64,000 nt of DNA, taken from IMG/VR virus record IMGVR_UViG_3300045988_047162. One strand, written 5' to 3'. Source of the stretch: a virus. The position numbers and the translations under genes are program-made. Numbering within the stretch: the first letter of the stretch is position 1; the number at the start of each line of letters is the position of its first letter. Below, piece after piece: positions 1 through 64,000 of the stretch. The notes under the pieces are model-generated. The model was not told where the DNA came from. It did not search any database and saw only the letters and a program-made list of their open reading frames with translations.

Positions 1-311
1 GCCAGCTGTACCAGCGTTCCTGCGACATGTTCCTCGGCGTGCCGTTCAATATCGCGGAATACGCGCTCCTGACCATGATGGTCGCCCAGCAGACCGGCTA
101 CAGGCCAGGACGGTTCATCTGGGTGGGCGGGGACACCCACATCTACAGGAACCACCTGGAACAGGTCGTGAAGCAGCTTGAACGCGAGCCGCGCCCGTAC
201 CCGCATATGAGCATCGACAAGGCGTCTGGCATCGACGCGTACACGTATGACGACTTCCACCTGACCGGCTATGACCCATGGCCCGCGATCAAGGCACCGG
301 TGGCCGTCTGA
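1..311 (+). CDS. thyA: thymidylate synthase, C-terminal part (5' end lies outside the window)
   Basis: The frame is open from the window edge. [23 protein letters not shown]...[10 protein letters not shown] matches the conserved ThyA core and C-terminus. Confidence 0.9.
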
Positions 312-316
312 TATAT

Positions 317-361
317 AAAAAAACGGGGACATCCTCATAGAAGGGATGTCCCCGTTTTTTT
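317..361. terminator. bidirectional rho-independent terminator
   Basis: Perfect 12-bp stem acggggacatcc / ggatgtccccgt flanked by an A7 run and a T7 run, between convergent thyA and the 370..735 gene. Confidence 0.8.
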
Positions 362-369
362 GTATGCGG

Positions 370-735
370 TCACATCATGCTGTCCGACGACGCCACGATG
401 AGCACGACCACTACACACAGGACGATGCCGAGGCCAAGGAAAATCCACGCGTTCGCCACATGGGTTGAATTACGCGAGTTAATGTACTTCAACGCCTGCT
501 CCTTCACCTTGCGCTCCACCTCGTCCGCGTCATCCTCGGATTCAGCCACGCTCTCATACAATTCGGACAACGGCTTCTGCTTGCCGCCCGCATCCTCCAT
601 ACGCTCCAACTCGTACTGCGTCTTCCAGTCGATCACGCCGGACATGCGGATGCCGTTCCTCACGGCCATCTGCGTCAACAATACGAACACGGCGAAACCG
701 ACGAACACAGCCGCGATGACGATAAGAAAACTCAT
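370..735 (-). CDS. small membrane protein, two hydrophobic segments
   Basis: AAAGGAGAG RBS upstream of ATG at 735. Segments FLIVIAAVFVGFAVFVLL and WIFLGLGIVLCVVVVLIVA. No family recognised. Confidence 0.6.
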   Translation of the reverse strand: MSFLIVIAAVFVGFAVFVLLTQMAVRNGIRMSGVIDWKTQYELERMEDAGGKQKPLSELYESVAESEDDADEVERKVKEQALKYINSRNSTHVANAWIFLGLGIVLCVVVVLIVASSDSMM

Positions 736-803
736 GACGCTCTCCTTTGCTCTCCTGCAATATGTCTCAACAAGGATTATCCCCCCAATTGACGGCTGAT
801 GAA

Positions 804-1214
804 TCATGGGCGTTTCTCAAACAAGCCATCCTTGAGAATCTGCCTGTAATCCATGAGAACCTGCGTGGTCACGTTCAATTCGGCTGCCATATGCCAGGTG
901 TCGCCGTCCCACGTCCGTTCGGCCATGGCGAACTCGGACGGGCTTATCAGCATCAAAGCCGTCTCGCGCCGCGCCCTACGCTCGCACTTCACGCCGAACC
1001 GCGTGCCACAGCCAAGATCACGATACTTCGCGTGCACAAGCTCATGGCATAGGGTGCAGAGCCTCTGCCGGTCGTTGAGCCAGTCGGCAAGCCAAATCGT
1101 CCGCAGCCGGTCGCAATACAATCCGCAGGTAGTGCCGGGAATATCGGATTCCAAAACCTTCAAACCCATGTGCTCGGCCTGACGTTCCAAAACGTCGATG
1201 GTGATTCGTGACAT
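804..1214 (-). CDS. ImmA/IrrE-family zinc metallopeptidase (anti-repressor protease)
   Basis: HELVH (HExxH) motif. Its size and its position directly downstream of the HTH repressor fit the family. GAAGGGA RBS before ATG 1214. Confidence 0.8.
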   Translation of the reverse strand: MSRITIDVLERQAEHMGLKVLESDIPGTTCGLYCDRLRTIWLADWLNDRQRLCTLCHELVHAKYRDLGCGTRFGVKCERRARRETALMLISPSEFAMAERTWDGDTWHMAAELNVTTQVLMDYRQILKDGLFEKRP

Positions 1215-1280
1215 TGTTCCCTTCGTATTATTAGGCGGCGGCATCATGAGTTAATGCCGCCGCCATATTCATCGCTGTCG

Positions 1281-1688
1281 TCAGTCTTCCGGTGTTTCGG
1301 CCTCAAGCCTCGCGTTCGGATCGTCGTTTGCAGCCATGTCGAACTCTTCACGGTAGATGATCGGACTGTTCACCCAGTCGGCGTCAGCGTTTTCCTTGAG
1401 ACGGCGTGCGAGTTCCTGAAGCAGCTCGTCATTCGAAGCGTTTATTAGTGCATCTGATATTTGTAGTTGTGATATATCACTGTCATCCAGCAGCCCAAGC
1501 GCGACTAGACCGTTTATAGCTGAAACTCCGTATGCGCGGGCGATTTTCACGACATTTTCCGGAGAGAGTTTCTCTGGGAGCTGCCGATAGAGGGATGAAG
1601 GGACTATTCCGGTGTTGTCAGCCACGGTGTTAACCGTATCTGGCCCGACTGTCTTTTTATACCATGTTGCAATACTCATGTTTTGCAT
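1281..1688 (-). CDS. CI-like phage repressor (HTH)
   Basis: Divergent from a cro-like gene and upstream of ImmA. HTH-like segment NTGIVPSSLYRQL...VVKIARAYGVS. The start is ambiguous (ATG 1688, ATG 1679 or TTG 1718). Confidence 0.65.
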   Translation of the reverse strand: MQNMSIATWYKKTVGPDTVNTVADNTGIVPSSLYRQLPEKLSPENVVKIARAYGVSAINGLVALGLLDDSDISQLQISDALINASNDELLQELARRLKENADADWVNSPIIYREEFDMAANDDPNARLEAETPED

Positions 1689-1815
1689 TATGCAATACTT
1701 CTTCTGAACTTGCAACACGCCGAGTGTCGCTTCTCGCTTGACTTTTTTCGCAATATGCGATTATATGAATTGCAGAAAGCAAAAGAAATATTGCAGGTTG
1801 CGAAAGGAATCACTG
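1668..1815. promoter_or_regulatory. divergent immunity-switch region with repeated half-sites
   Basis: Lies between divergent HTH genes. TGCAATACT occurs at 1668-1676 and 1691-1699, and ATTGCAG at 1769-1775 and 1790-1796. No promoter was verified. Confidence 0.45.
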
Positions 1816-2040
1816 ATGGCTGAATACAAAATGCAGTTCCGAGACGGCTTCCTAGACCGAACCAAACAAATGAGCGGCCTCAAAACGGACGAAGCCTTCG
1901 CCGGAGCAATAGGAGTCAGCGAAAGCGTCCTAGCCAGAGCCAAAAAAACAAACGAATGCACACCACTCATGCTCATAGGACTCTACAAAGCATTCGGCTT
2001 CCAACCCGGCGAAATCGCACAAATCAAACAAACTGCCTAA
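1816..2040 (+). CDS. Cro-like HTH regulator
   Basis: AAAGGA RBS. 74 aa with HTH-like segment DEAFAGAIGVSESVLARAKK. First gene of the rightward operon. Confidence 0.65.
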   Translation: MAEYKMQFRDGFLDRTKQMSGLKTDEAFAGAIGVSESVLARAKKTNECTPLMLIGLYKAFGFQPGEIAQIKQTA

Positions 2041-2077
2041 CCACACCACACAACGCCAACGAGCAAAAGGACAACCA

Positions 2078-2770
2078 ATGAAAATCACCACACCACACGG
2101 CACTCTCGAAGGCGACAACATCGAAGCCATCCTCAAAGAACATGGATATGACTGCCTGCGCGGTGCATGCCTGCGCGATGCCGACCTGCATGGTGCCAAC
2201 CTGCATGGTGCCAACCTGTATGATGCCGATCTGCGCTACGCCGACCTGAGCGGTGCCGACCTGCGCGATGCCTACCTGAGCTGCGCCTGCCTGTATGGTG
2301 CCGACCTGCGCGATGCCGACCTGAGCGATGCCGACCTGAGTGATGTCGATCTGCGCTACGCCAACCTGAGCGGTGCCGACCTGCGCGATGCCAACTATGT
2401 ACAACTCAGCATCGCCAAAACCAGCATCCTTCCGGAGGAAGGCGACATCATCGGCTGGAAAAAAGCATACGTAGACGGCACAATGCTACCGAAATCAGTC
2501 ATCGTAAAGCTCCTCATTCCGGCCGACGCGCAACGCTCCAACGGCACTGGGCGCAAATGCCGCGCCAGCAAAGCACGAGTGCTTGACCTGCAAGACAAGC
2601 AAGGCAACAGCCTTCCACCAGACACCACGGCATACAGCGGGCACGACACAGACTTCACGTACAAAAAAGGCGAAACCATTCACGTCGAAGACTTCGACAC
2701 CAACCGGTGGAAAGAATGCGCCCCCGGCATCCACTTCTTCATCACCCGCATCGAAGCCGTCAAATACTAG
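2078..2770 (+). CDS. pentapeptide-repeat protein with C-terminal globular domain
   Basis: About 15 consecutive A(D/N)LxG-type pentapeptides (ADLHGANLHGANLYDADLRYADLSGADLRDA...). The C-terminal part ends ...CAPGIHFFITRIEAVKY. Confidence 0.85.
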   Translation: MKITTPHGTLEGDNIEAILKEHGYDCLRGACLRDADLHGANLHGANLYDADLRYADLSGADLRDAYLSCACLYGADLRDADLSDADLSDVDLRYANLSGADLRDANYVQLSIAKTSILPEEGDIIGWKKAYVDGTMLPKSVIVKLLIPADAQRSNGTGRKCRASKARVLDLQDKQGNSLPPDTTAYSGHDTDFTYKKGETIHVEDFDTNRWKECAPGIHFFITRIEAVKY

Positions 2771-2780
2771 GAGAATCCAA

Positions 2781-3593
2781 ATGAACACTGAAATCCAGCG
2801 ATTCGACTTCAAGGGCGCAGCACTGCGCACCTTGATCGACGAGGCGGGGGAGCCCTGGTTCGTCGCCAAGGACGTATGCGACGTGCTTGAGCTCAGCAAC
2901 GTAAGCCAAACACTGGCACGCCGCATCGATGACGACGAGAAAAGTTCCATCACTTTAAATGATGGAACCCCAGGAAACCCGAACAGGGCAATCGTCTCCG
3001 AATCCGGCCTCTACGCTCTCGTCCTCGCATCCCGCAAGCCGGAGGCCCACGAGTTCAAACGCTGGGTGACTCACGAGGTGCTGCCGCAGATTCGCAGGAC
3101 TGGCGGCTACATCCCAACCACGGACGTGGATGATGACATGACCATCCTCGCGAAGGCCGTGATGATCGGCCAACGCACCATGGAGGCGCAGAAGCGACGC
3201 ATCGCCGAACAGTCCGAGCACATCAAGGAGCTGGAGCCGAAGGCTCAAGCGCTTGATGATTTCACGAACGTGGAAGACAGGCTGCTTATTCGCGACGCGG
3301 CAAAGGTTCTGTCGAACGCCGGAACCCCCATCAAGGGAAAACAGTTGCGCGAGTGGATGGCCGACCACAACTGGATTTTCAAATCCGGTGGCTCTTGGCA
3401 TCCGACAGCAGCGCATTGCGCTGCGGGTCATCTCGTGATGGTCATGTCTAAAAAGCATGGAGTCAAGGATGATGGCACGGAGTTCGCCTTCCCTCCCACC
3501 GTGCGCATAACCCGCAAGGGTTTGGCGCTGCTGCACAAGCGTCTTGGCGAGATCGCCCTGGACAAGGCACTTGACGCGGAGGTGGCGGCATGA
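2781..3593 (+). CDS. antirepressor, Bro-N domain plus KilAC-like C-terminal domain
   Basis: N-terminus FDFKGAALRTLIDEAGEPWFVAKDVCDVLEL...ESGLYALVL...FKRWVTHEVLP is typical Bro-N. AGGAGA RBS. Confidence 0.8.
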   Translation: MNTEIQRFDFKGAALRTLIDEAGEPWFVAKDVCDVLELSNVSQTLARRIDDDEKSSITLNDGTPGNPNRAIVSESGLYALVLASRKPEAHEFKRWVTHEVLPQIRRTGGYIPTTDVDDDMTILAKAVMIGQRTMEAQKRRIAEQSEHIKELEPKAQALDDFTNVEDRLLIRDAAKVLSNAGTPIKGKQLREWMADHNWIFKSGGSWHPTAAHCAAGHLVMVMSKKHGVKDDGTEFAFPPTVRITRKGLALLHKRLGEIALDKALDAEVAA

Positions 3594-3793
3594 CGTTGTT
3601 GAATCCTCCCGCGCCACCACAGGAGTTCGTTCTTGACACTGGCGGACACTGCGTGTTCCGCATCAACGAGCGGAAAGGCGCATCCATCGTCGAAAAGGAC
3701 GGAAAAAAGACGAGCACATTGTATGCGATTCCAGAATCGAAACTGGCTGCGTTCATCCAATGGGCTTCCGACGTTCACGGTCAATCACGATAG
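3590..3793 (+). CDS. hypothetical protein
   Basis: ATGA overlap with the upstream gene and protein-like composition. Confidence 0.5.
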   Translation: MTLLNPPAPPQEFVLDTGGHCVFRINERKGASIVEKDGKKTSTLYAIPESKLAAFIQWASDVHGQSR

Positions 3794-3802
3794 GAGACAG
3801 TA

Positions 3803-4333
3803 ATGGAAGACGATTACAAGACCCGCATGGTCGAAGAGTTCCACGAACTCAAAGACAGAATCAACAAGATCAACGACATCATCGAAAAATACAATAACGG
3901 CCAACGGGGACACATAACCGTAAGAGAAGCCTCCCTGATGATGGCTCAATCCTATATCATGCAGGATTACGCGCTGGTCCTCTTCGACCGTCTCACAGTA
4001 GCGGGCATCAACCCCGAATCCGACGACGTGGAACCGGAGGAGAAGCCACTGCCACCTGAACCGCAATCGCATGGCCTCTTCATCCCACGCGACGGCGAAC
4101 CATACCTGGTTCTCCATGACATGGACGGCACATGGTCATACGTGGTAAACACGCCTTCCATCATGTGCAGAATCAACGGTTGGAGTGAATTGGCCTCCAC
4201 TATCAACATGCTCAGTGGATACCTTAACTGGGAGCAGCTGGTCAAAAACCTCCAAGATTCAGCCTTCCCACTCATCCCACTGGAAGCCTCAAGTATGCCG
4301 ACAATCGCCAAGGCGCTCGCCGACAGCAAATGA
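3803..4333 (+). CDS. hypothetical protein; C-terminal half is one copy of a module recurring in this phage
   Basis: Helical N-terminus. The C-terminal part ...FIPRDGEPYLVLHDMDGTWSYV...AFPLIPLE is paralogous to parts of 6787..7662, 13437..13988 and 14673..15047. Confidence 0.65.
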   Translation: MEDDYKTRMVEEFHELKDRINKINDIIEKYNNGQRGHITVREASLMMAQSYIMQDYALVLFDRLTVAGINPESDDVEPEEKPLPPEPQSHGLFIPRDGEPYLVLHDMDGTWSYVVNTPSIMCRINGWSELASTINMLSGYLNWEQLVKNLQDSAFPLIPLEASSMPTIAKALADSK

Positions 4334-4338
4334 TTCTT

Positions 4339-4365
4339 CCCCATCCGCCTGCAACCCGGATGGGG
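4339..4365 (+). terminator. terminator-like hairpin after the first early gene set
   Basis: 9-bp stem ccccatccg / cggatgggg immediately after the stop at 4333. No T-run follows. Confidence 0.4.
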
Positions 4366-4454
4366 ACCATAAGCTTCGCCAGCCACTCCGATAAACAATC
4401 AAACAGTGGAAAATTGAACGTTTATCGAATATCCACGTTCACCGGCTGGCAAAG

Positions 4455-4478
4455 ATGGAACATCCCATGATGTTCCAT
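4455..4478. repeat. perfect 10-bp inverted repeat (hairpin)
   Basis: atggaacatc-ccat-gatgttccat, inside the 550-bp unassigned gap. Confidence 0.9.
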
Positions 4479-4885
4479 GCCGTGGCGAAACACATCCAAA
4501 CGAACCGTCACAAGCGTTTGCGTACACGCGCCGCCACGGCAATCGTCCAAGCCCACGCAGTGGGAACAGGAACCGTACCGCAAGACCATCGCCAATCGAA
4601 CCAGACACCACATCTTCTCCTGTACTCAAAGGTATCCGACGATGATCTCGAACGGTTCGCGGTCCGAATCCGCGCTTGGACGCCAGCGGCATGACGTCAA
4701 CGCCACCCATCGGGACGAAGTTTTTCACTTGGTTTTCTCCGTCCCGCATCGGGAACGATGGTCGGCCAGACTGGTTTTCCTTATTTTCCCAGTCGCCCCG
4801 CACACCCTTTTGCGAGCCAACCGTCCAGCGTCATGCCGCAACCCGCTTACACCAACCACCAATCCAAGGAAGGAGCACACACAAA

Positions 4886-5086
4886 TTGACGGCACCCATC
4901 ATCTTCGAAGACGGCATCCTCACCAAAGACGAGGCAATCGCCTTCACGAAGGTAGGAAAGAAAACATTCGACGATCTGTACGGATTTCTCGGATACCAAT
5001 CCGGCCAAAACAAACTCTTCACAAAAAAGGAACTCCTACTCCGATTCTACGAAATCAAGGACCAAGCAAAGGAGATCAAACAATGA
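4886..5086 (+). CDS. small HTH DNA-binding protein (excisionase/MerR-like fold)
   Basis: TTG start 8 nt after a GGAAGGAG RBS. Sequence ILTKDEAIAFTKVGKKTFDDLY...FTKKELLLRF. Confidence 0.5.
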   Translation: MTAPIIFEDGILTKDEAIAFTKVGKKTFDDLYGFLGYQSGQNKLFTKKELLLRFYEIKDQAKEIKQ

Positions 5087-5349
5087 CTGCCAGACGACTA
5101 GTCACCCCGAAAGACGTGCGCGACAGACAATTCCGACCCTCATTCCCATTCATGGGATACGACGCCAACCAAGTTGACGACTTCCTAGACGACTGCGCGC
5201 TCACCATCCGCACCCTCTGGAACGAGAACCGGAAACTCGCCACGGAAAACAGACGACTCCGATACGAGAACCAAACCCTCAGAACCGACGTGAGCTTCTA
5301 CAAGCTCGCAGTAGACACCATCGAACACCAACCCAAGGAACAACAATGA
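5083..5349 (+). CDS. DivIVA-domain protein
   Basis: LVTPKDVRDRQFRPSFPFMGYDANQVDDFLDD followed by a coiled coil, which is the DivIVA N-terminal signature. ATGA overlap with the upstream gene. Confidence 0.7.
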   Translation: MTARRLVTPKDVRDRQFRPSFPFMGYDANQVDDFLDDCALTIRTLWNENRKLATENRRLRYENQTLRTDVSFYKLAVDTIEHQPKEQQ

Positions 5350-5864
5350 CCAACACCCCCGAATACGACTTCAGCAGCCTCCGCCCGGACGAACTCAACT
5401 CCACCATCGCCGGACTCACCGCACTGAACAAACGAAGCGCCGAAGCCCTCAAAGCCGCAAAGGAAGAATGGCGGCGCTCGCATGACGGCGGCGATGAGGA
5501 GCGCGCCGTGTTCGCCGGACTGGATGCGGGTGAAATCAGTCTCAGCAAAGGCACCGAAGGCCATTACGTGGTCGTTGACGAGCGTGCGTATGGCGCAATG
5601 CTGCATGACAGCAAGTTCCTCATCCCCGGTGGGAAAGCTGCGGCGGAGGACGTGTGGATGCCACGCCCCGAAGCGAAGTCGGAGGCATATCTGAAGGACA
5701 TGATCGCGGACCATGACGGCGAACTCCCGCCCGGCGTCGAGTTCAAGCCGGGACGCGCCCAGACCGTCACGCTTCGCACCACGAGAGGATTCGTGGACAA
5801 GGCGTTCACCAGCGAGATAGTCCCGAAGATGTTCCAGATGCTCACTTCAACCAAGGAAGAGTAG
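5346..5864 (+). CDS. Sipho_Gp157 / Gam-like protein (recombination-module accessory)
   Basis: N-terminal coiled coil and a C-terminal ...GELPPGVEFKPGRAQTVTLR pattern. Sits immediately upstream of recT. Assignment is from recollection of the family topology. Confidence 0.45.
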   Translation: MTNTPEYDFSSLRPDELNSTIAGLTALNKRSAEALKAAKEEWRRSHDGGDEERAVFAGLDAGEISLSKGTEGHYVVVDERAYGAMLHDSKFLIPGGKAAAEDVWMPRPEAKSEAYLKDMIADHDGELPPGVEFKPGRAQTVTLRTTRGFVDKAFTSEIVPKMFQMLTSTKEE

Positions 5865-5866
5865 CC

Positions 5867-6790
5867 ATGTGCAAAAGCCTTACCATCACCAACGAGCAGG
5901 ACACTTGGAGCCGCGCCCAGCTCGCGGCACTATCCCAGCTTGGAGTGCAGAACGCGCAGCCAGCCGACTTGGCGGTGTTCCTGCACCAATGCCAGCGTAC
6001 AGGACTTGACCCTTTCAGTCGTCAAATCTACCTGATCGAACGCCGTCAGAAGCAAGGCAACGAATATGTTTCCAAGCAGACAATCCAAGTCGGCATTGAC
6101 GGTTTCCGCCTCATCGCCCGTCGCGCGGCGGACAGGAACCATGAACTGTTCAGCGAACCGGAAACCCTCTGGTGCGGAGAAGATGGCGTCTGGCATGACG
6201 TGTGGACCGCCCAGACCCCTCCGGTCGCGGCGAAAGTCACCGTCCGTCGAGGAGAAGGCGAGTTCACCGGCGTGGCCCTCTACAGGGAATACGTCGGAAC
6301 CCGCTACGACAAGAATCTCCACAGGCAGGTCCCCACCAGCATGTGGACTTCGAAACCGGTGACCATGATCGCGAAATGCGCGGAAGCCCTCGCATTACGC
6401 AAGGCGTTCCCGCAGGATTTGAGCGGCCTGTACACGACCGACGAGATGCAGCAGACCAACAACGAGACCGAAGGGGAAATGGTCGAAGCCGAAGTGGTTG
6501 ACGAGCAGCCACGTCAGAAGCCACGGCAATACGCTCCGCAGGTCCGTCAAGGCCAGCCGGAGCAGGCAGCGGCTCAAGCCCCATCCAACGGTCCGGCCAG
6601 TCCCGACCAGTTGAAGACAGTCACCGACATCCTCCGCGCCTGCCAGATCAAACCGGAAGATGCTGACGCGTTCGTCCAAAAAATCCTCCACGACCAGACG
6701 GTCACAAGCGTGAGCCTCACGGCGGTGCAGGCACAAACATTCATCAACGAATACCACAAGCACATGCAGCAGCAAGGAGCAGCACGATGA
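5867..6790 (+). CDS. recT: RecT-family single-strand annealing recombinase
   Basis: FLHQCQRTGLDPFSRQIYLI...QVGIDGFRLIA...MIAKCAEALALRKAFPQDLSGLYT is typical RecT. Confidence 0.9.
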   Translation: MCKSLTITNEQDTWSRAQLAALSQLGVQNAQPADLAVFLHQCQRTGLDPFSRQIYLIERRQKQGNEYVSKQTIQVGIDGFRLIARRAADRNHELFSEPETLWCGEDGVWHDVWTAQTPPVAAKVTVRRGEGEFTGVALYREYVGTRYDKNLHRQVPTSMWTSKPVTMIAKCAEALALRKAFPQDLSGLYTTDEMQQTNNETEGEMVEAEVVDEQPRQKPRQYAPQVRQGQPEQAAAQAPSNGPASPDQLKTVTDILRACQIKPEDADAFVQKILHDQTVTSVSLTAVQAQTFINEYHKHMQQQGAAR

Positions 6791-7662
6791 AATACAACCC
6801 GAAGAAACTCACCTACGGCGACGCGCTTGGAATCGCGACCGCCAACATGACCGTCACCGTCGAAGACGAAAACGGACAGCACGTCACCGGCAAGCTAAAG
6901 CACCTCGGTCCGAATGACGCGCTCGCCGGTGACAACCTTGAGCTCCGTGTTCTCATAACATTGGCGCTCACCACCACCAGCAACGAGTATTTCGTCGTCC
7001 GTGACGACGATGGGGGAATCCTATGCCCGGCCATCAGATTCGATCATGACCTGAACGTCACCTGGAACACGATCATCTCCATCGAAGAGAATCCCGACGA
7101 CGGCGTGGAGCTGGACCTTGCCGATTGGAAGGCGACGCTCGTCAAGGTCGAGACCCCCACCGCCGACGTGGACAAGCCAACCACCGACACCCAAGCGGAG
7201 GAGTGGGAGAAGCAGCTTCCCAAGGCCAACGGATTCTACAAGGCCGCGACCGGCAGCGTATGGCTCCACGCGGGCGACACTTGGACGCCCATCCTGGACC
7301 ATCACGGCAACGTTCCGCCGCACGCCTTGCAGCAGACCACCGAGGCATTCGCCGTCAGCAGCGGCCATTCGAAACGATTCCCGTTCGAACGCCTCAGCGA
7401 GAAGCCACTGCCGACCCGTCCTGGCTTCTACCGCAACAAGGACAAGACGAGCGTGTACTACCTCGACAGTTACGGCGTGTGGAAGCTCATCGCCTACATG
7501 TGCCCCGATTTCGACTTGCAGCTGAAGGACCTGTGGGATTGTCCATCGGTACCAGTGTTGAGCGGCGAGGTCGTATCCGAGAAGAAAGTCCGAAACGACA
7601 TGCCGCTCCACTACTACAAGCTCGGTCTCAAACAGCCGAAGGAAGACAAGGAAAACTCTTGA
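6787..7662 (+). CDS. hypothetical protein containing two copies of the recurring GFY...W module
   Basis: ATGA overlap. Contains ANGFYKAATGSVWLHAGDTWTPI and RPGFYRNKDKTSVYYLDSYGVWKLI. Confidence 0.65.
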   Translation: MKYNPKKLTYGDALGIATANMTVTVEDENGQHVTGKLKHLGPNDALAGDNLELRVLITLALTTTSNEYFVVRDDDGGILCPAIRFDHDLNVTWNTIISIEENPDDGVELDLADWKATLVKVETPTADVDKPTTDTQAEEWEKQLPKANGFYKAATGSVWLHAGDTWTPILDHHGNVPPHALQQTTEAFAVSSGHSKRFPFERLSEKPLPTRPGFYRNKDKTSVYYLDSYGVWKLIAYMCPDFDLQLKDLWDCPSVPVLSGEVVSEKKVRNDMPLHYYKLGLKQPKEDKENS

Positions 7663-7919
7663 ACATCACCAGACGAGCCGGATGCACGTGCGCGTACTGC
7701 GTGCGTCACAATCCAGTCAAGACGGGACTCATCCCATACTGCCGTAAATGCGGCAAAAGCACTTGCGCCGCAGCGCGAAGCCACATGGTCATGTGCAACG
7801 TCGAAGCGGCCAACAGACACAAGACGGCCGACCGTCTCAAAAACATGAAAGCCAAAGACCAGCAGGGATGGGTCGGACTCGAAACCCATCCACGACACGA
7901 CAAGGAGAACAAGCAATGA
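7659..7919 (+). CDS. small Cys-rich (zinc-ribbon-like) protein
   Basis: TTG start overlapping the upstream stop. CTCAYC...CRKCGKSTC. Its stop overlaps the ssb start (ATGA). Confidence 0.4.
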   Translation: MNITRRAGCTCAYCVRHNPVKTGLIPYCRKCGKSTCAAARSHMVMCNVEAANRHKTADRLKNMKAKDQQGWVGLETHPRHDKENKQ

Positions 7920-8413
7920 GCACTCCGACCATCATCCTCGTGGGACGAATCGTCAAAATCAAAAAGGACGGCAACCTGTTCAACGCCGGAACCACGAAGA
8001 ACGGCAAGAACTACATCCAGTTCCGCATCCTCTGCTCCAACAGGGTCAAGAACCCGGACGGCTCATGGGGTTACGGAGCATCCTGCTCACGCACCTGCGA
8101 AGCATGGAACGATCTCGCCACGCACATCCAGAACAGCATCAAGGAAGGCGACGAGTACATCGTCATCGGCAACGAGTCCGATGATCGTTTCGAGGATTCG
8201 TCCGGCGTCACCCACTACACGCAGAAGGTGAACGTCCGCGAGGCTGGACCAAGCCTGAAGTGGGGTACCGCGCAACTCGTCAACGCCAACCAGCAGGCCG
8301 GACCACGACAGGCGTCCACGACACCCGCCATGGCACCGCAGGCAGGCTCCGACCTGTGGGGCAGTAGCGGATTCGACGGATTCGGACAGCCCGCAGGAGA
8401 ACCGGCGTTCTGA
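7916..8413 (+). CDS. ssb: single-stranded DNA-binding protein
   Basis: OB-fold-like N-terminus, a Gly/Pro/Gln-rich tail and an acidic-hydrophobic C-terminal tip (...GQPAGEPAF). Confidence 0.8.
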   Translation: MSTPTIILVGRIVKIKKDGNLFNAGTTKNGKNYIQFRILCSNRVKNPDGSWGYGASCSRTCEAWNDLATHIQNSIKEGDEYIVIGNESDDRFEDSSGVTHYTQKVNVREAGPSLKWGTAQLVNANQQAGPRQASTTPAMAPQAGSDLWGSSGFDGFGQPAGEPAF

Positions 8414-8913
8414 TGTCACGCAATCGACAGTCGGCCAAAAAAGCCGGAACGGCAATGGAAACGGCGGTGGAACACTACCTGCAATGGGCGTTGGACGACC
8501 AGCGCATCATCCGCCGCCGTCTCCACGGCAGCAACGACCTAGGCGACATCGCCAACATCTTCTTCCATGGTCAACCCGTATGCGTCGAAGTCAAGAACAC
8601 CAAACTCCTCAACGCCACGAAACATTACAACGAGGCGGTCGAGGAAGCCGGAAACCTTGACAGCCCATACCCGTGGGTCGTGCAGAAGAAGTCACGCGTC
8701 GGCCTATCCACGCTCGAACGAATCGGAAGGCAGCTCGCCTACACGGATTGGGACACATACAACACCATGTGCGCGTTGGCAGACAACGACAGGTACTTCA
8801 CCCCACGAATCAGGACTGAGTTCCTAGGCAGACGCAAACAACTCGTGTGCGTCACATTGAAAAGTCTCGCACTCATCCTCAACGACGGACTGCCACTCGG
8901 ACCGGAAGGATAA
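8413..8913 (+). CDS. PD-(D/E)xK nuclease, Holliday-junction-resolvase-like
   Basis: GDIANIFF...VCVEVKNTK resembles the D...E-x-K catalytic core, and the gene lies in the recombination module. Confidence 0.5.
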   Translation: MSRNRQSAKKAGTAMETAVEHYLQWALDDQRIIRRRLHGSNDLGDIANIFFHGQPVCVEVKNTKLLNATKHYNEAVEEAGNLDSPYPWVVQKKSRVGLSTLERIGRQLAYTDWDTYNTMCALADNDRYFTPRIRTEFLGRRKQLVCVTLKSLALILNDGLPLGPEG

Positions 8914-8915
8914 TC

Positions 8916-9104
8916 ATGATCGCGATAGTCGCCATATGCGCCATCGTCGTCAGCGTCATCGGATTCGTCATCATGCTCGGCTCCGTTGACCTCATCGACA
9001 GTAACAGGCCGTCAGGCGACTGGCTGTGGATATTGGGCATGATCCTAGTGGAGGGCGGTGCGATAACCATCCTCATCGACATCGGGATAGGACTCATGAC
9101 ATGA
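8916..9104 (+). CDS. small membrane protein
   Basis: 62 aa with two hydrophobic segments. GGAAGGA RBS. Confidence 0.5.
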   Translation: MIAIVAICAIVVSVIGFVIMLGSVDLIDSNRPSGDWLWILGMILVEGGAITILIDIGIGLMT

Positions 9105-9838
9105 CGGGAGAATCTGAAGTGAGGGACGGCTACACCCGACTCGACAACGGATTCTGGGCCGACGCGAGGATATGCAGGCTCCGCGACGAAATGCCAAGGG
9201 CCGCGCTCATCTACGTCATGGCATTGAGCTGGTGCAGCTGCAACCTCACGGATGGAGACATCGACACCGACCAGCTGACGTACACGCTTGGCGCATCCGA
9301 ACAGGAGATCGAAACCCTCATCGACATCGGCCTGTTCCAACAGACCATCACCGGCGTGCGCATCAACGAATACCAGTCGAACGGGAACCACACCAGAAAA
9401 GAACTCGCCGACCGGACGGCCCGCAACACGGCAAGCAAACGCCGAAGCCGCGCACGGCAGGCATCCGACGACAAGTATTCCGCCGATTTCGAAACCTTCT
9501 GGAAAGCGTATCCACGACACGTTGACAAGCGTCCAGCCTGGAAAGCATGGAAGAACGCCATCCAAGACACGGGCGCGGACACCATCATCAACAGCGCCCG
9601 AGCCTATGCCAGACAGGTCGAGATCGAAGGAACCGAACCCAAATACGTCAAATACGCGGCCACATGGCTCAACGCGGCGGGGTGGGAAAACGAATACGAC
9701 ATCCGACCATCCCTCACCCTCCGCACCAATCCGACCATGATGAGCCGCAACGAATCGAACCGCATGGCGAACCTCAACAGGGCATGGCAGTACATGAGCG
9801 ACGAGGAACGCCAACGGGCGATGGGAGGAACAGGATGA
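9101..9838 (+). CDS. putative replication initiator / replisome-organiser protein
   Basis: wHTH-like N-terminus and the C-terminal motif FETFWKAYPRHVDKRPAWKAWKNA...KYAATWLNAAGWENE, which I recall from phage replication-organiser proteins. Confidence 0.5.
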   Translation: MTGESEVRDGYTRLDNGFWADARICRLRDEMPRAALIYVMALSWCSCNLTDGDIDTDQLTYTLGASEQEIETLIDIGLFQQTITGVRINEYQSNGNHTRKELADRTARNTASKRRSRARQASDDKYSADFETFWKAYPRHVDKRPAWKAWKNAIQDTGADTIINSARAYARQVEIEGTEPKYVKYAATWLNAAGWENEYDIRPSLTLRTNPTMMSRNESNRMANLNRAWQYMSDEERQRAMGGTG

Positions 9839-10296
9839 TAACCAAAGGAGAGGCCGCGATGCTGCTGACCACGATCAACGCGCATCACGGCAACGCCCAA
9901 TGGGACGACCTGCAATTGGACGAGTTCTACCGCGAACTCGACAAGCGCAACAACATCCAAGACATGCGGACGGCGGTCGTGAGATTCTATGCGACCAAAT
10001 CGGACAAGTGGATGCGTGCCGCCGACATCAACATCCTCTGCAAGAAAATCCGCGCAAGCCGGATTCCCGACGAGAACACCATCCAACAGCTCGCCGCCAA
10101 GCATCACGTCACGGCGGACGACTATTGGGAGTTCAAACGTCGCGTCGTCTTCGGCACCGCGCGGGAAGCCCAAGAGTTGGGCGAAGCCGTCAGCAAAGCC
10201 CTCGAACAGGCCGACCGTCCGCAAATCGCATCCAAACCCATCGCACGCCAGCCAACCGTGGACGACGATCTGGGAGACCTGTTCAAAACACCATGA
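9835..10296 (+). CDS. hypothetical protein (replication module)
   Basis: ATGA overlaps on both sides and protein-like composition. Confidence 0.55.
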   Translation: MITKGEAAMLLTTINAHHGNAQWDDLQLDEFYRELDKRNNIQDMRTAVVRFYATKSDKWMRAADINILCKKIRASRIPDENTIQQLAAKHHVTADDYWEFKRRVVFGTAREAQELGEAVSKALEQADRPQIASKPIARQPTVDDDLGDLFKTP

Positions 10297-11045
10297 GCAA
10301 ATGGAAGGAAACCAACAAGTACGGCATCCACGAAAGCAAAGCCGCCTACCGGCATTACACGCGGCGAAGGGACAAGGAAGCTGAAATCCTCAAGGAACTC
10401 GAACCCAATCCGCCAACGCATGTGGACCTGACCGGACTGGAAACCTATATCCAACGATTACGTGAATCCAAGGAGCCAACAATGGACGACAATTATCTCA
10501 TCTGGTTCGACGTCGAAACCAGCGGACTCGACCCAATGTCCGACAATCTACTGGAAGTCGAAGCCAGAATCACCGACATGAAGGGCCTTCAGGTGCCATT
10601 CGCCGACGACCACCTGATATTCCATAGGGTCATCCGTTTCGATGACAATACGCCAATCCGCGCGTTCAACAGCACGACCATCGACATGCATTCCAGAAAC
10701 GGACTCATCAGCGAATGCATGAACGCGAAAGACACGCTCAAAAACGTGGACAAGCAGATGGCCGTCTGGCTCATCGACACGGGCCTCGACCCCGGTCTCA
10801 TGCATCCGGCCGGAACCAACGTCCACTTCGATATCCGATGGCTCGACGTGAACATGCCCAACACGAGCGGCATCCTCCACAAGCTCAGCCACAGGCGGCT
10901 CGACCTTACCAGTTTCCGACTCTTGGAACTGGCTCAAGGCGGCGACCCATACGATTGCGGACACGAAACCACGCATCGCACAACCGACTGCCTAAACCGC
11001 GACATCTCCGAATACGAAACCATCAGCAACCAGCAAGGACAGTGA
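10293..11045 (+). CDS. DEDDh 3'-5' exonuclease, oligoribonuclease (Orn)-like
   Basis: IWFDVETSGLDP (Exo I), ...NVHFDIRWL..., HRTTDCLNRDISEYE (Exo III). The enzyme core could alternatively start at ATG 10483. Confidence 0.7.
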   Translation: MSKWKETNKYGIHESKAAYRHYTRRRDKEAEILKELEPNPPTHVDLTGLETYIQRLRESKEPTMDDNYLIWFDVETSGLDPMSDNLLEVEARITDMKGLQVPFADDHLIFHRVIRFDDNTPIRAFNSTTIDMHSRNGLISECMNAKDTLKNVDKQMAVWLIDTGLDPGLMHPAGTNVHFDIRWLDVNMPNTSGILHKLSHRRLDLTSFRLLELAQGGDPYDCGHETTHRTTDCLNRDISEYETISNQQGQ

Positions 11046-11046
11046 A

Positions 11047-11478
11047 ATGACCCTAGAAACCCTTGAAATCCAACCGCTCACCCCAAACGCCACAGTCACA
11101 AGGGCGCACGATTCGGACGCCGGACTCGACCTACACTGCATCGAAGACTTCCACATCGACGGACTAGGCCGCATCATGGTGGGAACCGGCATCGCCATCG
11201 ACCTGCCCGAAGGCTACATGGCACGAGTCTGTCCACGTTCCGGCCTTGCCAGGAATTACGGCATCGACATCCTCGGCGGCATCATCGACGCCGGATACCG
11301 TGGCGAGATCAAAGTCATCCTGCATAACACGTCAACTAGCCGCGTCAACTTCCGTTGCGGCGACCGTATCGCGCAACTCGTCATCACGCCGGTGGAAACC
11401 CCCAGAATCCGCAAGGTCGTCAACTTTACCGACACGACGGAACGTGGAGGAAACGGATTCGGCTCGACCGGACGATGA
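11047..11478 (+). CDS. dut: dUTP diphosphatase
   Basis: DAGLDL, PRSGLA, GIIDAGYRGEI and RGGNGFGSTG motifs. Confidence 0.9.
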   Translation: MTLETLEIQPLTPNATVTRAHDSDAGLDLHCIEDFHIDGLGRIMVGTGIAIDLPEGYMARVCPRSGLARNYGIDILGGIIDAGYRGEIKVILHNTSTSRVNFRCGDRIAQLVITPVETPRIRKVVNFTDTTERGGNGFGSTGR

Positions 11479-11494
11479 ACGACGGGAACCAGTC

Positions 11495-11869
11495 ATGAAA
11501 CGAAACATCTACAACATCCACGGACAACGATTGCGAGACACACAAGCGTCAATGCTTGTCCGCATCGTCGAAACGCATCGAATGCCATCATCCGCGGCCT
11601 ATGCGAAACCGTGGGCCACGTTGGGTTCCCTCATCGACAGGCGTCTCATCATCCCCCTCGCGGACGGCACCTACAAGCCGACCAAGCAAGGCATCGAGAC
11701 CGCCGACGCGATCAGACGATTGGACAGGGGAGAGCCAATACGACGGACAAACATCGCGGAACGTGGCATCAACAGGAACTTCAACAAGTATTGGGACGAC
11801 TACTACTCGCATCCACTCACATACGAATACCACCCCACATTGGAAACAATCTGCGAAAGGAGCCGATGA
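11495..11869 (+). CDS. hypothetical protein (winged-helix-like)
   Basis: ORF in the operon with protein-like composition. Confidence 0.5.
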   Translation: MKRNIYNIHGQRLRDTQASMLVRIVETHRMPSSAAYAKPWATLGSLIDRRLIIPLADGTYKPTKQGIETADAIRRLDRGEPIRRTNIAERGINRNFNKYWDDYYSHPLTYEYHPTLETICERSR

Positions 11870-12090
11870 TGTGGACACTCAGTCCGAAACAGCAGGAAAT
11901 GCTCGCTGACGTGAGCAATATGCAGGGCCAATATCAGGCCGTCGATAACCAGACAAGCAGGGCACTGCTTCGTAATAAGTTCATCCGTCAAGTGAATGAC
12001 CGATTCGAGACGACCAAGGAAGGAGAACGACTGCACATGAAAATCGTGCATCAGGCGTTCGAGAAGGCAAGGATGGCGTTAAATGACTGA
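11866..12090 (+). CDS. hypothetical protein
   Basis: ATGA overlap and AGGAG RBS. Confidence 0.5.
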   Translation: MMWTLSPKQQEMLADVSNMQGQYQAVDNQTSRALLRNKFIRQVNDRFETTKEGERLHMKIVHQAFEKARMALND

Positions 12091-12463
12091 CAATATCAAT
12101 CCATCGCATTACAAGGATGGCCCGTTCGAATGCATCGAACTATCCCGCCTGCTGTCAAGCGACTGGGGGCAAGCCGTCCAATACTGCTTCAGGTGGCAGC
12201 ACAAGAACGGTGTAGAAGACCTGAAAAAGGCGCTCTGGTTCATCAATGATGCGCTCGACCATAACGTACCGTTCCTTGCCGCGCACTGCGGACAGAACGC
12301 CGACATCATCGAAGCCAGACCAATCAGGCTTCTCGGCATTCTAGAAGCCGAGAACTGGGCCGATCTCGAACCATTCTGGAATGAAATCAAGTGGGGATGC
12401 TACAAGAAGGCGGTCAAAGTGCTGACCGAAAAGATCAATGAAATCGAAAAGGAAGGAAAGTAA
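12083..12463 (+). CDS. DUF3310-like phage protein
   Basis: The N-terminal NPSHYKDGPFECIEL pattern is recalled as the DUF3310 signature. Confidence 0.55.
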   Translation: MTDNINPSHYKDGPFECIELSRLLSSDWGQAVQYCFRWQHKNGVEDLKKALWFINDALDHNVPFLAAHCGQNADIIEARPIRLLGILEAENWADLEPFWNEIKWGCYKKAVKVLTEKINEIEKEGK

Positions 12464-12465
12464 TC

Positions 12466-12777
12466 ATGGAACATATCGTGCAGTTCGCCATCAACATTGA
12501 CGACAAGACCATTCAGAACCGTATCGAGGAACACGCCTACACGGACGTGCTCAACAAGCTCACCAAAGAAGCCATGGACACTGTTTTCGCGCACACGAAC
12601 GCGTATTCGCGGGAAAACATGTGGAAGACCGTGCTGGTTGGCGCTTTGCAACGCTTCCTCGAAGAACGCAAGGACGAGATCATCGACAAGGCCGCGAACA
12701 TGCTCGCCGACCGGTTCCAACGGACGAAGAAGTATCGGGAAGCCATGGGTGCCACCATCGCAAAGGACGGTGAGTGA
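12466..12777 (+). CDS. hypothetical protein
   Basis: ORF in the operon with protein-like composition. Confidence 0.55.
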   Translation: MEHIVQFAINIDDKTIQNRIEEHAYTDVLNKLTKEAMDTVFAHTNAYSRENMWKTVLVGALQRFLEERKDEIIDKAANMLADRFQRTKKYREAMGATIAKDGE

Positions 12778-12983
12778 TGGATAAGACGCGTGTGGCCCTC
12801 ACGGCGATCAGCTGCATCACGGTGGTCTTGATTTTATTCATTTGTGGAATGTCACCCAATATCGACAAGAAGACCAATGCGGGTTTCCAAATGGAAACGG
12901 TCAAGACCGGTGACGTGACATGGGCCTGTCTGAAGCATAACGGCGAATACATCGGCTGCAACACGGTGGAGACGGTCAAATGA
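12774..12983 (+). CDS. small membrane-anchored protein
   Basis: N-terminal hydrophobic segment ALTAISCITVVLILFICG. Overlaps the upstream stop. Confidence 0.5.
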   Translation: MMDKTRVALTAISCITVVLILFICGMSPNIDKKTNAGFQMETVKTGDVTWACLKHNGEYIGCNTVETVK

Positions 12984-13189
12984 ATGTTTTCACAGGCAAG
13001 ACCGGCTACATCGTCTGGCCGCAAGGCGATACGGGAGTTCACACATGCCGCGTGTACGACTCACTGGATGAAGCTGTGGGCGCGGCACATTCCAAAGCCG
13101 ACTTCCACCACAGGCCGTATGAGGTGCGTACCGCTTATGAGAGTCCGGCAAGAACTATCAAGACAATCAACCCAAGGAGGCGCCAATGA
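12980..13189 (+). CDS. hypothetical protein
   Basis: ATGA overlaps on both sides. Confidence 0.5.
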   Translation: MNVFTGKTGYIVWPQGDTGVHTCRVYDSLDEAVGAAHSKADFHHRPYEVRTAYESPARTIKTINPRRRQ

Positions 13190-13228
13190 GCGACAAAGTG
13201 AAAGTCGGCACGAGCAAGGTCACGTTCC

Positions 13229-13435
13229 GTGTGCGCGTTCGACTATCCGCAGATCGAACTCGCATCCGTCGAAGTGGATGTGCCGATGTACACGAAGACG
13301 GACAACAAGCTCGACAACATGCAGCAGGGACATGTCACGGCGGACGTGCCGGACGGTTTCAACGAGAAGGTCAAAGACGCATTGCATGTGTTCGCGGACA
13401 CTCTACAGGCATCGTTCAACGAAGAAGGAGAGTGA
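13229..13435 (+). CDS. small acidic protein; the protein-like frame is offset +1 from a strongly signalled start at 13186
   Basis: AAGGAGG-N5-ATG at 13186 opens a frame that turns Arg-rich after about 14 codons. The +1 frame (CAFDYPQIELASVEVDV...) is protein-like from 13202 onward. See findings. Confidence 0.4.
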   Translation: MCAFDYPQIELASVEVDVPMYTKTDNKLDNMQQGHVTADVPDGFNEKVKDALHVFADTLQASFNEEGE

Positions 13436-13436
13436 A

Positions 13437-13988
13437 ATGTTGAGAAGCATTGATTTCAAAACAATGCCTTATCTATTCACTGACAAGGCTGGCACTTGTC
13501 TGACCGTGGAGTTCGACGGGAGGGAACTGGATGACATCTACAAGCAGGTGAAGGCCATGTACGATCAGGCGCATTCGTCTGATGACATGCCCACCGAACC
13601 GGGCTGGTATGTGACTCGGGATGGTGAAGACCTGTTGAGCTATGACGGTGACGCATGGCATATCCACAATCTCGGTGGTGCGGAACCGTTCGTTGACGGG
13701 GATTTGGAAACAATGGACTGGAGTGTGGTCAAACGCACGTTCGATGCTGACGCTTTCCCGCTGATACCAGTGAATCTTAACGATACATCTCGTGCGGAGC
13801 GTCGGTTGACCAATCTCACCAACTTTTTGCACACGCTCATTCATGAGTGTGAGACAGTGCGGGACAACCCATCTTCCGACAAGCATACGAAAGACATCGA
13901 GAATGCCGTCTGCGGAACTGGAATCAACTTCGGCAAAGACCTGCTTGCACGATTGGAAAACGGGGTGTTCGACCATGAAAGTGCATGA
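13437..13988 (+). CDS. hypothetical protein with the recurring GWY...W...AFPLIP module
   Basis: Contains EPGWYVTRDGEDLLSYDGDAWHIHN...DADAFPLIPVN. GGAG RBS. Confidence 0.6.
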   Translation: MLRSIDFKTMPYLFTDKAGTCLTVEFDGRELDDIYKQVKAMYDQAHSSDDMPTEPGWYVTRDGEDLLSYDGDAWHIHNLGGAEPFVDGDLETMDWSVVKRTFDADAFPLIPVNLNDTSRAERRLTNLTNFLHTLIHECETVRDNPSSDKHTKDIENAVCGTGINFGKDLLARLENGVFDHESA

Positions 13989-14244
13989 CCACATCACCGA
14001 CTGGCAGCACCTGCCATCGTCATTCCTCGCTGGCAAGCGTGCGATAGCCACCACCGTTGAGGGAACCACTATCGACGGTTTCCTCCAATCGATGACCACG
14101 AAGTTCAGTAACGGCAGCGGCAGCATGGTGCAACTGATTTTCGAGGGAGTGTTCCAGCCGGTCATCATCAGTCTCAACGGTGGCGAGAACCAACTATGCA
14201 GAGCATACGATTCGATACTCATACTCAACGAGGTGAAGCAGTGA
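13975..14244 (+). CDS. hypothetical protein
   Basis: 14-nt overlap with the upstream gene and protein-like composition. Confidence 0.5.
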   Translation: MKVHDHITDWQHLPSSFLAGKRAIATTVEGTTIDGFLQSMTTKFSNGSGSMVQLIFEGVFQPVIISLNGGENQLCRAYDSILILNEVKQ

Positions 14245-14507
14245 ACAACGAATACGCGGTCAGCATCCGTCGCAGATACATAATGCCTGACCACACCTTT
14301 GATGGATATGAATTGGTCTTATGGCATTGGGACGTGATCGAGAACACTTGGCTTTTCCGTGCCACACGCGACTATCCGATAAGCAAGAGAGTATCAAGGG
14401 GATATGCGTTGTGGAAGGTTCTCAGGGATGCTCAGAAATTGGCGCGGATATTCCAATGCAAGAACTATGCGACCAACGAAGAAGGAATGTGGGACAACAA
14501 TGACTGA
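14241..14507 (+). CDS. hypothetical protein
   Basis: GTG start in a GTGA overlap after a GAGGTGAAG RBS. Confidence 0.5.
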   Translation: MNNEYAVSIRRRYIMPDHTFDGYELVLWHWDVIENTWLFRATRDYPISKRVSRGYALWKVLRDAQKLARIFQCKNYATNEEGMWDNND

Positions 14508-14673
14508 CCTTGATAATCGCATCAGCGAGTATGCGAAATGGATTGAAAGCCGATATGACGACTCGCATGAGCTTCGAGCCAAAGGCAAAAACGGTTACAT
14601 CGACGGCAAGGCCGACGCCTATGAGAGTTCGCTACGCGAGTTCAAACGCATCTTCAACATGAAGGAGGAATAG
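14500..14673 (+). CDS. hypothetical protein
   Basis: 57 aa. Overlaps the upstream stop. Confidence 0.45.
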   Translation: MTDLDNRISEYAKWIESRYDDSHELRAKGKNGYIDGKADAYESSLREFKRIFNMKEE

Positions 14674-15047
14674 TGCTGAAGCGAATGACTGCTTATTGGT
14701 GGGATAAAGACAAAAATGCTGTGGCAATCTCATATAAGGATAACCGCCTGATACTCACCGTCGATGACGCGCAGGCACTCCTTAGACAGCTTGAAATGCT
14801 TCTGCCGGAGAGACCGTCACGCGACGAGCCGGAAGAGCCGGGCTTCTACCGGACACGGACGGGCGCATTTCTTCGCAAGAACAAGAACGGAGCATGGAGC
14901 GCCCTGTTCATCAATGGCGACCTCATTCCACGCTATTGGAACGATCAGGACGATTACGCGAAGTGGAGGACGGTGCTTGACTGCCTGTATCCTCGTGCGT
15001 TCCCGCTTACACCAACCACTGCGCCATATCCGTTGAAGGGTGAGTGA
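14673..15047 (+). CDS. hypothetical protein with the recurring GFY...W...AFPL module
   Basis: GTG start after an AGGAGG RBS. Contains EPGFYRTRTGAFLRKNKNGAWSAL...PRAFPLTP. Confidence 0.55.
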   Translation: MLKRMTAYWWDKDKNAVAISYKDNRLILTVDDAQALLRQLEMLLPERPSRDEPEEPGFYRTRTGAFLRKNKNGAWSALFINGDLIPRYWNDQDDYAKWRTVLDCLYPRAFPLTPTTAPYPLKGE

Positions 15048-15316
15048 TGTTCGGACGGAAGAAGAAAAAGCAGGAGGAGCCGAAAAGTTACCTCAGATGC
15101 CCATACTGCGGTCACGCGCCGGTGATAAACGAAGGCAAATGCACGTATCACAATCCACGTCATACCGTCTACCGGTACGAGTGCGTATTGAAGTGTCTTC
15201 AAGGCGAGGTCTGTTGGACTGCCGAAGATGCGTTCAACTCGTGGATACGCGCTGTCGCACGCTATTACGACGCAGAGGAAGCTATCAGACAATTCTGCAA
15301 GGAGAAGAAATCATGA
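15047..15316 (+). CDS. Lar-family-like zinc-ribbon protein (putative restriction alleviation)
   Basis: CPYCGH...(28 aa)...YECVLKC...CWTAEDAFNSW matches my recollection of the Lar/TIGR03655 pattern (CPFCG...C..C...eEA...WN). Confidence 0.45.
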   Translation: MFGRKKKKQEEPKSYLRCPYCGHAPVINEGKCTYHNPRHTVYRYECVLKCLQGEVCWTAEDAFNSWIRAVARYYDAEEAIRQFCKEKKS

Positions 15317-15465
15317 GTCTGGCTGATGTTTGCTGGAATATTTCAAGCGTGTTCATCGTCATCACATTGGGAGTGATAGCGATACTCTGCGTGCTCATGC
15401 TATTAGGCGTGTTCGTATGCATTTTCGACCATGACGATAAGAACGATAAGAGCAGTAAGGAATAA
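15313..15465 (+). CDS. small membrane protein
   Basis: 50 aa with one long hydrophobic segment. ATGA overlap. Confidence 0.45.
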   Translation: MSLADVCWNISSVFIVITLGVIAILCVLMLLGVFVCIFDHDDKNDKSSKE

Positions 15466-15467
15466 CA

Positions 15468-15701
15468 ATGGCGACGAACGTGACTGAGAAAGACAAGACA
15501 CTGCATGAGGTCATCGACTTTCTGCAAAAAGAGTGGGATGCAGCTAATAACGCTTCTGATAATCCAGACGAAGAAGTGTACGACTTTTACGACGGAATGA
15601 CGACGGCTTACGAGCATGTAATCAATTACTGCCGTCACATGCTCGGCTATTCCGGCTCCATGCCCAGTGAGATGCCGAATCAAAGCGAGGATGCGAAATG
15701 A
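15468..15701 (+). CDS. hypothetical acidic protein
   Basis: ORF in the operon. Confidence 0.5.
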   Translation: MATNVTEKDKTLHEVIDFLQKEWDAANNASDNPDEEVYDFYDGMTTAYEHVINYCRHMLGYSGSMPSEMPNQSEDAK

Positions 15702-16183
15702 GCGCGTACCAACCTGTTCTTGACCCTGCTTGCGGCGGGCGAATGTTTTGGTTCGACAAGTCAGACAGCCGTGTGCTCTTCGGTGACGTGCGCGACGAAA
15801 GTTGGGAACTATGTGACGGACGCAGATTCGAGGTCAAGCCGGACATGCTGATGGACTACCGCGATCTGCCGTTCCCTGACGAGACGTTCCGTATGGTCGT
15901 GCTCGATCCACCGCACTTGCGCAATGCGGGAGAGACGAGCTACATGGCGCAGAAATACGGATGCCTTGACCAAGAGACATGGCAAACAGATATCAAGACC
16001 ATGTTCAGCGAGTGTTTCCGCGTCCTGAAAGAGCATGGCGTGTTGATTTTCAAATGGAATGAGACACAGATACCCGTCTCTCAGATACTCAAGCTCACCG
16101 ACCATAAGCCACTCTTCGGCAACAAACAGCCGAACCGCACCGGAACACATTGGATCGTCTTCATTAAGGATGACGCGAAATGA
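15698..16183 (+). CDS. small SAM-dependent methyltransferase, probably DNA N6-A/N4-C
   Basis: VLDPACGGRMFW (motif I-like) and VVLDPPH (DPPY/H, motif IV). ATGA overlap. Confidence 0.6.
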   Translation: MSAYQPVLDPACGGRMFWFDKSDSRVLFGDVRDESWELCDGRRFEVKPDMLMDYRDLPFPDETFRMVVLDPPHLRNAGETSYMAQKYGCLDQETWQTDIKTMFSECFRVLKEHGVLIFKWNETQIPVSQILKLTDHKPLFGNKQPNRTGTHWIVFIKDDAK

Positions 16184-16269
16184 GCAGTCAATACAAGGTG
16201 TGCCCGCTGTTTTGGGCTGATCTCGGCAGCGACCGTCACTTAATCAATATGGAGGCTAATGATGATTAG
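16180..16269 (+). CDS. possible 29-aa micro-ORF
   Basis: ATGA-coupled to the methyltransferase stop, and ends overlapping the next start. Below the ORF-track size cut-off. Confidence 0.25.
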   Translation: MSSQYKVCPLFWADLGSDRHLINMEANDD

Positions 16270-16513
16270 TCAATACGACAAGGACATGTGTTGCCTGTAT
16301 ATCGCTGAGGGGATGAGCTACATCTGGCAACAACGAGGGGGCCAAGAGCTTTCCCGGATGCTTGAATCATTGGCCGATAGGAAGCTCATGAAGCGTGTCC
16401 ATGGCGGGTATGCGATCACACTCAAGGGCCTGTTGGCAGTCAAGGTGTGGAGACTTCACCTGTTCCTGTTCCATCACCACGATGAATACAAGTACTTCAG
16501 GAGGAAGAAATGA
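16262..16513 (+). CDS. hypothetical protein (wHTH-like)
   Basis: GGAGG RBS with ATG at 16259 or 16262. Confidence 0.45.
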   Translation: MISQYDKDMCCLYIAEGMSYIWQQRGGQELSRMLESLADRKLMKRVHGGYAITLKGLLAVKVWRLHLFLFHHHDEYKYFRRKK

Positions 16514-16989
16514 GCAGGGCTGAGACCACCGCCATGCTGTCCAAGCTGGTGGAGAAACGATTGAGGAATCAGACCGCGTTCTGGGCGAGCGAGGTCAATT
16601 TCGACCGGAACACGCCTGACGACCGGCGAGTGGATTACGTGGGATTCAAGCCATGGAACATCAACGGCGAACCGGTGCCCGCAAGCGTGGAGAAAGGCTG
16701 CTTCGGATTCTACGAGGTCAAGTCATGCATGGCTGATTTCACGAGCGGCAACGGCCTGACGTTCTACGGCGACCAGAACTATCTGGTCTGCACGAAGGAA
16801 CTGTGCGACGAGATCGTATGGCAGAAAATGGTGCCGCCGCGAGTGAACGCGATCCTGACACCGGATTCGACCGGCTCGAAACTGATTCTCGGCCATGTGC
16901 GGTCCAACCACGACCTGTCATACAGGCGGCGTCCCGCAAGCGAAATCCTGTGGGCCATGGTCAAGGCGAACGGAAAGAGGACGAATTGA
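16510..16989 (+). CDS. PD-(D/E)xK-fold nuclease, MmcB-like
   Basis: RVDYVGF...FYEVKSCMADFTSGNGLTFYGDQNYLV resembles the MmcB-like DNA-repair family from memory. Confidence 0.45.
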   Translation: MSRAETTAMLSKLVEKRLRNQTAFWASEVNFDRNTPDDRRVDYVGFKPWNINGEPVPASVEKGCFGFYEVKSCMADFTSGNGLTFYGDQNYLVCTKELCDEIVWQKMVPPRVNAILTPDSTGSKLILGHVRSNHDLSYRRRPASEILWAMVKANGKRTN

Positions 16990-17288
16990 GCATCCTGCTT
17001 GACGAGGCCGACGCTTACGAGCGTGGCATGGATGATGATTTGACTTTCCAGACGGTTCGGGAGCTTGCCGGTACAGCGTACATGGCCGGACGTTCCGCTC
17101 CACCAACTGCCGTTGAGATTGAGGCCGTGGCGAAGAAACTGTTGTGGTGGGACATGGAAGCAGACTGGGAAGACGTCATGCCCAGTGATGACTGTTTCTG
17201 GACTCTGACCGCGCCGGAAATGCGAGCCAGTTATCTCAGGGGCGCTCGGGAAATGCTCGAAATCGCACGGAAGGCGGTAAGCGAATGA
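16986..17288 (+). CDS. hypothetical acidic protein
   Basis: TTG start in a TTGA overlap after an AAGAGGA RBS. Confidence 0.45.
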   Translation: MSILLDEADAYERGMDDDLTFQTVRELAGTAYMAGRSAPPTAVEIEAVAKKLLWWDMEADWEDVMPSDDCFWTLTAPEMRASYLRGAREMLEIARKAVSE

Positions 17289-17494
17289 GCAAAGACATGG
17301 AGAAGATCATGTACATAACCAAGAATGCGTCCTACGCGGTCAACGCGATAGTGATGCTCGCAATCATCATCATACAAATCACCAACAACGCGAACCCTAT
17401 ATCCATAGCGATACTCTCGTTCCTCTACGGAGCATACGTGATGATCGTGTTCGTCATACTGTACGAAGAACACTTGGAGAAGGAATACGAATGA
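17285..17494 (+). CDS. small membrane protein
   Basis: Two hydrophobic segments. ATGA overlap. Confidence 0.5.
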   Translation: MSKDMEKIMYITKNASYAVNAIVMLAIIIIQITNNANPISIAILSFLYGAYVMIVFVILYEEHLEKEYE

Positions 17495-17658
17495 GCCTAC
17501 GAAACCAGGTCCTCCACTACGCGGACCTCGACTACGACGCGGACGAGATAAGCCGCCTGCTGCATGTGGGCAGGAGGCTCGTACTCCAAATCGAAGCCCA
17601 CCGCAACGACCTCGAACCAGCCACGCCAACGGAAGGAGAACAACCAACGCTAATCTGA
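17491..17658 (+). CDS. possible 55-aa protein
   Basis: ATGA-coupled. Sequence MSLRNQVLHYADLDYDADEISRLLHVGRRLV... Below the ORF-track size cut-off. Confidence 0.35.
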   Translation: MSLRNQVLHYADLDYDADEISRLLHVGRRLVLQIEAHRNDLEPATPTEGEQPTLI

Positions 17659-17755
17659 CACACACACTATACTAGACAAGTCGCCCAACGGTTGCAAACA
17701 AAGGGTTGAGGCAACAAGACCAAACACACCCAAAACGCAACCAAGGAGCCAACAC

Positions 17756-18595
17756 TTGACGCAAACCACATGCGCGGCATGCTGGAAGACAACCGACGAC
17801 ACGCATATCCTCTGCACATCCTGCGAAACCCAACTCCAATTCGACCTGCAATGGTTCGAAAACCACCTGCAAGACCTCGAATGGCGCACAAACCGCATGG
17901 ACAAGACAGGCAACGGCGGAGGCGGCGGGCATAATGGACTCGCCACCTCCCCGGCACCATTACGCGAAACCGCGTTCGAACTCATCGAAGGCAACGGCAT
18001 GGACGACATTCCAAGCCTCCGTGACATCATCAACGAATACGCGCGATGCCTGAACGTGACCGCTCCATACGACCGGAAACTCGAAACACTCATCCGCAAC
18101 ATCCGGCTCACCGACAAGTGGAAGACCAGCAAGGCGACACCAACCTACATGCGAATCATCCACCGCATCCGCCGTAAGGCCCAGGAACTCCTCGACTTCA
18201 CCCTCGAAGACCAGATCATCATCGGCGAATGCCCGACCGACGACTGCCATCACATCGTGAAAGTCATCCCAAACGCCGCGTTCGCGCCGAAATGCCCCGA
18301 CTGCGGTCAAGTGTATCCGGTCTCCGCCATCCGTGAGAACAGGCGACACAAACTCCTCGCCACGCACATCACCGGCACGCAGACCGAAATCCGCAGACTG
18401 CTCCTGCAATGCGGCATCATCGTCAAACCCGGCACCATGCGCAGTTGGGTCAGCAGGGGAGACCTGAAACCCGTCACGCCGGTAAAAGACACGCGCAAGC
18501 AACGCTACCGGCTGTCCGACGTGTACAAGCTCGCCGTCAGAAACCCCGAAAAGGAAACGAACATTTGGATGCTCCTACAGGAGGAACAGGCATGA
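17756..18595 (+). CDS. zinc-ribbon plus C-terminal HTH DNA-binding protein (candidate late-gene regulator)
   Basis: TTG start after an AAGGAG RBS. Contains CAAC...CTSC and CPTDDC...CPDCG Cys pairs. The C-terminus TQTEIRRLLLQCGIIVKPGTMRSWVSRG is HTH-like. Confidence 0.6.
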   Translation: MTQTTCAACWKTTDDTHILCTSCETQLQFDLQWFENHLQDLEWRTNRMDKTGNGGGGGHNGLATSPAPLRETAFELIEGNGMDDIPSLRDIINEYARCLNVTAPYDRKLETLIRNIRLTDKWKTSKATPTYMRIIHRIRRKAQELLDFTLEDQIIIGECPTDDCHHIVKVIPNAAFAPKCPDCGQVYPVSAIRENRRHKLLATHITGTQTEIRRLLLQCGIIVKPGTMRSWVSRGDLKPVTPVKDTRKQRYRLSDVYKLAVRNPEKETNIWMLLQEEQA

Positions 18596-18879
18596 ACATC
18601 GACCTCTCCAACCCGCCATACGCGGTCAAACTCAATGATCTCGGATTCGCATACTCGCACACCGACCGTGAGAAAGGCATCATCGTCTACACTCACGCCG
18701 ACCCCAGAATGGTCGGCTCCAAATGGGTTGACCATTGGGACGACGTGGAATGCATCATCGACTTCGAAGATGAGAACTGCTTGAAACCATTGTCATTCAC
18801 GTTCAAGAACCTTAGAAACGGCGTCAGCAAAACCATTCAGGCAAGCAACCTCGCCACCGTGGAAGAGGTCATGCGTTGA
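18592..18879 (+). CDS. hypothetical protein
   Basis: ATGA overlap. Confidence 0.5.
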   Translation: MNIDLSNPPYAVKLNDLGFAYSHTDREKGIIVYTHADPRMVGSKWVDHWDDVECIIDFEDENCLKPLSFTFKNLRNGVSKTIQASNLATVEEVMR

Positions 18880-19049
18880 CCACCATCACCATCACCGACG
18901 ACAATGGTCGTTCGACCACCTACCGGGTGGATGGCGAGATCAAACATTGTGTAGACCAATTCCATTCGCATGGCATGTTCGGCATCAACCTCACCGACCG
19001 CCGCCGACTCCACACACTCCAATTCACCACAGGTAAGGATGAAGCATGA
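18876..19049 (+). CDS. possible 57-aa protein
   Basis: TTG start in a TTGA overlap, and its stop overlaps the next ATG. Confidence 0.4.
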   Translation: MTTITITDDNGRSTTYRVDGEIKHCVDQFHSHGMFGINLTDRRRLHTLQFTTGKDEA

Positions 19050-19324
19050 AAGTCTACGTCGTCACTGCGAACGTTATGGACAGGGACGAATACAGGGATT
19101 ACACGCTCAAACCGGTAGATAGGTGGTACCCGTATTTCACCATGAGGGAGAGAGTGGCTGACCAATACGGCGAGTACGTGAGCATCATGGGCGTTTATTC
19201 CACATTCGAGCAGGCGGAACATCGTTGGGATGAACTCGACCGTGAAGGCTTCGACGTTCTCCCGATCATTGAATGCGTTGTGGACGCGAACTGCTGGGAA
19301 TACATAGGAGGCTACGCGGAATGA
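19046..19324 (+). CDS. hypothetical protein
   Basis: ATGA overlap and protein-like composition. Confidence 0.55.
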   Translation: MKVYVVTANVMDRDEYRDYTLKPVDRWYPYFTMRERVADQYGEYVSIMGVYSTFEQAEHRWDELDREGFDVLPIIECVVDANCWEYIGGYAE

Positions 19325-19391
19325 AGATTGTCAATCCGAAAACCGGGCACAAGATTGTTTTTTAGTTTAAGTGTTTGAAGAATCGAGGGGT

Positions 19392-19847
19392 ATGATGTCT
19401 GATGGGATTAAAATTTTTTCACTTGAGACTATCTCTGGTGATTCTTTATTGAATGCATATCTGGATGTTTTTACGCGGTTTTATCCAGATTTTGATGAAT
19501 GGTTTATGCGAAAAGTGGTACCTAATTTGGGTGTCACTCGTGAGATTTTTCTGGCAAAAATTGGAAAAGATATAGCGGGAATTTGTATAATTAAAAATTG
19601 CGAACAGGAAAAGAAGATTTGTTCTTTGCGTGTTTTTGAGCCATACCGTGGACAAGGTGTCGGTACGGCTTTAGTTAAACATGCGTTGGATGTTCTGAAG
19701 GATGATTATCCTCTCGTGACTGTGCCAGAGGAGTCTCTAACGCAGTATAAGCCTTTCTTTCGAAAGTTTAAATTTCAATTAAAAGATTCATATGATGGCT
19801 ATTATCGCCTTGGTAAAAAAGAATATGCCTTTAATGGCTTTTTATAG
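19392..19847 (+). CDS. GNAT-family N-acetyltransferase on a low-GC island
   Basis: LRVFEPYRGQGVGTALVKHAL contains the acetyl-CoA-binding R/Q-x-x-G-x-G/A motif. The DNA is visibly AT-rich compared with its flanks. The start is ambiguous (GTG 19371, ATG 19392 or 19395). Confidence 0.75.
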   Translation: MMSDGIKIFSLETISGDSLLNAYLDVFTRFYPDFDEWFMRKVVPNLGVTREIFLAKIGKDIAGICIIKNCEQEKKICSLRVFEPYRGQGVGTALVKHALDVLKDDYPLVTVPEESLTQYKPFFRKFKFQLKDSYDGYYRLGKKEYAFNGFL

Positions 19848-19859
19848 GGGGAAGGAAGA

Positions 19860-20186
19860 ATGAGCAAGATCAATATGACGGAAAACACCACCAGTAAATC
19901 AACGAACGAACTGTTTATGCGCGTGTTGCAAGTCGAATCACCGGAACTGTTCGACGGAAGCGACGATCAGCCGGTACGAGTAGTCGGCTACGATTATTCG
20001 CCATTCTGCGAAGCAGTCTGCGAAACCTGTGGCGATGACCCCGAAATGCTGACCATCGCATTCGAGACGAAAAGCGGCGAACGTTACAGCGAATACTACG
20101 ACTATTTTGGACTGCCGAACATTTTGGAAGCATTGGGTAAATGGGATAAGCAGTATGGGATGGATAATGAAATAGGGCGGTGTTAA
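19860..20186 (+). CDS. hypothetical acidic protein
   Basis: GGGGAAGGAAG RBS. D/E-rich with Cys pairs (FCEAVCETCGDD). Confidence 0.6.
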   Translation: MSKINMTENTTSKSTNELFMRVLQVESPELFDGSDDQPVRVVGYDYSPFCEAVCETCGDDPEMLTIAFETKSGERYSEYYDYFGLPNILEALGKWDKQYGMDNEIGRC

Positions 20187-20188
20187 GG

Positions 20189-20902
20189 ATGAAGTGGTTC
20201 ACTAGTGACTTGCATTTCGCGCATCCGTTCGTGGCCGCGCTGCGCGGATACGCGCTACCCGGATACGCTAAGGATGCATCGATCAAACAACAAGCCGAAC
20301 ATGAGCATAAGCCGCTCAAGAACTGTGTTGACTGGCGGAAGCATGATGCCGACATCATCCGAAGCATCAACACGTATGTTGGCAAGGAAGACGAACTCTA
20401 CATCTTGGGAGACATCAGTTCCGGCAGCACGTGGAGCGTAGACCAGGCGATAATGCGCATCCAGAATCTACAGGTTCCACGCAAACGCAGACACTTGATC
20501 CTCGGCAACCATGAAATACACAGTTCCAGCCGCACGCTGGAAAAGTTGGCAAGCGTGTTCGGGGAAGTCGGACAAGTCGGATTAACCGACATCACAAGCG
20601 GAGACGGAACCCGAACATATCCAGTATTGCTGAGCCACTACCAATGGCGTGAAGACTTCACGCAAAGCAAACGCCTAGGCGCAGTCTCAACCAATTGGAA
20701 CGCGCCGGAATTGGCTGAATACGCGCTACCACGCATGAACAACACTCTGCTCCTGCATGGTCATACGCACGCGTATGACCCGCTTGAGTTCGGCAGGCAT
20801 CATAATGAGATCAACGTCGGATTGGACGCATGGTGTTTCAAGCCGGTCAACGAAGCCGAATTGGTGGACAATTGGCTACACACTGCGGTGAGCGCCGTCT
20901 GA
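20189..20902 (+). CDS. calcineurin-like metallophosphoesterase
   Basis: SDLHFAH, LGDIS, LGNHE and LHGHTH motifs in canonical order. Confidence 0.8.
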   Translation: MKWFTSDLHFAHPFVAALRGYALPGYAKDASIKQQAEHEHKPLKNCVDWRKHDADIIRSINTYVGKEDELYILGDISSGSTWSVDQAIMRIQNLQVPRKRRHLILGNHEIHSSSRTLEKLASVFGEVGQVGLTDITSGDGTRTYPVLLSHYQWREDFTQSKRLGAVSTNWNAPELAEYALPRMNNTLLLHGHTHAYDPLEFGRHHNEINVGLDAWCFKPVNEAELVDNWLHTAVSAV

Positions 20903-20925
20903 GTGGTCTACAATGGCATATGAAT

Positions 20926-20959
20926 GGGGGCGGATTCAAAAACCGCCCCCACTATTTTT
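20926..20959 (+). terminator. rho-independent terminator ending the rightward early/moron operon
   Basis: gggggcgg-attcaaaaa-ccgccccc followed by actattttt. Confidence 0.7.
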
Positions 20960-21083
20960 CAGTAAATAGCACCGTTGGATTTCAAATCATCCATTATTCA
21001 AGAATCTCTGCAATCCATCGCCAGCCCTGCCGTCCAGACCACGGCGCGTCATGCGGGCGCCCCGCCGCAGTGGGTGCCACCGG

Positions 21084-21380
21084 TTAGTCGAAGTCCGACG
21101 GTTCACCATTGACATAGTTCAGAAACTGGTCGAAGGCATATTGCGCGGTATCTTCATACCGGCATGGCTTCGGCTTCGCGTTCTTTTCCTGCTCTTTCTG
21201 CTCTATTAACTGGTCTATCCGGCTTTGCTCGTCACGGTGTTGCCACGCGAGAGGTCTATTGCCCTGAAGTAGGTTCTCCTCCACCGTATATTCATGGCCG
21301 CGATACATATAGTCGAGATAAACCATATGGGCGTCGTATCCGTGCCCGTAGTATTTCCTAACGAATGTCGCTTTCCGCAT
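21084..21380 (-). CDS. hypothetical protein (last gene of the antisense block)
   Basis: AAAGGGG RBS and protein-like composition. Confidence 0.6.
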   Translation of the reverse strand: MRKATFVRKYYGHGYDAHMVYLDYMYRGHEYTVEENLLQGNRPLAWQHRDEQSRIDQLIEQKEQEKNAKPKPCRYEDTAQYAFDQFLNYVNGEPSDFD

Positions 21381-21435
21381 TGTTGCCCCTTTCTTGAGCA
21401 GGAAGCCCCCGCCTCTTGTAAGGCGGGGGAGAATG

Positions 21436-21768
21436 TCACGCTTCTACCAGCTCCCACCGGTCTCCAGTCGCTTCATCGAACTTGCCGAGCTTCAATCCAT
21501 ATGCGGCGAGCAGTTCGTTCGCCCGTTTCTCCAACTCTTCTTCGTTCTCACCGTACACATCTTCAACCACTTCAGCCTCCTGCATGAGATTGCCGTCAAC
21601 GCCTTGCAGGTCGATATACCATTCGCCGTCATGGGTGTCGAACCATACCCCCCTGCCTGTGGTCTTGTCGGCTATGAGAAGCATCTCGTATGCGTCGTTC
21701 GGACGGCGGATGGCGATTGGCTTGACAATGACCTTCGCGCCGGTGGTCCATTCAAGTGCTGTAAACAT
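21436..21768 (-). CDS. hypothetical protein
   Basis: AAAGGA RBS before ATG 21768. Acidic C-terminal helix. Confidence 0.55.
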   Translation of the reverse strand: MFTALEWTTGAKVIVKPIAIRRPNDAYEMLLIADKTTGRGVWFDTHDGEWYIDLQGVDGNLMQEAEVVEDVYGENEEELEKRANELLAAYGLKLGKFDEATGDRWELVEA

Positions 21769-21862
21769 TTTTGTCCTTTCTTTTGCTGACATGATTAGTG
21801 CGCAGGAATCCCGTGGATTCAACCACGGGAGTGTCAAGAAGTTTGGGCGGGTTAGGCCACTT

Positions 21863-22120
21863 CTATCCAACTGCATCGATCTGCTGCCGGAGTTCCTCTA
21901 TCTCATTGGAAAGGATGGCGAGAAATTCCCGGTATTCGTCGAGTTCGACCGCCGCGTCGATGGCTTCGGCCTCCAGTTCGAACCGGCAGTCACCGTCATC
22001 GGTGAATGTCAGATCAGGAAAGTCGAACCATTGCCATTCGCAATCGTTCGGGTCGCCATGCCACCCGTTTTCGGTTTTGGTGAGTGTGTAGTGTTCCGTA
22101 CCTTTGTAGTTGCCGTTCAT
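21863..22120 (-). CDS. hypothetical acidic protein
   Basis: AAGGAG RBS and a coiled-coil-like C-terminus. Confidence 0.55.
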   Translation of the reverse strand: MNGNYKGTEHYTLTKTENGWHGDPNDCEWQWFDFPDLTFTDDGDCRFELEAEAIDAAVELDEYREFLAILSNEIEELRQQIDAVG

Positions 22121-22226
22121 GGTGTACTCCTTTTTAGTCCATGTTTAAAAAGAAAAACGTTGAAAACAAAGGGCGTGACACAATCGACACGCCCTGAAAC
22201 TAAACAATCGAAACCGGCAGACGCGA

Positions 22227-22799
22227 CTAGCGCAATCCGCCGCAAATGTCCTTCACGCCGGTGAGATAATCCAACTCGCCCTCGAAATCATGGCAACTCG
22301 TCGAAAACTCACCATCACGACAGCTTTCATCCGCATAATACGAGAAGTTGACGCAAAGAGGGGAATTAGGGTCGATACCCACACAGCATGCCGAACCATC
22401 CATGAAAACCACCTTGATAGTGTCCTCGGGACACATGCCGGATATGATTTCCGTATCCTTGACGTTCAACCCGTGATTGTAGATCTCACTCGAAAGCTGA
22501 TAAAGATCAATTTCACAGATTAGGTACGCGCTCCGGTCGAGTTCCGTCACATCCACGAACGTATCCGGCTGCGGGCCGTCTTCAGCGAAGTCGCCTTCTC
22601 CGGCCACCATGTCGTTCGCCTGCTCAATGCAGTAATCGACGTCCTCCACAATGTAAGCAAGCTCTGGGCCGTCAACGGTCTTCAACCTGCCGACATCATA
22701 AAAATCAGCAGACCAGTCGAGGCCGTACTGCGTGTTTTCCTCATCCCACTCGCGGATAGAGATTTCCACTGCCTTGCTGTTGTCAATAAGTATAGTCAT
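22227..22799 (-). CDS. hypothetical, strongly acidic, Cys-containing protein
   Basis: 190 aa, visibly D/E-rich with few K/R. Confidence 0.65.
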   Translation of the reverse strand: MTILIDNSKAVEISIREWDEENTQYGLDWSADFYDVGRLKTVDGPELAYIVEDVDYCIEQANDMVAGEGDFAEDGPQPDTFVDVTELDRSAYLICEIDLYQLSSEIYNHGLNVKDTEIISGMCPEDTIKVVFMDGSACCVGIDPNSPLCVNFSYYADESCRDGEFSTSCHDFEGELDYLTGVKDICGGLR

Positions 22800-22879
22800 T
22801 TCAGATACTCTCTTTCCAGCCCCCTTGCTAAAATGAGAGGGCTCTAGTTAGTTAGATTGGTAATAATTACTGAGCAATC

Positions 22880-22950
22880 GAGCCGGATAGCTGCAACTAT
22901 CCGGCTCAACTTATTCGTGAGCGGGCATGGCCGTAAAGACGCATGCCCGC
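22880..22950 (-). terminator. two terminator-like hairpins downstream of the XRE genes
   Basis: gcgggcatg...catgcccgc (22921-22950) and gagccggatag-ctgcaa-ctatccggctc (22880-22907). No clear U-runs. Confidence 0.4.
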
Positions 22951-22959
22951 CCTAGCGGA

Positions 22960-23187
22960 TCACTTAGAATCCGCAGAAGATTCAGAGTCAGAATCATCTT
23001 CCAAAAGTTTGCGAGGATTCTTGACATGCAACGCGTCACAAATACGAATCGCCTTATCAAGCGTCATATTCTCGATAGAATTGACACCATTCTCATAGGC
23101 TCCGATACGTTGTTGAGTAAGCCCTGCCTTGTCGGCGAGCTGTTGTTGCGTCATGCCGCGCTTCAGTCTGAGTTCCCTCATGCCCAT
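22960..23187 (-). CDS. XRE-family HTH regulator with acidic tail
   Basis: LRLKRGMTQQQLADKAGLTQQRIGAYENG is a canonical XRE HTH. GAAGGA RBS, 1 nt after the upstream stop. Confidence 0.75.
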   Translation of the reverse strand: MGMRELRLKRGMTQQQLADKAGLTQQRIGAYENGVNSIENMTLDKAIRICDALHVKNPRKLLEDDSDSESSADSK

Positions 23188-23188
23188 G

Positions 23189-23611
23189 TCAGTATCCTTC
23201 CGTAAGAAAATCCACAGGGTCGCATTGCAACGCCTCAGACAATCGTAACGCCGTCCGCAAATACATTTGCGAAACAGGACGATAACCGGTCTCGAACCAT
23301 GAGATGTTCGGTCGTGCGACACCACTCATGCCAGCCAACTGCGTCTGCGTCAACCCACGCGACAAGCGGATGTTCCTCAAGCCGACGACACCAGCCGCCA
23401 CGCCACCACGCCACACATGCTCATCGGGATACAGGTCCAACACGTTGCAATGCAGTATCCGCGCCAACGATGCCGCCGTGCCCAGAAACATGTTCCGAGC
23501 GTCATCGTCAACCGTCTCATACCGGCTCAACCTCGGCATGTCATAGCCGGTCAACGCGCTCAACTGCTCCAACGTGATGCTCGAACGTTTCCGCAGCTCA
23601 CGCAACCCCAT
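23189..23611 (-). CDS. tandem double-XRE HTH regulator
   Basis: Two HTH units: LRELRKRSSITLEQLSALTGYDMPRLSRYE and LRNIRLSRGLTQTQLAGMSGVARPNISWFETG. AAGGAG RBS. Confidence 0.75.
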   Translation of the reverse strand: MGLRELRKRSSITLEQLSALTGYDMPRLSRYETVDDDARNMFLGTAASLARILHCNVLDLYPDEHVWRGGVAAGVVGLRNIRLSRGLTQTQLAGMSGVARPNISWFETGYRPVSQMYLRTALRLSEALQCDPVDFLTEGY

Positions 23612-23671
23612 GCCACACTCCTTTCCGATCAAAAACACCATATCATCGACGGCTGGGGGACGCCGCCGACA

Positions 23672-23911
23672 TCAATCAATCCAATCCGTATCCCAATCCA
23701 GCATGTCCACTGGAATCATGCAGCCACCGGAACACTGGACGTACAGCCAGGTCGAATAGCCCATGCGAGCCGCCCTCACGCCACGGAACCATTCGCCAAG
23801 CCACTCGCACAGGAGCGACGGCAGCGAACGACGACGCCAGAACGACCTGCCGGACGCATAATCGAACCCATCGTATTCGGCGATAGGGGAGAAGAAGCCA
23901 TGTTTGCTCAC
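23672..23911 (-). CDS. hypothetical Trp-rich protein
   Basis: GTG start in a GTGA overlap after a GGAGGAAAAA RBS. Confidence 0.5.
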   Translation of the reverse strand: MSKHGFFSPIAEYDGFDYASGRSFWRRRSLPSLLCEWLGEWFRGVRAARMGYSTWLYVQCSGGCMIPVDMLDWDTDWID

Positions 23912-24102
23912 TGTTTTTCCTCCTTGGTCCAAGGGATAATCTGATGCAACAGGTACGCCGCCGTCGTCAACTGGTCGTAAGCGGCCAGAATGTAAGCCGA
24001 ATCAGGAGCCTTCCCGGACTCCAATCCAGACAGCAGACGGACAGCCTCAACGGCCCTGTTCGCCGCGTTCGCGCACACGTCGGAATCATGGGCGTCCATC
24101 AC
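23908..24102 (-). CDS. hypothetical helical protein
   Basis: Overlaps the upstream stop (GTG 24102 or ATG 24099). Confidence 0.5.
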   Translation of the reverse strand: MMDAHDSDVCANAANRAVEAVRLLSGLESGKAPDSAYILAAYDQLTTAAYLLHQIIPWTKEEKQ

Positions 24103-24491
24103 ACATGACCCTCGTCATCGGCTTGCGTCCAGAACACATAATCAAGGTCATATTCACGAGACTTCTCGAATTGTTCCCCAATCTCAATCGGCGTCAGACC
24201 AGAAAGCACTTCAGAAGTGAAATCACAATAATCATCGGAACGAGTATTGTCGTGCAGCATGAACACCTGCTCACACCATTCAGGGAACGCTGACCAGAAC
24301 TTACACCACGAATCCTCGGAAACATATTTGGCGAAATCATTGACGCGATAGACACCCTCATAAGGTTCAAACTCACGCTGGTAGAACGGTTGCAAACCCT
24401 CGTTTGCCATGCATTCAACATCGCAGACGACAGCCATGCCAATCGGCTCATCCAACGGCATGGCCTTCAACCCATCAACGGTAATCATCAT
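24099..24491 (-). CDS. hypothetical acidic protein
   Basis: AAAGGAAAGA RBS. D/E-rich. Confidence 0.6.
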   Translation of the reverse strand: MMITVDGLKAMPLDEPIGMAVVCDVECMANEGLQPFYQREFEPYEGVYRVNDFAKYVSEDSWCKFWSAFPEWCEQVFMLHDNTRSDDYCDFTSEVLSGLTPIEIGEQFEKSREYDLDYVFWTQADDEGHV

Positions 24492-24500
24492 TCTTTCCTT

Positions 24501-24683
24501 TCAATCGATACGAAACTCTTCGCCATACTTGACGCAGTGGGCATCCAAATAGGCGTCGAAAAACTCCTGCTCGGAACACGGCGCGAGATTCGCGTGCAAC
24601 AGCTCCCGCAACTCGTCATCCATGAGATTCACAGCGGCCTCATAAGACACGGGACGCCCATCCCGATCAATAACAACACTCAT
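24501..24683 (-). CDS. small acidic protein
   Basis: AAAGGAAAGA RBS. ...AAVNLMDDELRELLHANLAPCSEQEFFDAYLDAH... resembles, from unverified memory, small proteins of conjugative-element leading regions. Confidence 0.55.
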   Translation of the reverse strand: MSVVIDRDGRPVSYEAAVNLMDDELRELLHANLAPCSEQEFFDAYLDAHCVKYGEEFRID

Positions 24684-24699
24684 CGTTCTTTCCTTTCAT

Positions 24700-24963
24700 T
24701 CAGCAGCAGAACTCGTCAGTGAGTTCCACCAGTCTTTTCAACGACGTCCGCATGAGACGCGAACGACAGCCGACACCGGCCAGTTCCAGCCGGTTCACCA
24801 TCGCCACGCGCACGGCCTCTCCGCTACCGACAGTGCAACGCGTCAGAAACCGGCCATCGGCACGCAGAACCGCATCCCGATACGCCTCCGCATCGGCCTG
24901 AGACCTGTGACGGCGCACGCGGATTGCGCCACCCACATATTCGACGGTCCACAACGCGGCCAT
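24700..24963 (-). CDS. hypothetical basic protein
   Basis: ATG lies 1 nt after the upstream stop (TGAcATG). Only this C-terminal portion of the long 24700..25464 ORF is accepted. Confidence 0.45.
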   Translation of the reverse strand: MAALWTVEYVGGAIRVRRHRSQADAEAYRDAVLRADGRFLTRCTVGSGEAVRVAMVNRLELAGVGCRSRLMRTSLKRLVELTDEFCC

Positions 24964-24964
24964 G

Positions 24965-25504
24965 TCAGTCAGCCTCCCCAAGACGGTCGAACATCTTGTC
25001 ATACGCCTTGCGCACAGCCGACAGGCCATTGCGGTACGCGGACATGCGATTCTCAGGAGTCGAAGACACAGCCAGGTCATGCTGCCAGCTAGCCGGAAAC
25101 GCGATATGCTCCAACGTCCCGTCCACATCCGTCTGACGAACCTCGACATGCTGCGGGAACATGGCGTCGAACACCAGCACGCACAGCTCGAACGCCAGCC
25201 GCGTGTCCGCGTCGGCGACATAACGGAAATCATTCTCGGCCAGCCGCCGCGCCTCATCGACGTCGAACGGCAGCGTGGCATACAATGCGACGAACCGTCC
25301 GACCGTCTCGTCATCCAGACCGCCGTCAGCGAAACAGTTTTGCACGACATCGATGAGATTGTCCCGCAAATCGGGCACCAGACCACACGCGCCGCCACGG
25401 ATATACGGCACCTCGTCACGGCTGAAATGCCTCTCGAACCACTGCCAGCACACGTAACCCACATAGCCGGTCAGCTCACGCGGCAGCAAGTTGACGTCGA
25501 TCAT
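24965..25504 (-). CDS. hypothetical protein
   Basis: ATGA overlap with the upstream gene. Protein-like, acidic composition. Confidence 0.6.
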   Translation of the reverse strand: MIDVNLLPRELTGYVGYVCWQWFERHFSRDEVPYIRGGACGLVPDLRDNLIDVVQNCFADGGLDDETVGRFVALYATLPFDVDEARRLAENDFRYVADADTRLAFELCVLVFDAMFPQHVEVRQTDVDGTLEHIAFPASWQHDLAVSSTPENRMSAYRNGLSAVRKAYDKMFDRLGEAD

Positions 25505-25953
25505 CGCGCCACCTCCTCGCCGTTAAGGAAATCAACGAACTTCCGCCGCGCCCCACCATCGGCGTCACAGCCCAGCAAATCACTGCTGATGACGTCATAG
25601 CCGCAGCCGGTAACGAAATAGAAATACCAATCATCGCCACCACGGCTCAGCCAGCACGAACGCACATGCTTGACAAGACCGTCGTAACGGTCGCACTTGA
25701 ACCATTCCGCTAGACCCTCAGCCAGAAGCGAGTCGAAACGGAACCGTCCGACGCAGATTAAGCTGTTCTCCTCATCTTCCACGCGCTCCACGGCCTCGTC
25801 ATCCAGCCTGTCGTCAAGCGAATAGCCAGCCTCAAGCGTCGCCAGATTACGCAGCAGCTCATACGAGTCGATACCGTCGAACGTCTCATGCTCAACGATT
25901 TCATCCGCGTTGAACCAAGTGATTTCCTTATAAATGCAATCGTCGAATTTCAT
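25501..25953 (-). CDS. hypothetical acidic protein
   Basis: AGGGAG RBS. Confidence 0.6.
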   Translation of the reverse strand: MKFDDCIYKEITWFNADEIVEHETFDGIDSYELLRNLATLEAGYSLDDRLDDEAVERVEDEENSLICVGRFRFDSLLAEGLAEWFKCDRYDGLVKHVRSCWLSRGGDDWYFYFVTGCGYDVISSDLLGCDADGGARRKFVDFLNGEEVAR

Positions 25954-26029
25954 GGTATAATCTCCCTTGCAATTAGATTTGATTGATTGATTGCATGGCC
26001 GGTCGCAGTCCTACCTGAGACCGGCACTT

Positions 26030-26386
26030 TCACATTTCCCTTGTGCCGCCCCACGACAGCACCTTGCCGCCGTCAACCAGCACGTAAGACTCACCGGCAT
26101 GATTGCCGACAGCATCAGCCCGCCACTCGCAGATACGCTCGTAGCCGCCAGCCATACTGCCGTCTTCCATGCCGCACTGGGGGATATCCGACAGCGACGT
26201 GTAGCCAGCCAAGTCGGCCTGACCATAGTCAGCCGTCGCATACGTCTCACGCCACCAATTCCATTGCTGTTCAGGCGTCCCATGAGGGTCAGCCACCGGC
26301 ACGGGATTGCACACCGGCGAACACGCCACGGCGAACGCCGCCACACCAGCAGCCAGCAGTCCAGCCAGCTTCACACCCTTACGCAT
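26030..26386 (-). CDS. predicted lipoprotein
   Basis: MRKGVKLAGLLAAGVAAFAVAC: a basic N-terminus, a hydrophobic core and an A-V-A-C lipobox-like motif. GGGAGG RBS. Confidence 0.6.
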   Translation of the reverse strand: MRKGVKLAGLLAAGVAAFAVACSPVCNPVPVADPHGTPEQQWNWWRETYATADYGQADLAGYTSLSDIPQCGMEDGSMAGGYERICEWRADAVGNHAGESYVLVDGGKVLSWGGTREM

Positions 26387-26993
26387 TCCGCTTACCTCCC
26401 TTGGCGGTCTCGATATAACCAGGAAGCTTTTCCACGTCGAAATCCATGTCGCCAGAAACCGGGTCGGCATCATCCCGCCAAGCTTCGAACACGGCATCAC
26501 GGTCAGCTCCATTCAACATGGCGTCAGACACCTCGCCATCGAAGTAATCCCGCAGCCACGCGTCCTCACGCCGCTCGTAATCGGATTCATCCAACACCGG
26601 GTAGTAGCGCCCGTCCTTGATAATCATGTCTATCGCATATTGGACGACGGCCTGATCCGACAGTCCGCCATACCCGTCCGTCAACTCAATCGCATAGCCG
26701 ACACCGCAGAACGCACGCGGCACATAACCGTAGTCCGACAGCCACCGCACGGCAGTCTCAATATTGCTTTCATCTAGCGCGTTATCGAAGTACAGCAGCC
26801 GCGAAGCCCGATACGTGTAATCGTTGAACACAGTGTCGGCCACGCGGATACCCCGCACCCATTCCAGAATGTCCGGCAGCACGTCATCGAACGACGGCAG
26901 ACCAGCGTAGTCGATACCGTCCCACGCGTCACGCAGTTCCTCGTACAAGTCGGCGTCCTCAGCCGTATCCTTGCGAATCCAATGCACATACAT
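26379..26993 (-). CDS. hypothetical strongly acidic protein
   Basis: GAGGAAAAAGAA RBS. D/E/Y/W-rich. Confidence 0.6.
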   Translation of the reverse strand: MYVHWIRKDTAEDADLYEELRDAWDGIDYAGLPSFDDVLPDILEWVRGIRVADTVFNDYTYRASRLLYFDNALDESNIETAVRWLSDYGYVPRAFCGVGYAIELTDGYGGLSDQAVVQYAIDMIIKDGRYYPVLDESDYERREDAWLRDYFDGEVSDAMLNGADRDAVFEAWRDDADPVSGDMDFDVEKLPGYIETAKGGKRNA

Positions 26994-27025
26994 TTCTTTT
27001 TCCTCACTTTCAGATTGATTGATTT

Positions 27026-27691
27026 TCAGCGAGACAACGTCAGAAACAGGTTTGAATACCACAGTTCCAAGTCGAGAGCCTTAAGCGCCCTGCACGCGGC
27101 CGCATAGTCGCCCGAATCCATGCATTCGACAAACTGCTGCGCATAGGCGCACGTCTCAACGTCATCGGAAGATATGAAGTCCAGCAAGTCGTCAAGGCTG
27201 GGCCATGCGCCCTCAGAATCATCGATAGTACATTCCTCATGGCTATACAGGTGCCACGTCATACCGTCGAGATTCCAGCAATCCGCCCCTTTGCCGTTCA
27301 GTATGTCGCCTAACGTCTCAGGCCAATCCATGAACTCGTAATCGGCAATGACGCTCAGGCTTAGATTGTGCGCGTCATACAAGTCGGCCAGCCGTCCCCA
27401 GTCGGCTTCGGCGGAACCGTGGTTGTACACGTCCCATATGCCCTTAATTTCGTCGGCCATATCCTTGTACCCGGACGGCGGCACCGGACTATCATTCCCA
27501 CGCATGTACGCAAGAAGCTCAGGCGACGGCGCTGTGACAACGTCAAGACTGGAACCGTCCAAACCGTCAGGAAACTCAGCGCCATTGTATGAATACAACT
27601 CCAGGTCGCCGCCGCCCCGTTCGGACTCGTGCAAACCATGACGCCCCGCCATGACGTCGTAAAAATCGTCAACGGAATTAAACCCAGACAT
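27026..27691 (-). CDS. hypothetical strongly acidic protein
   Basis: Runs such as DDSEGAWPSLDDLLDFISSDDVE. Confidence 0.6.
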   Translation of the reverse strand: MSGFNSVDDFYDVMAGRHGLHESERGGGDLELYSYNGAEFPDGLDGSSLDVVTAPSPELLAYMRGNDSPVPPSGYKDMADEIKGIWDVYNHGSAEADWGRLADLYDAHNLSLSVIADYEFMDWPETLGDILNGKGADCWNLDGMTWHLYSHEECTIDDSEGAWPSLDDLLDFISSDDVETCAYAQQFVECMDSGDYAAACRALKALDLELWYSNLFLTLSR

Positions 27692-27813
27692 GATTACCCA
27701 CTTTCATAGAGAATGTTGTTCCGCCGTCACATGACGGCATAGTGCGCGGATAGGGAGTCGCACCCTACCAGAACTCACTAGAGCCGCGCCATAGCCCACA
27801 GAGGGCTACAAAG

Positions 27814-28278
27814 TCAGATGAGTTTCAGGAACGAACGCGGTACCACGCGCTCGAAATGGTAAAAATCGTAAGCATCGCCACTATGCGACGTCATGGTGAA
27901 CCCGTTCGCCGTGAAAATGTCGATAATCGTTCCCATGCCGCACGCGTTCGCGTTCATCTCCCAGCCGTAATCGCAACGCTTCAGCCCATATAGCGGCCTA
28001 TCGGAACCGTTGTATGGAATCGACGCATACGTGTGCTTGAATCCACGCCACATGAGAAACGTCTGCCACAACGGCAACTCACGCATGGCTTCATCCACCG
28101 CCGCAGAGAGTTTGTCATACCCACAGCCGGACGCATGGCCGGAACCACGGTCACGCCTGACAGTAACGCCATCCTCGGCCAGTAGTGCGCCAACGGTAGC
28201 GGTAGGGCACATTCCCCACATCGCACTGCGCCGCCATTCCACGCTGATGTTCACAGATAGTTCGATCTTTCCAGTCAT
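27814..28278 (-). CDS. hypothetical protein
   Basis: GAGGTG RBS before ATG 28278. Contains ...GHASGCGYDKLSAAVDEA... Confidence 0.6.
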   Translation of the reverse strand: MTGKIELSVNISVEWRRSAMWGMCPTATVGALLAEDGVTVRRDRGSGHASGCGYDKLSAAVDEAMRELPLWQTFLMWRGFKHTYASIPYNGSDRPLYGLKRCDYGWEMNANACGMGTIIDIFTANGFTMTSHSGDAYDFYHFERVVPRSFLKLI

Positions 28279-28292
28279 AATAAACACCTCAC

Positions 28293-28309
28293 TTGTATTG
28301 TTGACTACA
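28293..28309. repeat. 17-nt motif TTGTATTGTTGACTACA, copy 1 (upstream of 27814..28278)
   Basis: Perfect match to 28640-28656. Contains the dyad TTGTA-N8-TACA(A). Confidence 0.9.
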
Positions 28310-28310
28310 A

Positions 28311-28616
28311 TTAGTTTCGCGTCATGTAGGATTCAAGCCGTGCGACGCATGACTCATCGCCCGGAACCAGATGCATGTCAAGCCACTGCTCAGCCGTGAC
28401 CACGGCGTAACGCTCGCCCAGCTCGCCGTTGCGCTTGACATTGCGGCTGACCACATACACCACGCCGTCAACCCACCTTATGGCGTCGGCATTCCACGCG
28501 ACATCACACGGATCAATGCCATGAGCGTGCTGGAAATTCCACGCGCGATTACGCCGCGCAATCTGCGTAGAACGCATATCCTTGCACCATTGCACGAGAT
28601 TGTCATAATCAGACAT
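28311..28616 (-). CDS. hypothetical protein
   Basis: AGGGGGAG RBS before ATG 28616. Confidence 0.55.
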   Translation of the reverse strand: MSDYDNLVQWCKDMRSTQIARRNRAWNFQHAHGIDPCDVAWNADAIRWVDGVVYVVSRNVKRNGELGERYAVVTAEQWLDMHLVPGDESCVARLESYMTRN

Positions 28617-28639
28617 AGCTCCCCCTTTATTTAATCTTA

Positions 28640-28656
28640 TTGTATTGTTGACTACA
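28640..28656. repeat. 17-nt motif TTGTATTGTTGACTACA, copy 2 (upstream of 28311..28616)
   Basis: Perfect match to 28293-28309. Confidence 0.9.
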
Positions 28657-28660
28657 TAAG

Positions 28661-29095
28661 TCAAACGAGATTGACATAATCACGCCTGACGAAATCCCAG
28701 CCGTGGTCAGTCCATTCGAACGTGTCCACCTGCCCCATAAGGCATGGCGTCAACCAGTCCGATACCGTGTCACATAAAGGCGTGCACTCAACCTTGTAGT
28801 GATACCCGGTATTCGTCTCGCAATACACGGCCGCATGGCGCTTGAATGCATGGACGCGTGTCACGCGCACGTCTGGCATAAAGCCCGAACGGTAGTCAAC
28901 GCTCCGTGACCTGAGCGCGGCAACCCTAAACGCCGCGACGATCATATGCCGCGTTGTTGCATCATCCACCCCGTGAGCCTTAATGATGGGCATTGACGCC
29001 ACATAAAGGCATGACGCGTATACCGGTAGGCTCTCATGTGCCGTCGTAAGACAATCGCGAACGATTTTTACAGCCATTTTTTCGTTGGTATCCAT
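28661..29095 (-). CDS. hypothetical protein (first gene of the antisense block)
   Basis: AAGGGGG RBS and protein-like composition. Confidence 0.6.
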   Translation of the reverse strand: MDTNEKMAVKIVRDCLTTAHESLPVYASCLYVASMPIIKAHGVDDATTRHMIVAAFRVAALRSRSVDYRSGFMPDVRVTRVHAFKRHAAVYCETNTGYHYKVECTPLCDTVSDWLTPCLMGQVDTFEWTDHGWDFVRRDYVNLV

Positions 29096-29555
29096 AATAA
29101 ACCCCCTTAAGGTCTAGTGTTAATTGGTTAATTGCGTGCCACTAGAGGGTATCGCACCCCCTCATGGTCTAAACAGTGGCGAGAGGGGCGCAACCCTTGC
29201 GGATTACGCCCGTGAAGATTTGTTTTTTGGCTAACACCACCCGCAAAGTGGCGCAGGGGCGCATACGCACCCCCTATAGACTTTTAATGTCCGCATAACC
29301 CCCAAACGTAAGACGTTTGTGATCAACCGCCCATAAAGCAATTGACGAGCGCTACAATATGTCTACCCTCGCAACCCGTTACGCCGTGGTTTACAGTCAA
29401 TGCCGCCAACCACGCTCACGCATGGCGAAACATTGACATTGCCACCTATCTATCGGCCTATCCTCATTGGCGGTAGTCTCTCACACTACGCCAAACGTCG
29501 GCGGTACCCCCTTACGAGTTCTCGCGCTCAACATTGTCAATCGAGTTCACGCGCA

Positions 29556-29567
29556 TTGCCTAGGCAA
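29556..29567. repeat. 12-bp palindrome TTGCCTAGGCAA
   Basis: Shares the 10-bp palindromic core TGCCTAGGCA with 29815-29828. Confidence 0.9.
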
Positions 29568-29814
29568 AACCGACACTATCGGCCACGCCCACATAGTGGA
29601 CATTATGCACACACCCCGAAAAACGCCGCCACCTAACCCCCAAAAGGGGGTGAAGCTCAAACTACCGGCCTTCGGTAACACTCTTCATTTTTCAAACACT
29701 CGCAACGCTCACAGACTGGACACTGCGCCTCAGCACAGTGACCAACGTTCCACACATGGCGGTTTCGCAATGCGCTCACTGCGCACCACCTGACTATCTC
29801 AGGTCAGGCTATGC

Positions 29815-29828
29815 GGTGCCTAGGCACC
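29815..29828. repeat. 14-bp palindrome GGTGCCTAGGCACC
   Basis: Second copy of the TGCCTAGGCA core, about 260 bp from the first. Confidence 0.9.
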
Positions 29829-30573
29829 TAACCGCCGCGGCTTCATCTGCCGGTTGCTACAGCCGGTTGCAAGTGGCGCGGTGTAGATATCGCGCTGACC
29901 TTGCTAGGTTGACTGCCTAACCGGTTGTTGGTTATCACTATACACACCAATAATGGTGTAAGCAAATTGAGAAAACAGACCACGGCGAAACGTTGGAACA
30001 GCGCCGTTTTATCGGCGTGTCGCAACATGGGTAGGGGGTAAATGAGACGAAAAAAGAGTTTGAGTAGCACAAGGAAAAATAAAGTCAAGCAAGATACTGA
30101 AATACGGACAAAAAATATTGAGCAAGATAGATATAAATAATAAGGAATACGACACAATGACGCGCATACGTACAACTGTACGAACGAACATTTGTACCAT
30201 CGAACAAACGTTCCAACCGGGGCTGGGGGAGGGTCCTCCGGGTGTGCCCGTCAGGGCCGTCGGGTCAATGGTAGAAATAGTGCGCGCCGTCTGAAAAAGT
30301 CCGCGCATGAAACGTGACATGACAACGACGATGTTGGGTTCACATTGAAATCGTCTTCAGCATACCACGCGACACGCCGTATTCTACGCCGTTTTCATTG
30401 CAACGTTGATGCAACGTTAGGTATGAGTATGCTGTCGCATGTCGGAATGAATTTTGGAGGACGCGTGGCGTCCTTGTGGGTGTCGTTCCGGCAAGCGGTT
30501 CGGTGGTGCTCCTTGTCTCTTGGTTAAGGATTCCGACCGTTGGGACGTTTGTGTTCATAAGGAGCACCGCTAG

Positions 30574-30660
30574 GGGCAGTTGGCTGAGTCTGGTTTAAGG
30601 TAGTCGCTTCGAAAGCGACCGACTCTAACGGGTCCGGGAGTTCGAATCTCTCACTGTCCG
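30574..30660 (+). tRNA. tRNA-Ser (anticodon CGA), type II
   Basis: Hand fold: acceptor GGGCAGT/ACTGTCC (one G-U), anticodon stem GTCGC/GCGAC, loop TTCGAAA, long variable arm, T-arm GGGAG-TTCGAAT-CTCTC. Confidence 0.75.
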
Positions 30661-30747
30661 CAGATGGCATCTTCCTAGGTAAGGTGCGATTCGGTTTCAA
30701 GTCCAATGCGAGAGGCTTGTTGGTACCGCCGTTTGATCTCGCACATG

Positions 30748-30844
30748 GTTCCTATCGCTCTTGTGGGAGTGTTAGTCGCGCGTGGTTTTCTGGCTCTTCT
30801 TGACCATGCGTGGTGAGATGCCGGTTCGAATCCGGCTGGGGACC
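30748..30844 (+). ncRNA. 97-nt tRNA-like element with an aberrant anticodon region
   Basis: Acceptor GTTCCTA/TGGGGAC (two G-U), D-arm GCTC...GAGT and a perfect T-arm GCCGG-TTCGAAT-CCGGC. The anticodon arm is replaced by a roughly 10-bp stem with an 18-nt pyrimidine-rich loop. Confidence 0.4.
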
Positions 30845-31262
30845 CTTTGAGGGTGGATGAATCCCGGAATATAGTGTGTGTGTTTGGATTGTCCGTGAGA
30901 TTTTGTTCATCCTCGTTTCTTGTGCCGGTCCCACCCGGTGCCGCCTATATGGCTGCGCCATTTGTTTTTGGGGCTGACTTGCAATCCTGTTGGCACAGCC
31001 TTTTGGTTGCCGGGTTCGATTCCCGAGGTTTGCTCTAGGTTTCATGGGGTAGCTGCCTGTGATACCGATGGCATTGCTCGAATATCCCCGCTGGAACATG
31101 TGGGGGATAAGAGGCTCCCTGCCTTAATCAGGCGGTTGATGACCGAAGGGGAGGCACGGCCAAACGGGTGCATAGATGTTTCACGTTCCTTGCCGTTGGT
31201 GGTAAAGCCCATTCCACCATGCCGAACGTCTTTCCGACTTGGACGTTAACTAAGTCGGGTAT

Positions 31263-31334
31263 ATGGCATTGGTGCAACCGGTAGCATGGCGGTCTCCAAA
31301 ACCGTCGATGTTGGTTCGAGTCCAACATGCTGTG
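31263..31334 (+). tRNA. tRNA-Trp (anticodon CCA)
   Basis: Hand fold: A1-U72 acceptor ATGGCAT/ATGCTGT, anticodon arm GCGGT-CTCCAAA-ACCGT, T-arm GTTGG-TTCGAGT-CCAAC. Confidence 0.8.
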
Positions 31335-31456
31335 CTCAGCCTACCCACATGTTGTGGGAAAGGTCTTCGGAGTCGTCTTGTGGCGGCTCTAGTTTTAGCT
31401 GACCCGCCTAGTCTGCGGGAACAGTCTCCTGAGTCGTTGCGGCGGCTCTTGCTTTT

Positions 31457-31541
31457 GGATGCTTGGCAGAGTGGCTTATTGCACCACCTCGCTAAGGTGG
31501 CGACCGGGAACGGTTCGGGGGTTCGACTCCCTCAGCATCCG
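31457..31541 (+). tRNA. tRNA-Ser (anticodon GCU), type II, with C instead of U at position 33
   Basis: Perfect acceptor GGATGCT/AGCATCC, anticodon arm CCACC-TCGCTAA-GGTGG, long variable arm, T-arm GGGGG-TTCGACT-CCCTC. Confidence 0.75.
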
Positions 31542-31548
31542 CGCGCCG

Positions 31549-31574
31549 TGGCTGGCGGTAAAAAGCCATTTTTT
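31549..31574 (+). terminator. terminator-like hairpin plus T6 after tRNA-Ser(GCU)
   Basis: tggct-N10-agcca followed by tttttt. Confidence 0.4.
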
Positions 31575-31615
31575 GCCATTGGATTTCCTTATGGCGGTTT
31601 GGGTTAGATGACTGG

Positions 31616-31665
31616 CAGCCCCCATGTTTTGTGGTGAGTGTGGCGTGGGGGCTGTCTGTTCTTTT
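31616..31665 (+). terminator. 9-bp hairpin plus T-rich tail abutting tRNA-Leu
   Basis: cagccccca...tgggggctg followed by tctgttctttt. It ends 1 nt before the tRNA-Leu 5' end. Confidence 0.4.
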
Positions 31666-31746
31666 GCTTTGGTGGCGGAATGGTAGACGCGGCGCACTCA
31701 AAATGCGTTGTCCTGTGACATGAGGGTTCGATTCCCTCCTGAAGCA
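31666..31746 (+). tRNA. tRNA-Leu (anticodon CAA), type II
   Basis: Acceptor GCTTTGG/CTGAAGC (two G-U), D-region TGGCGGAATGGTAGACGC, anticodon arm GCGCA-CTCAAAA-TGCGT, T-arm GAGGG-TTCGATT-CCCTC. Confidence 0.8.
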
Positions 31747-31759
31747 CTGAGGAGTGGTG

Positions 31760-32098
31760 ATGACCAACGATTGGAATAAGTCGCATCGTAAGGAACGGTT
31801 CAATCCTGGTTGGGAGCGGACGCGTCGTGAGGTGTTGGACTATTACGGGTGGCGTTGCCAGTATCCGGTGATCGGTGATGATGGCGTGTTGCGTCCGTGT
31901 GGCGCTCATGCGAATGAGGTCGATCATATCATTCGTGCCGAGGATGGTCAGCCTGATGATGATTCTTGGGATAATCTTCAGGTTCTTTGTCGTGCCCATC
32001 ATTCTTATAAGACTGGTTTGGAGTCGGCTGACGCGCGGCGAAGGAAGAGGGTTGAGCGTGAGGAGGCTCGTTGGTACAGGCATCCCGCGTTCGGTTAG
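31760..32098 (+). CDS. HNH endonuclease (packaging-associated)
   Basis: EVDHIIRAEDG...DNLQVLCRAHHSYKT is an HNH motif. GAGGAG RBS. The gene lies upstream of the terminase genes. Confidence 0.85.
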   Translation: MTNDWNKSHRKERFNPGWERTRREVLDYYGWRCQYPVIGDDGVLRPCGAHANEVDHIIRAEDGQPDDDSWDNLQVLCRAHHSYKTGLESADARRRKRVEREEARWYRHPAFG

Positions 32099-32115
32099 CT
32101 GAGGGTGAGTGCAGT

Positions 32116-32604
32116 GTGAATGGGTGTGATGGGCCTGTTCATGCTCATGGGATGTGTAGGTCTCATTATGATCGTTGGCGGCGTAGTGGCAGTGGTGCCC
32201 GTAAGCGTCGTATGAGTCGTGCGTGTCTGGCGTGTGGCTCTTTTTTTGAGACTGAGCGTCGGGACAAGGCTTTTTGTTCGGCTCGTTGTCGTAAGCGTTT
32301 CCAGCGTTTGAAGGCTGAGGGTGCGGCTCCTAATCGTACTCCGCAGCCGTTGAAGTCGGTGTTGTGGGAGCCTCGGTCGAATGCCCGTGTGGGGCGGCGG
32401 GGGAGTGTTCCTACTGGTTTTTGGACTGCCGAGGATGAGTGGAACGCGTGTTCTCATACGTGTCCGGTTTGTGGGTTGCCGCTTGACCGGTCGGTTGATG
32501 TTTTGAGTGATGATTTTCCGGTTGGCGCTTGGCGTGTGCCGTTGGAGCAGGGTGGTGAGAACTCGTTGGCTAATCGGATTGTCGTTCATCGCAGGTGCGC
32601 GTAG
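32116..32604 (+). CDS. second HNH/zinc-finger endonuclease-like protein
   Basis: N-terminal NGCDGPVHAHGMCRSHYDRWRR motif and C-terminal CPVCG...GGENSLANRIVVHRRC. GTG start after a GAGGGTGAG RBS; TTG 32071 is an alternative start. Confidence 0.6.
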   Translation: MNGCDGPVHAHGMCRSHYDRWRRSGSGARKRRMSRACLACGSFFETERRDKAFCSARCRKRFQRLKAEGAAPNRTPQPLKSVLWEPRSNARVGRRGSVPTGFWTAEDEWNACSHTCPVCGLPLDRSVDVLSDDFPVGAWRVPLEQGGENSLANRIVVHRRCA

Positions 32605-32606
32605 TG

Positions 32607-32650
32607 CCGTAACGGGCTTCGCGCTTGTCGTCCCGTAATGGGGCTTTGCG
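32607..32650. repeat. two imperfect 17-18-bp direct repeats just upstream of terS
   Basis: ccgtaacgggcttcgcg (32607-32623) and ccgtaatggggctttgcg (32633-32650). Confidence 0.8.
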
Positions 32651-32662
32651 GGGAGTGATGTT

Positions 32663-33088
32663 ATGGGCAGGAAGACGAGTGATTCCGGTAATCAGGTTTT
32701 GGAGATTCCTGATGGGAAGTTGGGGCCTGATTTGCCTCCGGCTAACCAGATTTTCCCCAAGGGTGGGGAGTGGTTGCCGTTGGTTGCTCATTGGTATGAG
32801 GAGTATCGGCGTAGTCCGAATGCTTCGATGTTGCGTTCGGCTCCTTCCTGGATGGCTGTCCAGTTGGGTTTCGCGACGATCAATGAGATGCTTTCGACTC
32901 GTCGTTATGCGACGTTGATGCCGGTCGTGCGTCAGTTGTTTGACGAGTTGGGTTGGACTCCGGCTTCGATGCGTGCGTTGAAGTTCGATGTGCCGGAGGC
33001 TGACGACCATGCCGCTTCGGATGGTTCGAATCATGCTGTGATTCAGGATATCGATGCTTGGCGTCGCAAGATCGAGGCGGCTGGCTGA
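32663..33088 (+). CDS. terS: terminase small subunit
   Basis: 141 aa, immediately upstream of and nearly abutting terL. Assigned by position and size. Confidence 0.6.
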   Translation: MGRKTSDSGNQVLEIPDGKLGPDLPPANQIFPKGGEWLPLVAHWYEEYRRSPNASMLRSAPSWMAVQLGFATINEMLSTRRYATLMPVVRQLFDELGWTPASMRALKFDVPEADDHAASDGSNHAVIQDIDAWRRKIEAAG

Positions 33089-33089
33089 C

Positions 33090-34973
33090 ATGCATTTGAT
33101 GATTCCTAACCTGACTTATGAGGATAGGCGTAGGAGTCTTGGACGTTTGGCGTTGTGGTGGGTTGAGACGTTCAGTCTCATCGGTCGCGGCGGTGCGACC
33201 GGTAAGCCTGTCACTCATAGTCCTGAGTATATCCAGTTCTATTTGAACGCCTATGCGTTGAAGCCGAATGGTCGGCGCAGGTTCAATCGTGTGAGCTTGT
33301 GGCGTCCGAAGGGTTGCAACAAGAGTGGTTTGGGTAATGATCTGGCCTTGTTCGAGGCTTTTGGCCCTTGTCGTTTCGACCATTGGGCTAATCCGGGTGA
33401 GACGTATACGTTTCTTGGTCAGACTTACTATTATCTGCCGGGTGAGCCTGTTGGCCGTCCTGTCCAGCGTCCTGAGATTCTGTGTTTGGCTACGTCCGAG
33501 GACCAGTCGGGCAATATCTTCGATTCGATTTACTATAACTGCACTTCCGGCCCGTTGGCCCAGTTGCAGGGTTTCGGCATGGAGGTCACGAAGACCCGTA
33601 TCGGCTTGCCGGAGGGTGGGGAGATTATTCCCACGACTTCCGGTGATGCGTCGAAGGATGGTGGTCTTGAGACTTTCGCGTTGATGGATGAGGTGCATCT
33701 GTATACGCTGCCGAAGCATCATTCGATGTATAAGACGGTTCAGCGTAATCTTCCGAAGCGTTCGTTGGATGCCGACCCTTGGGTGTTGGAGATGACGACG
33801 TATTTCCGTCCTGGTCAGAACAGTGTGGCGGAGAACACGTTGAAGATCGCGGAGGATATTCAGGCTGGCCGTTCCAAGCATTATAAGGGCTTGTATTTCG
33901 ACTATCGGTATTCGACGCTTCCTATCGAGGATTTTCCTGATGAGAAGAAGCTTGAGCACGCGTTGTATGAGTCGTATGGTTCTGCTGCCCATTCGGATGA
34001 TGGTAAGGATTACATCATTCTTCCTGATGGGCGTATCGAGGCCGTTGATGTCGATGGTTATTCGGTTGAGGGGTTCTCTCTTCGTGATGATGGTGTCGAG
34101 CCTGGGCCGTCGAAGGATGGTTGGGTTGACATTCATGGTCTGATGGGGCAGATTTACCAGCCTGATTCGGACCCGAATGATTCGATTCGTTATTATTTGA
34201 ACTCTCGTGCGTCGAGTGAGGATTCGTGGCTTACGGAGCCTGCGATCCAGTCGCATTTGGCTTACAGGGATTTGTATGGCCGTGCTGTCGGCTCGTCGTC
34301 TCGTTTGGATGGGGTCTGGAAGGATTTCATTGACGAGGATGAGGAGATCACGCTTGGGTTCGATGGTTCGATTCGTAATGATTCGACCGCGTTGGTTGGT
34401 TGTCGCGTGTCTGATGGTTTGCTGTTTCTTATCAAGTTGCAGCAGCGGCCTGATAATGCGGACCCTGATTGGCGTGTTGACCGTGATGGTTTCGATGCCG
34501 CCGTGCGTCGTATGTTCGAGAATTACAATGTCATCGGCTGTTTCGCCGATGCGCATTTTTTCGAGTCGATGATTGGCGGCTGGGAGGCTGAGTATGGGCG
34601 TGGCATGAAGGTGTTCGCCCGTGGACAGTCTTCGATGATGAAGTTTTGGACGAATAACTGGTCGCAGGATATGTATCGTGCGTTGCAGTGCGCGCATTCG
34701 TCGTTTGAGTATGCTCCCGAGCCTGTTGAGGAGGGGGAGCCTGACCCGAATAATATTCTTTTGTGTGCCGACCCGCGTCTTGTGTCGCATTTCCGTAATG
34801 CGAAGCGGCGTGAGAAGAGTTGGGGTTATCAGATTCATAAGGAGACGCCTAAGAGTCCGCACAAGATTGATGCGTGCATGGCTGGCGTTTTGGCTTATGC
34901 GGCGCGTGAGAAGTATTTGGGCCAGTTCGAGGATGAGGCTCCGCAGCGGGTGATGCCGCAGCGGGTCTGGTGA
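33090..34973 (+). CDS. terL: terminase large subunit
   Basis: Walker A-like RPKGCNKSG and Walker B-like FALMDEVH. 627 aa. Confidence 0.85.
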   Translation: MHLMIPNLTYEDRRRSLGRLALWWVETFSLIGRGGATGKPVTHSPEYIQFYLNAYALKPNGRRRFNRVSLWRPKGCNKSGLGNDLALFEAFGPCRFDHWANPGETYTFLGQTYYYLPGEPVGRPVQRPEILCLATSEDQSGNIFDSIYYNCTSGPLAQLQGFGMEVTKTRIGLPEGGEIIPTTSGDASKDGGLETFALMDEVHLYTLPKHHSMYKTVQRNLPKRSLDADPWVLEMTTYFRPGQNSVAENTLKIAEDIQAGRSKHYKGLYFDYRYSTLPIEDFPDEKKLEHALYESYGSAAHSDDGKDYIILPDGRIEAVDVDGYSVEGFSLRDDGVEPGPSKDGWVDIHGLMGQIYQPDSDPNDSIRYYLNSRASSEDSWLTEPAIQSHLAYRDLYGRAVGSSSRLDGVWKDFIDEDEEITLGFDGSIRNDSTALVGCRVSDGLLFLIKLQQRPDNADPDWRVDRDGFDAAVRRMFENYNVIGCFADAHFFESMIGGWEAEYGRGMKVFARGQSSMMKFWTNNWSQDMYRALQCAHSSFEYAPEPVEEGEPDPNNILLCADPRLVSHFRNAKRREKSWGYQIHKETPKSPHKIDACMAGVLAYAAREKYLGQFEDEAPQRVMPQRVW

Positions 34974-34988
34974 TTTTGGGGTGTTCGT

Positions 34989-36653
34989 ATGGCTTCCACA
35001 TCTTCTAATATGCAGAGTCTTGTTACTGGTGATGACGAGCCTGATGGTGATGGTTTGGCGTTGACGCGTCTTGCGACGCGTTTGCAGAATCGTATTCCTG
35101 ACCTGTGTGTGTTGAAGACGTTTTATGACGGTCGTGAGACTGTTCCGTTGCAGTCCGTGCCGAAGGCGGCGACCACTACGGCCAGTGCCGTGTATAGGCG
35201 TTTTGTGGATATCTGCCCGTTGAATCTGGCTCATACGATTGCGGATGCGGTAATCACGTCGCAGCATCCTACCGGTTTTCGTCTTGTCGCCGATAAGACG
35301 ATGCGGAGCACGGATGCGGATGACATGTGGGATAAGTGCGGCATGGATGTCCGTTCGTTGAACATGTTCATGGATGCGGCGATTTACGGTGCCGCGTATG
35401 CGATGGTTCTCGGCAAGGAGAATCCTTCGTATATCCAACGGTTGAGTCCGTGGAGCACGGTCGTGTCCGATGACAAGGATTCGGCTGTGGTGTATGGGTG
35501 GTCCGAGGAAGAGCAGATCGAACGGTTGACTTTGTATCGCATCGTCCGTAATGATGACGGTGAGATACAGAGCGTCTATTCGCGTACCGCGAAGCATGAG
35601 GTCAAGTCGCGCACGTTGCCTTCCGATTCGGTCGATGACGAGGATACCGTGTATGACCTTGCCAACGACGATTCGAAGAAGCGCCCGGAGTTCGAGGCGC
35701 AGTTCGAGTGGGAGGGCCAGTCTTCCGGCGATGATTGGAAGTTCGCCATTGATTGCGGTTGTCTTCCTATCGTGCAGTTGACCACTCCTAACGGCAAGGG
35801 CCAGTTCGAGGCTTCCTTGAAGACGTTGAGGTCCATCGACCAGCAGCGTTTTCAACGGTTCTGCATTCAGGAGATGCAGGCGTTCAAGCAGCGTTGGGTG
35901 TCGGGCGACATGCCTGAGTATTACCAGAAGAGCGACCCTGCGGTCAAGGCCGGTAAGGCTCAGGCCGGTGACAAGATCGACTATTCGGAACTGTTCGAGA
36001 TGGGTCCCGCCGCGTTGTGGCTGCTTCCCGCCGATGCGAAGATTGGCGAATCGTCCATTACGGATATCACGCCGATCGTGAATGCGGCCGCTTCCGATGT
36101 GAAGCTTCTGGCAGGTGCCACTGGCACTCCGTTGTCGATTCTTTCGCCTGATGTGGCTGGTTCCGCCGAGGGTGCGAAGCTGACGACTCGTATGCTGCGG
36201 TTGAAGGTCCGCGACATGAACATGAGGGCCAATGACGCTTTCGTGCTCCTGTTGAAGATGGCGTTGACCGCTTCCGGCAGTAATGCTTCGGAGGAGCGTT
36301 TCGAGACGACTTGGGAGCCGTTGGAGCTTCCGTCCGAGTTGGAGCAGTGTCAGGCGGCGGCTCAGGTGAAGGGTGTTCTTCCGTTGAAGACCATCGCCCG
36401 TCGCTATCTGCATATGACCGAGACGGAGATCGCGGAGATGATTCAGGATGCCCAGGATACGAGTTTCCTGAATGCCATGGCGCGGCAGAACGCGGCTTTG
36501 GATTCGTCGGCGAAGCAGACTGATGCGACGGTGAATGATTCGTATCTGGGTGACGGGTCCGGTTTGGATTCGTTCTCCACCGGCTCTGAATCGGATTCGA
36601 TGTCGTCCGATGTGCCGTCGTCGGATGATTCGTCCGACGTTATGGGGGTCTGA
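34989..36653 (+). CDS. portal protein
   Basis: 554 aa directly after terL, with an acidic Ser/Asp-rich C-terminus. Confidence 0.8.
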   Translation: MASTSSNMQSLVTGDDEPDGDGLALTRLATRLQNRIPDLCVLKTFYDGRETVPLQSVPKAATTTASAVYRRFVDICPLNLAHTIADAVITSQHPTGFRLVADKTMRSTDADDMWDKCGMDVRSLNMFMDAAIYGAAYAMVLGKENPSYIQRLSPWSTVVSDDKDSAVVYGWSEEEQIERLTLYRIVRNDDGEIQSVYSRTAKHEVKSRTLPSDSVDDEDTVYDLANDDSKKRPEFEAQFEWEGQSSGDDWKFAIDCGCLPIVQLTTPNGKGQFEASLKTLRSIDQQRFQRFCIQEMQAFKQRWVSGDMPEYYQKSDPAVKAGKAQAGDKIDYSELFEMGPAALWLLPADAKIGESSITDITPIVNAAASDVKLLAGATGTPLSILSPDVAGSAEGAKLTTRMLRLKVRDMNMRANDAFVLLLKMALTASGSNASEERFETTWEPLELPSELEQCQAAAQVKGVLPLKTIARRYLHMTETEIAEMIQDAQDTSFLNAMARQNAALDSSAKQTDATVNDSYLGDGSGLDSFSTGSESDSMSSDVPSSDDSSDVMGV

Positions 36654-37753
36654 TGGCCGATAGCGCGTTGGTTGCCGTCCAGGCGTTGGATGACCAGCGG
36701 TTGAAGCTGGTTGACGAGTTCGTCCGCAGGGCTTGGAACATGTGGCGTAGCCTGACTCCTTCCGACTGGTGGAATGATGCGGTGGCCGAGGGTGCGGCTG
36801 CTTATGTGACGCAGCAGCATATCGCGTTCGTGAAGGCTATGCGCCAGCAGGGCATCTCATATGCGGATACGATGCTGCGTCTGGCCGGTGTGAACGGTTT
36901 GGGGGATATCCCACAATATGAGGTCGTTCGCGCCAACACGGACCCGTGGCAGGTCGCCATGAGGGTCGCGGACGAGTATCGCACTCAGGCCGTGAAGAAT
37001 CCTGGGATTCGACCTGCTACGTGGGATGAGATTCTGAAGGATGCCGACCAGTCCGCCGCCAACCATGTGAAGGCTTGGCTGATGGCCGCGAAGGTCCAAT
37101 TGGATACGAACGCGGTGACCGATGGGTATGTCGCCCAGAATCGCGCCATACAGTCGCGTTACAGGAGTTCCGGTGTCGAACGGTATCGTCGTGTGATTCA
37201 TCCCGAACTGTCGAAGACGGGTTCGTGTGGTTTGTGTGTCGTGGCTGCGACCAACACGTTCACGAGGGCTGATTTGATGCCCATGCACAATCGTTGCAAA
37301 TGTACGGTGGCTCCAATCGTCGGCTCTAACGACCCCGGGTTGAAATTGAACTCGGATGATTTGATGACGATTTACAAGGCCGCTGGCAAAACGTCGGGCC
37401 GTGATTATTCCACGAGCGCGACGGATTTGACGAAGCTTCGCGTGAAGGTCGTCAACAACAGCGAGCTCGGGCCTGTGCTGCTTCGCAAGGATGCTCCGGT
37501 GAACGGGAACGCGCCGGAATGGCATCTGCCTGACATGAGGATGACCCGCGCCCAGATGGAGCGCATGTGCGCCCGTGCGACCGAGTTCAACGCCCGGTAC
37601 AAGGAATTGCTGGATGGTGATAAGGATTCGGTTCAATTCCGTTTCGATGGGCGTTCGTATGAGTTCAAAAAGACAGTCCACACTAAACAGGCTTGGCAGT
37701 ATGTGCGGAGCCTGTTGGCTTATTCTCGCGGTTTTTTGGGACTGGCCGCTTAA
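36653..37753 (+). CDS. MuF/SPP1 gp7-like head morphogenesis protein
   Basis: Follows the portal gene. Contains GSCGLCVVAA...MPMHNRCKCTV, a Cys/His motif typical of the family. Confidence 0.7.
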   Translation: MADSALVAVQALDDQRLKLVDEFVRRAWNMWRSLTPSDWWNDAVAEGAAAYVTQQHIAFVKAMRQQGISYADTMLRLAGVNGLGDIPQYEVVRANTDPWQVAMRVADEYRTQAVKNPGIRPATWDEILKDADQSAANHVKAWLMAAKVQLDTNAVTDGYVAQNRAIQSRYRSSGVERYRRVIHPELSKTGSCGLCVVAATNTFTRADLMPMHNRCKCTVAPIVGSNDPGLKLNSDDLMTIYKAAGKTSGRDYSTSATDLTKLRVKVVNNSELGPVLLRKDAPVNGNAPEWHLPDMRMTRAQMERMCARATEFNARYKELLDGDKDSVQFRFDGRSYEFKKTVHTKQAWQYVRSLLAYSRGFLGLAA

Positions 37754-37774
37754 ATATTAAGGAGATTTGGTCTT

Positions 37775-38359
37775 ATGGCCTCTCAGGATAATGAAGTCGA
37801 ATCCGAAAAGGACAAGACTGTTGGTCAGGCCGGAACGGTCGAGGATGCCGTGAAGGATGCTCAGACCACTCCGGTTGACGAACCCGCCGTCGAGCATGAC
37901 GCTCCGGCTGATGATAAGGGTTCCGATGATTCTTCCAAGCCGTCCGATGGTGACGAGCTTGCCAAATGGAAGGCTATGAGCCGTAAGAACGAAGACCGTG
38001 CTTCGGCCAATTACAAGGCTTTCCAGTCCGCTGATGCGGAGCTTAAGGCCGCGAAGACGCAGATTGCGCGTCTTGAGGCCAAGGCTAAGTATCCGCAGAT
38101 CACGGACGCTGTTCTTTCCGACCTCTGCCCCGCAACGGAGCCGGAGGCCATCGCGTCGTGGGCTGAGAAGTATGCGGCGTACAACCCGATTGACACTTCC
38201 AAGGTGGAGAGGAAACCGCAGCAGACTGAGGATGCTTTGGCCCGCAAGGTAGCCATGCAGGCCGAGTTCCCGTCCGGCACCTCGCATCCGAAACGTCAGC
38301 CGGGCGACGCTTACAAGCGTGTGATGGAACGTCAGAAGGCACGTAAGCGCAGCAAGTAG
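37775..38359 (+). CDS. scaffolding protein
   Basis: Acidic, Ala/Lys/Glu-rich and coiled-coil. Its position upstream of the capsid genes fits. Confidence 0.6.
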   Translation: MASQDNEVESEKDKTVGQAGTVEDAVKDAQTTPVDEPAVEHDAPADDKGSDDSSKPSDGDELAKWKAMSRKNEDRASANYKAFQSADAELKAAKTQIARLEAKAKYPQITDAVLSDLCPATEPEAIASWAEKYAAYNPIDTSKVERKPQQTEDALARKVAMQAEFPSGTSHPKRQPGDAYKRVMERQKARKRSK

Positions 38360-38391
38360 TTTCCTACTGATTCTTTGAAAGGATTGAGCGT

Positions 38392-39015
38392 ATGACTCAA
38401 GAGATGGCTCATTTCTCCGGTATCGTCACCGTTGAGGAGGACAATTCCTGGCGTTATGGCGAGAAGAACACCAATGATTCGGTGTCCGTCACCATCGTGC
38501 CTGAATTGTTCAAGACCGAAGACAACAAGTATCTGACCGGTGTGGGTCCGAAGGCCACGACCGTTTACATTCGTTCCGGCATTCCGCTGGCGAAGATCAC
38601 TTCCGGCGCGAACGTCGGCTCGTATGGTCCGTATGACAAGCAGGCCACCGATGGACGTCAGACCAAGATCGCCGGTCTGCTTGAATCCATGGTGTCCGTG
38701 AACATCAACCTGTCCGGCTGGGATGTGGACGACCCGCTCGTAGGCATGACCTATCGTGGCGACATCGTGGCCTCGAAGCTTCCGGTGAAGCCGGAGGCTG
38801 GTGCCGTGTGGGGCGGCGAGTTCTACGACGTTGAGGATGACGTTGTGAAGCCGTTGTCCGCTTCGGCCGGCGCGGCTGGCACTCCGGGTCCGGCTGGCAA
38901 GGATGGTGCGACCATCACCAAGATCGAATTGACTCAGGACCCGTCGTCCAAGGCCATCACCGCTGGCAAGGCCACTTTGTCCAACGGAAAGACCGTGAAC
39001 ATCACGATTTCCTGA
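38392..39015 (+). CDS. capsid-associated (decoration-like) protein with a short collagen-like stretch
   Basis: Lies between the scaffold and major capsid genes. Contains GAAGTPGPAGKDG followed by an Ig-like-looking C-terminal stretch. Confidence 0.45.
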   Translation: MTQEMAHFSGIVTVEEDNSWRYGEKNTNDSVSVTIVPELFKTEDNKYLTGVGPKATTVYIRSGIPLAKITSGANVGSYGPYDKQATDGRQTKIAGLLESMVSVNINLSGWDVDDPLVGMTYRGDIVASKLPVKPEAGAVWGGEFYDVEDDVVKPLSASAGAAGTPGPAGKDGATITKIELTQDPSSKAITAGKATLSNGKTVNITIS

Positions 39016-39047
39016 TTGACGGTCACTTAACCTCTAAACATTTTGTG

Positions 39048-39073
39048 AAACCCACCCATCGCGGTGGGTTTTT
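39048..39073 (+). terminator. hairpin plus T-run between the decoration-like and capsid genes
   Basis: aaacccacc-catcgc-ggtgggttt followed by ttgcg. Confidence 0.45.
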
Positions 39074-39093
39074 GCGTATCTAAGGAGTTTTTC

Positions 39094-40158
39094 TTGGCTA
39101 TTGACAAGACTATTATCCCGCCGTCCGAGGCGACCGAGGTCGCTCAGGCGGGACATGATTACGTGAACAGCATCCTTCCGTTGTCGAATATTTTCCCGGT
39201 CACCTCCAACGGTGGCGACTGGACCGCTTCGTGGACTCCGGTCATTCCGAAGTCGAAGACCCGTGCGATGAAGCATCGTGCGTTGGATGCCGAGATCGGG
39301 CATACCAAGTCCGAGACCTCGACCGCTGAGATTCATGCCGGCCTGTTGCCGTTGTCCGGTATGGACCATATCTCCGAGCGTGATATCGCCAAGCATCAGG
39401 ACGATACCGCCTATATCCACGATAAGGCCGAGGCGAAGTTCGAGGCTTTGGGCCAGCAGGCCGGTGTGACCGAGGAGTTGGAGCGTTTGCAGTGCTTGGT
39501 GACCGGCAAGGTGGTCATCAAGGAGAACGGCGTCGATGTGACGTATTCGTTCAGGCGTCCGGGCAACCAGCAGGATGTGAAGCCGACCACCACTTGGGAT
39601 AACGACAAGTCGAACCCGTGCGACGACATCGAGGCTTGGGTGAAGATCATGCGCAAGGCTTACGGTCGTAAGCCGCACGCCGTCGCCACAACCGGTGTGG
39701 TCATCGATGCCATGCGTACCAACGAGTTCTTCCGTACGCAGGTGTCCGGCATGGATTTGGAGCATTCGAAGACCAAGCTGTCCCGTCAGAATGTGTTGGA
39801 TGTGCTTCGTACGCAGTCCGGCATCACCGATGTGCTTCTGGTCGATGAGGCTTACGAGGATTTGAAGCTCGACAACACCTTCGATATGGATGCCGATGTC
39901 TCCACCGCGTTCCCGGATAAGACGTTCATTCTGCTTCCGTCGTTCAACGATTCGTCGTTGGGTGCCACCCTGTCCGGTCCTACCGCCGAGGCCCAGAACT
40001 CGGAGTATGAGATCAACAAGAGCGTGAACGATGGTCTCATCGGCGCTATGTTGTCGCATCAGGCTCCGCTGAATTATGACATTTGGGTCAACGGTAATTA
40101 TCTTCCGATTCTGAAGGAGGCCGTCTCGACCTTCAAGGCGGATGTGCTGGGCAAGTAG
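39094..40158 (+). CDS. major capsid protein
   Basis: TTG start after a TAAGGAG RBS. 354 aa in the expected position. Confidence 0.7.
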   Translation: MAIDKTIIPPSEATEVAQAGHDYVNSILPLSNIFPVTSNGGDWTASWTPVIPKSKTRAMKHRALDAEIGHTKSETSTAEIHAGLLPLSGMDHISERDIAKHQDDTAYIHDKAEAKFEALGQQAGVTEELERLQCLVTGKVVIKENGVDVTYSFRRPGNQQDVKPTTTWDNDKSNPCDDIEAWVKIMRKAYGRKPHAVATTGVVIDAMRTNEFFRTQVSGMDLEHSKTKLSRQNVLDVLRTQSGITDVLLVDEAYEDLKLDNTFDMDADVSTAFPDKTFILLPSFNDSSLGATLSGPTAEAQNSEYEINKSVNDGLIGAMLSHQAPLNYDIWVNGNYLPILKEAVSTFKADVLGK

Positions 40159-40186
40159 CCTTCTTGACGCTTAGGGGGTTCCGCTG

Positions 40187-40621
40187 ATGTCGAATGGTGT
40201 TACCGATGCCGTTGACTGGGTGGAATGCTTGGAGCTTCATTGCCTTCCTGATGCGGATGTGTTGAAACGGTATCCGAACGCTTGGCTCACGTACATGTGC
40301 CATCGTGCGGAGACCGTGGCGTCCACTTCGAGCACGAACTGCTTGCCACGGTTGAAGTCCGGCGACCTTGACCTTGAGGATTACGAGTTCGTCATCTGTT
40401 CTATGGTGTGGCGCGTCATCCGCTATTCGGATATCAAGACCGAATCGAACGGCACGTACCAGTTCACTCGTTTCGACCCGCAGGATAATCCGCCAGGCAA
40501 GGATGCGTCGCCGAATCTGTATCTGTCGAAAAGGGAGAAGCAGATTCTGGATGGCTATGCGTCCGGGCGCGGTCCTATCGGCACTGTTGGCGTCGGTGTG
40601 AACCGTATTTATGGAATGTGA
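40187..40621 (+). CDS. head-tail connector protein
   Basis: Assigned by position and size. Confidence 0.5.
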   Translation: MSNGVTDAVDWVECLELHCLPDADVLKRYPNAWLTYMCHRAETVASTSSTNCLPRLKSGDLDLEDYEFVICSMVWRVIRYSDIKTESNGTYQFTRFDPQDNPPGKDASPNLYLSKREKQILDGYASGRGPIGTVGVGVNRIYGM

Positions 40622-41178
40622 TGCCTATGTCTCGTGAAACATGGGATTTGGGTCATCCATACGATAAGTCGGGTTCCGACGTGGTTGCTGAGCATCCTTA
40701 CGAGGATGTGACGGTGCCTTGGGTGAAGCCTGATTCGATTCTGTATCGGGACAAGGTGATCGTCGTGTTGTATACGGTCCGTCGTGGGCCGCATGGGACG
40801 ACGTATGTTCCCGGGAAGGCTTACTGGTGCTGGTGTTCCATCGAGGGGCGCGAGCAGCAGGCTGGCATGTTTTCGATTTCCGGTGCCGAGGATAAGTCGC
40901 CGCAGACTTGGGGTGGTTTGCGTGAGGTCACGCCGTCTCAGGTCGTTGCCGTGGAATGGCATGGCGATATCCATACGGAGGTCTGGTATCAGGGCGACTG
41001 CTATGACGTTGACGGCGCTCCGACGTTCCGTCAGCATGGCGAGGTTCCCCACTATGAGATGCATATCCGGCGTAACGCCGACTATTCGCAGATTCCGGTG
41101 GGGTTGCGTCCGAAGCCTCCTGAACCGGACCCTGACGACCATGTGTGGGGTGAGGCCGATGGCAAGAGTTTTCATTGA
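40621..41178 (+). CDS. head closure / head-tail adaptor protein
   Basis: Assigned by position and size. Start is ATG 40621 (or GTG 40618), overlapping the upstream stop. Confidence 0.5.
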   Translation: MPMSRETWDLGHPYDKSGSDVVAEHPYEDVTVPWVKPDSILYRDKVIVVLYTVRRGPHGTTYVPGKAYWCWCSIEGREQQAGMFSISGAEDKSPQTWGGLREVTPSQVVAVEWHGDIHTEVWYQGDCYDVDGAPTFRQHGEVPHYEMHIRRNADYSQIPVGLRPKPPEPDPDDHVWGEADGKSFH

Positions 41179-41500
41179 CCGTGACCTGAGCACGAAGGTG
41201 GCTGAATGGTTCGGTCCGCAGGCCACGTCGGAGAAGGCCGACGAGGTGCTTGCGGATGCGAGGATGCTCGCCGCCGCGCGTGCGGTTGGCCGTGACCCGG
41301 GTATTCCGGTCGCCAAGGATTTGAGTCTTGAGAAACGCTACCACGGCATCGACACGGATGTGTGTCTTGATGTCGAGGGTCGTGACGGGTCGAACGTGGC
41401 CGTCGAACACGAGTGGGGCGCTTGGAACGAGCAGCGTCACCGTTGGGTCGAGGGACATCATGTGATGCGTGACGCGGCCCGTATGAACGGTGGTGTCTGA
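41159..41500 (+). CDS. tail-completion (HK97 gp10-like) protein
   Basis: Assigned by position and size. Overlaps the upstream gene by 20 nt. Confidence 0.5.
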   Translation: MARVFIDRDLSTKVAEWFGPQATSEKADEVLADARMLAAARAVGRDPGIPVAKDLSLEKRYHGIDTDVCLDVEGRDGSNVAVEHEWGAWNEQRHRWVEGHHVMRDAARMNGGV

Positions 41501-41991
41501 TGCCGCTGATTCAACCCGACTACGAGCGTTACCCGCAGGAACGTCCGATGGTCGATTTCGATTCTCTCGTGTACACGCTTCTCACGGCTGGGTTCACCGG
41601 CAACCCGGACTGGCCCGATGTGCATGTGCTCAACGAGATCGATGTCGATGTGGACACTTGGGCGTCGTTCTCGAACATCGTGCTGTTCCATACGAACGCG
41701 CCGACCATGGCGACCGGCAATCATTCGACCGGTGTGTGGGATTGCGACATTGACATCATCGTCGCCACGAACGATGCGGACCGTTCCTTCCGCTTGGCGC
41801 AGGAAGTGTACCAGCAGATCATGCAATGGCCACGTTACGGGCGTACTGATTCGGGTCGTGTCATTCGGATTGTCGGCAATCCCGGTTTCGGCAAAAGCGC
41901 TGGCGGCAAGCAGGCCACCGGCAAGAAGGTGAAGCAGTATTCCGCTTCCTCGTTCACCGTCCGCGCGGAGGATTCGCTTCGCGTTGGATGA
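41500..41991 (+). CDS. tail terminator-like protein
   Basis: Lies immediately upstream of the major tail gene. ATGA overlap. Confidence 0.5.
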   Translation: MPLIQPDYERYPQERPMVDFDSLVYTLLTAGFTGNPDWPDVHVLNEIDVDVDTWASFSNIVLFHTNAPTMATGNHSTGVWDCDIDIIVATNDADRSFRLAQEVYQQIMQWPRYGRTDSGRVIRIVGNPGFGKSAGGKQATGKKVKQYSASSFTVRAEDSLRVG

Positions 41992-42011
41992 TTTTCCGTT
42001 TTTTCGTTTTC

Positions 42012-42039
42012 AAGCCTCGCCTCGTGCGGGGCTTTTTTT
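42012..42039 (+). terminator. rho-independent terminator/attenuator before the major tail gene
   Basis: aagcctcgc-ctcgt-gcggggctt followed by a T7 run. Confidence 0.6.
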
Positions 42040-42054
42040 GTAAGGAGATATGAG

Positions 42055-42669
42055 ATGGCGTTTAATGATGACGCTACTTTGATTGCCACTTACGGCACTT
42101 TGTTCTACGCTCCGGTCGGCACTCCGCTGCCGAAGGATGGTGCCAAGGCGTTCAAGCTGAACGCTGACACCGTGAAGGTGGACACCACCGCTTCCGACGC
42201 TCCGAACGCCAATCAGGTGTGGACCAATCTGGGGCATACTTCCGCCGACAACAAGATTTCGTTCTCGTTCGACGGCGGCGACGCGACCACGCATAATTCG
42301 TGGGCGCGTAAGAACTTGCGTACCACCTACGCCGATTCGACGTGCACCATCACCGCGAAGTCGTTGCAGTTGGATGGCGACACTCTGAAGCTGATCTACA
42401 ACGGCAGCGAAGAGGATGGCGGCGTTGGTGTGGACATCACCAAGAAGCCACAGACGTTCAGCCTGTTCCTGTTGGCTCAGGAGTCCGCCGACGATGATTC
42501 GGATATCCGTTTCGGCGCTTTGTTCCGCAAGGTTTCCGTGACCTTCGATGGCGGTCCTGATTTCTCTGGCGATGATTTCGTCGAGCAGGGCATGACCGGC
42601 GAGGTCGAGACCGTCGCCGGCAAGAAGCCGATTGTGTTTTTCGAGGCTTCGCAGATGAAGCAGTCCTGA
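42055..42669 (+). CDS. major tail protein
   Basis: 204 aa upstream of the chaperone pair and tape measure. TAAGGAG RBS. Confidence 0.7.
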   Translation: MAFNDDATLIATYGTLFYAPVGTPLPKDGAKAFKLNADTVKVDTTASDAPNANQVWTNLGHTSADNKISFSFDGGDATTHNSWARKNLRTTYADSTCTITAKSLQLDGDTLKLIYNGSEEDGGVGVDITKKPQTFSLFLLAQESADDDSDIRFGALFRKVSVTFDGGPDFSGDDFVEQGMTGEVETVAGKKPIVFFEASQMKQS

Positions 42670-42796
42670 TTCGGACTGTTCCAGTCTTCGTATTGACGCC
42701 GGACCCCTGTTTCTCCTATCCGGGGGTTCCGGTCTTTTCCCGTTCTTCATTGACGGAAGATAGGAGATTTTCAACGCTTTTCAGATAGGAGAAAAC

Positions 42797-43249
42797 ATGG
42801 TTGACGAGACCGTTGAAGAGAATACCGCCACCGAGTCCGATGATTTCCGTATCCCGGAGACTTGGACGGAACTGTGCGAGAACGAGCCGCTGTTCTCGCT
42901 TCTGCCGCCTCTGGCCCCTGCGGAACGCCTCTCGTTCAAGCAGGCCGCACAACTGCGCAAACTGGACAGCATGGCCGGTTTCACGCTCAACGCCGACATC
43001 AACGGCCCCGAAGCCAAGTCCTTGGACGACGTCGAGGCGAAGATCGACGAGCGTATGGAGTTCGTCGGCACGGCTTTGGATTGGGTCAAGTCGCTGACAG
43101 TGAAGCCGGACAAGGTTGACGAATGGGCGACGGGCATCGGATTGGATGAACTGTTCTGGCTCATCGAAGCGATTCTCATGTTCTACACGGACCAACTGGG
43201 AAAATCGATCGCTTCGAAGCGCAAGTCCGCGTCCACCCGGTCGAACTGA
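42797..43249 (+). CDS. tail assembly chaperone (G-like)
   Basis: Acidic 150-aa protein upstream of the tape measure, with a slippery site near its 3' end. Confidence 0.7.
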   Translation: MVDETVEENTATESDDFRIPETWTELCENEPLFSLLPPLAPAERLSFKQAAQLRKLDSMAGFTLNADINGPEAKSLDDVEAKIDERMEFVGTALDWVKSLTVKPDKVDEWATGIGLDELFWLIEAILMFYTDQLGKSIASKRKSASTRSN

Positions 43250-43638
43250 CTTCCGACTTCCAACGTTTCTATGGTCTGGACATAACCGGCGCGAGGCTGA
43301 ATCCCACCCGCGCCGAACGCCTCACGGCGGGGCTGATGGCAATGCCTGACAGCCTGTACAGGGCGCGGATATTGGAGGATGAGCCTCCAACCACGTCCGA
43401 TGAGTCCAAGACAGACAAGCCGACCGTACTGCCGTGGCTTGGATGGGATTCGAAGACGATGGTCGCCGTTGAGGTTCGCAACATGATGAACACGGTGATT
43501 ACCGCGAAATACGGGGGCAAGAATGCCAAACCGCATCCACTGCTCCCTCCTGGCGCTGACAAGGAACCGCCTCGCCGGGAGAACGAAGGTACAGCGGAGA
43601 ACTTCGAACGCATGTTCACGAAGTTCCACATGACCTGA
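42797..43638 (+). CDS. tail assembly chaperone frameshift product (G-T-like, -1 slip at 43198-43204)
   Basis: As above. This is the canonical arrangement between the major tail and tape measure genes. Confidence 0.65.
43198..43204 (+). promoter_or_regulatory. -1 programmed ribosomal frameshift heptamer G_GGA_AAA
   Basis: Zero-frame codons are CTG GGA AAA. The -1 frame is open from 43150 to 43638 and reads protein-like (...VELTSDFQRFYGLDITGARLNPTRAERL...). Confidence 0.7.
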
Positions 43639-43648
43639 TTCTGAACAA

Positions 43649-43679
43649 ACCCCCACATTCCCGTGGGGGTTTCTATTTC
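43649..43679 (+). terminator. hairpin plus T-rich tail before the tape measure gene
   Basis: acccccac-attccc-gtgggggt followed by ttctatttc. Confidence 0.4.
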
Positions 43680-43703
43680 CGTCTTTCTTTCTGGGGGTTG
43701 CCT

Positions 43704-46700
43704 ATGGCTGGCGAGCATCGCGCCGGTACGGTCGTCGTTCGTGTCACTGCGGATACGAAGGGTTTCCGCCGTCAGGTCGAGGAGGCCGCACGCGGCATAA
43801 ACGACCTCGACGTGAACGCGGTATTCGAACCTGACACCGCCCAGCTTGAACGCGCCTACCGCGAATGGAACGGCAAGAACGCCTCCATACAGTTCAATTT
43901 CAAACCCAATACGAAGAACATCGACCCGTGGATGAAACGGTTCGAACAGCAGGAGGAACGCCTTCGTCGCGGACTCTCGCTCAAACCGGACTTCGATTCG
44001 TCCAAATTGAACCGTGGCCTGTCCGAGTTCAATTCCCGCACCAACACGGCCCTCCGTGGCAACGGGCTGCTGAACTCGAAACTGGTCGAAAAGAACCTCG
44101 ACCAGACCGTCAAGGTGTTCGACGCCAAAGGCCGCGAGATGGCCGACACATCCTTCTTCAAGAAGTCGGCCCTCAAAAAAACCGAACAGCTTTCGTTCGC
44201 GACAAGCCTCGACAAGACCGTCGATAAGTACCGCGAGAAGAAGATGGACCTGTACCAGCAGGTCCGTGGACTCATCAAAGGCAACGAACACCTCTCCAAC
44301 GAGCAGATACGCCAATTCGAGAAACTGTCCAACCGAATCGTCAAAACCCGCAACGACATTCGCGGACTGAAAGGCGACCTCGCCAAGGCCACCCGCGAAG
44401 TCGAACGCCTCGACGCGCAACGCCTTGAGATGAAGACGCAGAAGCTCCCGACCTCCGACCTGTGGAAGCAGGAACGCGAAGCCGCGAAGCAGGTCACAGC
44501 GGTCAACAAGGCGCTCGCCGGTCAGGAGAAGGAGCTTGGCAGGCTGCGTAAGGCGCAGTCGTCGCTTGTGGACATCGCGTCCGATGGTGATGCGAAGCGT
44601 GTGTCGAAGATGACCCGTCAGGTGCGTGCTCTTGAGGAGAGCATCGTCACCGCTGGCAATTCGTTGGCGAACTTCTCCAAGGCCCGTGACACGGCTTTGG
44701 GACTGCATCAGAAGCAGGAGACGTATGCCGACTGGTTCAAGGGCCAGCAGGTCGCGTCGTCGCGTTTTGCGAAGGAGATCGAGGCGCAGCGGGCCGAGAT
44801 GGCCCGCGAGTCGAAGAAGGCTAGGGACGAATGGTCCCGTCCGGTTGGCTCCACGGCCATCGCCCGCGAGCGGTTCGCGGAGTCGCGGCGTGAGGCCGAG
44901 AACCTTATCGACACGTATCGTGGCGTGCGCAAGGAGCTTGAGTCCGACGTGTCCGCCATGAAGCGGAACAACCGGAACTGGTTCGACCTTGACGAGTACA
45001 AGCGTACCGTCAAGATGCTTGGCGAGCTCGACGAGCGTATCGAGAAGCTGAAGAAGAGTCCGGTCACGAAGGCGACCCGTCTTGAGGGTTCCGATTTCCA
45101 GAAGCGTCTCGCCGACCTGTATTCGATGAACGGCGTCCGTAACCGTCAGGATATCCGTCTGAGGTTCGTCGCTGAGAATCTGCGTGAGGTCAAGTCGAAG
45201 ATCGAGGCGTTCAAACGTCGCGGCGTCGATGTTCCGGTCACGTTGAAGGCCGAACTGCGGGAGATGTACCGGCAGCTGGCCTATTACCAGCGTCTTCTGA
45301 AGGATAATCCGAAGGCGCGGGTGAAGGTCGATGTCGAAGGTGATTTCGCCCGTCTGAACCGTGATATCGAACGGTTCGAGTCGCAGCGTGTGAAGGTCGA
45401 GTTCTATGAGGATGGCGCTGACGAGATACGCCGCGCCATGCGGGAGCTTGAGCATAAGAGGCTCGATGTTCCGGTCACGTTGAAGGCCGAGTATTCGAAC
45501 GTCGAAGCTGAGATGCGCCGGTATGCGGAGAAGCTGAAGTCCAATCCCGATGCGGAGATTCCGGCGAAGCTCCATATCGACAAGAAGCACGCCGAGGAGG
45601 AGCTGAAGAGGTTCCAGGACAAGAACGACACCCTTGATATGGATGTCGATCTTGAGACCGCTTTGGCCCGCGCCCATCTCGCTTACTTCACTCGCCCACG
45701 CACGATTGACATCTTCGCCAAGTTCCATGGAACTGACATCGGCAAGATTCTCAACGGCATGACGTATGGCGCGTCCGGCTTGAAGGGTGTCGAGAACCAG
45801 TTCCAGAATCTTGTGAACCTGTTCGACACGTTGGACAAGAAGGTTCCACGTCTAGCGCTTGTCGGCACTGTATTGTCCGATATCGGCGCTGGTGCAGTGA
45901 ACGTCTCCGGTACGGTCGGCGGCTTGGGCAAGAGCATTGTGAGCCTTTCCAAGGCGGCTTATGCGGCTCCTGCGGCGTTGACCGGCTTGGGCGCGGTGTT
46001 CGCCACGTTCAAGATGATCTATGGCGACAAGGGCGAGACGTGGAGCAGCCAGATCGACTTCGCCAACACGAAGCTGTCCCAGCTTTCCCAGAACGTGCAG
46101 GATGCGTTCTATGGCAAGGCGAAGCCCGCCATCATGGATACGGCGAACGCGATAGGCGATTCGCTGGTGCCGGAGATGAGCACTCTCGCCAAGCATGAGG
46201 GCGAGATAGTCGAAAAGCTCATGCTCGCCGTGAAAGCGTCCTATCAGGCGAACGAGCTGCCAGCCGTCTTCGACCGTGCAAACGAGTCGATGGACAATCT
46301 CGTTCCCGGTGCCGAATCCCTGATTACCGCATTGTCCCATATCGGCATGGTCGGCGGCAAGTATCTGCCGCAGTTCACGCAATGGTTGAGCGAGGATGCG
46401 TCTTGGTTCGCCAAGTGGGCCGAGAACGTGATGGACGACTCCGACCGTGTTGACAAGGCCATGTCCGAAGTCAAGGAGCAGGCTGGTTATCTTGGCTCAT
46501 CCCTTCGCTCGTTGAAGGGTATCGCGCAAGGTGTGTTCACTCCGATTGCCCAATACCAGAATGGCATCGAGCAGTTCAGCAGCGTGTTGCAGCGTGCAGA
46601 CCGTGCGATTAACTCCATGAGCGCCCAGGATACGTTGCGTGCTTGGGTGACTGGCGCTAGGGACGCCCAGAAGGGCGTGCGTGACGCTTTCGCCGATATC

Positions 46701-49700
46701 GGACATGCTGCGAACGAGTCGCGGAACGATCTTGCCGGTACGATGACGAATCTTGGTCAGTTGACCGGTAATTTCGTGGCCGACACCTCGAAGCTGGCTT
46801 CCGGCACTTCGGGTAGCATCCGCACGTTCTCCGGTGATGTGCGTGATGGTCTGAGCATGGTGACTTCCAGTCTTGCGTCTACGTCTCCGATGTTTTCGAG
46901 TCTTGTCCGCATGGCGGGCCAGTTGTCGAAGACGTTCGGCGGCACGCTTGCCAACTCGTTGAAGTCTGCCGCTCCCACGATTGAGGCCATCGCCAATGCG
47001 ACAAGCGCGTTGAGTGACGCCTTCTCGAAGCTGCCAGCCCCAATTCAGGGCATGTTGGGCTTGTGGATGACGTTCGGTCGTGCTGGCAAGTCAGCTTGGA
47101 CGGCGTTGAAGAGCGGTGCTTTGGAGAACATTCAGAGCACGATGCAGTATCAGAACATGTTGCGCCAGTTGGGTGTGACGATGGATGGCACGAAGGTCAA
47201 GGCTTCCCAGTTGATTTCCGCGATGGCTCGTCTTTCCCGTAACGAGACGACGGCTGAGGTCACAGGCGGCGCGATGGCGTATGGCAATGTGGCGGGCTTG
47301 TTCACCGGCTCCGTCAAGGGTATGGAGCAGATGGGGGAGCAGGCTGAGAAGACCGCTTCCAAGGTGGCAAAGACTGGTCAGGAGGCCCGTCTTGCAGCCG
47401 AGGGGGCTGTCCTGTTGGGCAATAACGCCAGTAGTGCTGGCAAGGGTCTGCGAAGCCTGGACGACAACGCCGAACCCATCAAGGGCAAGCTTTCCGGCTT
47501 GAAGAGCGTCGCCAAGGATACCGGCACCGTCCTATTGGATATGCTTGGCGGTCCTACCGGCATCGCATTGACGGCTGGTCTCGCTGCCGCTGGCACGGCG
47601 TTCAGCGCGTATTCCCAGCATGTCGAACAGGTCAAAGCCAACATCGAATCGTTCAACGAGGCGGCTAAGGCAACGCCTGACGCTTTGTCAGCTCAGGTTT
47701 CCTCGCTTGAGGGGTTGAAGAACCGGCTGGATAACTTCGGTTCCACACTGAAATCCAACTTCTCCACTTCGGATTCCTCTTGGGACAAGTTCTGGCGTGG
47801 AACGTCGAATGTGGGTAGCATGTCTTCGGCATTGCAGATGCTCGGTCAGAACGAGGATTCGGTCGCACGCAAACTGTCCGGCAGCAAGAGTGACTACAAC
47901 AGCTACATCAAGACGTTGCAGCGGATGACGACCCAGACGAACAAGCAGGCTTCGGCTGACAAGAACTCCGCGACCGTGTTCGATATGAGCAGTATGAACA
48001 GGCTTCAGAAGTCCGTCAACATGCACGAGGCCGCGAAGACCGCTTTGGCTGACGCCCAGAACTACAACGATGAGATCGAGAAGTCCATCAAGACGCAGGC
48101 CGCTGCCGCTGGTAAGAGCGCTGGTTGGGTTGATCGTCTTCGTGATGAGGGTCAGGATTGGCAGTCCATCGCGGATGGGCTATTGAGCGCCACCGAGAAG
48201 AAAGAGCGGTTGGCTACCGTGACAGGCTCTCTGGCTTCGCAGGTTGAATCCCAGCGCAACGCGAACATTCAGGCCGCTGCCGCGTCCAGCAGTTATGCGA
48301 AGACGTTGCAGCAGGTTGGCGAGGCGATGAAGACCGTAAATGATCTTCATTCCAAAGGCCAACAGGTTTGGGATGCACAGAAGAAGGATTTCGACTATAC
48401 GACTGAGGCTGGCCGTACCGCCGCCGACTCGTTGACCGCTTTGGCTTCCAGTTCGAACGATTACCTGAATGCGATGATTAAGCAAGGTAAGTCGCAGAAG
48501 GATGTGCTCGCCAAGCAGAAGGAATTGTCCAGCAACTTCAACGCTCAGGCTAGTGCCGCTGGTTTGGACGCCGCTGCTGTTGACGGATTGAACTCAAGTC
48601 TGTTGATGACTCCGAAGGAAGTCACCACACAGATCAACGTTCAATCGTTGGAAGCGAAGGAGAACCTGGCGAATGTCGTTGACAGTATGAGCTACCTGTT
48701 CCCCGATGGGACACGTAAGCAGGTCAAGGATATTCTGTTGAACTCCATTTGGCAGGGTAAGACCGATGCCAACCAGTTGTCCGACATGGTGCAGAGGCTT
48801 TCCGATGGCAAGCATACGGTCGTGATTACCGGCGATAACAAGCTGGCGATTGTCGCGGCCAATGATGTGACCAATGCCGTCATGAAGGTACCCGCGTTGA
48901 AGAAGGTGTATCTCAAGGCCATCACCGAAGGCAAGAGCGATACCGACGCATTGGAGGAAAGCATCTCTTCGATTCCTGCGATGAAGGATGCGTTCGTCAA
49001 GGCGAAGGCCGAAGGCAAGTCCGATCTGGATGCGTTGAGGGATGCCATCTGGCAGGTTCCTGAGTTGAAGGATGCCTATTTGACGGCAACCGCTTCCGGT
49101 CAGGATGAGGTTGATGCGCTAGGTAACGCGTTGAAGCTTATCCCTGACTTGAAGAATACCGATTTGAAGGCCACTGATAAGACTCAGGACGGCATTTCGA
49201 GCGCTACCACTAACTTGGATAACTTCGCGGCGCAGTTCGGTGCCCCTAACTCGAATATTACCGCTACCGATAATACCGCCGATGGCGCTGGCTCCGCAGG
49301 GCTGACGATGGGAGCCTATGAGCAGAAGTACGGTCATGTTGATTCCAATCTGACCGCTACGGATAACACCGGTGGTCCAACCAGTACTGCCAAGGGCAAT
49401 ATCGGTTCGGTGCCGAAGGGTCATGACACAAACGTGAATGCGACGGACAATACCGCTGGTGCCACTGGTTCCGCCAAGGGCAACATCCATTCCGTGCCGA
49501 AGAGCCATGACACTGGATTCAAGGGCCATGTCGATGGTTCGCTTTCCTCTGCCGTGGCGTCGGCCAATAAATGGATTAGCGGCGTATCGAATTGGGTTAC
49601 CGTCCACATCAAGGGCATCTTCGAAGGTTCCAAGGCTGGCAAGGCTACTGGTGGTCGCATTACCGGTCCGGGTACTGGCACGTCTGATTCGATTCCCATG

Positions 49701-50066
49701 TGGTTGTCGAATGGCGAGCATGTTATTCGTGCCGCTGCGGTAAGCAAGCTTGATCGTACTGTCGGCCCGAATTTCCTGAACGTGTTGAACGCTACCGGTG
49801 ATCTGGATAGGGCGGTGTCGCAGGCTCGCACGTCGTATGCGCGTAGTGCGGTTGATATGAGTCGTAGCGCGTATGCGGCTGGCGGGCGTGTGGAGAAGAT
49901 GATGTCCGGCTTGTATGAGGTCAACGTTCAGGTTCCCGCAAGCACTGGAACGACTGTCAATCAGACGTTCAACACGAAGGTCGTCAGGAGTAATGATGAC
50001 CTGTACACCGCCGCGCCGATATTGCATCGTAACGCGTTGGCCGAGGCTAGGAGGTATCAGCGTTGA
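43704..50066 (+). CDS. tape measure protein (2,120 aa)
   Basis: Very long helical protein after the chaperone pair. Internal repeats include ATDNT..G... and GKSD.DAL... units near the C-terminus. Confidence 0.9.
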   Translation: MAGEHRAGTVVVRVTADTKGFRRQVEEAARGINDLDVNAVFEPDTAQLERAYREWNGKNASIQFNFKPNTKNIDPWMKRFEQQEERLRRGLSLKPDFDSSKLNRGLSEFNSRTNTALRGNGLLNSKLVEKNLDQTVKVFDAKGREMADTSFFKKSALKKTEQLSFATSLDKTVDKYREKKMDLYQQVRGLIKGNEHLSNEQIRQFEKLSNRIVKTRNDIRGLKGDLAKATREVERLDAQRLEMKTQKLPTSDLWKQEREAAKQVTAVNKALAGQEKELGRLRKAQSSLVDIASDGDAKRVSKMTRQVRALEESIVTAGNSLANFSKARDTALGLHQKQETYADWFKGQQVASSRFAKEIEAQRAEMARESKKARDEWSRPVGSTAIARERFAESRREAENLIDTYRGVRKELESDVSAMKRNNRNWFDLDEYKRTVKMLGELDERIEKLKKSPVTKATRLEGSDFQKRLADLYSMNGVRNRQDIRLRFVAENLREVKSKIEAFKRRGVDVPVTLKAELREMYRQLAYYQRLLKDNPKARVKVDVEGDFARLNRDIERFESQRVKVEFYEDGADEIRRAMRELEHKRLDVPVTLKAEYSNVEAEMRRYAEKLKSNPDAEIPAKLHIDKKHAEEELKRFQDKNDTLDMDVDLETALARAHLAYFTRPRTIDIFAKFHGTDIGKILNGMTYGASGLKGVENQFQNLVNLFDTLDKKVPRLALVGTVLSDIGAGAVNVSGTVGGLGKSIVSLSKAAYAAPAALTGLGAVFATFKMIYGDKGETWSSQIDFANTKLSQLSQNVQDAFYGKAKPAIMDTANAIGDSLVPEMSTLAKHEGEIVEKLMLAVKASYQANELPAVFDRANESMDNLVPGAESLITALSHIGMVGGKYLPQFTQWLSEDASWFAKWAENVMDDSDRVDKAMSEVKEQAGYLGSSLRSLKGIAQGVFTPIAQYQNGIEQFSSVLQRADRAINSMSAQDTLRAWVTGARDAQKGVRDAFADIGHAANESRNDLAGTMTNLGQLTGNFVADTSKLASGTSGSIRTFSGDVRDGLSMVTSSLASTSPMFSSLVRMAGQLSKTFGGTLANSLKSAAPTIEAIANATSALSDAFSKLPAPIQGMLGLWMTFGRAGKSAWTALKSGALENIQSTMQYQNMLRQLGVTMDGTKVKASQLISAMARLSRNETTAEVTGGAMAYGNVAGLFTGSVKGMEQMGEQAEKTASKVAKTGQEARLAAEGAVLLGNNASSAGKGLRSLDDNAEPIKGKLSGLKSVAKDTGTVLLDMLGGPTGIALTAGLAAAGTAFSAYSQHVEQVKANIESFNEAAKATPDALSAQVSSLEGLKNRLDNFGSTLKSNFSTSDSSWDKFWRGTSNVGSMSSALQMLGQNEDSVARKLSGSKSDYNSYIKTLQRMTTQTNKQASADKNSATVFDMSSMNRLQKSVNMHEAAKTALADAQNYNDEIEKSIKTQAAAAGKSAGWVDRLRDEGQDWQSIADGLLSATEKKERLATVTGSLASQVESQRNANIQAAAASSSYAKTLQQVGEAMKTVNDLHSKGQQVWDAQKKDFDYTTEAGRTAADSLTALASSSNDYLNAMIKQGKSQKDVLAKQKELSSNFNAQASAAGLDAAAVDGLNSSLLMTPKEVTTQINVQSLEAKENLANVVDSMSYLFPDGTRKQVKDILLNSIWQGKTDANQLSDMVQRLSDGKHTVVITGDNKLAIVAANDVTNAVMKVPALKKVYLKAITEGKSDTDALEESISSIPAMKDAFVKAKAEGKSDLDALRDAIWQVPELKDAYLTATASGQDEVDALGNALKLIPDLKNTDLKATDKTQDGISSATTNLDNFAAQFGAPNSNITATDNTADGAGSAGLTMGAYEQKYGHVDSNLTATDNTGGPTSTAKGNIGSVPKGHDTNVNATDNTAGATGSAKGNIHSVPKSHDTGFKGHVDGSLSSAVASANKWISGVSNWVTVHIKGIFEGSKAGKATGGRITGPGTGTSDSIPMWLSNGEHVIRAAAVSKLDRTVGPNFLNVLNATGDLDRAVSQARTSYARSAVDMSRSAYAAGGRVEKMMSGLYEVNVQVPASTGTTVNQTFNTKVVRSNDDLYTAAPILHRNALAEARRYQR

Positions 50067-51034
50067 GTGATTTGCCTGAACTGGTCGAACTGTCGAACGG
50101 GACGGAAACGTTGACGTTCGATGGTGGCAATACAGCGAATCCTGATGATGATGTTCTCCTGATCGGGGAGGATGGCGTCGATGGTTGGTTCGAGACGCCG
50201 GATGACAAGACGGTGATGAGCGAGCGGGGTCAGGGCGATGGGGCGCATGACGTGTGGGCTTCGGACATCCTGTATTCCGCTCGCGTGCTGACATTGCATT
50301 TCATTGTATCGGCTCATGACCGTCAGGGTGTTGTCCGGCTTCTCAATAAGGTTCGCCGCGTGTGTGCGCATAGCAAGGTGCGGTTCCGGTTGAGGGATGC
50401 GGGCTACGACTGTTATACGACTGGTAGGGCCACTGTGAAGGCGTCTGCTAAGTATGCGAATGATGGCTGGCTGGACGATTGCACGATCACCGTGACCTGC
50501 GAACGTCCCGAGATATTGAGCATGGACGAGTACACATGCCAATTGTCGGCCATGCATGTTTCCGGCGGGAACGTCGGATTGCGGTATGGTCCGGGCTATT
50601 GGACCGAATGGCAGGGCGCACGTAACGCTTCACCGAGCCTGATGCATACCGAGTCGAATATTGGTTTGCGTGGGTTGGCTTACCCGTTGAACTACGGGTT
50701 GAAATTGGATGGCGTCGGGTCGAACGTCGGATTGTTGTACAACAACGGCACTTCCCGCGCCTATCCGGTGTTCGTCGTGCATGGGCCTATGGATGGCGTG
50801 CGTTTGGATTTTCCGGGCACCCAGCAGTCGATTGTGTGCGATCAGACGGTACGGGATGTGCCGTTGGTGTTGGATTGCCGCAGCCGTACCGCCCAGTTGG
50901 GTGGTCAGGATGTGAGCCGTCAGTTGGAGCAGCGTGGTTTTCCCACGATTCCGGCTGGCGGTTCGCTTCGTGTGACTTTATCGAATCTAGGCACCGGTTT
51001 CGTTGATTGCAGTGTGCGTGACACTTACATGTAA
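50063..51034 (+). CDS. distal tail protein (Dit-like)
   Basis: TTG start in a TTGA overlap with the tape measure stop. Assigned by position and size. Confidence 0.6.
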   Translation: MSDLPELVELSNGTETLTFDGGNTANPDDDVLLIGEDGVDGWFETPDDKTVMSERGQGDGAHDVWASDILYSARVLTLHFIVSAHDRQGVVRLLNKVRRVCAHSKVRFRLRDAGYDCYTTGRATVKASAKYANDGWLDDCTITVTCERPEILSMDEYTCQLSAMHVSGGNVGLRYGPGYWTEWQGARNASPSLMHTESNIGLRGLAYPLNYGLKLDGVGSNVGLLYNNGTSRAYPVFVVHGPMDGVRLDFPGTQQSIVCDQTVRDVPLVLDCRSRTAQLGGQDVSRQLEQRGFPTIPAGGSLRVTLSNLGTGFVDCSVRDTYM

Positions 51035-51044
51035 GGAGTTTTGA

Positions 51045-51977
51045 ATGAGTACCGTCGCTTTGGGCGTGTCTCCCGATACCAATGGCGTTGGTGTGACACC
51101 TCTTGTGCATCGTCGCATCATCGGTGCCCAGTGGGCTAATACGGGATTGGTTGACGGGTTGAACGTCACCGGCCGCAGTGACTTGCGATATAACGTTTCC
51201 GCTGGCGTGGCTGTCTGTAGCCGTGGCGATTCGGATGGTAAGACGCTCGCCTATTACGAGGGCGGTAAGACGAACGCCGTCGCGGCTGGCGACCCGTCGA
51301 ATCCGCGTATCGACATCGTGTGGATTCAGGCCCATAATCTGATGGAGTACAAGGATTCGGACAATTATGTGACCGTTGGCGTCACGCAGGGTTCCCCGTC
51401 CGCGAGTCTTGCGGAGCCTACCATTCCGGCTGGCGCTACCATGCTGAGGAAGATGAAGATGCCCGCTGGCGCTTCGTCCACGGCCAGCGCGGTGCAGATG
51501 TGGAGCGCTGATTACGCGATACCGCATGGTGCTTCGTTGGGGAAGATTGGCGAGAATTGGGATAGGCGTGACATGACCGGCGATCCGACGGTCAAGAAAT
51601 ACTATTTTGAGCAGCAGATAGATTTCGATTTGCCTTCCGACCGTATGTTGGAATTGTCGTTCAAATGCAATCTGAGTTCCGCTGGCGCTACCTCGTGGGC
51701 GGATACGTCGCATCGTACCGAGTGGGCCATCGGCTTCCAGATCGATAACAAGGATTTGGACCATTCGTGCGCGAACTTCGTTTCGTATGGCGCGTGGGAG
51801 ACGCATGAGACGTCGTATGTGACCGCCGTGAACAAGGGGCATCATACCGCCCGCTTGCGTACTTGGTTGCAGAACGGCAACGCCCCCGTGTTCCATTACA
51901 ATGCGTCGCAGGACAACAAGGACGCCTTGTGGTGCGGACGCCGGTTCATCATCTGGGATAGGGGACAGGTGGTCTGA
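51045..51977 (+). CDS. minor tail protein
   Basis: Assigned by position. AAGGAG RBS. Confidence 0.6.
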   Translation: MSTVALGVSPDTNGVGVTPLVHRRIIGAQWANTGLVDGLNVTGRSDLRYNVSAGVAVCSRGDSDGKTLAYYEGGKTNAVAAGDPSNPRIDIVWIQAHNLMEYKDSDNYVTVGVTQGSPSASLAEPTIPAGATMLRKMKMPAGASSTASAVQMWSADYAIPHGASLGKIGENWDRRDMTGDPTVKKYYFEQQIDFDLPSDRMLELSFKCNLSSAGATSWADTSHRTEWAIGFQIDNKDLDHSCANFVSYGAWETHETSYVTAVNKGHHTARLRTWLQNGNAPVFHYNASQDNKDALWCGRRFIIWDRGQVV

Positions 51978-53599
51978 TGTCTTGGGTGGCGTACCTGTAT
52001 GACACGGTTTCCGGCCAGTTGGCCCAGGAGATCGACATACCGTCGTTCACTTGGTCGATGACCGTTTCGGATTCGAGTTTTTCCACGACGAAGGACAAGG
52101 GCGTTGGCGATGACGAGGTGTCCGGCTTGGAACTGCCTTGGTCCCAGATACCGGGCGATGACCCGGCTGCCCGTGCAGCCGCGTTGCAGCCGTACAAGCG
52201 TGGCCTTGTGTTGTGTTGGAAGAGCGTGTTGGATGACACCGCGTCGATGGGCACGCCGATATTGGCGGGCGCGTTGGGCGTTCGCACGTCCAGTTGGCAT
52301 GATGTGAGCGTGCCTTACGTGAGCATGATGGGCTTGCTGAACGACCGGTATCTGGTGCATGAGGATGCTTTCGGCAAGGATGCGGGCCACACGTCCAAAC
52401 GGTCGTTCCGTTGGGAGAACCTGTCGTGGCGTGCGTTGGCGTGTGAGGTAATCCGCCAATGCACGAGCGTCAAGCCGGGCGGTGGACTGCCCATCGATTT
52501 GCCTTACCTGAACGAGACGGGCACGCATTCGCTGCCTTCCGATGGGTCGAGCGAGGATAAGAACGCTCCGAAGCAGAAGAGCAAGAAGCGTGTGAACACG
52601 GCTGACGGGTATGTGGAGACTTCCGTTGACGGTGACACGACCACGATCACGGAACAGCATGTGACGAAGAAGACGAAGCAGGTCACGGAGACTAAACCGT
52701 ACACGTACAATACGCGCAAGGGCAAGGTCACGAAACAGCATACGACCGTGAAGACGTTGACCACGGCGCAGACCACGGTCGTGAAGAAGACGGTCACGAA
52801 GAACTACAAGGATTATTCCGAACGTACCGTGACCACGACCACCACCGTGTACTCGTTCGACGGGAACGGCAACCAGACCGGCAGCACGACTTCGACCGAT
52901 GGGCCGCATAAGACGATGCTTCCACGGCAGACCGTCGTGGAATACAAGGATTTCAACGTGTCGAACCATCGCGCGGCTGACATTCTGAAGAATATAGCGA
53001 ACGCGGATGGCGGGCCTGACATGCAGTTCCGGCCCTACTTGTCGGATTCGCAGCATGTCCGGTTCAGGTTCCTCGCCGGTTCGGACGGCGACATCTATCT
53101 GAATCAGGACAAGCGATTGAGTCTGTCGTGCTCACCGTATGGTGGCACGTTGGAGAACATCAAGATCGACCGTGCCGCACCGTACATGCGCGTGTATGCG
53201 ACCGGCGCCGGTTCGGATTTGGGCACGATGTGCTGCCAGAGCGAGGATTTGACTCTGGTGAAACGTCATGACCCGTATCCGCTGCGGGAGACCACCACGA
53301 GCGACACGGACGCGAAAACGTATGAACTGTTGGCCGCTGCGGCTGACGGCATGTTGAACGCGAACCGTCAGCCGTTGATGCAGTTGAGCGGCGAGATAGA
53401 CGTGAACGACTGCGATGCGATGGGATTGCCTTTGCATCCGTTGGGTTCGTTCTGGCCGGGGGAGATGTTCGACATCGCCATAGACGGCTTCCCTGATCTG
53501 CCGGACGGCGTGTATCCGATGCGGTTGATGCAGATGAGCGGCGACCAGACCGGCAAGGTGACAGTGAAGTTCGACCCTGTGGCAGACCCGACCGCATGA
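51977..53599 (+). CDS. tail-associated (Tal-like) minor tail protein with a Thr/Lys/Val-rich insert
   Basis: Assigned by position. ATGA-type overlap. Low-complexity insert at about 52540-52930. Confidence 0.6.
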   Translation: MSWVAYLYDTVSGQLAQEIDIPSFTWSMTVSDSSFSTTKDKGVGDDEVSGLELPWSQIPGDDPAARAAALQPYKRGLVLCWKSVLDDTASMGTPILAGALGVRTSSWHDVSVPYVSMMGLLNDRYLVHEDAFGKDAGHTSKRSFRWENLSWRALACEVIRQCTSVKPGGGLPIDLPYLNETGTHSLPSDGSSEDKNAPKQKSKKRVNTADGYVETSVDGDTTTITEQHVTKKTKQVTETKPYTYNTRKGKVTKQHTTVKTLTTAQTTVVKKTVTKNYKDYSERTVTTTTTVYSFDGNGNQTGSTTSTDGPHKTMLPRQTVVEYKDFNVSNHRAADILKNIANADGGPDMQFRPYLSDSQHVRFRFLAGSDGDIYLNQDKRLSLSCSPYGGTLENIKIDRAAPYMRVYATGAGSDLGTMCCQSEDLTLVKRHDPYPLRETTTSDTDAKTYELLAAAADGMLNANRQPLMQLSGEIDVNDCDAMGLPLHPLGSFWPGEMFDIAIDGFPDLPDGVYPMRLMQMSGDQTGKVTVKFDPVADPTA

Positions 53600-53606
53600 T
53601 ATCAGA

Positions 53607-53636
53607 CCCCACGTTTTCGTGGGGTTTTCTGTTTTT
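53607..53636 (+). terminator. rho-independent terminator/attenuator before the fibre gene
   Basis: ccccacg-tttt-cgtgggg followed by ttttctgttttt. Confidence 0.6.
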
Positions 53637-53648
53637 GGAGTGTGCGTT

Positions 53649-56600
53649 TTGGCAGACCATGTTGAAATCAGACCCGATGACGCTTCTCTTCCGTTGACTT
53701 TGGCGGATATCGCCCTGCGTAACAGCAATATGCGGTTGACGTACCTGTCCGGCACCATCGCCGTCGATAACGGCGACGGCACGGAGACGTGGATTGGCGG
53801 CGGTGATACGGGTGCGGCGATGCCGGGCAGTAATGGCATCATCCCGTGGGTTGGCGATACGACGCCTCCGGGCAGGCCGACCGGTGTGACCGCAGTGTGT
53901 AGGACGGAATGCGTGTTCGTCCAATGGGACGGCACTCTTGAGGGTGGTGTTCCCGCCGATTTCGACCATGTGAAATTGTATGCGAAGCCTGATAGCACTG
54001 GTGAATCGTTGGATTTGGGCCAGTTGCGTGGGAAAGGCGAGCTTGCCACCGGCGTGCTGCCGGTCGGTGATGTGGTCGAGGTTTGGGCCGTCGCCTATGA
54101 CAATGCGCATGACGTGAATGGCGTGTCCAAGCCGAACGCCTCCGACGAGTCGGAGCACGCGACCGTCATCATCGCACCTATCGTGTCGCAGCAGGATTTG
54201 AATGATACGGCGTCGGAGATTCTGGATGCCGCGAAGTCCGATGCCGCCGCTCAGGTGAAGAAGGTCAGCGACGGGTTGGATTCCGCCCGCAAGGATATTG
54301 ACGCGAACACTGACGCTGCGAACGCTTTGAAGAGCCAGCAGACCCAACTGCGTTCCGATTTGGATGCCGCGGCGAAGAAGATCGACGCGAACGCTCAGGG
54401 CGTCGATGCAGTCAGAAAACAGCAGGATACGGCTAACGCGGCGTTGAAGTCTCTTGGCAAGACCGTCGAGGATAACAAGTCGGCTCAGGATGCGATCAAC
54501 GCTCAACAGGCCGAGACGAACAAGACGATTGCCGCGAACAAGACGGCTTTGGCTGATGCGTCGAAACAGTTGGAACAGGCGAAGGCCGATATCAAGACGG
54601 GTCAGGCTGACTTGGCGGACGCTCGGGAGACTCTGGCCGACAATACGGCGAAGCTCGTTCAGGCTCAGAAGGATATCGCCGCGAACAAGACGGCTCAGAC
54701 TGACTTGTCGAAGCAGTTGGCTGCGGCGAAATCCGACATCAAAGCCAATCAGGACAGTCTGACCGCCGCGAATCAGACGATTGCCGCGAATCAGACGGCT
54801 TTGTCTCAAGCGCAGAAGGATATCGCCCAAACCAAGTCCGATCTGACCACGGCGAATGGCGAGATCAGCAAGGCGAAGGAGTCGGCTGCGCAGGCGTATG
54901 CCGAAGCCCATAGCAAGAATCATACGTTTCGTGGGCCGGACGAGCCGAAGGACAATCTGATTGTCGGTGACTTGTGGCTCAAGACCCAAAAATATTGGAC
55001 CCGCTGGAAGGGTGAGAAGAATAATTCGCCGTCCATGCTGGCCGACTTTTACACGTACTGGCAGGGAGCGCCGAATAATTCGCCTTCCGTGCTTGTGCCG
55101 CTGGCCGACCGCGTGATCGATACGCTTGTCTGGGATGGCTCGAATTGGAACCATCTCGGCTATGCCGATGTCGAGAAGAACGCGGACGAAATTTCCAAGG
55201 CGAAGTCGGATATCGCGGACAATGCCGCTAAGACCACGGATGCCCGCAAAGCTGCCGAGAATGCCGCTGCCGCAGCGAAGAACGCGCAGGGCACGGCTGA
55301 TACGGCCAATGGTGCGGCGAAGACCGCGCAGGATACCGCCAATGCTGCTACCGCTGCCGCCAAGAGCGCGACCGCGACCGCAGGTCAGGCGAAGAGCGCC
55401 GCCGACGCGGCGCAGACCGCAGCCGAAAGCGCGAAGAAGACCGCTGGCAATGCGGAGACTTTGGCTAACACGGCCAATGCTTCGGCCAATGCGGCCAAGT
55501 CCGACGCGGCTTCGGCCAAGACGGACGCTTCGGCTGCGAAGACCACCGCCTCGAACGCTTCGAGCGTTGCCACGCAGGCCAAGGCCACCGCAGACAGTGC
55601 GGCACAATCCGCCACCGATGCGGCCAATGCCGCGCAGAAGGCCAATACCGCAGCAGCTGCCGCCGCTGGCGTGGCCAATGGCAAGGCCGACGTGCTGATC
55701 CAGTCCACTGCGCCGGACGCTTCGATGCGCAAGGCTTCGACCTTGTGGATTGACACCACGAATGGCGCGAACACGCCGAAAAGGTGGAATGGGTCGGCTT
55801 GGGTGGCTGTGACCGACAAGGCCGCTACTGACGCCGCGAATGCGGCTGTCAAGGCGAATGATGCGGCCAAGACCGCTCAATCCACCGCTGACAAGGCGCA
55901 GACGGCTGCGGCCAATGCGGCTTCTCAGGCTAATCAGGCTCAGGCCGCCGCTCAGAAGGCGCAGACCACTGCTGATGGTAAGAACCTCATCTACCGTGGC
56001 CCCGACGAGCCGAATCATGATGGCTTGAAGCCGGGGGACATGTGGTGGCGCACGCAGAAATATTGGACGAGGTGGAAGGGTGAGAAGAACAATTCGCCGT
56101 CCATGCTGGCCGATTTTTATACGTACTGGACGGGCGCGCCGAACAACAGTCCGAGCGTCTTGGTGCCCTTGTCCGATCGTGTGGTGGAAGTCCTGACGTG
56201 GGACGGTACGAGATTCGAGCCATTCGACCTCGTGGCGAACAACATCCTCGCTGCTGGCACGGTGGCCGCGAAGCATCTCGCCGCCGACTCAGTGACCGCC
56301 GAGAAGGTCAAGGCCAATGCCATCACCGTTGACAAGCTCGCAGCCAATTCGGTCACGACCGAAAAGCTGGTCGCCGACGCGGTGACCGCTGGCAAGCTCG
56401 CTGCGGACAGCGTGCAGGCGCGCAATATCGTCGCACTGTCCATCACGTCCGACAAGATTGCAGCCAATTCCGTGACCACGGCCAAACTCCGCGTCACTGA
56501 GGATATGATGGTGGCTCTCCTGAAGGCTCATCAGATTCAGGCGGGGGATATAGCGGCTAACGCGGTCACATCAGACAATATCATAGCCAACGCCATCAAT

Positions 56601-58505
56601 TCAGGAAAGATCGCCGCCAACGCGGTGACTTCTGACAAGATTGTGACGAACGCTGTCACGTCGGATAAGATTCTCGCCAATTCGGTGACCACGGCGAAGC
56701 TCAAGGTCACTGAGGATATGACCGTCGCGCTTTTGAAGGCGCATCAGATTCAGGCCGGTGAGCTTGCCGCCAATAGTGTGACCGGTCAGAACATCAAGGC
56801 CGACGCATTGTATGGCAAGACGATTCAGGGTGGCGTGTTCCGCACGTCCGATGGGCGGATGGTCATCAATGATGCTGGTATCGTCGCCAAGGCGAAATCC
56901 GGTAGGAAACGTCAGGCGTATTACACATATTGGCAGGGCGAACCGAACAATAGTCCGTCCGTGCTGGTGACTGTGGATTTGGCTGATGATGAGTCGTTCG
57001 TACTGGATTCTCAGTCCGGCACGGTCGCCATGTGCGGTGAGATACTGTCCGGCTCCACGATCAGCGGCACGTCGATTGTGGGTAGCGAGTTCCGTACCGC
57101 GAACTCGCGCATGTTGCTGAACGATAGCGGCTTGGTGTTGCGGAACACGCAGGGCAAGGCCACTGTCACGTTGAATGCCGCGTCCGGCAGTGCGACGTTC
57201 AGTGGCACCGTGACGGGTTCGACGATCACTGGCGGCACGGTGTCCGGCGCTGTGATTACTGGTAGCGCGTTCACGTCTCCTGACGGGAAGACGAAACTGA
57301 ACTCTTCCGGCTTCTACGTGGGAGACAAACTCTCGTATGATGCTAAATCCGGCGTGCTGTCGTTGAAGGGCAGTATCCAGTCGGGGTCGGATTTGAGTGG
57401 CGTGACCGTGACCGGTTCCACCATTCAGACTTCCAGTACTGCCAACCGTGGGTTGAAGCTCACTTCCGGTGGTCTCGTCGCCTACGACGGGAATGGTAAC
57501 GCGAAGTTCACGTTGAAGTCTGACGGCACCATTCAGATGAATGGCGCTTTACTGACGAACGGTAAGATAACCGCCGCCACGTTGGAGGGTGGCACGATCA
57601 CCGGTGGAACGATTACTGGTGGCACGATTCAGTCGAGTTCCGCAGCTAATACCGGTTTCAAACTGTCCGGTGGAGCTTTGGACTTCTACGACAAGTCGAA
57701 CAATCGCACCATCCATTTGAACGGTACCGACAATCTGCTTTCCGGCAGGTTCCAGACCGCATTGTCAGGCCCACGATTGGTATTGAACAATACGACGGCC
57801 AGTGACGGCAGTGTGTATGGTCTACTGAAATGCTATGACGCGAATGGTGTCGCATGGTATACGCAGGGACAGTCGCATGGTTTCAACCCGTCGGGTCAGA
57901 ACGACCCTGGCGCTTACCGGCGTTTGAACATTGGTATTGACCCGTCGAATAGTGAATTGTCGGTCGTCCGTTTCAATTCCGGCGCTTCACGTATTCAGAT
58001 GAATGCTGGCCGTGTGGACATCAACGGTGAGGATGGTTGGTCGAAACATATCGGCGGCTTGGGTATTTACGTGAATGGTTCGCGTATCGACCCTGTCGTG
58101 TACACGGATTTGAGCGACTGGTTCGTTCCTTCGTCGGGTTGGACTGCTTACGCGGGTGATAGCGGCAAGGATTACCGCAGTCACATGACCGTGATCGGCA
58201 ACACTTGTTACATGCAGTTGGAATTGCAGCGTTCCGACAAAAAGAGCGTCACGCTCAACGCAGGCGACTACCTCGACATCGGCTGGTTCAAGGAAGGATT
58301 CACCCCGAAAATCGGCCTGAACGTGCCCTGCATCTTCAACAACGGCCAGTATGGCGGCGCGTTCGTTCCCGGAAACACGGTCCCCAGCACCGTGGACCCG
58401 GACATCAACGGCGACGGCGTGTACCTGCGCGGTCACCTCCGCGTCGGCACTCGACAGCAATCCGTCGCCTGGTGGGTTTCCGTGTTCATGATGTTCACTA
58501 TTTGA
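53649..58505 (+). CDS. giant tail fibre protein (1,618 aa)
   Basis: TTG start 8 nt after GGAG. Contains long Ala/Lys/Gln/Thr coiled-coil stretches, internally duplicated modules, (A/S)NSVT..K(L/I) repeats and Gly/Thr-rich beta-like repeats. Confidence 0.8.
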   Translation: MADHVEIRPDDASLPLTLADIALRNSNMRLTYLSGTIAVDNGDGTETWIGGGDTGAAMPGSNGIIPWVGDTTPPGRPTGVTAVCRTECVFVQWDGTLEGGVPADFDHVKLYAKPDSTGESLDLGQLRGKGELATGVLPVGDVVEVWAVAYDNAHDVNGVSKPNASDESEHATVIIAPIVSQQDLNDTASEILDAAKSDAAAQVKKVSDGLDSARKDIDANTDAANALKSQQTQLRSDLDAAAKKIDANAQGVDAVRKQQDTANAALKSLGKTVEDNKSAQDAINAQQAETNKTIAANKTALADASKQLEQAKADIKTGQADLADARETLADNTAKLVQAQKDIAANKTAQTDLSKQLAAAKSDIKANQDSLTAANQTIAANQTALSQAQKDIAQTKSDLTTANGEISKAKESAAQAYAEAHSKNHTFRGPDEPKDNLIVGDLWLKTQKYWTRWKGEKNNSPSMLADFYTYWQGAPNNSPSVLVPLADRVIDTLVWDGSNWNHLGYADVEKNADEISKAKSDIADNAAKTTDARKAAENAAAAAKNAQGTADTANGAAKTAQDTANAATAAAKSATATAGQAKSAADAAQTAAESAKKTAGNAETLANTANASANAAKSDAASAKTDASAAKTTASNASSVATQAKATADSAAQSATDAANAAQKANTAAAAAAGVANGKADVLIQSTAPDASMRKASTLWIDTTNGANTPKRWNGSAWVAVTDKAATDAANAAVKANDAAKTAQSTADKAQTAAANAASQANQAQAAAQKAQTTADGKNLIYRGPDEPNHDGLKPGDMWWRTQKYWTRWKGEKNNSPSMLADFYTYWTGAPNNSPSVLVPLSDRVVEVLTWDGTRFEPFDLVANNILAAGTVAAKHLAADSVTAEKVKANAITVDKLAANSVTTEKLVADAVTAGKLAADSVQARNIVALSITSDKIAANSVTTAKLRVTEDMMVALLKAHQIQAGDIAANAVTSDNIIANAINSGKIAANAVTSDKIVTNAVTSDKILANSVTTAKLKVTEDMTVALLKAHQIQAGELAANSVTGQNIKADALYGKTIQGGVFRTSDGRMVINDAGIVAKAKSGRKRQAYYTYWQGEPNNSPSVLVTVDLADDESFVLDSQSGTVAMCGEILSGSTISGTSIVGSEFRTANSRMLLNDSGLVLRNTQGKATVTLNAASGSATFSGTVTGSTITGGTVSGAVITGSAFTSPDGKTKLNSSGFYVGDKLSYDAKSGVLSLKGSIQSGSDLSGVTVTGSTIQTSSTANRGLKLTSGGLVAYDGNGNAKFTLKSDGTIQMNGALLTNGKITAATLEGGTITGGTITGGTIQSSSAANTGFKLSGGALDFYDKSNNRTIHLNGTDNLLSGRFQTALSGPRLVLNNTTASDGSVYGLLKCYDANGVAWYTQGQSHGFNPSGQNDPGAYRRLNIGIDPSNSELSVVRFNSGASRIQMNAGRVDINGEDGWSKHIGGLGIYVNGSRIDPVVYTDLSDWFVPSSGWTAYAGDSGKDYRSHMTVIGNTCYMQLELQRSDKKSVTLNAGDYLDIGWFKEGFTPKIGLNVPCIFNNGQYGGAFVPGNTVPSTVDPDINGDGVYLRGHLRVGTRQQSVAWWVSVFMMFTI

Positions 58506-58527
58506 TTTTGATGATTGGAGATTGATT

Positions 58528-58815
58528 ATGGCTGATAATGCCGAAACTACTACTGCGTCTGCGTCTGGCGTTTTGGATTTGCGCCCGCCGAAGGAGAGTT
58601 TGAAGGCTGAACTGTATCGTTTGGGCTTGCGGTTCACGTTTGCTCAGGATGCTGGTGAGGTTTGGCAGGATGATTCGCGTGGCGTGCGTGCAACGTTTGA
58701 TGATACTGGCCAGAGTGTCTTGTTGGAGGATATTGTCACTCACGTTACCCGCACGCTCACCTTGGACGAGCTTAAGGGCGTGACGCGTATCGACACGATG
58801 ACCGCCGCAGACTAA
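58528..58815 (+). CDS. hypothetical protein
   Basis: GGAG RBS. 95 aa. Confidence 0.5.
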   Translation: MADNAETTTASASGVLDLRPPKESLKAELYRLGLRFTFAQDAGEVWQDDSRGVRATFDDTGQSVLLEDIVTHVTRTLTLDELKGVTRIDTMTAAD

Positions 58816-58837
58816 TCCAGCATTCCAGTTTTTTCAA

Positions 58838-58875
58838 CCCCTGCAATCCACGCGGATTGCGGGGGTTTCGTATTT
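58838..58875 (+). terminator. rho-independent terminator
   Basis: cccctgcaatcc-acgc-ggattgcggggg followed by tttcgtattt. Confidence 0.6.
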
Positions 58876-58887
58876 AAGGAGACTATT

Positions 58888-59058
58888 TTGGCTCAGATTC
58901 CAGCCGACGCGAACGAGGTCATCGACCAGCTCTCGCAACAGATCGGCACTCTCAACAAGCAAATCGCAATCCTGACCAGTCAGCTCAACGCGGCCATGAA
59001 ATTGATTCCCGCCGACGTGCTCGAAAGCGTGAAGGGGGATACGCATGCAGAGGATTAA
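58888..59058 (+). CDS. possible 56-aa coiled-coil protein
   Basis: TTG start after an AAGGAG RBS. Sequence ...VIDQLSQQIGTLNKQIAILTSQLNAAMK... Overlaps cassette 1 by 14 nt. Below the ORF-track size cut-off. Confidence 0.4.
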   Translation: MAQIPADANEVIDQLSQQIGTLNKQIAILTSQLNAAMKLIPADVLESVKGDTHAED

Positions 59059-59512
59059 CTATTTCACCAATCCGAATTTCACCGGCCCATTCGCCGACGT
59101 AAACATTTCCGGTGAAGTGAAGGCATCATATAACGCCGACACCAAGCAGCTGAACATCTATGGCAACAATGGCGGTTATGGTTTCAATCTCACCGTGCCG
59201 AAAAACGCGGCACTCGTATTCGCCTGCTTCCTCTGGACGGAACACGACAAAAATCCGAAGCCGCTCACGGTGTACAGTCTCGAGTCAAGCGACACCAAGC
59301 CTATCGCTTATGCCACCGTCTCCCAGAATGCGAACAATTTGCTCCTGCGATTCAACTCCACCGGCAGTGGCCGGATACGTGTCGAATTCTATCCGAACGG
59401 CAGTGCCGCGAATATCGCCAATCCGATTTTGGAATTGGCCGACACTTACGATAAAGCCGTGGGGGGGGGGCTTCCGGGCTTCTTCTCCGGCGACACGATG
59501 CCACGCGCATAG
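59045..59512 (+). CDS. receptor-binding-like cassette 1 (ends ...GLPGFFSGDTMPRA)
   Basis: Paralogous C-terminus shared with the next two genes. N-terminus INYFTNPNFTG. Contains a G10 tract. Confidence 0.65.
   Translation: MQRINYFTNPNFTGPFADVNISGEVKASYNADTKQLNIYGNNGGYGFNLTVPKNAALVFACFLWTEHDKNPKPLTVYSLESSDTKPIAYATVSQNANNLLLRFNSTGSGRIRVEFYPNGSAANIANPILELADTYDKAVGGGLPGFFSGDTMPRA
59461..59470 (+). repeat. G10 homopolymer inside cassette 1
   Basis: Ten consecutive G flanked by t and c, read in frame as Gly-Gly-Gly. Lies 14 codons before the stop. Confidence 0.95.
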
Positions 59513-59539
59513 GAGCGTCCGTCGGGCGGGTGATGTCCG

Positions 59540-59908
59540 ATGATAATCACGAACCTATGCCCGAGCCCAACCTCGACCATCACCTTGAGAGCCAACAATT
59601 GGGTGCATCTCACGACCGTTCCGAGCGTGAGATATATGACATATTGGGTCAGTTTCGATATGAACGTCACAGGCGGCACTGTCTCGATTATCGGAACACA
59701 GGGCGAATTCAGCGCACGCCAACGTGTCAGCTACATGACGTACGTCGACAATTCCGGTCCGCTATCAGTGAATTATTCCGTCAAGTCAGGCAGTCCGACC
59801 GTCACCGTGACAAATATACTCCTCTGCACGTTGGCCGAGTATCAGGCGAACAAGACCCTGCTCGGCGGCATCGGATATTTCACCGGGGATACGATGCCGC
59901 GCGCCTAA
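59540..59908 (+). CDS. receptor-binding-like cassette 2 (ends ...GGIGYFTGDTMPRA)
   Basis: Shares the C-terminal motif. Confidence 0.6.
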   Translation: MIITNLCPSPTSTITLRANNWVHLTTVPSVRYMTYWVSFDMNVTGGTVSIIGTQGEFSARQRVSYMTYVDNSGPLSVNYSVKSGSPTVTVTNILLCTLAEYQANKTLLGGIGYFTGDTMPRA

Positions 59909-59927
59909 CCCCTTTGGGGGTGGTGGC

Positions 59928-60320
59928 ATGACTCCCATCGTTAATCACTGCGTCATGCCGAAAGACGGTGTGAGCGTCAAGACGACGAACACGACACCAT
60001 CGGACATCACCTTCACGGGGTTGACGGCGGGCGTGAAATACCATGTGAGCGTCGTCTGTTACATGCTGTCCACGAGTGGCGACAATCCGCGCTTGCGTCT
60101 CACCACCAATGGCAGCGATAGTGGGCTGGTCACTTCGAATGGTCGCGTGGATTACGTCTTCACCGCCGCCAGCACCACTCACGGCATTCTCGTCGGTCTG
60201 AACAATTGCACGGTCAATCTGAGCAAAGGCTTGTGCGTGCCTCAAGACCAGTGGCAGCAGCTCGTCTCGTTGGGATTGCCGGGCAATTATTTCGATGGCG
60301 ACACCATGCCAAAAGATTAA
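59928..60320 (+). CDS. receptor-binding-like cassette 3 (ends ...GLPGNYFDGDTMPKD)
   Basis: Shares the C-terminal motif. Confidence 0.6.
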   Translation: MTPIVNHCVMPKDGVSVKTTNTTPSDITFTGLTAGVKYHVSVVCYMLSTSGDNPRLRLTTNGSDSGLVTSNGRVDYVFTAASTTHGILVGLNNCTVNLSKGLCVPQDQWQQLVSLGLPGNYFDGDTMPKD

Positions 60321-60341
60321 ACGATTTCAAGGAGATGTAAT

Positions 60342-60731
60342 GTGCTGCAGAATTTTCTAGCCGGTTTCGGGGGTGTGGGTGGCGCGTGCGCCCTCATCAC
60401 GCTCGGATTGAAAGTCTGGCCGGGCGCGTTGGACGCGCTTGCAACCGGATTGTACGCGCACGTGCGGCCGGAACGCCTGCCCTATGACAGTCCGCTCTCG
60501 CAGCATTTCGCCAAGACCCGCCGCCTCGGCGAACGCACCGAGAAATTCGACGGACGTTTGGACGAGCTATGCCGGGACACGATCAAAAACACGATCATCA
60601 GCCTGATCTACGGCGACAAGGACACCGACCACAGCGAGGCCGTCAGCTACGAGCTGTCGAAGCTTGAGAAATTGGACGCGCAATGCTGGATAATCGCTGC
60701 CGCCGAAAAATACTTGGAGGACAGGCAATGA
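60342..60731 (+). CDS. membrane protein of the lysis cassette (holin-like or lysis accessory)
   Basis: GTG start after an AAGGAG RBS. N-terminal hydrophobic segment FLAGFGGVGGACALITLGL. Confidence 0.5.
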   Translation: MLQNFLAGFGGVGGACALITLGLKVWPGALDALATGLYAHVRPERLPYDSPLSQHFAKTRRLGERTEKFDGRLDELCRDTIKNTIISLIYGDKDTDHSEAVSYELSKLEKLDAQCWIIAAAEKYLEDRQ

Positions 60732-61021
60732 CGCATCTAGCCATCGCAGGCGGCGCATGCCTGCTGCTCCTCGCGCTCGTCCTCGTGTTCAATCATGGCG
60801 CGCATCAGAAGTCAGGCTCTCCGGCTGGCGCTGTCACCACGGACAAGCTGGTGGCTGACGCGGTTACGTCCGGCAAATTGGTTGCGAACAGCGTGCAGGC
60901 GCGGCACATCACCGCTCTTGCGGTCACAGCCGACAAGCTCGCGGCCAACAGCGTGACGACCGCGAAACTGCGCGTCACGGAAGATATGACGGTCGCGCTG
61001 CTCAACGCGCACTTGCGTTGA
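60728..61021 (+). CDS. membrane-anchored protein carrying a copy of the tail-fibre repeat segment
   Basis: N-terminal TM AIAGGACLLLLALVLVF. The following 62 aa are about 75% identical by eye to fibre residues ...SVTTEKLVADAVTAGKLAADSVQARNIVALSITSDKIAANSVTTAKLRVTEDMMVALLKAH... Confidence 0.55.
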   Translation: MTHLAIAGGACLLLLALVLVFNHGAHQKSGSPAGAVTTDKLVADAVTSGKLVANSVQARHITALAVTADKLAANSVTTAKLRVTEDMTVALLNAHLR

Positions 61022-61040
61022 TTTTCGCATCAGTTTTTAA

Positions 61041-61070
61041 AGCCATCCCACTTCGGGATGGCTTTTCTAT
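61041..61070 (+). terminator. hairpin plus T-run before the endolysin gene
   Basis: agccatccc-acttc-gggatggct followed by ttttctatt. Confidence 0.6.
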
Positions 61071-61103
61071 TGCCCCTTGACTTGGGGGCGGGAAGGAGAG
61101 GAT

Positions 61104-62342
61104 GTGGGCATCCTCAACAACAAAGGCAAGCCGAAGCACAAGCGTCTGCGTCGGCATATCGGCAAGCCGCTGACCGCGTTGGCTGCGGTGCTGTGCGTCG
61201 CCGTCGCGCCGGTCGCCAGCGCGAACATGAACATCATCGACGTTTCCGGCTGGCAGAGTGCAGACGTGACGCGCGTGGTGGACGCCGACGCGGCCATCGT
61301 TAAGATCACGGAGGGTGGCGGCTACGTGAACCCGTCTTGGCGCAGCCAGACCGATTGGGCACGTCAGACCGGCAAGGCTTGCGGCGGCTACCATTACGCG
61401 GACGGCGGCAACGTCACCGCCGAGGTGAACCATTACCTGAATCAGTTCAACGGTTATGTGGGCCAGTGCGTGCTCGCGTTGGACTGGGAGTCCAACGGCA
61501 ACGCAGCTTGGGGCAACGGCGACTGGGTGCGCCAGTGGGTCAACCAGGTGTATTCGCGTACCAAGGTTTGGCCCATCGTGTACGTGCAGGACAGTGCCGT
61601 GTATCAGATTCCGTCCGACGTGCGCGCCCATTGCATGCTGTGGAAGGCTCAGTACGCTTCCATGAACGCGACCGGCTGGCAGTCCACTCCGTGGAATGCT
61701 GGTAGCAAGGGCGAGGGCATGGTGCAGTATGCGTCCACCGGCTATCTGAACGGTGTCGGCCCGTTGGATTTGAACCTGTTCTTCGGTGAGCGTGACGCTT
61801 GGCAGAAGATCGCGAACGGCGATAGGGGTAAGACCCATGCCGAGGTGAGACATGATCCGGTCAGGCCGCAGGTCACTGCCACGCCGGACTACAATGACAT
61901 GGCCACGAAGGTCATTCGCGGCGTGTACGGCAACGGCAATGAGCGTCGTCAGGCTCTTGGCGGTGCCTATGACACGGTGATGGCGATAGTTAACCAGCGT
62001 CTCGGCGGCTCTGGTGGCGCGTCCACTGCGGTGAACTGCGGTAGCCTGTGCGTGACCGTCAAGTCCGGTGACACGTTGAGTTCCATCGCAGCTAGCAATG
62101 GTGGTTCGTGGAACCAGTGGACGGGGTACCGTTCGGGTAATCCGAACGTCATCTACGCTGGCGAGACCGTCTGCCGTCGCACCGGCACGGGCACGGTCGC
62201 CACCGGTGGACGGTACGTGGTTCGTTCCGGCGACACCCTCGGCGGCATTGCCGCATATTACAGGGTCAACATGTACAGCATCCACGGTTATCGTTCCGGC
62301 AATCCGGCGTTAATCTATCCGGGCGAAACCCTCTACTGGTGA
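61104..62342 (+). CDS. endolysin: signal peptide, GH25 muramidase, Cpl-7 repeat and two LysM domains
   Basis: GTG start after GGAAGGAGAGG. Signal-like KPLTALAAVLCVAVAPVASA. GH25 IDVSGWQ...KITEGGGYVNP...GGYHYA. Cpl-7 GVYGNGNERRQALGGAYDTVMAIVNQ. LysM VKSGDTLSSIA and VRSGDTLGGIA. Confidence 0.85.
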   Translation: MGILNNKGKPKHKRLRRHIGKPLTALAAVLCVAVAPVASANMNIIDVSGWQSADVTRVVDADAAIVKITEGGGYVNPSWRSQTDWARQTGKACGGYHYADGGNVTAEVNHYLNQFNGYVGQCVLALDWESNGNAAWGNGDWVRQWVNQVYSRTKVWPIVYVQDSAVYQIPSDVRAHCMLWKAQYASMNATGWQSTPWNAGSKGEGMVQYASTGYLNGVGPLDLNLFFGERDAWQKIANGDRGKTHAEVRHDPVRPQVTATPDYNDMATKVIRGVYGNGNERRQALGGAYDTVMAIVNQRLGGSGGASTAVNCGSLCVTVKSGDTLSSIAASNGGSWNQWTGYRSGNPNVIYAGETVCRRTGTGTVATGGRYVVRSGDTLGGIAAYYRVNMYSIHGYRSGNPALIYPGETLYW

Positions 62343-62353
62343 TTGGAGTAACT

Positions 62354-62629
62354 ATGGTCGATGAAGTCAAGGAGACTCAGAATGACGGCGAAAAGCCGCA
62401 GGAAGAAACTGGCGAGGAAAACAACTACATCCTGCCGGACGAAGCGTACAAGGTGCTGAAGTGGTTGGCGCTTATCGCGTTGCCCGCTTTGGCCGTGTTC
62501 GTGCATGTGGTAGGCCCAGCATGGAACCTTCCATGCGTTGACCAGATCGTGACCACGTTGAACGCTCTGGCCGTGCTGGTTGGCGCTTTGATTGGCGTCA
62601 GCGAGTTGAAGGCCCGGTATTCCGAGTAG
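62354..62629 (+). CDS. holin (Dp-1-type family by recollection)
   Basis: YKVLKWLALIALPALAVFVHVVGPAWNLP...TLNALAVLVGALIGVS, with two TM segments. Directly follows the endolysin gene. Confidence 0.6.
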   Translation: MVDEVKETQNDGEKPQEETGEENNYILPDEAYKVLKWLALIALPALAVFVHVVGPAWNLPCVDQIVTTLNALAVLVGALIGVSELKARYSE

Positions 62630-62708
62630 AAACCTTTCATTTCTCTAACATGATGTTGGAGAAGTGTAAGAATACTATGCCCAACTAGTACGTCCTGTGT
62701 ACAAGTTT

Positions 62709-62753
62709 GCCCCTCTCTCAGCGATTACGCTGGGGGAGGGGCTTTTTGTGTTT
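62709..62753 (+). terminator. rho-independent terminator (copy A of a duplicated hairpin)
   Basis: gcccctctc...gggaggggc followed by tttttgtgttt. Confidence 0.7.
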
Positions 62754-62773
62754 CGCACGGTAGAATCATCATC

Positions 62774-62935
62774 ATGACCAAGAAAGAGCATGATGATTTT
62801 TGGACGAAGTGGAAGCGCGAGCTCACGAAGGATGTGAAGGCCGACAGGATACACGGCGGTGAGGCTGATTTCAGCCGAATGCATGGCGTGACATTGGACA
62901 CTCAAAAACTGTATGACATGCTACCGCGAGTCTGA
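62774..62935 (+). CDS. possible 53-aa protein between the duplicated hairpins
   Basis: Begins MTKKEHDDFWTKWKRELTKDVKADRIHGG... No clear RBS. Below the ORF-track size cut-off. Confidence 0.3.
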   Translation: MTKKEHDDFWTKWKRELTKDVKADRIHGGEADFSRMHGVTLDTQKLYDMLPRV

Positions 62936-62938
62936 ATT

Positions 62939-62985
62939 GCCCCTCTCTTAGCTTCCGTGCTGTGGGAGGGGCTTTTCTGTGTTTT
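62939..62985 (+). terminator. rho-independent terminator (copy B of the duplicated hairpin)
   Basis: gcccctctc...gggaggggc followed by ttttctgtgtttt. Same stem as copy A with a different loop. Confidence 0.65.
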
Positions 62986-62987
62986 AG

Positions 62988-63003
62988 GGCGTCCTATTCT
63001 GCA
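62988..63003. repeat. 16-bp direct repeat GGCGTCCTATTCTGCA, copy 1
   Basis: Perfect match to 63043-63058. Confidence 0.9.
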
Positions 63004-63042
63004 ATCGTCTTACAGGTTTCCGCAGTATTGCAACGTTTCCAA

Positions 63043-63058
63043 GGCGTCCTATTCTGCA
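63043..63058. repeat. 16-bp direct repeat GGCGTCCTATTCTGCA, copy 2
   Basis: Perfect match to 62988-63003. Lies 12 nt from the stop of 63071..63409. Confidence 0.9.
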
Positions 63059-63070
63059 TCGGGCTTGTTC

Positions 63071-63409
63071 CTAGTCAGCGGTTCGATTGGCTCTATCTCC
63101 ATCGCCGAAGTCTATTTGCTGGCCCATTTGGTCGTAATAGCGACACTGATACATGTTGCAATGCTTTTCCCTGATGCAATCCACCACAGATTGCACAGCC
63201 GCATGTTTTTCAATGTCCAACTGCTGTTCGGTGATGGTTATTTTCTTCGGGAACTCGTCTTCTGGATGCCCGCCGTCGTAGCCAGCTCCGTTTATCACCA
63301 TTCTGGGCGCGTTGAGTACGTACCCATATCGTTCTACGAGTCTCAATGCTTCATCGAATCCTCGACCGTATCCTTCCTTATACGAAACTACATCAAGCTC
63401 ATGCGGCAT
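63071..63409 (-). CDS. hypothetical protein co-transcribed with the integrase
   Basis: Its start overlaps the integrase stop by 11 nt. GC looks lower than the phage average. Confidence 0.55.
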   Translation of the reverse strand: MPHELDVVSYKEGYGRGFDEALRLVERYGYVLNAPRMVINGAGYDGGHPEDEFPKKITITEQQLDIEKHAAVQSVVDCIREKHCNMYQCRYYDQMGQQIDFGDGDRANRTAD

Positions 63410-64000
63410 TTACGACACCTTTCTGTTCGATCTGCTTCAAGTCTAATGCGGAGTTCATCGTTTCCATTGCGGCCAACCGTTCTTTCAACCCGGCATGACG
63501 GTAGTGTTCGACCATCAGACGGCTGGAATGGCCCACGATTTCCTCGACCAGTCCGACATCCACGCCCATTGACATGAGGATGGTAACGACGGTATGACGG
63601 GTTTCGTGACGGCTCCTATGCTCCGCATTGGGTACTCCCGCCGCTTCCAACAGTTTGCGGAACTGTTCGATATCCTCTTCCGGTTCGATAGGGGAGCCGT
63701 CATCATGACGGAACAGGAGTCCATGCGGGTTCGGTATTTCAGCGGTATCCACCAAGTATGCTTCGAGTGTCTGCGCCAATGCGGGAATGATTGGCACTTT
63801 CCTTCCACGCTTCGATTTCGGCGGGGTGAGACACCAGCGGCCTTGCAACTCGATCATGTCGAAGCCGTCTGGAATACGCCACCTCCATTGCGGACATGCG
63901 GCACCACGCTTGTATCCGCACGGGTACACGCCTTTACGGTCTGGTTCGCCGCAACCGTGCTCCTTCTTCAACTCCTCCAGTTTCCAGTTGACGGTGTATT
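63399..64000 (-). CDS. int: tyrosine recombinase/integrase, C-terminal catalytic domain (N-terminus beyond window)
   Basis: HETRHT (HxxR box) and ...GHSSRLMVEHYRHA (catalytic Tyr region). The ORF is open to the window edge. Confidence 0.85.
   Translation of the reverse strand, partial: YTVNWKLEELKKEHGCGEPDRKGVYPCGYKRGAACPQWRWRIPDGFDMIELQGRWCLTPPKSKRGRKVPIIPALAQTLEAYLVDTAEIPNPHGLLFRHDDGSPIEPEEDIEQFRKLLEAAGVPNAEHRSRHETRHTVVTILMSMGVDVGLVEEIVGHSSRLMVEHYRHAGLKERLAAMETMNSALDLKQIEQKGVVNAA

What the first reader, a model, noticed from the sequence alone, without database searches (positions are those of the whole stretch)
21084..29095. 8-kb antisense block of 19 orphan genes wedged between the early and packaging modules
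Between the strong terminator that closes the rightward early operon (20926-20959) and the tRNA/packaging region, 19 tightly packed ORFs all read on the minus strand. Every other module except immunity reads the other way.

Many of the ORFs are translationally coupled:
- TGAcATG at 23187/23189 and at 24963/24965.
- ATGA at 25501-25504.
- GTGA at 23908-23911.
- An 8-nt overlap at 26379-26386.

I recognise no replication, morphogenesis or lysis family in any product. What is recognisable is regulatory or surface-related: two XRE genes holding three HTH domains, and one lipoprotein. Several products are conspicuously D/E-rich. The 60-aa product of 24501-24683 resembles, from unverified memory, small proteins found in leading regions of Gram-positive conjugative elements.

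An autonomous, self-regulated orphan operon at this position is a good candidate for a counter-defence, superinfection-exclusion or lysogenic-conversion island. It may be a system not yet described.
Basis: partly seen in the sequence, partly recalled or inferred. Interest (0 to 1): 0.75.

Follow-up and report, generated by a model that had tools for sequence, protein, structure and literature searches.

The report
Anti-CRISPR-bearing accessory gene island in Bifidobacterium prophage
An 8-kb backwards-reading stretch of a Bifidobacterium prophage is a patchwork of swappable accessory genes: one is a recognisable anti-CRISPR (AcrIC5 family) followed by regulator genes, and the rest are real but unknown, unusually acidic proteins, which makes them a candidate list for new counter-defence genes and not a new kind of system.

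Summary
Nineteen minus-strand genes fill 21084-29095 of a temperate Bifidobacterium siphophage. They lie between a strong early-operon terminator and a conserved 1.5-kb non-coding stretch, tRNAs and the packaging genes. Eighteen of the 19 show purifying selection.

The 60-aa product of 24501-24683 is a clear AcrIC5-family type I-C anti-CRISPR (Pfam 78.5 bits; PDB 7YHR, E 3e-12). Public databases already label the identical protein "AcrIC5-like".

This gene is a precise 195-bp insertion/deletion flanked by a 22-nt stop-RBS-start repeat. Two XRE genes with three HTH domains follow four genes further on, then a -52 kcal/mol double hairpin. That is the layout of an acr-aca operon.

The other 16 products match nothing in Pfam, PHROGs, NCBIfam, PADLOC or PDB. 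Deep searches for three of them found only close relatives. They are significantly more acidic than the rest of the phage proteome.

Among 39 relatives with 97%-identical late genes, several sub-blocks are present or absent independently. The antisense layout itself is conserved. Some relatives carry CRISPR-repeat-like units in the same island.

Verdict: this is a mosaic counter-defence and accessory island made of several transcription units. It is not one operon and not a new system. It is a new member of a known kind, of moderate interest.

The parts
20926..20959 (.). GC-rich hairpin where the rightward early operon and the leftward block converge. It is a terminator with a T-run on the + strand.
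   Evidence: -22.1 kcal/mol (z -5.1) on +; -21.6 kcal/mol (z -4.1) on -.
21084..21380 (-). g01, 98 aa, orphan. Present in few relatives.
   Evidence: 73% identical to a hypothetical protein of Bifidobacterium phage BP1. No dN/dS comparators.
21406..21429 (-). 10-bp GC hairpin after g02, a likely terminator.
   Evidence: -26.1 kcal/mol, z -2.8.
21436..21876 (-). g02, up to 146 aa (start uncertain), acidic orphan.
   Evidence: dN/dS 0.39.
21863..22120 (-). g03, 85 aa, very acidic orphan (pI 4.05).
   Evidence: dN/dS 0.34.
22160..22195 (-). Intrinsic-terminator-like hairpin plus U-tract after g04.
   Evidence: -17 kcal/mol, followed by UUUGUUUUC.
22227..22799 (-). g04, 190 aa, pI 4.05, apparently a single-gene unit. 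Its N-terminal 92 aa are about 49% identical to hypothetical proteins on Bifidobacterium megaplasmids.
   Evidence: (dN/dS 0.23).
22876..22952 (-). Double hairpin (14-bp and 16-bp stems) right after the HTH genes. It ends the acr-containing unit and marks a boundary of conservation among relatives.
   Evidence: -52.3 kcal/mol, z -7.0; presence in relatives drops from 97% to 52% or less across it.
22960..23187 (-). g05, 75 aa, XRE/HTH_3 regulator and Aca candidate. The most widespread gene of the block in relatives.
   Evidence: E 2e-13.
23189..23641 (-). g06, 150 aa, with two HTH domains. Aca candidate.
   Evidence: HTH_31 E 3e-16, 2 stretches.
23672..23911 (-). g07, 79 aa, orphan.
   Evidence: called as a 79-aa gene in L099; dN/dS 0.39.
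23908..24102 (-). g08, 64 aa, orphan.
   Evidence: dN/dS 0.38.
24099..24491 (-). g09, 130 aa, pI 4.05, orphan immediately downstream of the anti-CRISPR. Relatives carry several alleles at 60-99% identity.
   Evidence: dN/dS 0.27.
24485..24506 (-). Copy 1 of the 22-nt stop-RBS-start junction repeat flanking the anti-CRISPR gene.
   Evidence: D20, 91% identical copies.
24501..24683 (-). g10, 60 aa, pI 4.3: AcrIC5-family anti-CRISPR (type I-C).
   Evidence: PF22147, E 4e-22, 78.5 bits against a cut-off of 27, full length. (PDB 7YHR, E 3e-12). (identical to WP_039198157.1, which UniRef names 'AcrIC5-like domain-containing protein').
24680..24701 (-). Copy 2 of the junction repeat.
   Evidence: 21 loci without g10 have one junction copy; 22 loci with g10 have two copies, 195 bp apart.
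24700..24963 (-). g11, 87 aa, basic (pI 9.6), orphan.
   Evidence: dN/dS 0.38.
24965..25504 (-). g12, 179 aa, orphan. Two allelic forms (about 100% and about 50% identity) across most relatives.
   Evidence: exhaustive HMMER against 1.84 billion representatives gives 18 hits, nearly all fragments or variants of the same family (45-99% identity).
25501..25953 (-). g13, 150 aa, acidic orphan. A weak HEPN-like hint was rejected.
   Evidence: weak hits; 58; Rx6H motif not conserved; pLDDT 70.5; no fold match.
26030..26386 (-). g14, 118 aa, lipoprotein (MRKGVKLAGLLAAGVAAFAVA|C). Candidate superinfection-exclusion or surface factor.
   Evidence: lipobox pattern; phrog_19904, unknown function; present in most relatives.
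26379..26993 (-). g15, 204 aa, pI 4.1, orphan.
   Evidence: cluster members are 204 aa; dN/dS 0.22.
27026..27691 (-). g16, 221 aa, pI 4.05, orphan.
   Evidence: 21 homologues, all 70% identical or more. (AF2 pLDDT 53, unusable).
27692..27813 (-). Structured 122-nt gap containing a 16-nt palindrome, GCCGTCACATGACGGC. It is a cassette boundary.
27814..28287 (-). g17, 157 aa, orphan. Together with g18 it is a presence/absence cassette.
   Evidence: dN/dS 0.18.
28311..28664 (-). g18, 117 aa (or 101 aa from ATG 28616), orphan.
   Evidence: dN/dS 0.18.
28661..29095 (-). g19, 144 aa, orphan and first gene of the block. Relatives carry several alleles at 50-100% identity.
   Evidence: dN/dS 0.32.
29096..30573 (.). 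1.5-kb stretch with no convincing gene, conserved in 92-100% of close relatives. Presumed divergent control region between the block and the tRNA/late genes.
   Evidence: No Rfam hit.

Best explanation
The block is the phage lineage's accessory, arms-race island. It is a conserved leftward-reading scaffold made of about five transcription units. Individual genes are gained and lost within it by recombination at short conserved gene junctions and at structured gaps.

The central unit runs at least from g13 to g05 and has the layout of an acr-aca operon. It carries an AcrIC5-family protein. By homology, that protein is a small acidic inhibitor that stops type I-C Cascade from binding target DNA. 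Two XRE regulators with three HTH domains follow four genes downstream. By analogy with Aca proteins, they would repress the unit's promoter once enough inhibitor is made. A large double hairpin then ends the unit.

The other products are lineage-restricted orphans under purifying selection. Ten of the 19 block products are strongly acidic (pI below 4.7). I infer that several are inhibitors of host proteins, DNA mimics among them.

The lipoprotein g14 is a separate kind of accessory gene and possibly acts in superinfection exclusion.

**Shown:** gene reality, AcrIC5 family membership, the indel and mosaic behaviour, the HTH domains, the hairpins, and the acidity.

**Inferred:** anti-CRISPR activity of this particular homologue, an Aca role for g05 and g06, and anti-defence roles for the orphans.
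For: **AcrIC5 membership.**
- Pfam PF22147: 78.5 bits against a cut-off of 27, over the full length.
- About 50% identity to the solved AcrIC5 structure 7YHR, E 3e-12.
- The protein is acidic, pI 4.33.

**Published function of the family.**
- AcrIC5 blocks CRISPRi, meaning Cascade DNA binding, and works across divergent I-C systems (PMC7913775).
- A different AcrIC5 homologue from a B. pseudocatenulatum prophage inhibited type I-C in vivo (PMC10651486).

**Host.**
- The host genus is Bifidobacterium (adolescentis, catenulatum, pseudocatenulatum).
- Type I-C is the commonest CRISPR subtype in B. pseudocatenulatum, at 42% of strains (PMC7264901).

**Operon layout.**
- g13 to g05 are separated by -4 to +30 nt.
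- HTH genes sit at the 3' end.
- A double hairpin of -52 kcal/mol, z -7, follows them.
- This meets AcaFinder's guilt-by-association criteria.

**Accessory behaviour.**
- g10 is an exact 195-bp indel between duplicated 22-nt junctions: 21 loci lack it and 22 carry it.
- Among 39 relatives with 96.8%-identical late genes, these sub-blocks are present in only part of the set: 24.5-24.75 kb in 54%; 25.0-26.0 kb in 51-66%; 27.75-28.75 kb in 41-56%; 21.5-22.75 kb in 38% or fewer.
- An antisense gene run follows the Metallophos gene in the 41 full-length relatives anchored on it, by a crude caller with two interrupted runs.

**Theme of the island.** Four relatives carry a promoter-like element plus two CRISPR-repeat-like units in the same block. 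One unit ends in GCGTGGATTGAAAT, the type I-C repeat end.

**Orphans.**
- They are real genes (dN/dS 0.17-0.43).
- They are significantly more acidic than the rest of the proteome.
Against: - Only 1 of 19 genes has a demonstrated family link to counter-defence. Guilt by association and acidity are weak evidence.
- The window's AcrIC5 variant has not itself been tested.
- No repeated operator or inverted repeat was found for the HTH proteins. No promoter could be placed with confidence: promoter-like sites are no more frequent than in shuffled sequence.
- The early region of these phages is also mosaic, so mosaicism alone does not mark the block as special.
- Structure prediction gave nothing. 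The g13 model (pLDDT 70.5) has no fold match, and the g16 model (pLDDT 53) is unusable.
- Timing of expression, in the lysogen or early in infection, is unknown.
Confidence: 0.6

Rival explanations
1. The block is mainly a lysogenic-conversion and superinfection-exclusion island. It is expressed from the prophage for the benefit of the lysogen. Lipoprotein g14 blocks DNA entry of incoming phages. The HTH proteins act as extra immunity or exclusion regulators. The anti-CRISPR is a passenger.
For: - g14 has a clean lipoprotein signal. With g05 and g12 it is among the most widely kept genes of the block in relatives.
- The block reads opposite to the lytic modules, as prophage-expressed genes often do.
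- Some relatives carry DUF4160/DUF2442 pairs and a tyrosine recombinase in the same block.
Against: - g14 resembles no known exclusion lipoprotein. Its only hit is phrog_19904, of unknown function.
- PADLOC finds no defence component.
- An anti-CRISPR helps the phage, and it also protects a self-targeted lysogen, so its presence does not separate the two readings.
- There is no expression data.
Confidence: 0.2
2. The block is a set of early host-takeover genes unrelated to immunity. Small acidic proteins would inhibit host transcription, replication, nucleoid proteins or cell division. The anti-CRISPR is one accessory among them.
For: - The products are small, acidic, lineage-specific and under purifying selection, a profile also typical of host-takeover genes.
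- They lie next to the early operon.
- There are no defence-related hits apart from g10.
Against: - Takeover genes central to the lytic cycle would be expected to be kept. Here most genes are dispensable among near-identical relatives.
- Relatives place CRISPR-repeat-like units in the same island.
Confidence: 0.15
3. The block is an integron-like cassette array. A site-specific recombinase shuffles promoterless cassettes at structured recombination sites.
For: - The small genes share one orientation and show presence/absence polymorphism.
- Structured intergenic hairpins sit at cassette boundaries.
- A tyrosine recombinase lies within the equivalent block in 45 of 80 relatives.
Against: - The window's block has no recombinase, and the relatives' recombinase has no homologue in the window.
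- The one junction resolved at base level (g10) is a plain direct repeat of stop-RBS-start sequence. That fits homologous or illegitimate recombination, not an attC-like hairpin.
- The hairpins differ from one another and no recurring site was found.
Confidence: 0.04

Closest known systems
AcrIC5 (Pseudomonas; PDB 7YHR; Leon et al. 2021, PMC7913775)
   Same: g10 matches the family model over its full length and is about 50% identical to the solved protein. Both are about 60 aa, acidic and carried by a mobile element.
   Different: The host is an actinobacterium. The gene sits inside a long, translationally coupled gene run and is not next to aca1. Activity of this variant is untested.
acrIC5-racrIC1 locus of a B. 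pseudocatenulatum AF18-2AC prophage (Camara-Wilpert et al. 2023, PMC10651486)
   Same: Same host genus, same Acr family, and a prophage location. Type I-C inhibition was shown experimentally there.
   Different: That homologue starts MSTIIDQD, so it is a different variant. It is followed 11 nt later by an RNA anti-CRISPR. In the window the next gene starts 9 nt after g10, and no repeat-like unit exists anywhere in the block. Repeat-like units do occur elsewhere in the block of four relatives.
acr-aca operons and anti-defence gene clusters of mobile elements (AcaFinder criteria, bioRxiv 10.1101/2022.08.29.505781; the Aca repressor concept is from my own knowledge of Stanley et al. 2019)
   Same: An Acr homologue and small HTH proteins lie on one strand with short gaps. 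The HTH genes are at the 3' end and are followed by a terminator-like structure.
   Different: There are two HTH genes with three domains. The unit is long, at nine genes or more. No operator was identified. Neighbouring units hold proteins over 200 aa.
Leading-region anti-defence islands of conjugative plasmids, and first-entering early regions of phages such as T7 gene 0.3 and the T5 pre-early region (from my own knowledge)
   Same: Small, same-strand, often acidic counter-defence genes are clustered. g04 shares a domain with Bifidobacterium megaplasmids.
   Different: The order of DNA entry is unknown here. The idea that the block lies near the end that enters first rests only on the HNH-terminase arrangement. 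Two contigs that start at window 30269 are the only other hint.
Prophage superinfection-exclusion lipoproteins such as Ltp of Streptococcus phage TP-J34 (from my own knowledge)
   Same: g14 is a small prophage-encoded lipoprotein.
   Different: There is no sequence similarity to any annotated family, and the gene is not in the lysogeny module.

Membership tests
AcrIC5 anti-CRISPR family (PF22147) | Sequence match to the family model above the curated cut-off, over the full length | tested here: met
   78.5 bits against a cut-off of 27; residues 6-57 match profile positions 2-53 of 53. E 3e-12 to PDB 7YHR.
AcrIC5 anti-CRISPR family (PF22147) | Small (about 60 aa), acidic protein encoded on a mobile element | tested here: met
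   60 aa, pI 4.33, D+E 23%. Prophage context.
AcrIC5 anti-CRISPR family (PF22147) | The host lineage carries type I-C CRISPR-Cas | not tested
   Literature only: I-C occurs in 42% of B. pseudocatenulatum strains and 23% of the genus (PMC7264901). The host strain of this window is unknown.
AcrIC5 anti-CRISPR family (PF22147) | Inhibits type I-C interference by blocking Cascade-DNA binding | not testable with these tools
   Shown for the Pseudomonas protein and for another Bifidobacterium homologue, not for this variant.
Aca (anti-CRISPR-associated) regulators | HTH protein of about 150 aa or less, in the same same-strand, short-gap gene run as an Acr homologue | tested here: met
   g05 is 75 aa (HTH_3, E 2e-13). 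g06 is 150 aa (two HTH stretches), which sits exactly at AcaFinder's size limit of under 150 aa. Gaps from g10 to g05 are 30 nt or less. Criteria as stated.
Aca (anti-CRISPR-associated) regulators | Binds inverted repeats in the acr promoter and represses it | tested here: inconclusive
   No recurring palindrome was found. Single palindromes lie at 27723-27738 and 25968-25995. The promoter is not located.
RNA anti-CRISPR (Racr, solitary repeat unit) | A CRISPR-repeat-like sequence and hairpin next to acr genes | tested here: not met
   None is present in the window's block. Candidates are present in relatives L030, L072, L078 and L079.
Known anti-phage defence systems (PADLOC) | A match to a component model beyond generic HTH | tested here: not met
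   only HTH-type hits, plus one Csx1 hit at E 0.004.
HEPN RNase (for g13) | Conserved Rx4-6H motif and a four-helix HEPN fold | tested here: not met
   The motif residues vary among homologues. The model is mixed alpha/beta and has no HEPN match.
Integron-like cassette array | An adjacent integrase and recurring attC-like sites at cassette ends | tested here: not met
   There is no recombinase in the window's block. The g10 junction is a plain direct repeat. No shared site was found.
Bacterial lipoprotein (for g14) | Positively charged N-terminus, hydrophobic stretch, and a lipobox ending in Cys | tested here: met
   MRKGVKLAGLLAAGVAAFAVAC matches a PROSITE-style lipobox pattern written from memory.

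The most novel reading that the evidence does not exclude
Several of the acidic orphans are founding members of new anti-defence protein families aimed at Bifidobacterium immunity, for example restriction-modification, type I-C, I-E or II CRISPR-Cas, or Wadjet. The best candidates are g09 next to the anti-CRISPR, g04, g15, g16 and g12/g13. On this reading the antisense island is a lineage-wide hotspot where protein and RNA anti-CRISPRs and other inhibitors are exchanged gene by gene at conserved stop-RBS-start junctions.
Probability: 0.35. Interest if true: 0.7.

Novelty: new member of a known kind. Interest (0 to 1): 0.45.

Why it matters
Bifidobacteria are key gut commensals and probiotics. 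They carry many defence systems and are hard to engineer. No counter-defence gene in this island apart from AcrIC5 has a recognisable family.

This island gives a short, well-delimited list of real, selected, lineage-specific genes, sitting beside a recognisable anti-CRISPR. Natural presence/absence variants exist among near-identical phages and could guide functional tests.

If some of the orphans prove to be inhibitors, they would be new tools for controlling CRISPR or restriction in bifidobacteria. [quoted passage not shown]

Tried and rejected
**1. HEPN reading of g13.** Two weak hits, Pfam Csm6 HEPN (E 0.008) and PADLOC Csx1 (E 0.004), coincide with an RYDGLVKH motif. I rejected it for two reasons: the motif is not conserved in 14 homologues, and the AF2 model has no HEPN match.

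**2. RNA anti-CRISPR next to g10, as in the published Bifidobacterium locus.** It is absent. g09 starts 9 nt after g10, and no I-C repeat-like sequence lies in the block.

**3. Repeat-like hairpin at 59155-59187 (-).** It ends in GATTGAAAC, but it lies antisense inside a conserved coding gene of a three-paralogue family. I treat it as chance.

**4. Sequence search of all 16 unknown products against PDB chains.** They were concatenated into one query, and there were no hits at E up to 5.

**5. Deep homologue searches for g16, g13 and g12.** Only close relatives from the same phage group were found, so there were no deep alignments for structure prediction. The g16 model is unusable (pLDDT 53).

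**6. Host identification by scanning species-representative genomes with the Metallophos protein.** This found nothing. The host came from the cluster look-up instead.

**7. A physical genome end near the block.** Two contigs start exactly at window 30269. No contig ends at 30268, and 11 contigs read through the site. This remains unresolved.

**8. Length-based ORF maps of relatives.** These were too noisy in this G+C-rich DNA. I replaced them with a codon-usage score, which still misses some genes.

**9. Operators for the HTH proteins.** No recurring palindrome was found.

**10. Integron-like reading.** Rejected; see the rival explanations.

Full report
**What the window is**

The window is a temperate siphovirus of a Gram-positive, roughly 55% G+C host.
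- The left end holds an ImmA/IrrE-type peptidase reading leftwards.
- A rightward early region follows, with RecT, SSB and a Metallophos phosphoesterase ending at 20902.
- The block under study comes next.
- After it lie 1.5 kb with no convincing gene, four tRNAs, an HNH gene, the terminase, portal and capsid genes, a GH25/LysM lysin, and a leftward integrase at the right end.

[quoted passage not shown] The only GenBank phage records with near-identical DNA are unannotated human faecal contigs.

**Checking the observation**

All 19 minus-strand ORFs exist at the stated coordinates.

The hairpin at 20926-20959 is strong and carries a T-run on the + strand.

I compared each gene with its homologues in about 150 related loci. 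Pooled dN/dS is 0.17-0.43 for 18 genes, so they are real coding genes. This includes the small or doubtful g07, g08 and g11. g01 has no informative comparator.

Small corrections:
- g15 probably starts at 26993 (204 aa).
- g07 starts at GTG 23911.
- g18 may start at 28616.

The products are significantly more acidic than those of the early and late modules. The comparison gene set was called crudely.

**What can be identified**

Pfam, PHROGs, NCBIfam and PADLOC leave 16 of the 19 products without any significant match. A concatenated search of those 16 against all PDB chain sequences also finds nothing.

Three products are recognisable.
- g05 (75 aa) and g06 (150 aa) are XRE-type regulators with one and two HTH domains.
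It scores 78.5 bits against a cut-off of 27 over the whole model. It is about 50% identical to the crystallised AcrIC5, E 3e-12.

The identical protein is WP_039198157.1, which UniRef already names "AcrIC5-like domain-containing protein".

What is published about the family:
- AcrIC5 was found in Pseudomonas as an acidic inhibitor that blocks Cascade-DNA binding. It has orthologues in Actinobacteria and acts across divergent I-C systems (PMC7913775).
- It is predicted to cover the PAM-binding site of Cas8c (bioRxiv 10.1101/2025.06.06.658234).
- A different AcrIC5 homologue from a B. pseudocatenulatum prophage inhibited type I-C in vivo, together with an adjacent RNA anti-CRISPR (PMC10651486).
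- Type I-C is the commonest CRISPR subtype in B. pseudocatenulatum (PMC7264901).

g14 carries a clean lipoprotein signal.

**Anatomy of the block**

The block is not one operon. On the minus strand:
- A 14-bp plus 16-bp double hairpin (-52 kcal/mol, z -7) follows the HTH genes.
- A canonical hairpin plus U-tract follows g04.
- A 10-bp GC hairpin follows g02.
- Structured gaps follow g17 and g14.

The likely units are g19-g17, g16-g14, g13-g05, g04, g03-g02 and g01.

The unit that holds the anti-CRISPR ends with the two HTH genes and a strong hairpin. That is the layout of acr-aca operons and meets AcaFinder's association criteria.

I could not place promoters. Promoter-like sites are no more frequent than in shuffled sequence. 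I also found no recurring operator.

**Behaviour among relatives**

At least 100 viral contigs share the flanking Metallophos gene at 84-99% identity. Forty-seven share the HNH gene.

In the 41 full-length relatives anchored on the Metallophos gene, an antisense gene run follows that gene. The gene caller is crude and shows two interrupted runs. The gene content differs widely between relatives.

Among 39 relatives whose late genes align as one 96.8%-identical block, discrete pieces of the island are present in only part of the set:

| Piece (kb) | Genes | Present in |
|---|---|---|
| 24.5-24.75 | g10 | 54% |
| 25.0-26.0 | g12-g13 | 51-66% |
| 27.75-28.75 | g17, g18, part of g19 | 41-56% |
| 21.5-22.75 | g02-g04 | 38% or fewer |

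The last figure is partly limited by how far the fetched flank reaches.

The boundaries fall at the structured gaps.

The g10 case resolves to the base. The gene is flanked by a 22-nt direct repeat made of stop codon, ribosome-binding site and start codon. Twenty-one loci without g10 have exactly one copy, joining g11 to g09. Twenty-two loci with g10 have two copies 195 bp apart. Two loci have a different 1.4-kb insert at the same point.

So genes are exchanged one at a time at conserved junctions. The block is not swapped as a whole. The early region is also mosaic, so mosaicism is a property of these phages and not of the block alone.

**The orphans**

Deep searches confirm that they are restricted to this lineage.
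- g16 has 21 homologues, all 70% identical or more.
- g13 has 44 homologues; the full-length ones are at least 63% identical.
- An exhaustive HMMER scan of 1.84 billion representatives with g12 gives 18 hits, nearly all fragments or variants of the same family.

A HEPN hint in g13 did not survive. The g16 model is too poor to use.

g04's N-terminal domain recurs on Bifidobacterium megaplasmids, between a metallophosphoesterase gene and a pentapeptide-repeat gene. Both gene types also occur in this phage. This points to a shared pool of mobile-element accessory genes.

Twenty representatives of the roughly 30 block gene clusters seen only in relatives were scanned against Pfam. Fifteen have no match. 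The five that match are a tyrosine recombinase, a weak HTH, a DUF4160/DUF2442 pair, and a weak sliding-clamp-like hit.

**Support from relatives for the counter-defence theme**

Four relatives carry a promoter-like TGTGATACAAT inside the same antisense block. It is followed by two back-to-back CRISPR-repeat-like units. The second unit ends in GCGTGGATTGAAAT, the type I-C repeat end. These are candidate RNA anti-CRISPRs of the kind described in PMC10651486. None is present in the window.

**Conclusion**

The best reading is a mosaic accessory island whose one identifiable function is counter-defence. It holds an AcrIC5-family anti-CRISPR in an acr-aca-like unit. Around it sit real, acidic, lineage-specific genes that are reasonable candidates for further inhibitors, plus a lipoprotein that may serve exclusion.

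The concept of anti-defence gene clusters, and the one identified gene family, are already known. The AcrIC5 annotation already exists on the identical protein. What is new is the delimited candidate list, the base-level cassette junction, and the family-wide view of the hotspot.

I rate the island a new member of a known kind, with moderate interest.

Noticed in passing
L072:12590-12736 (-), L079:12586-12733 (-), L030:13928-14070 (-), L078:2882-3009 (-): Inside the equivalent antisense block of four related phages sits a promoter-like TGTGATACAAT. Two adjacent CRISPR-repeat-like units follow: GTCGCACCGGAATGGCGAGTGTCCGGTTGAAAT and ACCTTCGGCTCAATCCGAAGCGCGTGGATTGAAAT. The second ends like a type I-C repeat. 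These are candidate RNA anti-CRISPRs and are absent from the window.
   Followed up: partly
L099:10001-10270 (protein P0007); also P0005: A chimeric 89-aa ORF joins the first 52 or so residues of g13 to the C-terminal two-thirds of the AcrIC5 homologue. It apparently arose by a deletion that removed g12 and g11 at a short shared DDE-coding stretch.
   Followed up: partly
GenBank MG945373.1:3784-3969 and KT264799.1:3729-3899 (hits H5, H10): AcrIC5-like sequences (44-56% identity to g10) occur in unannotated stretches of Microviridae/gokushovirus genomes from pig and human faeces. Small ssDNA phages may therefore carry this anti-CRISPR family.
   Followed up: no
window 31048-31228 (+): A sub-threshold match to the manA RNA motif (34 bits against a gathering score of 55, E 9e-6, full model length) lies between the phage tRNA genes.
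   Followed up: no
window 29096-30573, especially 30040-30170 and 30269: This 1.5-kb stretch has no convincing gene and is conserved in 92-100% of close relatives. It contains an A+T-rich segment. Two independent viral contigs (L134, L141) begin exactly at window 30269, which hints at a physical genome end. Other contigs read through the site, so this is unresolved.
   Followed up: partly
L057:12024-12887 (-) and 44 other relatives: A 287-aa tyrosine recombinase (Phage_integrase, E 3e-23) lies inside the equivalent antisense block in 45 of 80 relatives. It has no homologue in the window.
   Followed up: partly
L157 (pMP7017, NZ_KM406416.1:183050-186914); window 22227-22799, 20180-20902, 2078-2770: On Bifidobacterium megaplasmids, a homologue of g04's N-terminal domain sits between a metallophosphoesterase gene and a pentapeptide-repeat gene, downstream of an LPD28-domain gene. 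The phage also carries a Metallophos gene and a pentapeptide/DUF5758 gene. This suggests a gene set shared between phage and plasmid.
   Followed up: partly
L099:12227-12754; L025:5186-5446; L034:12278-12532: A DUF4160 plus DUF2442 gene pair follows the HTH genes in the block of about 13-14 relatives. It is absent from the window.
   Followed up: no
window 59045-60320 (+): Three tandem paralogous genes of 122-155 aa lie between the tail genes and the lysis genes. All three end in GDTMPRA or GDTMPKD.
   Followed up: no
L079, last ~35 bases of the locus (contig IMGVR_UViG_3300045988_099143): The contig end carries a Nextera adapter sequence (CTGTCTCTTATACACATCT...), which is library contamination in a public viral contig. 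The phage sequence stops at about window 30178.
   Followed up: no

What the first reader, a model, noticed from the sequence alone, without database searches (positions are those of the whole stretch)
59045..60320. Three tandem paralogous receptor-binding-like cassettes downstream of the giant fibre
Three consecutive small genes of 155, 122 and 130 aa have divergent bodies but end in the same motif: ...GLPGFFSGDTMPRA*, ...GGIGYFTGDTMPRA* and ...GLPGNYFDGDTMPKD*.

Cassette 1 begins INYFTNPNFTG. From memory, this resembles the N-L-x-x-N-P-S-F-E opening strand of jelly-roll, carbohydrate-binding-type modules in actinophage minor tail proteins, which typically close with ...YFDG....

An alternative reading frame across cassette 2 is open from 59530 and stops exactly in an ATGA with the cassette 3 start. 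The alternative frame downstream of the G10 tract in cassette 1 stops in an ATGA with the cassette 2 start.

Stand-alone, interchangeable binding modules sharing a docking motif would give a modular host-range system without an invertase. All three cassettes are co-oriented and no recombinase is nearby.
Basis: partly seen in the sequence, partly recalled or inferred. Interest (0 to 1): 0.7.

Follow-up and report, generated by a model that had tools for sequence, protein, structure and literature searches.

The report
PolyG three-frame switch over adhesin cassettes
A Bifidobacterium prophage carries three small sugar-binding-like genes behind its tail fibre, and a hypermutable run of ten Gs in the first one shifts ribosomes into reading frames kept open so that they stop exactly on the start codon of the second or the third gene. 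This looks like a three-way host-recognition switch that needs no DNA invertase.

Summary

AlphaFold and Foldseek give CBM-like beta-sandwiches with a disordered conserved tail. No Pfam, PHROG, NCBIfam or PADLOC family matches.

The main result is the G10 tract at 59461-59470, which encodes the GGG linker between the body and tail of cassette 1.
- It is length-polymorphic (G6 to G14) across about 147 unique related loci. Phages differing by at most 4 of 1250 flanking bases carry G7, G8, G9 or G10.
- Loss of one G makes cassette 1 stop in the ATGA that starts cassette 2.
- Gain of one G sends the reading frame across all of cassette 2 to stop in the ATGA that starts cassette 3.
- That read-through frame is stop-free in 109 of 112 unique cassette-2 DNAs, against 0 of 74 for cassette 3 and 0 of 55 for cassette 1.
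- T at third codon positions that would create a stop there occurs 3 times in 3012, against 16.6% elsewhere.
- Spacer lengths change only in multiples of three.

Best reading: a slipped-strand contingency locus that removes the tail of cassette 1 and relays ribosomes to cassette 2 or 3. Virion incorporation, glycan binding and expression switching are inferred, not shown.

The parts
58522..58815 (+). Small gene (97 aa from TTG 58522; ATG at 58528) directly after the fibre. It is conserved in related loci and has a near-invariant C-terminus ..TRIDTMTAAD.
   Evidence: tail AVTRIDTMTAAD in 181 ORF hits. No family match.
58888..59058 (+). 56-aa predicted coiled-coil protein whose end overlaps the cassette 1 start by 14 nt. 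It is present in the same position in related loci.
   Evidence: Weak LPP leucine-zipper hit, E = 0.002. Synteny.
59045..59512 (+). Cassette 1 (155 aa). CBM-like beta-sandwich body (residues about 19-131), helix 132-140, GGG linker, and a disordered conserved tail LPGFFSGDTMPRA.
59461..59470 (+). G10 homopolymer, the hypermutable tract. It encodes the GGG linker between the body and tail of cassette 1.
59471..59543 (+). +1 path (window frame 0), used when the tract loses one G. It is open from the tract to TGA 59541-59543, inside the ATGA of the cassette 2 start, and gives a 165-aa tail-less cassette 1.
   Evidence: Public 165-aa products P0021, P0034 and P0042.
59513..59539 (+). 27-nt spacer between the cassette 1 stop and the cassette 2 ATG. 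It carries an SD-like GGGTGAT. Its length is 27 nt in nearly all loci (24 nt in 4).
59540..59908 (+). Cassette 2 (122 aa), with a variable body and the tail GIGYFTGDTMPRA. Its -1 frame is kept free of stop codons.
59471..59931 (+). -1 path (window frame 1), used when the tract gains one G or loses two. It is closed 3 codons upstream of the tract, then open across the spacer and all of cassette 2 to TGA 59929-59931, inside the ATGA of the cassette 3 start. The product is 295 aa.
   Evidence: Public 295-301-aa products P0152, P0157, P0167 and P0197.
59909..59927 (+). 19-nt spacer between the cassette 2 stop and the cassette 3 ATG. It carries an SD-like GGGGGTGGTGG and a possible small hairpin. 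Its length is 19 or 22 nt in related loci.
59928..60320 (+). Cassette 3 (130 aa). Beta-sandwich, helix 106-114, and tail LPGNYFDGDTMPKD. Its second codon always starts with A, which preserves the ATGA.
60342..60731 (+). 129-aa protein with a hydrophobic N-terminal segment (seen by eye, not predicted with a tool), the first gene after the array. It is conserved before the endolysin and is 83% identical at nucleotide level to the Bifidobacterium phage PMBT6 hypothetical protein QDF14892.

Best explanation
The locus is a slipped-strand (contingency) switch built into an array of three paralogous CBM-like modules at the end of the tail-gene block of a Bifidobacterium prophage.

The polyG tract encodes the Gly linker between the folded body of cassette 1 and its conserved C-terminal tail. 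Replication slippage changes the tract length.
- In frame (G10 or G7): cassette 1 is made with its tail.
- One G fewer (G9): cassette 1 loses the tail, and its ribosomes terminate on the TGA of the ATGA at the cassette 2 start.
- One G more or two fewer (G11 or G8): cassette 1 loses the tail, and its ribosomes read through the cassette 2 start and the whole cassette 2 body in its -1 frame. They terminate on the TGA of the ATGA at the cassette 3 start.

Shown:
- the tract polymorphism;
- the three frame paths;
- their conservation;
- purifying selection that keeps the -1 path open and keeps both stop-start overlaps and their phase.

Inferred:
- Termination-reinitiation at the ATGAs changes which cassette is translated most: cassette 1, then 2, then 3 as the frame shifts.
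- The cassettes are glycan-binding adhesion modules that attach to the virion through the shared tail.
- The switch therefore diversifies host recognition within a phage population.
For: Tract hypermutability:
- With identical flanks the tract is G7 (L005), G9 (L003, L004), G10 (window) or G11 (L006).
- 169 of 170 loci have a tract of G5 or longer at this site. Several alleles each show lengths of n, n-1 and n+1.
- Loci within 4 mismatches per 1250 nt of the window carry G10, G9, G8 or G7. One flank-identical group has both G8 and G9.
- Among 147 unique loci, 144 could be assigned a state: 94 in frame, 31 in the +1 state and 19 in the -1 state.
- The tail-coding sequence stays intact in out-of-frame loci.
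- GGG makes up only 10% of Gly codons in the window's genes, yet three GGG codons are kept here.
- G10 and G11 tracts undergo high-frequency replication slippage in B. breve (PMC9187656).

Frame wiring:
- 103 of 116 loci with three or more cassettes have both ATGA terminations. The '2-cassette' loci inspected (8) carry a third allele with the same ATGA.
- The -1 frame of cassette 2 is stop-free in 109 of 112 unique DNAs. The figures are 0 of 74 for cassette 3, 0 of 55 for cassette 1, and 1.3% of 123-codon windows of other genes in the window.
- Synonymous-codon shuffles expect 1.6-4.3 stops per cassette 2. All ~17 full-length cassette-2 clusters at less than 80% identity have 0, while their +1 frames have the expected number.
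- T3 before AA/AG/GA codons occurs in 3 of 3012 cases, against 16.6% elsewhere.
- Spacers are 27 (or 24) nt and 19 (or 22) nt.
- The second codon of cassette 3 starts with A in 86 of 86 unique DNAs. Ser there is AGY in 45 of 45 cases, against 26.5% AGY usage generally.

Fold and context:
- Searches give the fold evidence.
- The gene order is fibre, small genes, cassettes, lysis genes.
- pN/pS is 0.7-1.2, with variable bodies and conserved tails.
Against: - No expression, virion or binding data exist.
- Cassettes 2 and 3 have strong SD-like sequences (predicted duplex with the 16S tail -13.2 and -15.2 kcal/mol), so they may initiate on their own in every state.
- The hairpins predicted over their start regions show no compensatory changes and are not more stable than shuffled sequence.
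- Homopolymer lengths in short-read assemblies can be miscalled (a caveat raised in PMC9187656). This cannot explain G7, G8 or G14, nor the selection signatures.
- The clusters used in the shuffle test are related to one another, so the P values are not independent.
- The Foldseek TM-score for cassette 3 is only 0.4-0.5. Cassette 2 was not modelled.
- The tail may be a structural strand rather than a docking peptide.
Confidence: 0.6

Rival explanations
1. Simple ON/OFF phase variation of cassette 1 only. The open alternative frames and ATGA overlaps are a fail-safe. They keep ribosomes on the mRNA in out-of-frame states so that frameshifts do not cause Rho-dependent polarity or mRNA decay on the downstream genes (cassette 3, the 129-aa gene, endolysin, holin). 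They do not change which cassette is used.
For: - The tract variation and open frames are the same facts.
- Cassettes 2 and 3 have strong SD-like sequences and could be made in all states.
- Essential lysis genes lie directly downstream.
Against: - If cassette 2 were translated independently in every state, the region would already be covered by ribosomes. There would then be little reason for near-absolute selection (3 of 3012) to keep its -1 frame open.
- The exact stop-start overlaps with two different paralogues, and the AGY-only Ser codons at the cassette 3 start, suggest hand-over rather than mere coverage.
Confidence: 0.22
2. The long products are the point. The 165-aa and 295-aa frameshifted forms of cassette 1 are functional isoforms with alternative C-termini, like paramyxovirus P/V/W. 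The -1 frame over cassette 2 would then be a true overlapping coding sequence.
For: - The -1 frame is maintained open in diverged lineages.
- Products of 295-301 aa are called in public data (P0152, P0157, P0167, P0197).
Against: - The alternative-frame peptides are R/H/D-rich and low in complexity, and they diverge as fast as cassette 2 does.
- Cassette 2 has pS 0.126 and pN/pS about 1.2. Apart from stop avoidance, its synonymous sites are not strongly constrained.
- Only openness is conserved, not sequence.
Confidence: 0.06
3. The cassettes are not virion adhesins. They could be accessory cell-wall-binding subunits of the lysis system or prophage-expressed 'moron' proteins, with the polyG tract varying a lysogen trait.
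For: - The cassettes lie immediately upstream of the lysis module.
- A CBM-like fold is equally compatible with cell-wall binding.
- There is no evidence of virion incorporation.
Against: - The array stays the same while the endolysin type changes: GH25-CW7-LysM in some loci, ELLD/NlpC-P60 in others. Both lysin types have their own wall-binding domains.
- No signal peptides were evident by eye.
- No defence-family hits.
- The array is contiguous and co-oriented with the tail fibre block, with overlapping or closely spaced genes.
Confidence: 0.1
4. Artefact. The tract-length differences are homopolymer sequencing or assembly errors, and the open frames are by-products of GC-rich composition.
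For: - G-tracts are error-prone in Illumina data (PMC9187656).
- GC-rich DNA gives long spurious ORFs. One example is a 1038-aa ORF antisense to the fibre gene.
Against: - Lengths from G6 to G14 are seen, including differences of 2-4 nt.
- The B. ruminantium type-strain assembly is in the +1 state.
- The controls argue against composition: 0 of 74 cassette-3 DNAs, 0 of 55 cassette-1 DNAs and 1.3% of windows in other genes are stop-free in the -1 frame, against 109 of 112 for cassette 2.
- The +1 frame of cassette 2 has the expected number of stops.
Confidence: 0.02

Closest known systems
Bifidobacterial G-tract replication-slippage switches of sortase-dependent pilus operons (B. breve UCC2003 bbr_0113 and bbr_1889; Penno et al. 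2022, PMC9187656)
   Same: - Same host genus.
- A G9-G12 tract inside the first coding sequence of a cluster.
- Tract length decides the reading frame.
- Population heterogeneity of tract length was measured experimentally.
   Different: - The pilus switch is a two-state ON/OFF that fuses two halves of one gene.
- Here the element is a prophage. Both out-of-frame states are wired to the start codons of different paralogous genes, and one path is a 122-codon overlapping open frame kept by selection.
Hypermutable polyG tracts in Campylobacter phage receptor-binding genes (Sorensen et al. 2021, Cell Reports; from my own knowledge, cited within PMC10877375) and phage contingency loci in T2 and T4 (Gomez et al. 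2025, bioRxiv 10.1101/2025.10.21.683753)
   Same: A phage-encoded simple-sequence repeat causes reversible frameshifts and phenotypic heterogeneity. In Campylobacter phages this affects host recognition.
   Different: - Those are ON/OFF or truncation switches of single genes.
- To my knowledge, none has a relay of ribosomes into alternative cassettes or selection on an overlapping frame.
- The host is a Gram-positive actinobacterium.
Invertase-driven tail-fibre switching: Mu Gin, P1 Cin, the p15B Min shufflon, and the Rin tyrosine-recombinase shufflon of bifidoprophages (Mavrich et al. 2018, PMC6109161)
   Same: - Several alternative receptor-binding modules are encoded side by side after the tail genes.
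- The phage population is heterogeneous for which one is used.
- Rin occurs in Bifidobacterium prophages.
   Different: - No invertase, no inverted cassettes and no crossover repeats.
- The modules are stand-alone genes, not alternative C-termini.
- Switching is by frame, not by DNA inversion.
Three-frame use of a homopolymer editing site in RNA viruses (paramyxovirus P/V/W by G insertion; Ebolavirus GP, sGP and ssGP at the A7 site; from my own knowledge)
   Same: One homopolymer, all three downstream frames productive, and each frame gives a different output.
   Different: - Those act by polymerase stuttering on RNA and give alternative C-terminal domains of one protein.
- Here DNA-level length variation is observed. 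RNA-level slippage was not tested.
- The alternative frames appear to serve as conduits to separate genes through stop-start overlaps.
Accessory CBM-type adhesion modules of siphophage tail tips (Tuc2009/TP901-1 BppA; 'evolved' Dit and Tal with CBM insertions; actinophage minor tail proteins with N-terminal CBM-like domains)
   Same: - Beta-sandwich or jelly-roll fold of about 120-150 aa.
- Location among distal tail genes.
- Foldseek hits include Lactococcus phage P078 Dit, Arthrobacter phage KellEzio minor tail protein and CenC-like phage domains.
   Different: - No sequence-family membership.
- The modules are free-standing proteins with a shared C-terminal tail, and they are phase-variable.
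Haemophilus influenzae lic1-type repeats with start codons in more than one frame (from my own knowledge)
   Same: More than one reading frame around a repeat tract is productive, giving more than two expression states.
   Different: - That system grades the level of a single gene through alternative upstream ATGs.
- Here the frames lead to different genes downstream of the tract.

Membership tests
Simple-sequence-repeat contingency locus (slipped-strand phase variation) | Homopolymer or short repeat of mutable length inside a coding region or promoter | tested here: met
   G10 lies at 59461-59470 inside cassette 1. It is the only run of 8 or more bases in 64 kb.
Simple-sequence-repeat contingency locus (slipped-strand phase variation) | Tract length differs among otherwise near-identical genomes | tested here: met
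   G7, G8, G9 and G10 occur within 4 mismatches per 1250 nt. One flank-identical group has both G8 and G9. G6 to G14 are seen overall.
Simple-sequence-repeat contingency locus (slipped-strand phase variation) | Length changes shift the reading frame of a gene whose coding potential is otherwise preserved (reversible, not decaying) | tested here: met
   Out-of-frame loci keep an intact LPGFF.GDTMP coding sequence downstream. Of the 144 unique loci assigned a state, 50 are out of frame.
Simple-sequence-repeat contingency locus (slipped-strand phase variation) | High-frequency reversible switching within a clonal population, with a phenotype | not testable with these tools
   This needs error-corrected deep sequencing and phenotyping. 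It has been shown for comparable G-tracts in B. breve (PMC9187656).
Translationally coupled genes (termination-reinitiation at overlapping stop and start) | The stop codon of the upstream reading frame overlaps the start codon of the downstream gene (ATGA) | tested here: met
   Both alternative frames end in ATGA at the cassette 2 and cassette 3 starts in 103 of 116 loci. The second codon of cassette 3 starts with A in 86 of 86 unique DNAs.
Translationally coupled genes (termination-reinitiation at overlapping stop and start) | Downstream translation depends on upstream translation, for example through a masked or weak RBS | tested here: inconclusive
   SD-like sequences are strong. Small hairpins over the starts are predicted, but without covariation or excess stability. 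Selection for the open -1 frame argues indirectly for dependence.
Carbohydrate-binding module / galactose-binding-like jelly roll | Beta-sandwich jelly-roll fold | tested here: met
   Cassette 1: AF2 pLDDT 75.5, with Foldseek E from 2e-6 to 1e-4 and TM 0.5-0.62 to CBM70, CBM22, CBM61, CBM16 and a porphyran CBM. Cassette 3: pLDDT 79.9, TM 0.4-0.5 to the EclA lectin domain and CBM4. Cassette 2 was not modelled.
Carbohydrate-binding module / galactose-binding-like jelly roll | Sequence membership of a curated CBM or Pfam family | tested here: not met
   No Pfam, PHROG or NCBIfam hit above threshold. The profile search found only 53 representatives among 1.84 billion proteins. Nearly all are small proteins of this same family or its frameshifted forms, and the few long hits are weak (E above 1e-7) repetitive proteins.
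Carbohydrate-binding module / galactose-binding-like jelly roll | Glycan binding | not testable with these tools
   This needs binding assays.
Invertase shufflon (Gin, Cin, Min, Rin) | Site-specific recombinase adjacent to the variable segments | tested here: not met
   The only recombinase is the prophage integrase fragment at 63399-63971 (minus strand), beyond the lysis genes.
Invertase shufflon (Gin, Cin, Min, Rin) | Alternative segments in opposite orientations, flanked by short inverted crossover sites | tested here: not met
   All cassettes are co-oriented. Only weak, scattered inverted repeats are found (16-30 nt, 72-94% complementary) and none flanks a cassette.

The most novel reading that the evidence does not exclude
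A single homopolymer acts as a three-position selector. Each of the three reading frames downstream of the polyG tract is productive and delivers ribosomes to a different paralogous adhesin cassette: tailed cassette 1, cassette 2 via ATGA, or cassette 3 via a 122-codon overlapping conduit frame and ATGA. Replication slippage, and perhaps transcriptional slippage, would then generate three receptor-specificity types in one phage population without any recombinase. I know of no described contingency locus in which both out-of-frame states are wired by stop-start overlaps to alternative genes, or in which an overlapping frame is maintained only as a ribosome conduit.
Probability: 0.45. Interest if true: 0.9.

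Novelty: new variant of a known kind. Interest (0 to 1): 0.8.

Why it matters
- Bifidobacteria are key gut commensals whose phages are notoriously hard to propagate. A built-in stochastic switch of adhesion modules would help explain cryptic or shifting host ranges. It would add a second RBP-diversification system in bifidoprophages, unrelated to the Rin shufflon.
- Mechanistically it would extend contingency loci from ON/OFF to a three-way selector that uses all three frames.
- It gives a clean natural example of selection acting on synonymous sites solely to keep an overlapping frame open.
- The locus is common in human gut metagenomes: 1452 clusters at 90% identity, some with hundreds of members. 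Tract state could therefore be read directly from existing data as a marker of phage population dynamics.
- The design (homopolymer plus ATGA relays) is simple enough to be reused in synthetic biology.

Tried and rejected
- **Family searches.** Pfam, PHROG, NCBIfam and PADLOC scans of the three cassettes and their neighbours gave nothing above threshold.
- **Invertase or shufflon reading.** Rejected, because there are no flanking inverted repeats and the only recombinase is the integrase beyond the lysis genes.
- **RNA structure masking the cassette 2 and 3 starts.** Single-sequence folds are not more stable than shuffles (z = -0.9 and -0.4). RNAalifold finds small hairpins but no compensatory pairs. 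This is left as inconclusive.
- **Weak-SD argument for coupling.** Rejected, because the SD-like sequences of cassettes 2 and 3 are among the strongest in the region.
- **Shared 'GDT' tail on the 56-aa protein.** Not conserved in relatives (GDENAED, ETDNAED and others), so it was dropped.
- **Overlapping protein-coding gene in the -1 frame.** Disfavoured by the composition and divergence of the peptides and by pS/pN.
- **Host identification.** Contig names gave only B. ruminantium DSM 6489, a Bifidobacterium MAG and two Collinsella MAGs, which may be mis-binned. The window's own host species was not determined.
- **Known phages.** The only phage-database matches are an unannotated faecal contig (MT836445, 88.5% identity) and PMBT6, which matches the neighbouring 129-aa gene only.
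Full report
**Observation.** The three ORFs are exactly as described.
- 59045-59512: 155 aa, MQRINYFTNPNFTG...GLPGFFSGDTMPRA.
- 59540-59908: 122 aa, ...GGIGYFTGDTMPRA.
- 59928-60320: 130 aa, ...GLPGNYFDGDTMPKD.

They follow a 1628-aa fibre (53619-58505; PHROG tail-fibre hits) and two small genes. They precede a 129-aa protein with a hydrophobic N-terminus, a GH25-CW_7-LysM endolysin and a Dp-1-type holin.

The paralogy is distant. Cassette 1 against cassette 2 gives E = 3e-6 and 32% identity over 97 aa. Cassette 2 against cassette 3 matches only in the tail. Invariant positions are N5, P10 and the F-x-G-D-T-x-P tail.

G10 lies at 59461-59470. It is the only homopolymer of 8 or more bases in the window.

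Both alternative-frame statements hold. Removing one G gives a 165-aa product that stops in the ATGA of the cassette 2 start. Adding one G gives a 295-aa product that crosses cassette 2 and stops in the ATGA of the cassette 3 start.

**What the proteins are.** No Pfam, PHROG, NCBIfam or PADLOC model matches.

The family is narrow but abundant.
- There are 1452 clusters at 90% identity, all unnamed.
- Only 53 representatives at E of 1e-3 or better appear among 1.84 billion proteins. Nearly all are stand-alone proteins of 120-165 aa or frameshifted forms, and the few long hits are weak and repetitive.
- Genome hits are B. ruminantium DSM 6489, a Bifidobacterium MAG and two Collinsella MAGs.

AlphaFold2 gives the following models.
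- Cassette 1: pLDDT 75.5, pTM 0.74. It is a roughly ten-strand beta-sandwich (residues 19-131), a helix (132-140) and a disordered tail. The conserved N-terminal 11 residues are also low-confidence.
- Cassette 3: pLDDT 79.9, the same plan.

Foldseek places cassette 1 next to CBM70, a porphyran CBM, CBM22, CBM61, CBM16, the Cry and Vip3 lectin-like domains and a Klebsiella phage tailspike CBM (E from 2e-6 to 1e-4, TM 0.5-0.62). In BFVD it sits next to phage tail CBM-like domains. Cassette 3 is weaker: EclA lectin domain and CBM4, TM 0.4-0.5.

Bodies are variable and tails conserved. In cassette 2 the entropy is 1.34 bits in the body against 0.65 in the tail, and pN/pS is 0.7-1.2. That pattern is expected for modules that plug into a constant partner while facing a variable ligand.

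**The tract is hypermutable.** Public homologues of cassette 1 come in several lengths.
- 155 aa: in frame.
- 154 aa: one Gly fewer.
- 165 aa: frameshifted, ...GGGFRASSP...RRAGDVR, in clusters of 121, 209 and 183 members.
- 180 aa: the other frame.

Their DNA has identical flanks but G7, G9, G10, G11 or an interrupted G4TG4.

I fetched 160 further loci through the tail motif, a criterion blind to tract state.
- 169 of 170 loci have a tract of G5 or longer at the homologous site.
- Several different cassette-1 alleles, with quite different bodies, each occur with n, n-1 and n+1 Gs.
- B. ruminantium DSM 6489 has an unrelated 141-aa body but the same ADTYDxAVGGG tract. It is in the +1 state.
- Loci within 4 mismatches per 1250 nt of the window carry G10, G9, G8 or G7. 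One flank-identical group carries both G8 and G9.
- After de-duplication to 147 unique loci, 144 could be assigned a state: 94 in frame, 31 in the +1 state and 19 in the -1 state.
- Out-of-frame loci keep the tail-coding sequence intact.
- GGG is only 10% of Gly codons in this phage, yet three GGG codons are retained.
- In B. breve, G10-G12 tracts show replication slippage affecting up to tens of percent of a population (PMC9187656).

**The alternative frames are wired and under selection.**
- In 103 of 116 loci with three or more recognisable cassettes, the +1 path ends in the ATGA of cassette 2 and the -1 path ends in the ATGA of cassette 3.
- The apparent two-cassette loci I inspected (8) carry a third allele with a diverged tail (...YGGLMPLQN) and the same ATGA.
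- Where cassette 2 is absent, the -1 path ends on the cassette-3-type start.

The -1 frame across cassette 2 is stop-free in 109 of 112 unique DNA sequences. The comparison figures are 0 of 74 for cassette 3, 0 of 55 for cassette 1 and 1.3% of 123-codon windows of other genes in the window.

Synonymous-codon shuffling predicts 1.6-4.3 stops per cassette 2, with P(0) between 0.002 and 0.15. Yet each of the ~17 full-length cassette-2 clusters below 80% identity has none, while their +1 frames carry the expected 5-9 stops.

The cause is visible at codon level. T at position 3 before a codon starting AA, AG or GA occurs 3 times in 3012 in cassette 2, against 16.6% at other positions. The same contrast is 10.0% against 22.9% in cassette 3, 11.0% against 13.8% in cassette 1, and 18.3% against 25.6% in other genes.

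Spacer lengths are 27 (rarely 24) and 19 (or 22) nt, so indels come only in threes.

The second codon of cassette 3 starts with A in 86 of 86 unique sequences. Ser at that position is always AGY (45 of 45), against 26.5% AGY usage generally.

Frame 1 is closed three codons before the tract and open from the tract onward.

**Mechanism.**

Shown: a hypermutable tract at the body-tail junction of cassette 1, and two out-of-frame paths kept open and in phase so that they end on the start codons of cassettes 2 and 3.

Inferred: termination-reinitiation at the ATGAs hands ribosomes to cassette 2 (+1 state) or cassette 3 (-1 state). In the -1 state, ribosomes running through the cassette 2 start would also occlude it. 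The three tract phases would then favour cassette 1, 2 or 3.

The logic for dependence is indirect. If cassette 2 were always translated from its own RBS, ribosomes would reach cassette 3 anyway, and there would be no reason for near-absolute selection on the -1 frame.

Against this, both starts have strong SD-like sequences (-13.2 and -15.2 kcal/mol). The small hairpins predicted over them lack covariation and excess stability.

The alternative-frame peptides are R/H-rich and diverge freely, and pS in cassette 2 is not strongly depressed. Selection therefore appears to be on openness, not on a second protein.

Whether RNA polymerase or ribosome slippage on the G run also contributes could not be tested.

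**Function.** The CBM-like fold, the position after the fibre, the diversifying bodies, the constant termini and the phase variability together point to interchangeable glycan-binding adhesion modules that dock through the shared tail. This is inference. A role with the lysis genes or as prophage morons is not excluded. However, the array is constant while the endolysin type varies.

**Comparison and novelty.**
- Contingency tracts are known in bifidobacterial pilus operons (PMC9187656), in Campylobacter phage RBP genes (from my own knowledge, cited in PMC10877375) and in T-even phages (bioRxiv 10.1101/2025.10.21.683753).
- Bifidoprophages are known to vary RBPs with the Rin invertase (PMC6109161). 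That paper's main text contains none of the terms 'homopolymer', 'slippage' or 'poly'.
- Full-text searches for a homopolymer combined with translational coupling and three frames found nothing comparable.
- The nearest functional analogy is three-frame use of editing sites in paramyxovirus P/V/W and Ebola GP (from my own knowledge). Those act on RNA and give alternative C-termini.

I classify the locus as a new variant of a known kind: a contingency locus whose two out-of-frame states are routed by stop-start overlaps to alternative paralogues, one through a conduit frame maintained by synonymous-site selection.

**Verdict.** The real finding is the polyG three-frame relay. Confidence in the relay-switch explanation is 0.6 and interest is 0.8.

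Noticed in passing
window 60728-61021 (+), with hairpin and T-run about 61027-61070: A 97-aa ORF whose ATG overlaps (ATGA) the stop of the 129-aa gene. It has a hydrophobic N-terminal segment (seen by eye, not predicted with a tool) followed by 'xxVTxxKLxAxSV' repeats. These are 75% identical at DNA level to part of the giant fibre gene (56352-56530). It looks like a membrane-anchored copy of a fibre repeat segment just before the endolysin, which could be a decoy, an exclusion protein or a lysis accessory.
   Followed up: partly
window 58522-58815 (+): The 97-aa protein after the fibre ends in ..TRIDTMTAAD. This tail is almost invariant across about 200 related ORFs and echoes the GDTMPxx tail of the cassettes. 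It may be another partner or competitor for the same docking site.
   Followed up: partly
L055, L061, L125, L126 (for example L061 3435-5318): Some relatives carry a duplicated unit of cassette 1, cassette 2, cassette 1', cassette 2' and, in L061, a further cassette 3. The second tail reads ..GGYPRFFSGDTMPLG, which suggests a second G tract (not checked at DNA level). L061 has a G14 tract.
   Followed up: no
window 59928-60340; proteins P0136, P0139, P0142-P0147: A few small public clusters of cassette 3 homologues are frameshifted without an obvious homopolymer. One alternative frame (..FRWRHHAKRLNDFKEM) ends at TAA 60338-60340, 1 nt before the GTG start of the 129-aa gene.
   Followed up: no
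window 30574-31747 (+): A cluster of four tRNA genes (Ser-CGA, Trp-CCA, Ser-GCT, Leu-CAA) lies upstream of the ORFs I provisionally took for the terminase and portal genes (33054-36653, assigned from size and order only).
   Followed up: no
window 62707-62746 and 62937-62976: Two 40-nt copies (80% identical) of a GC-rich hairpin-like element (TTGCCCCTCTC...GGGGAGGGGCTTTT) flank a 53-aa ORF between the holin and the integrase. They are terminator-like or a small mobile repeat.
   Followed up: no
window 58505-58522, compared with L003, L005 and L171-L178: Related loci have an extra 182-189-aa gene between the fibre and the roughly 100-aa gene. It is absent from this window.
   Followed up: no
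window 63399-63971 (-): The C-terminal catalytic part of a tyrosine recombinase runs towards the window end. Relatives have a 451-455-aa Phage_integrase here. Lysis genes next to the integrase suggest that the prophage attachment junction lies between about 62630 and 63400.
   Followed up: partly
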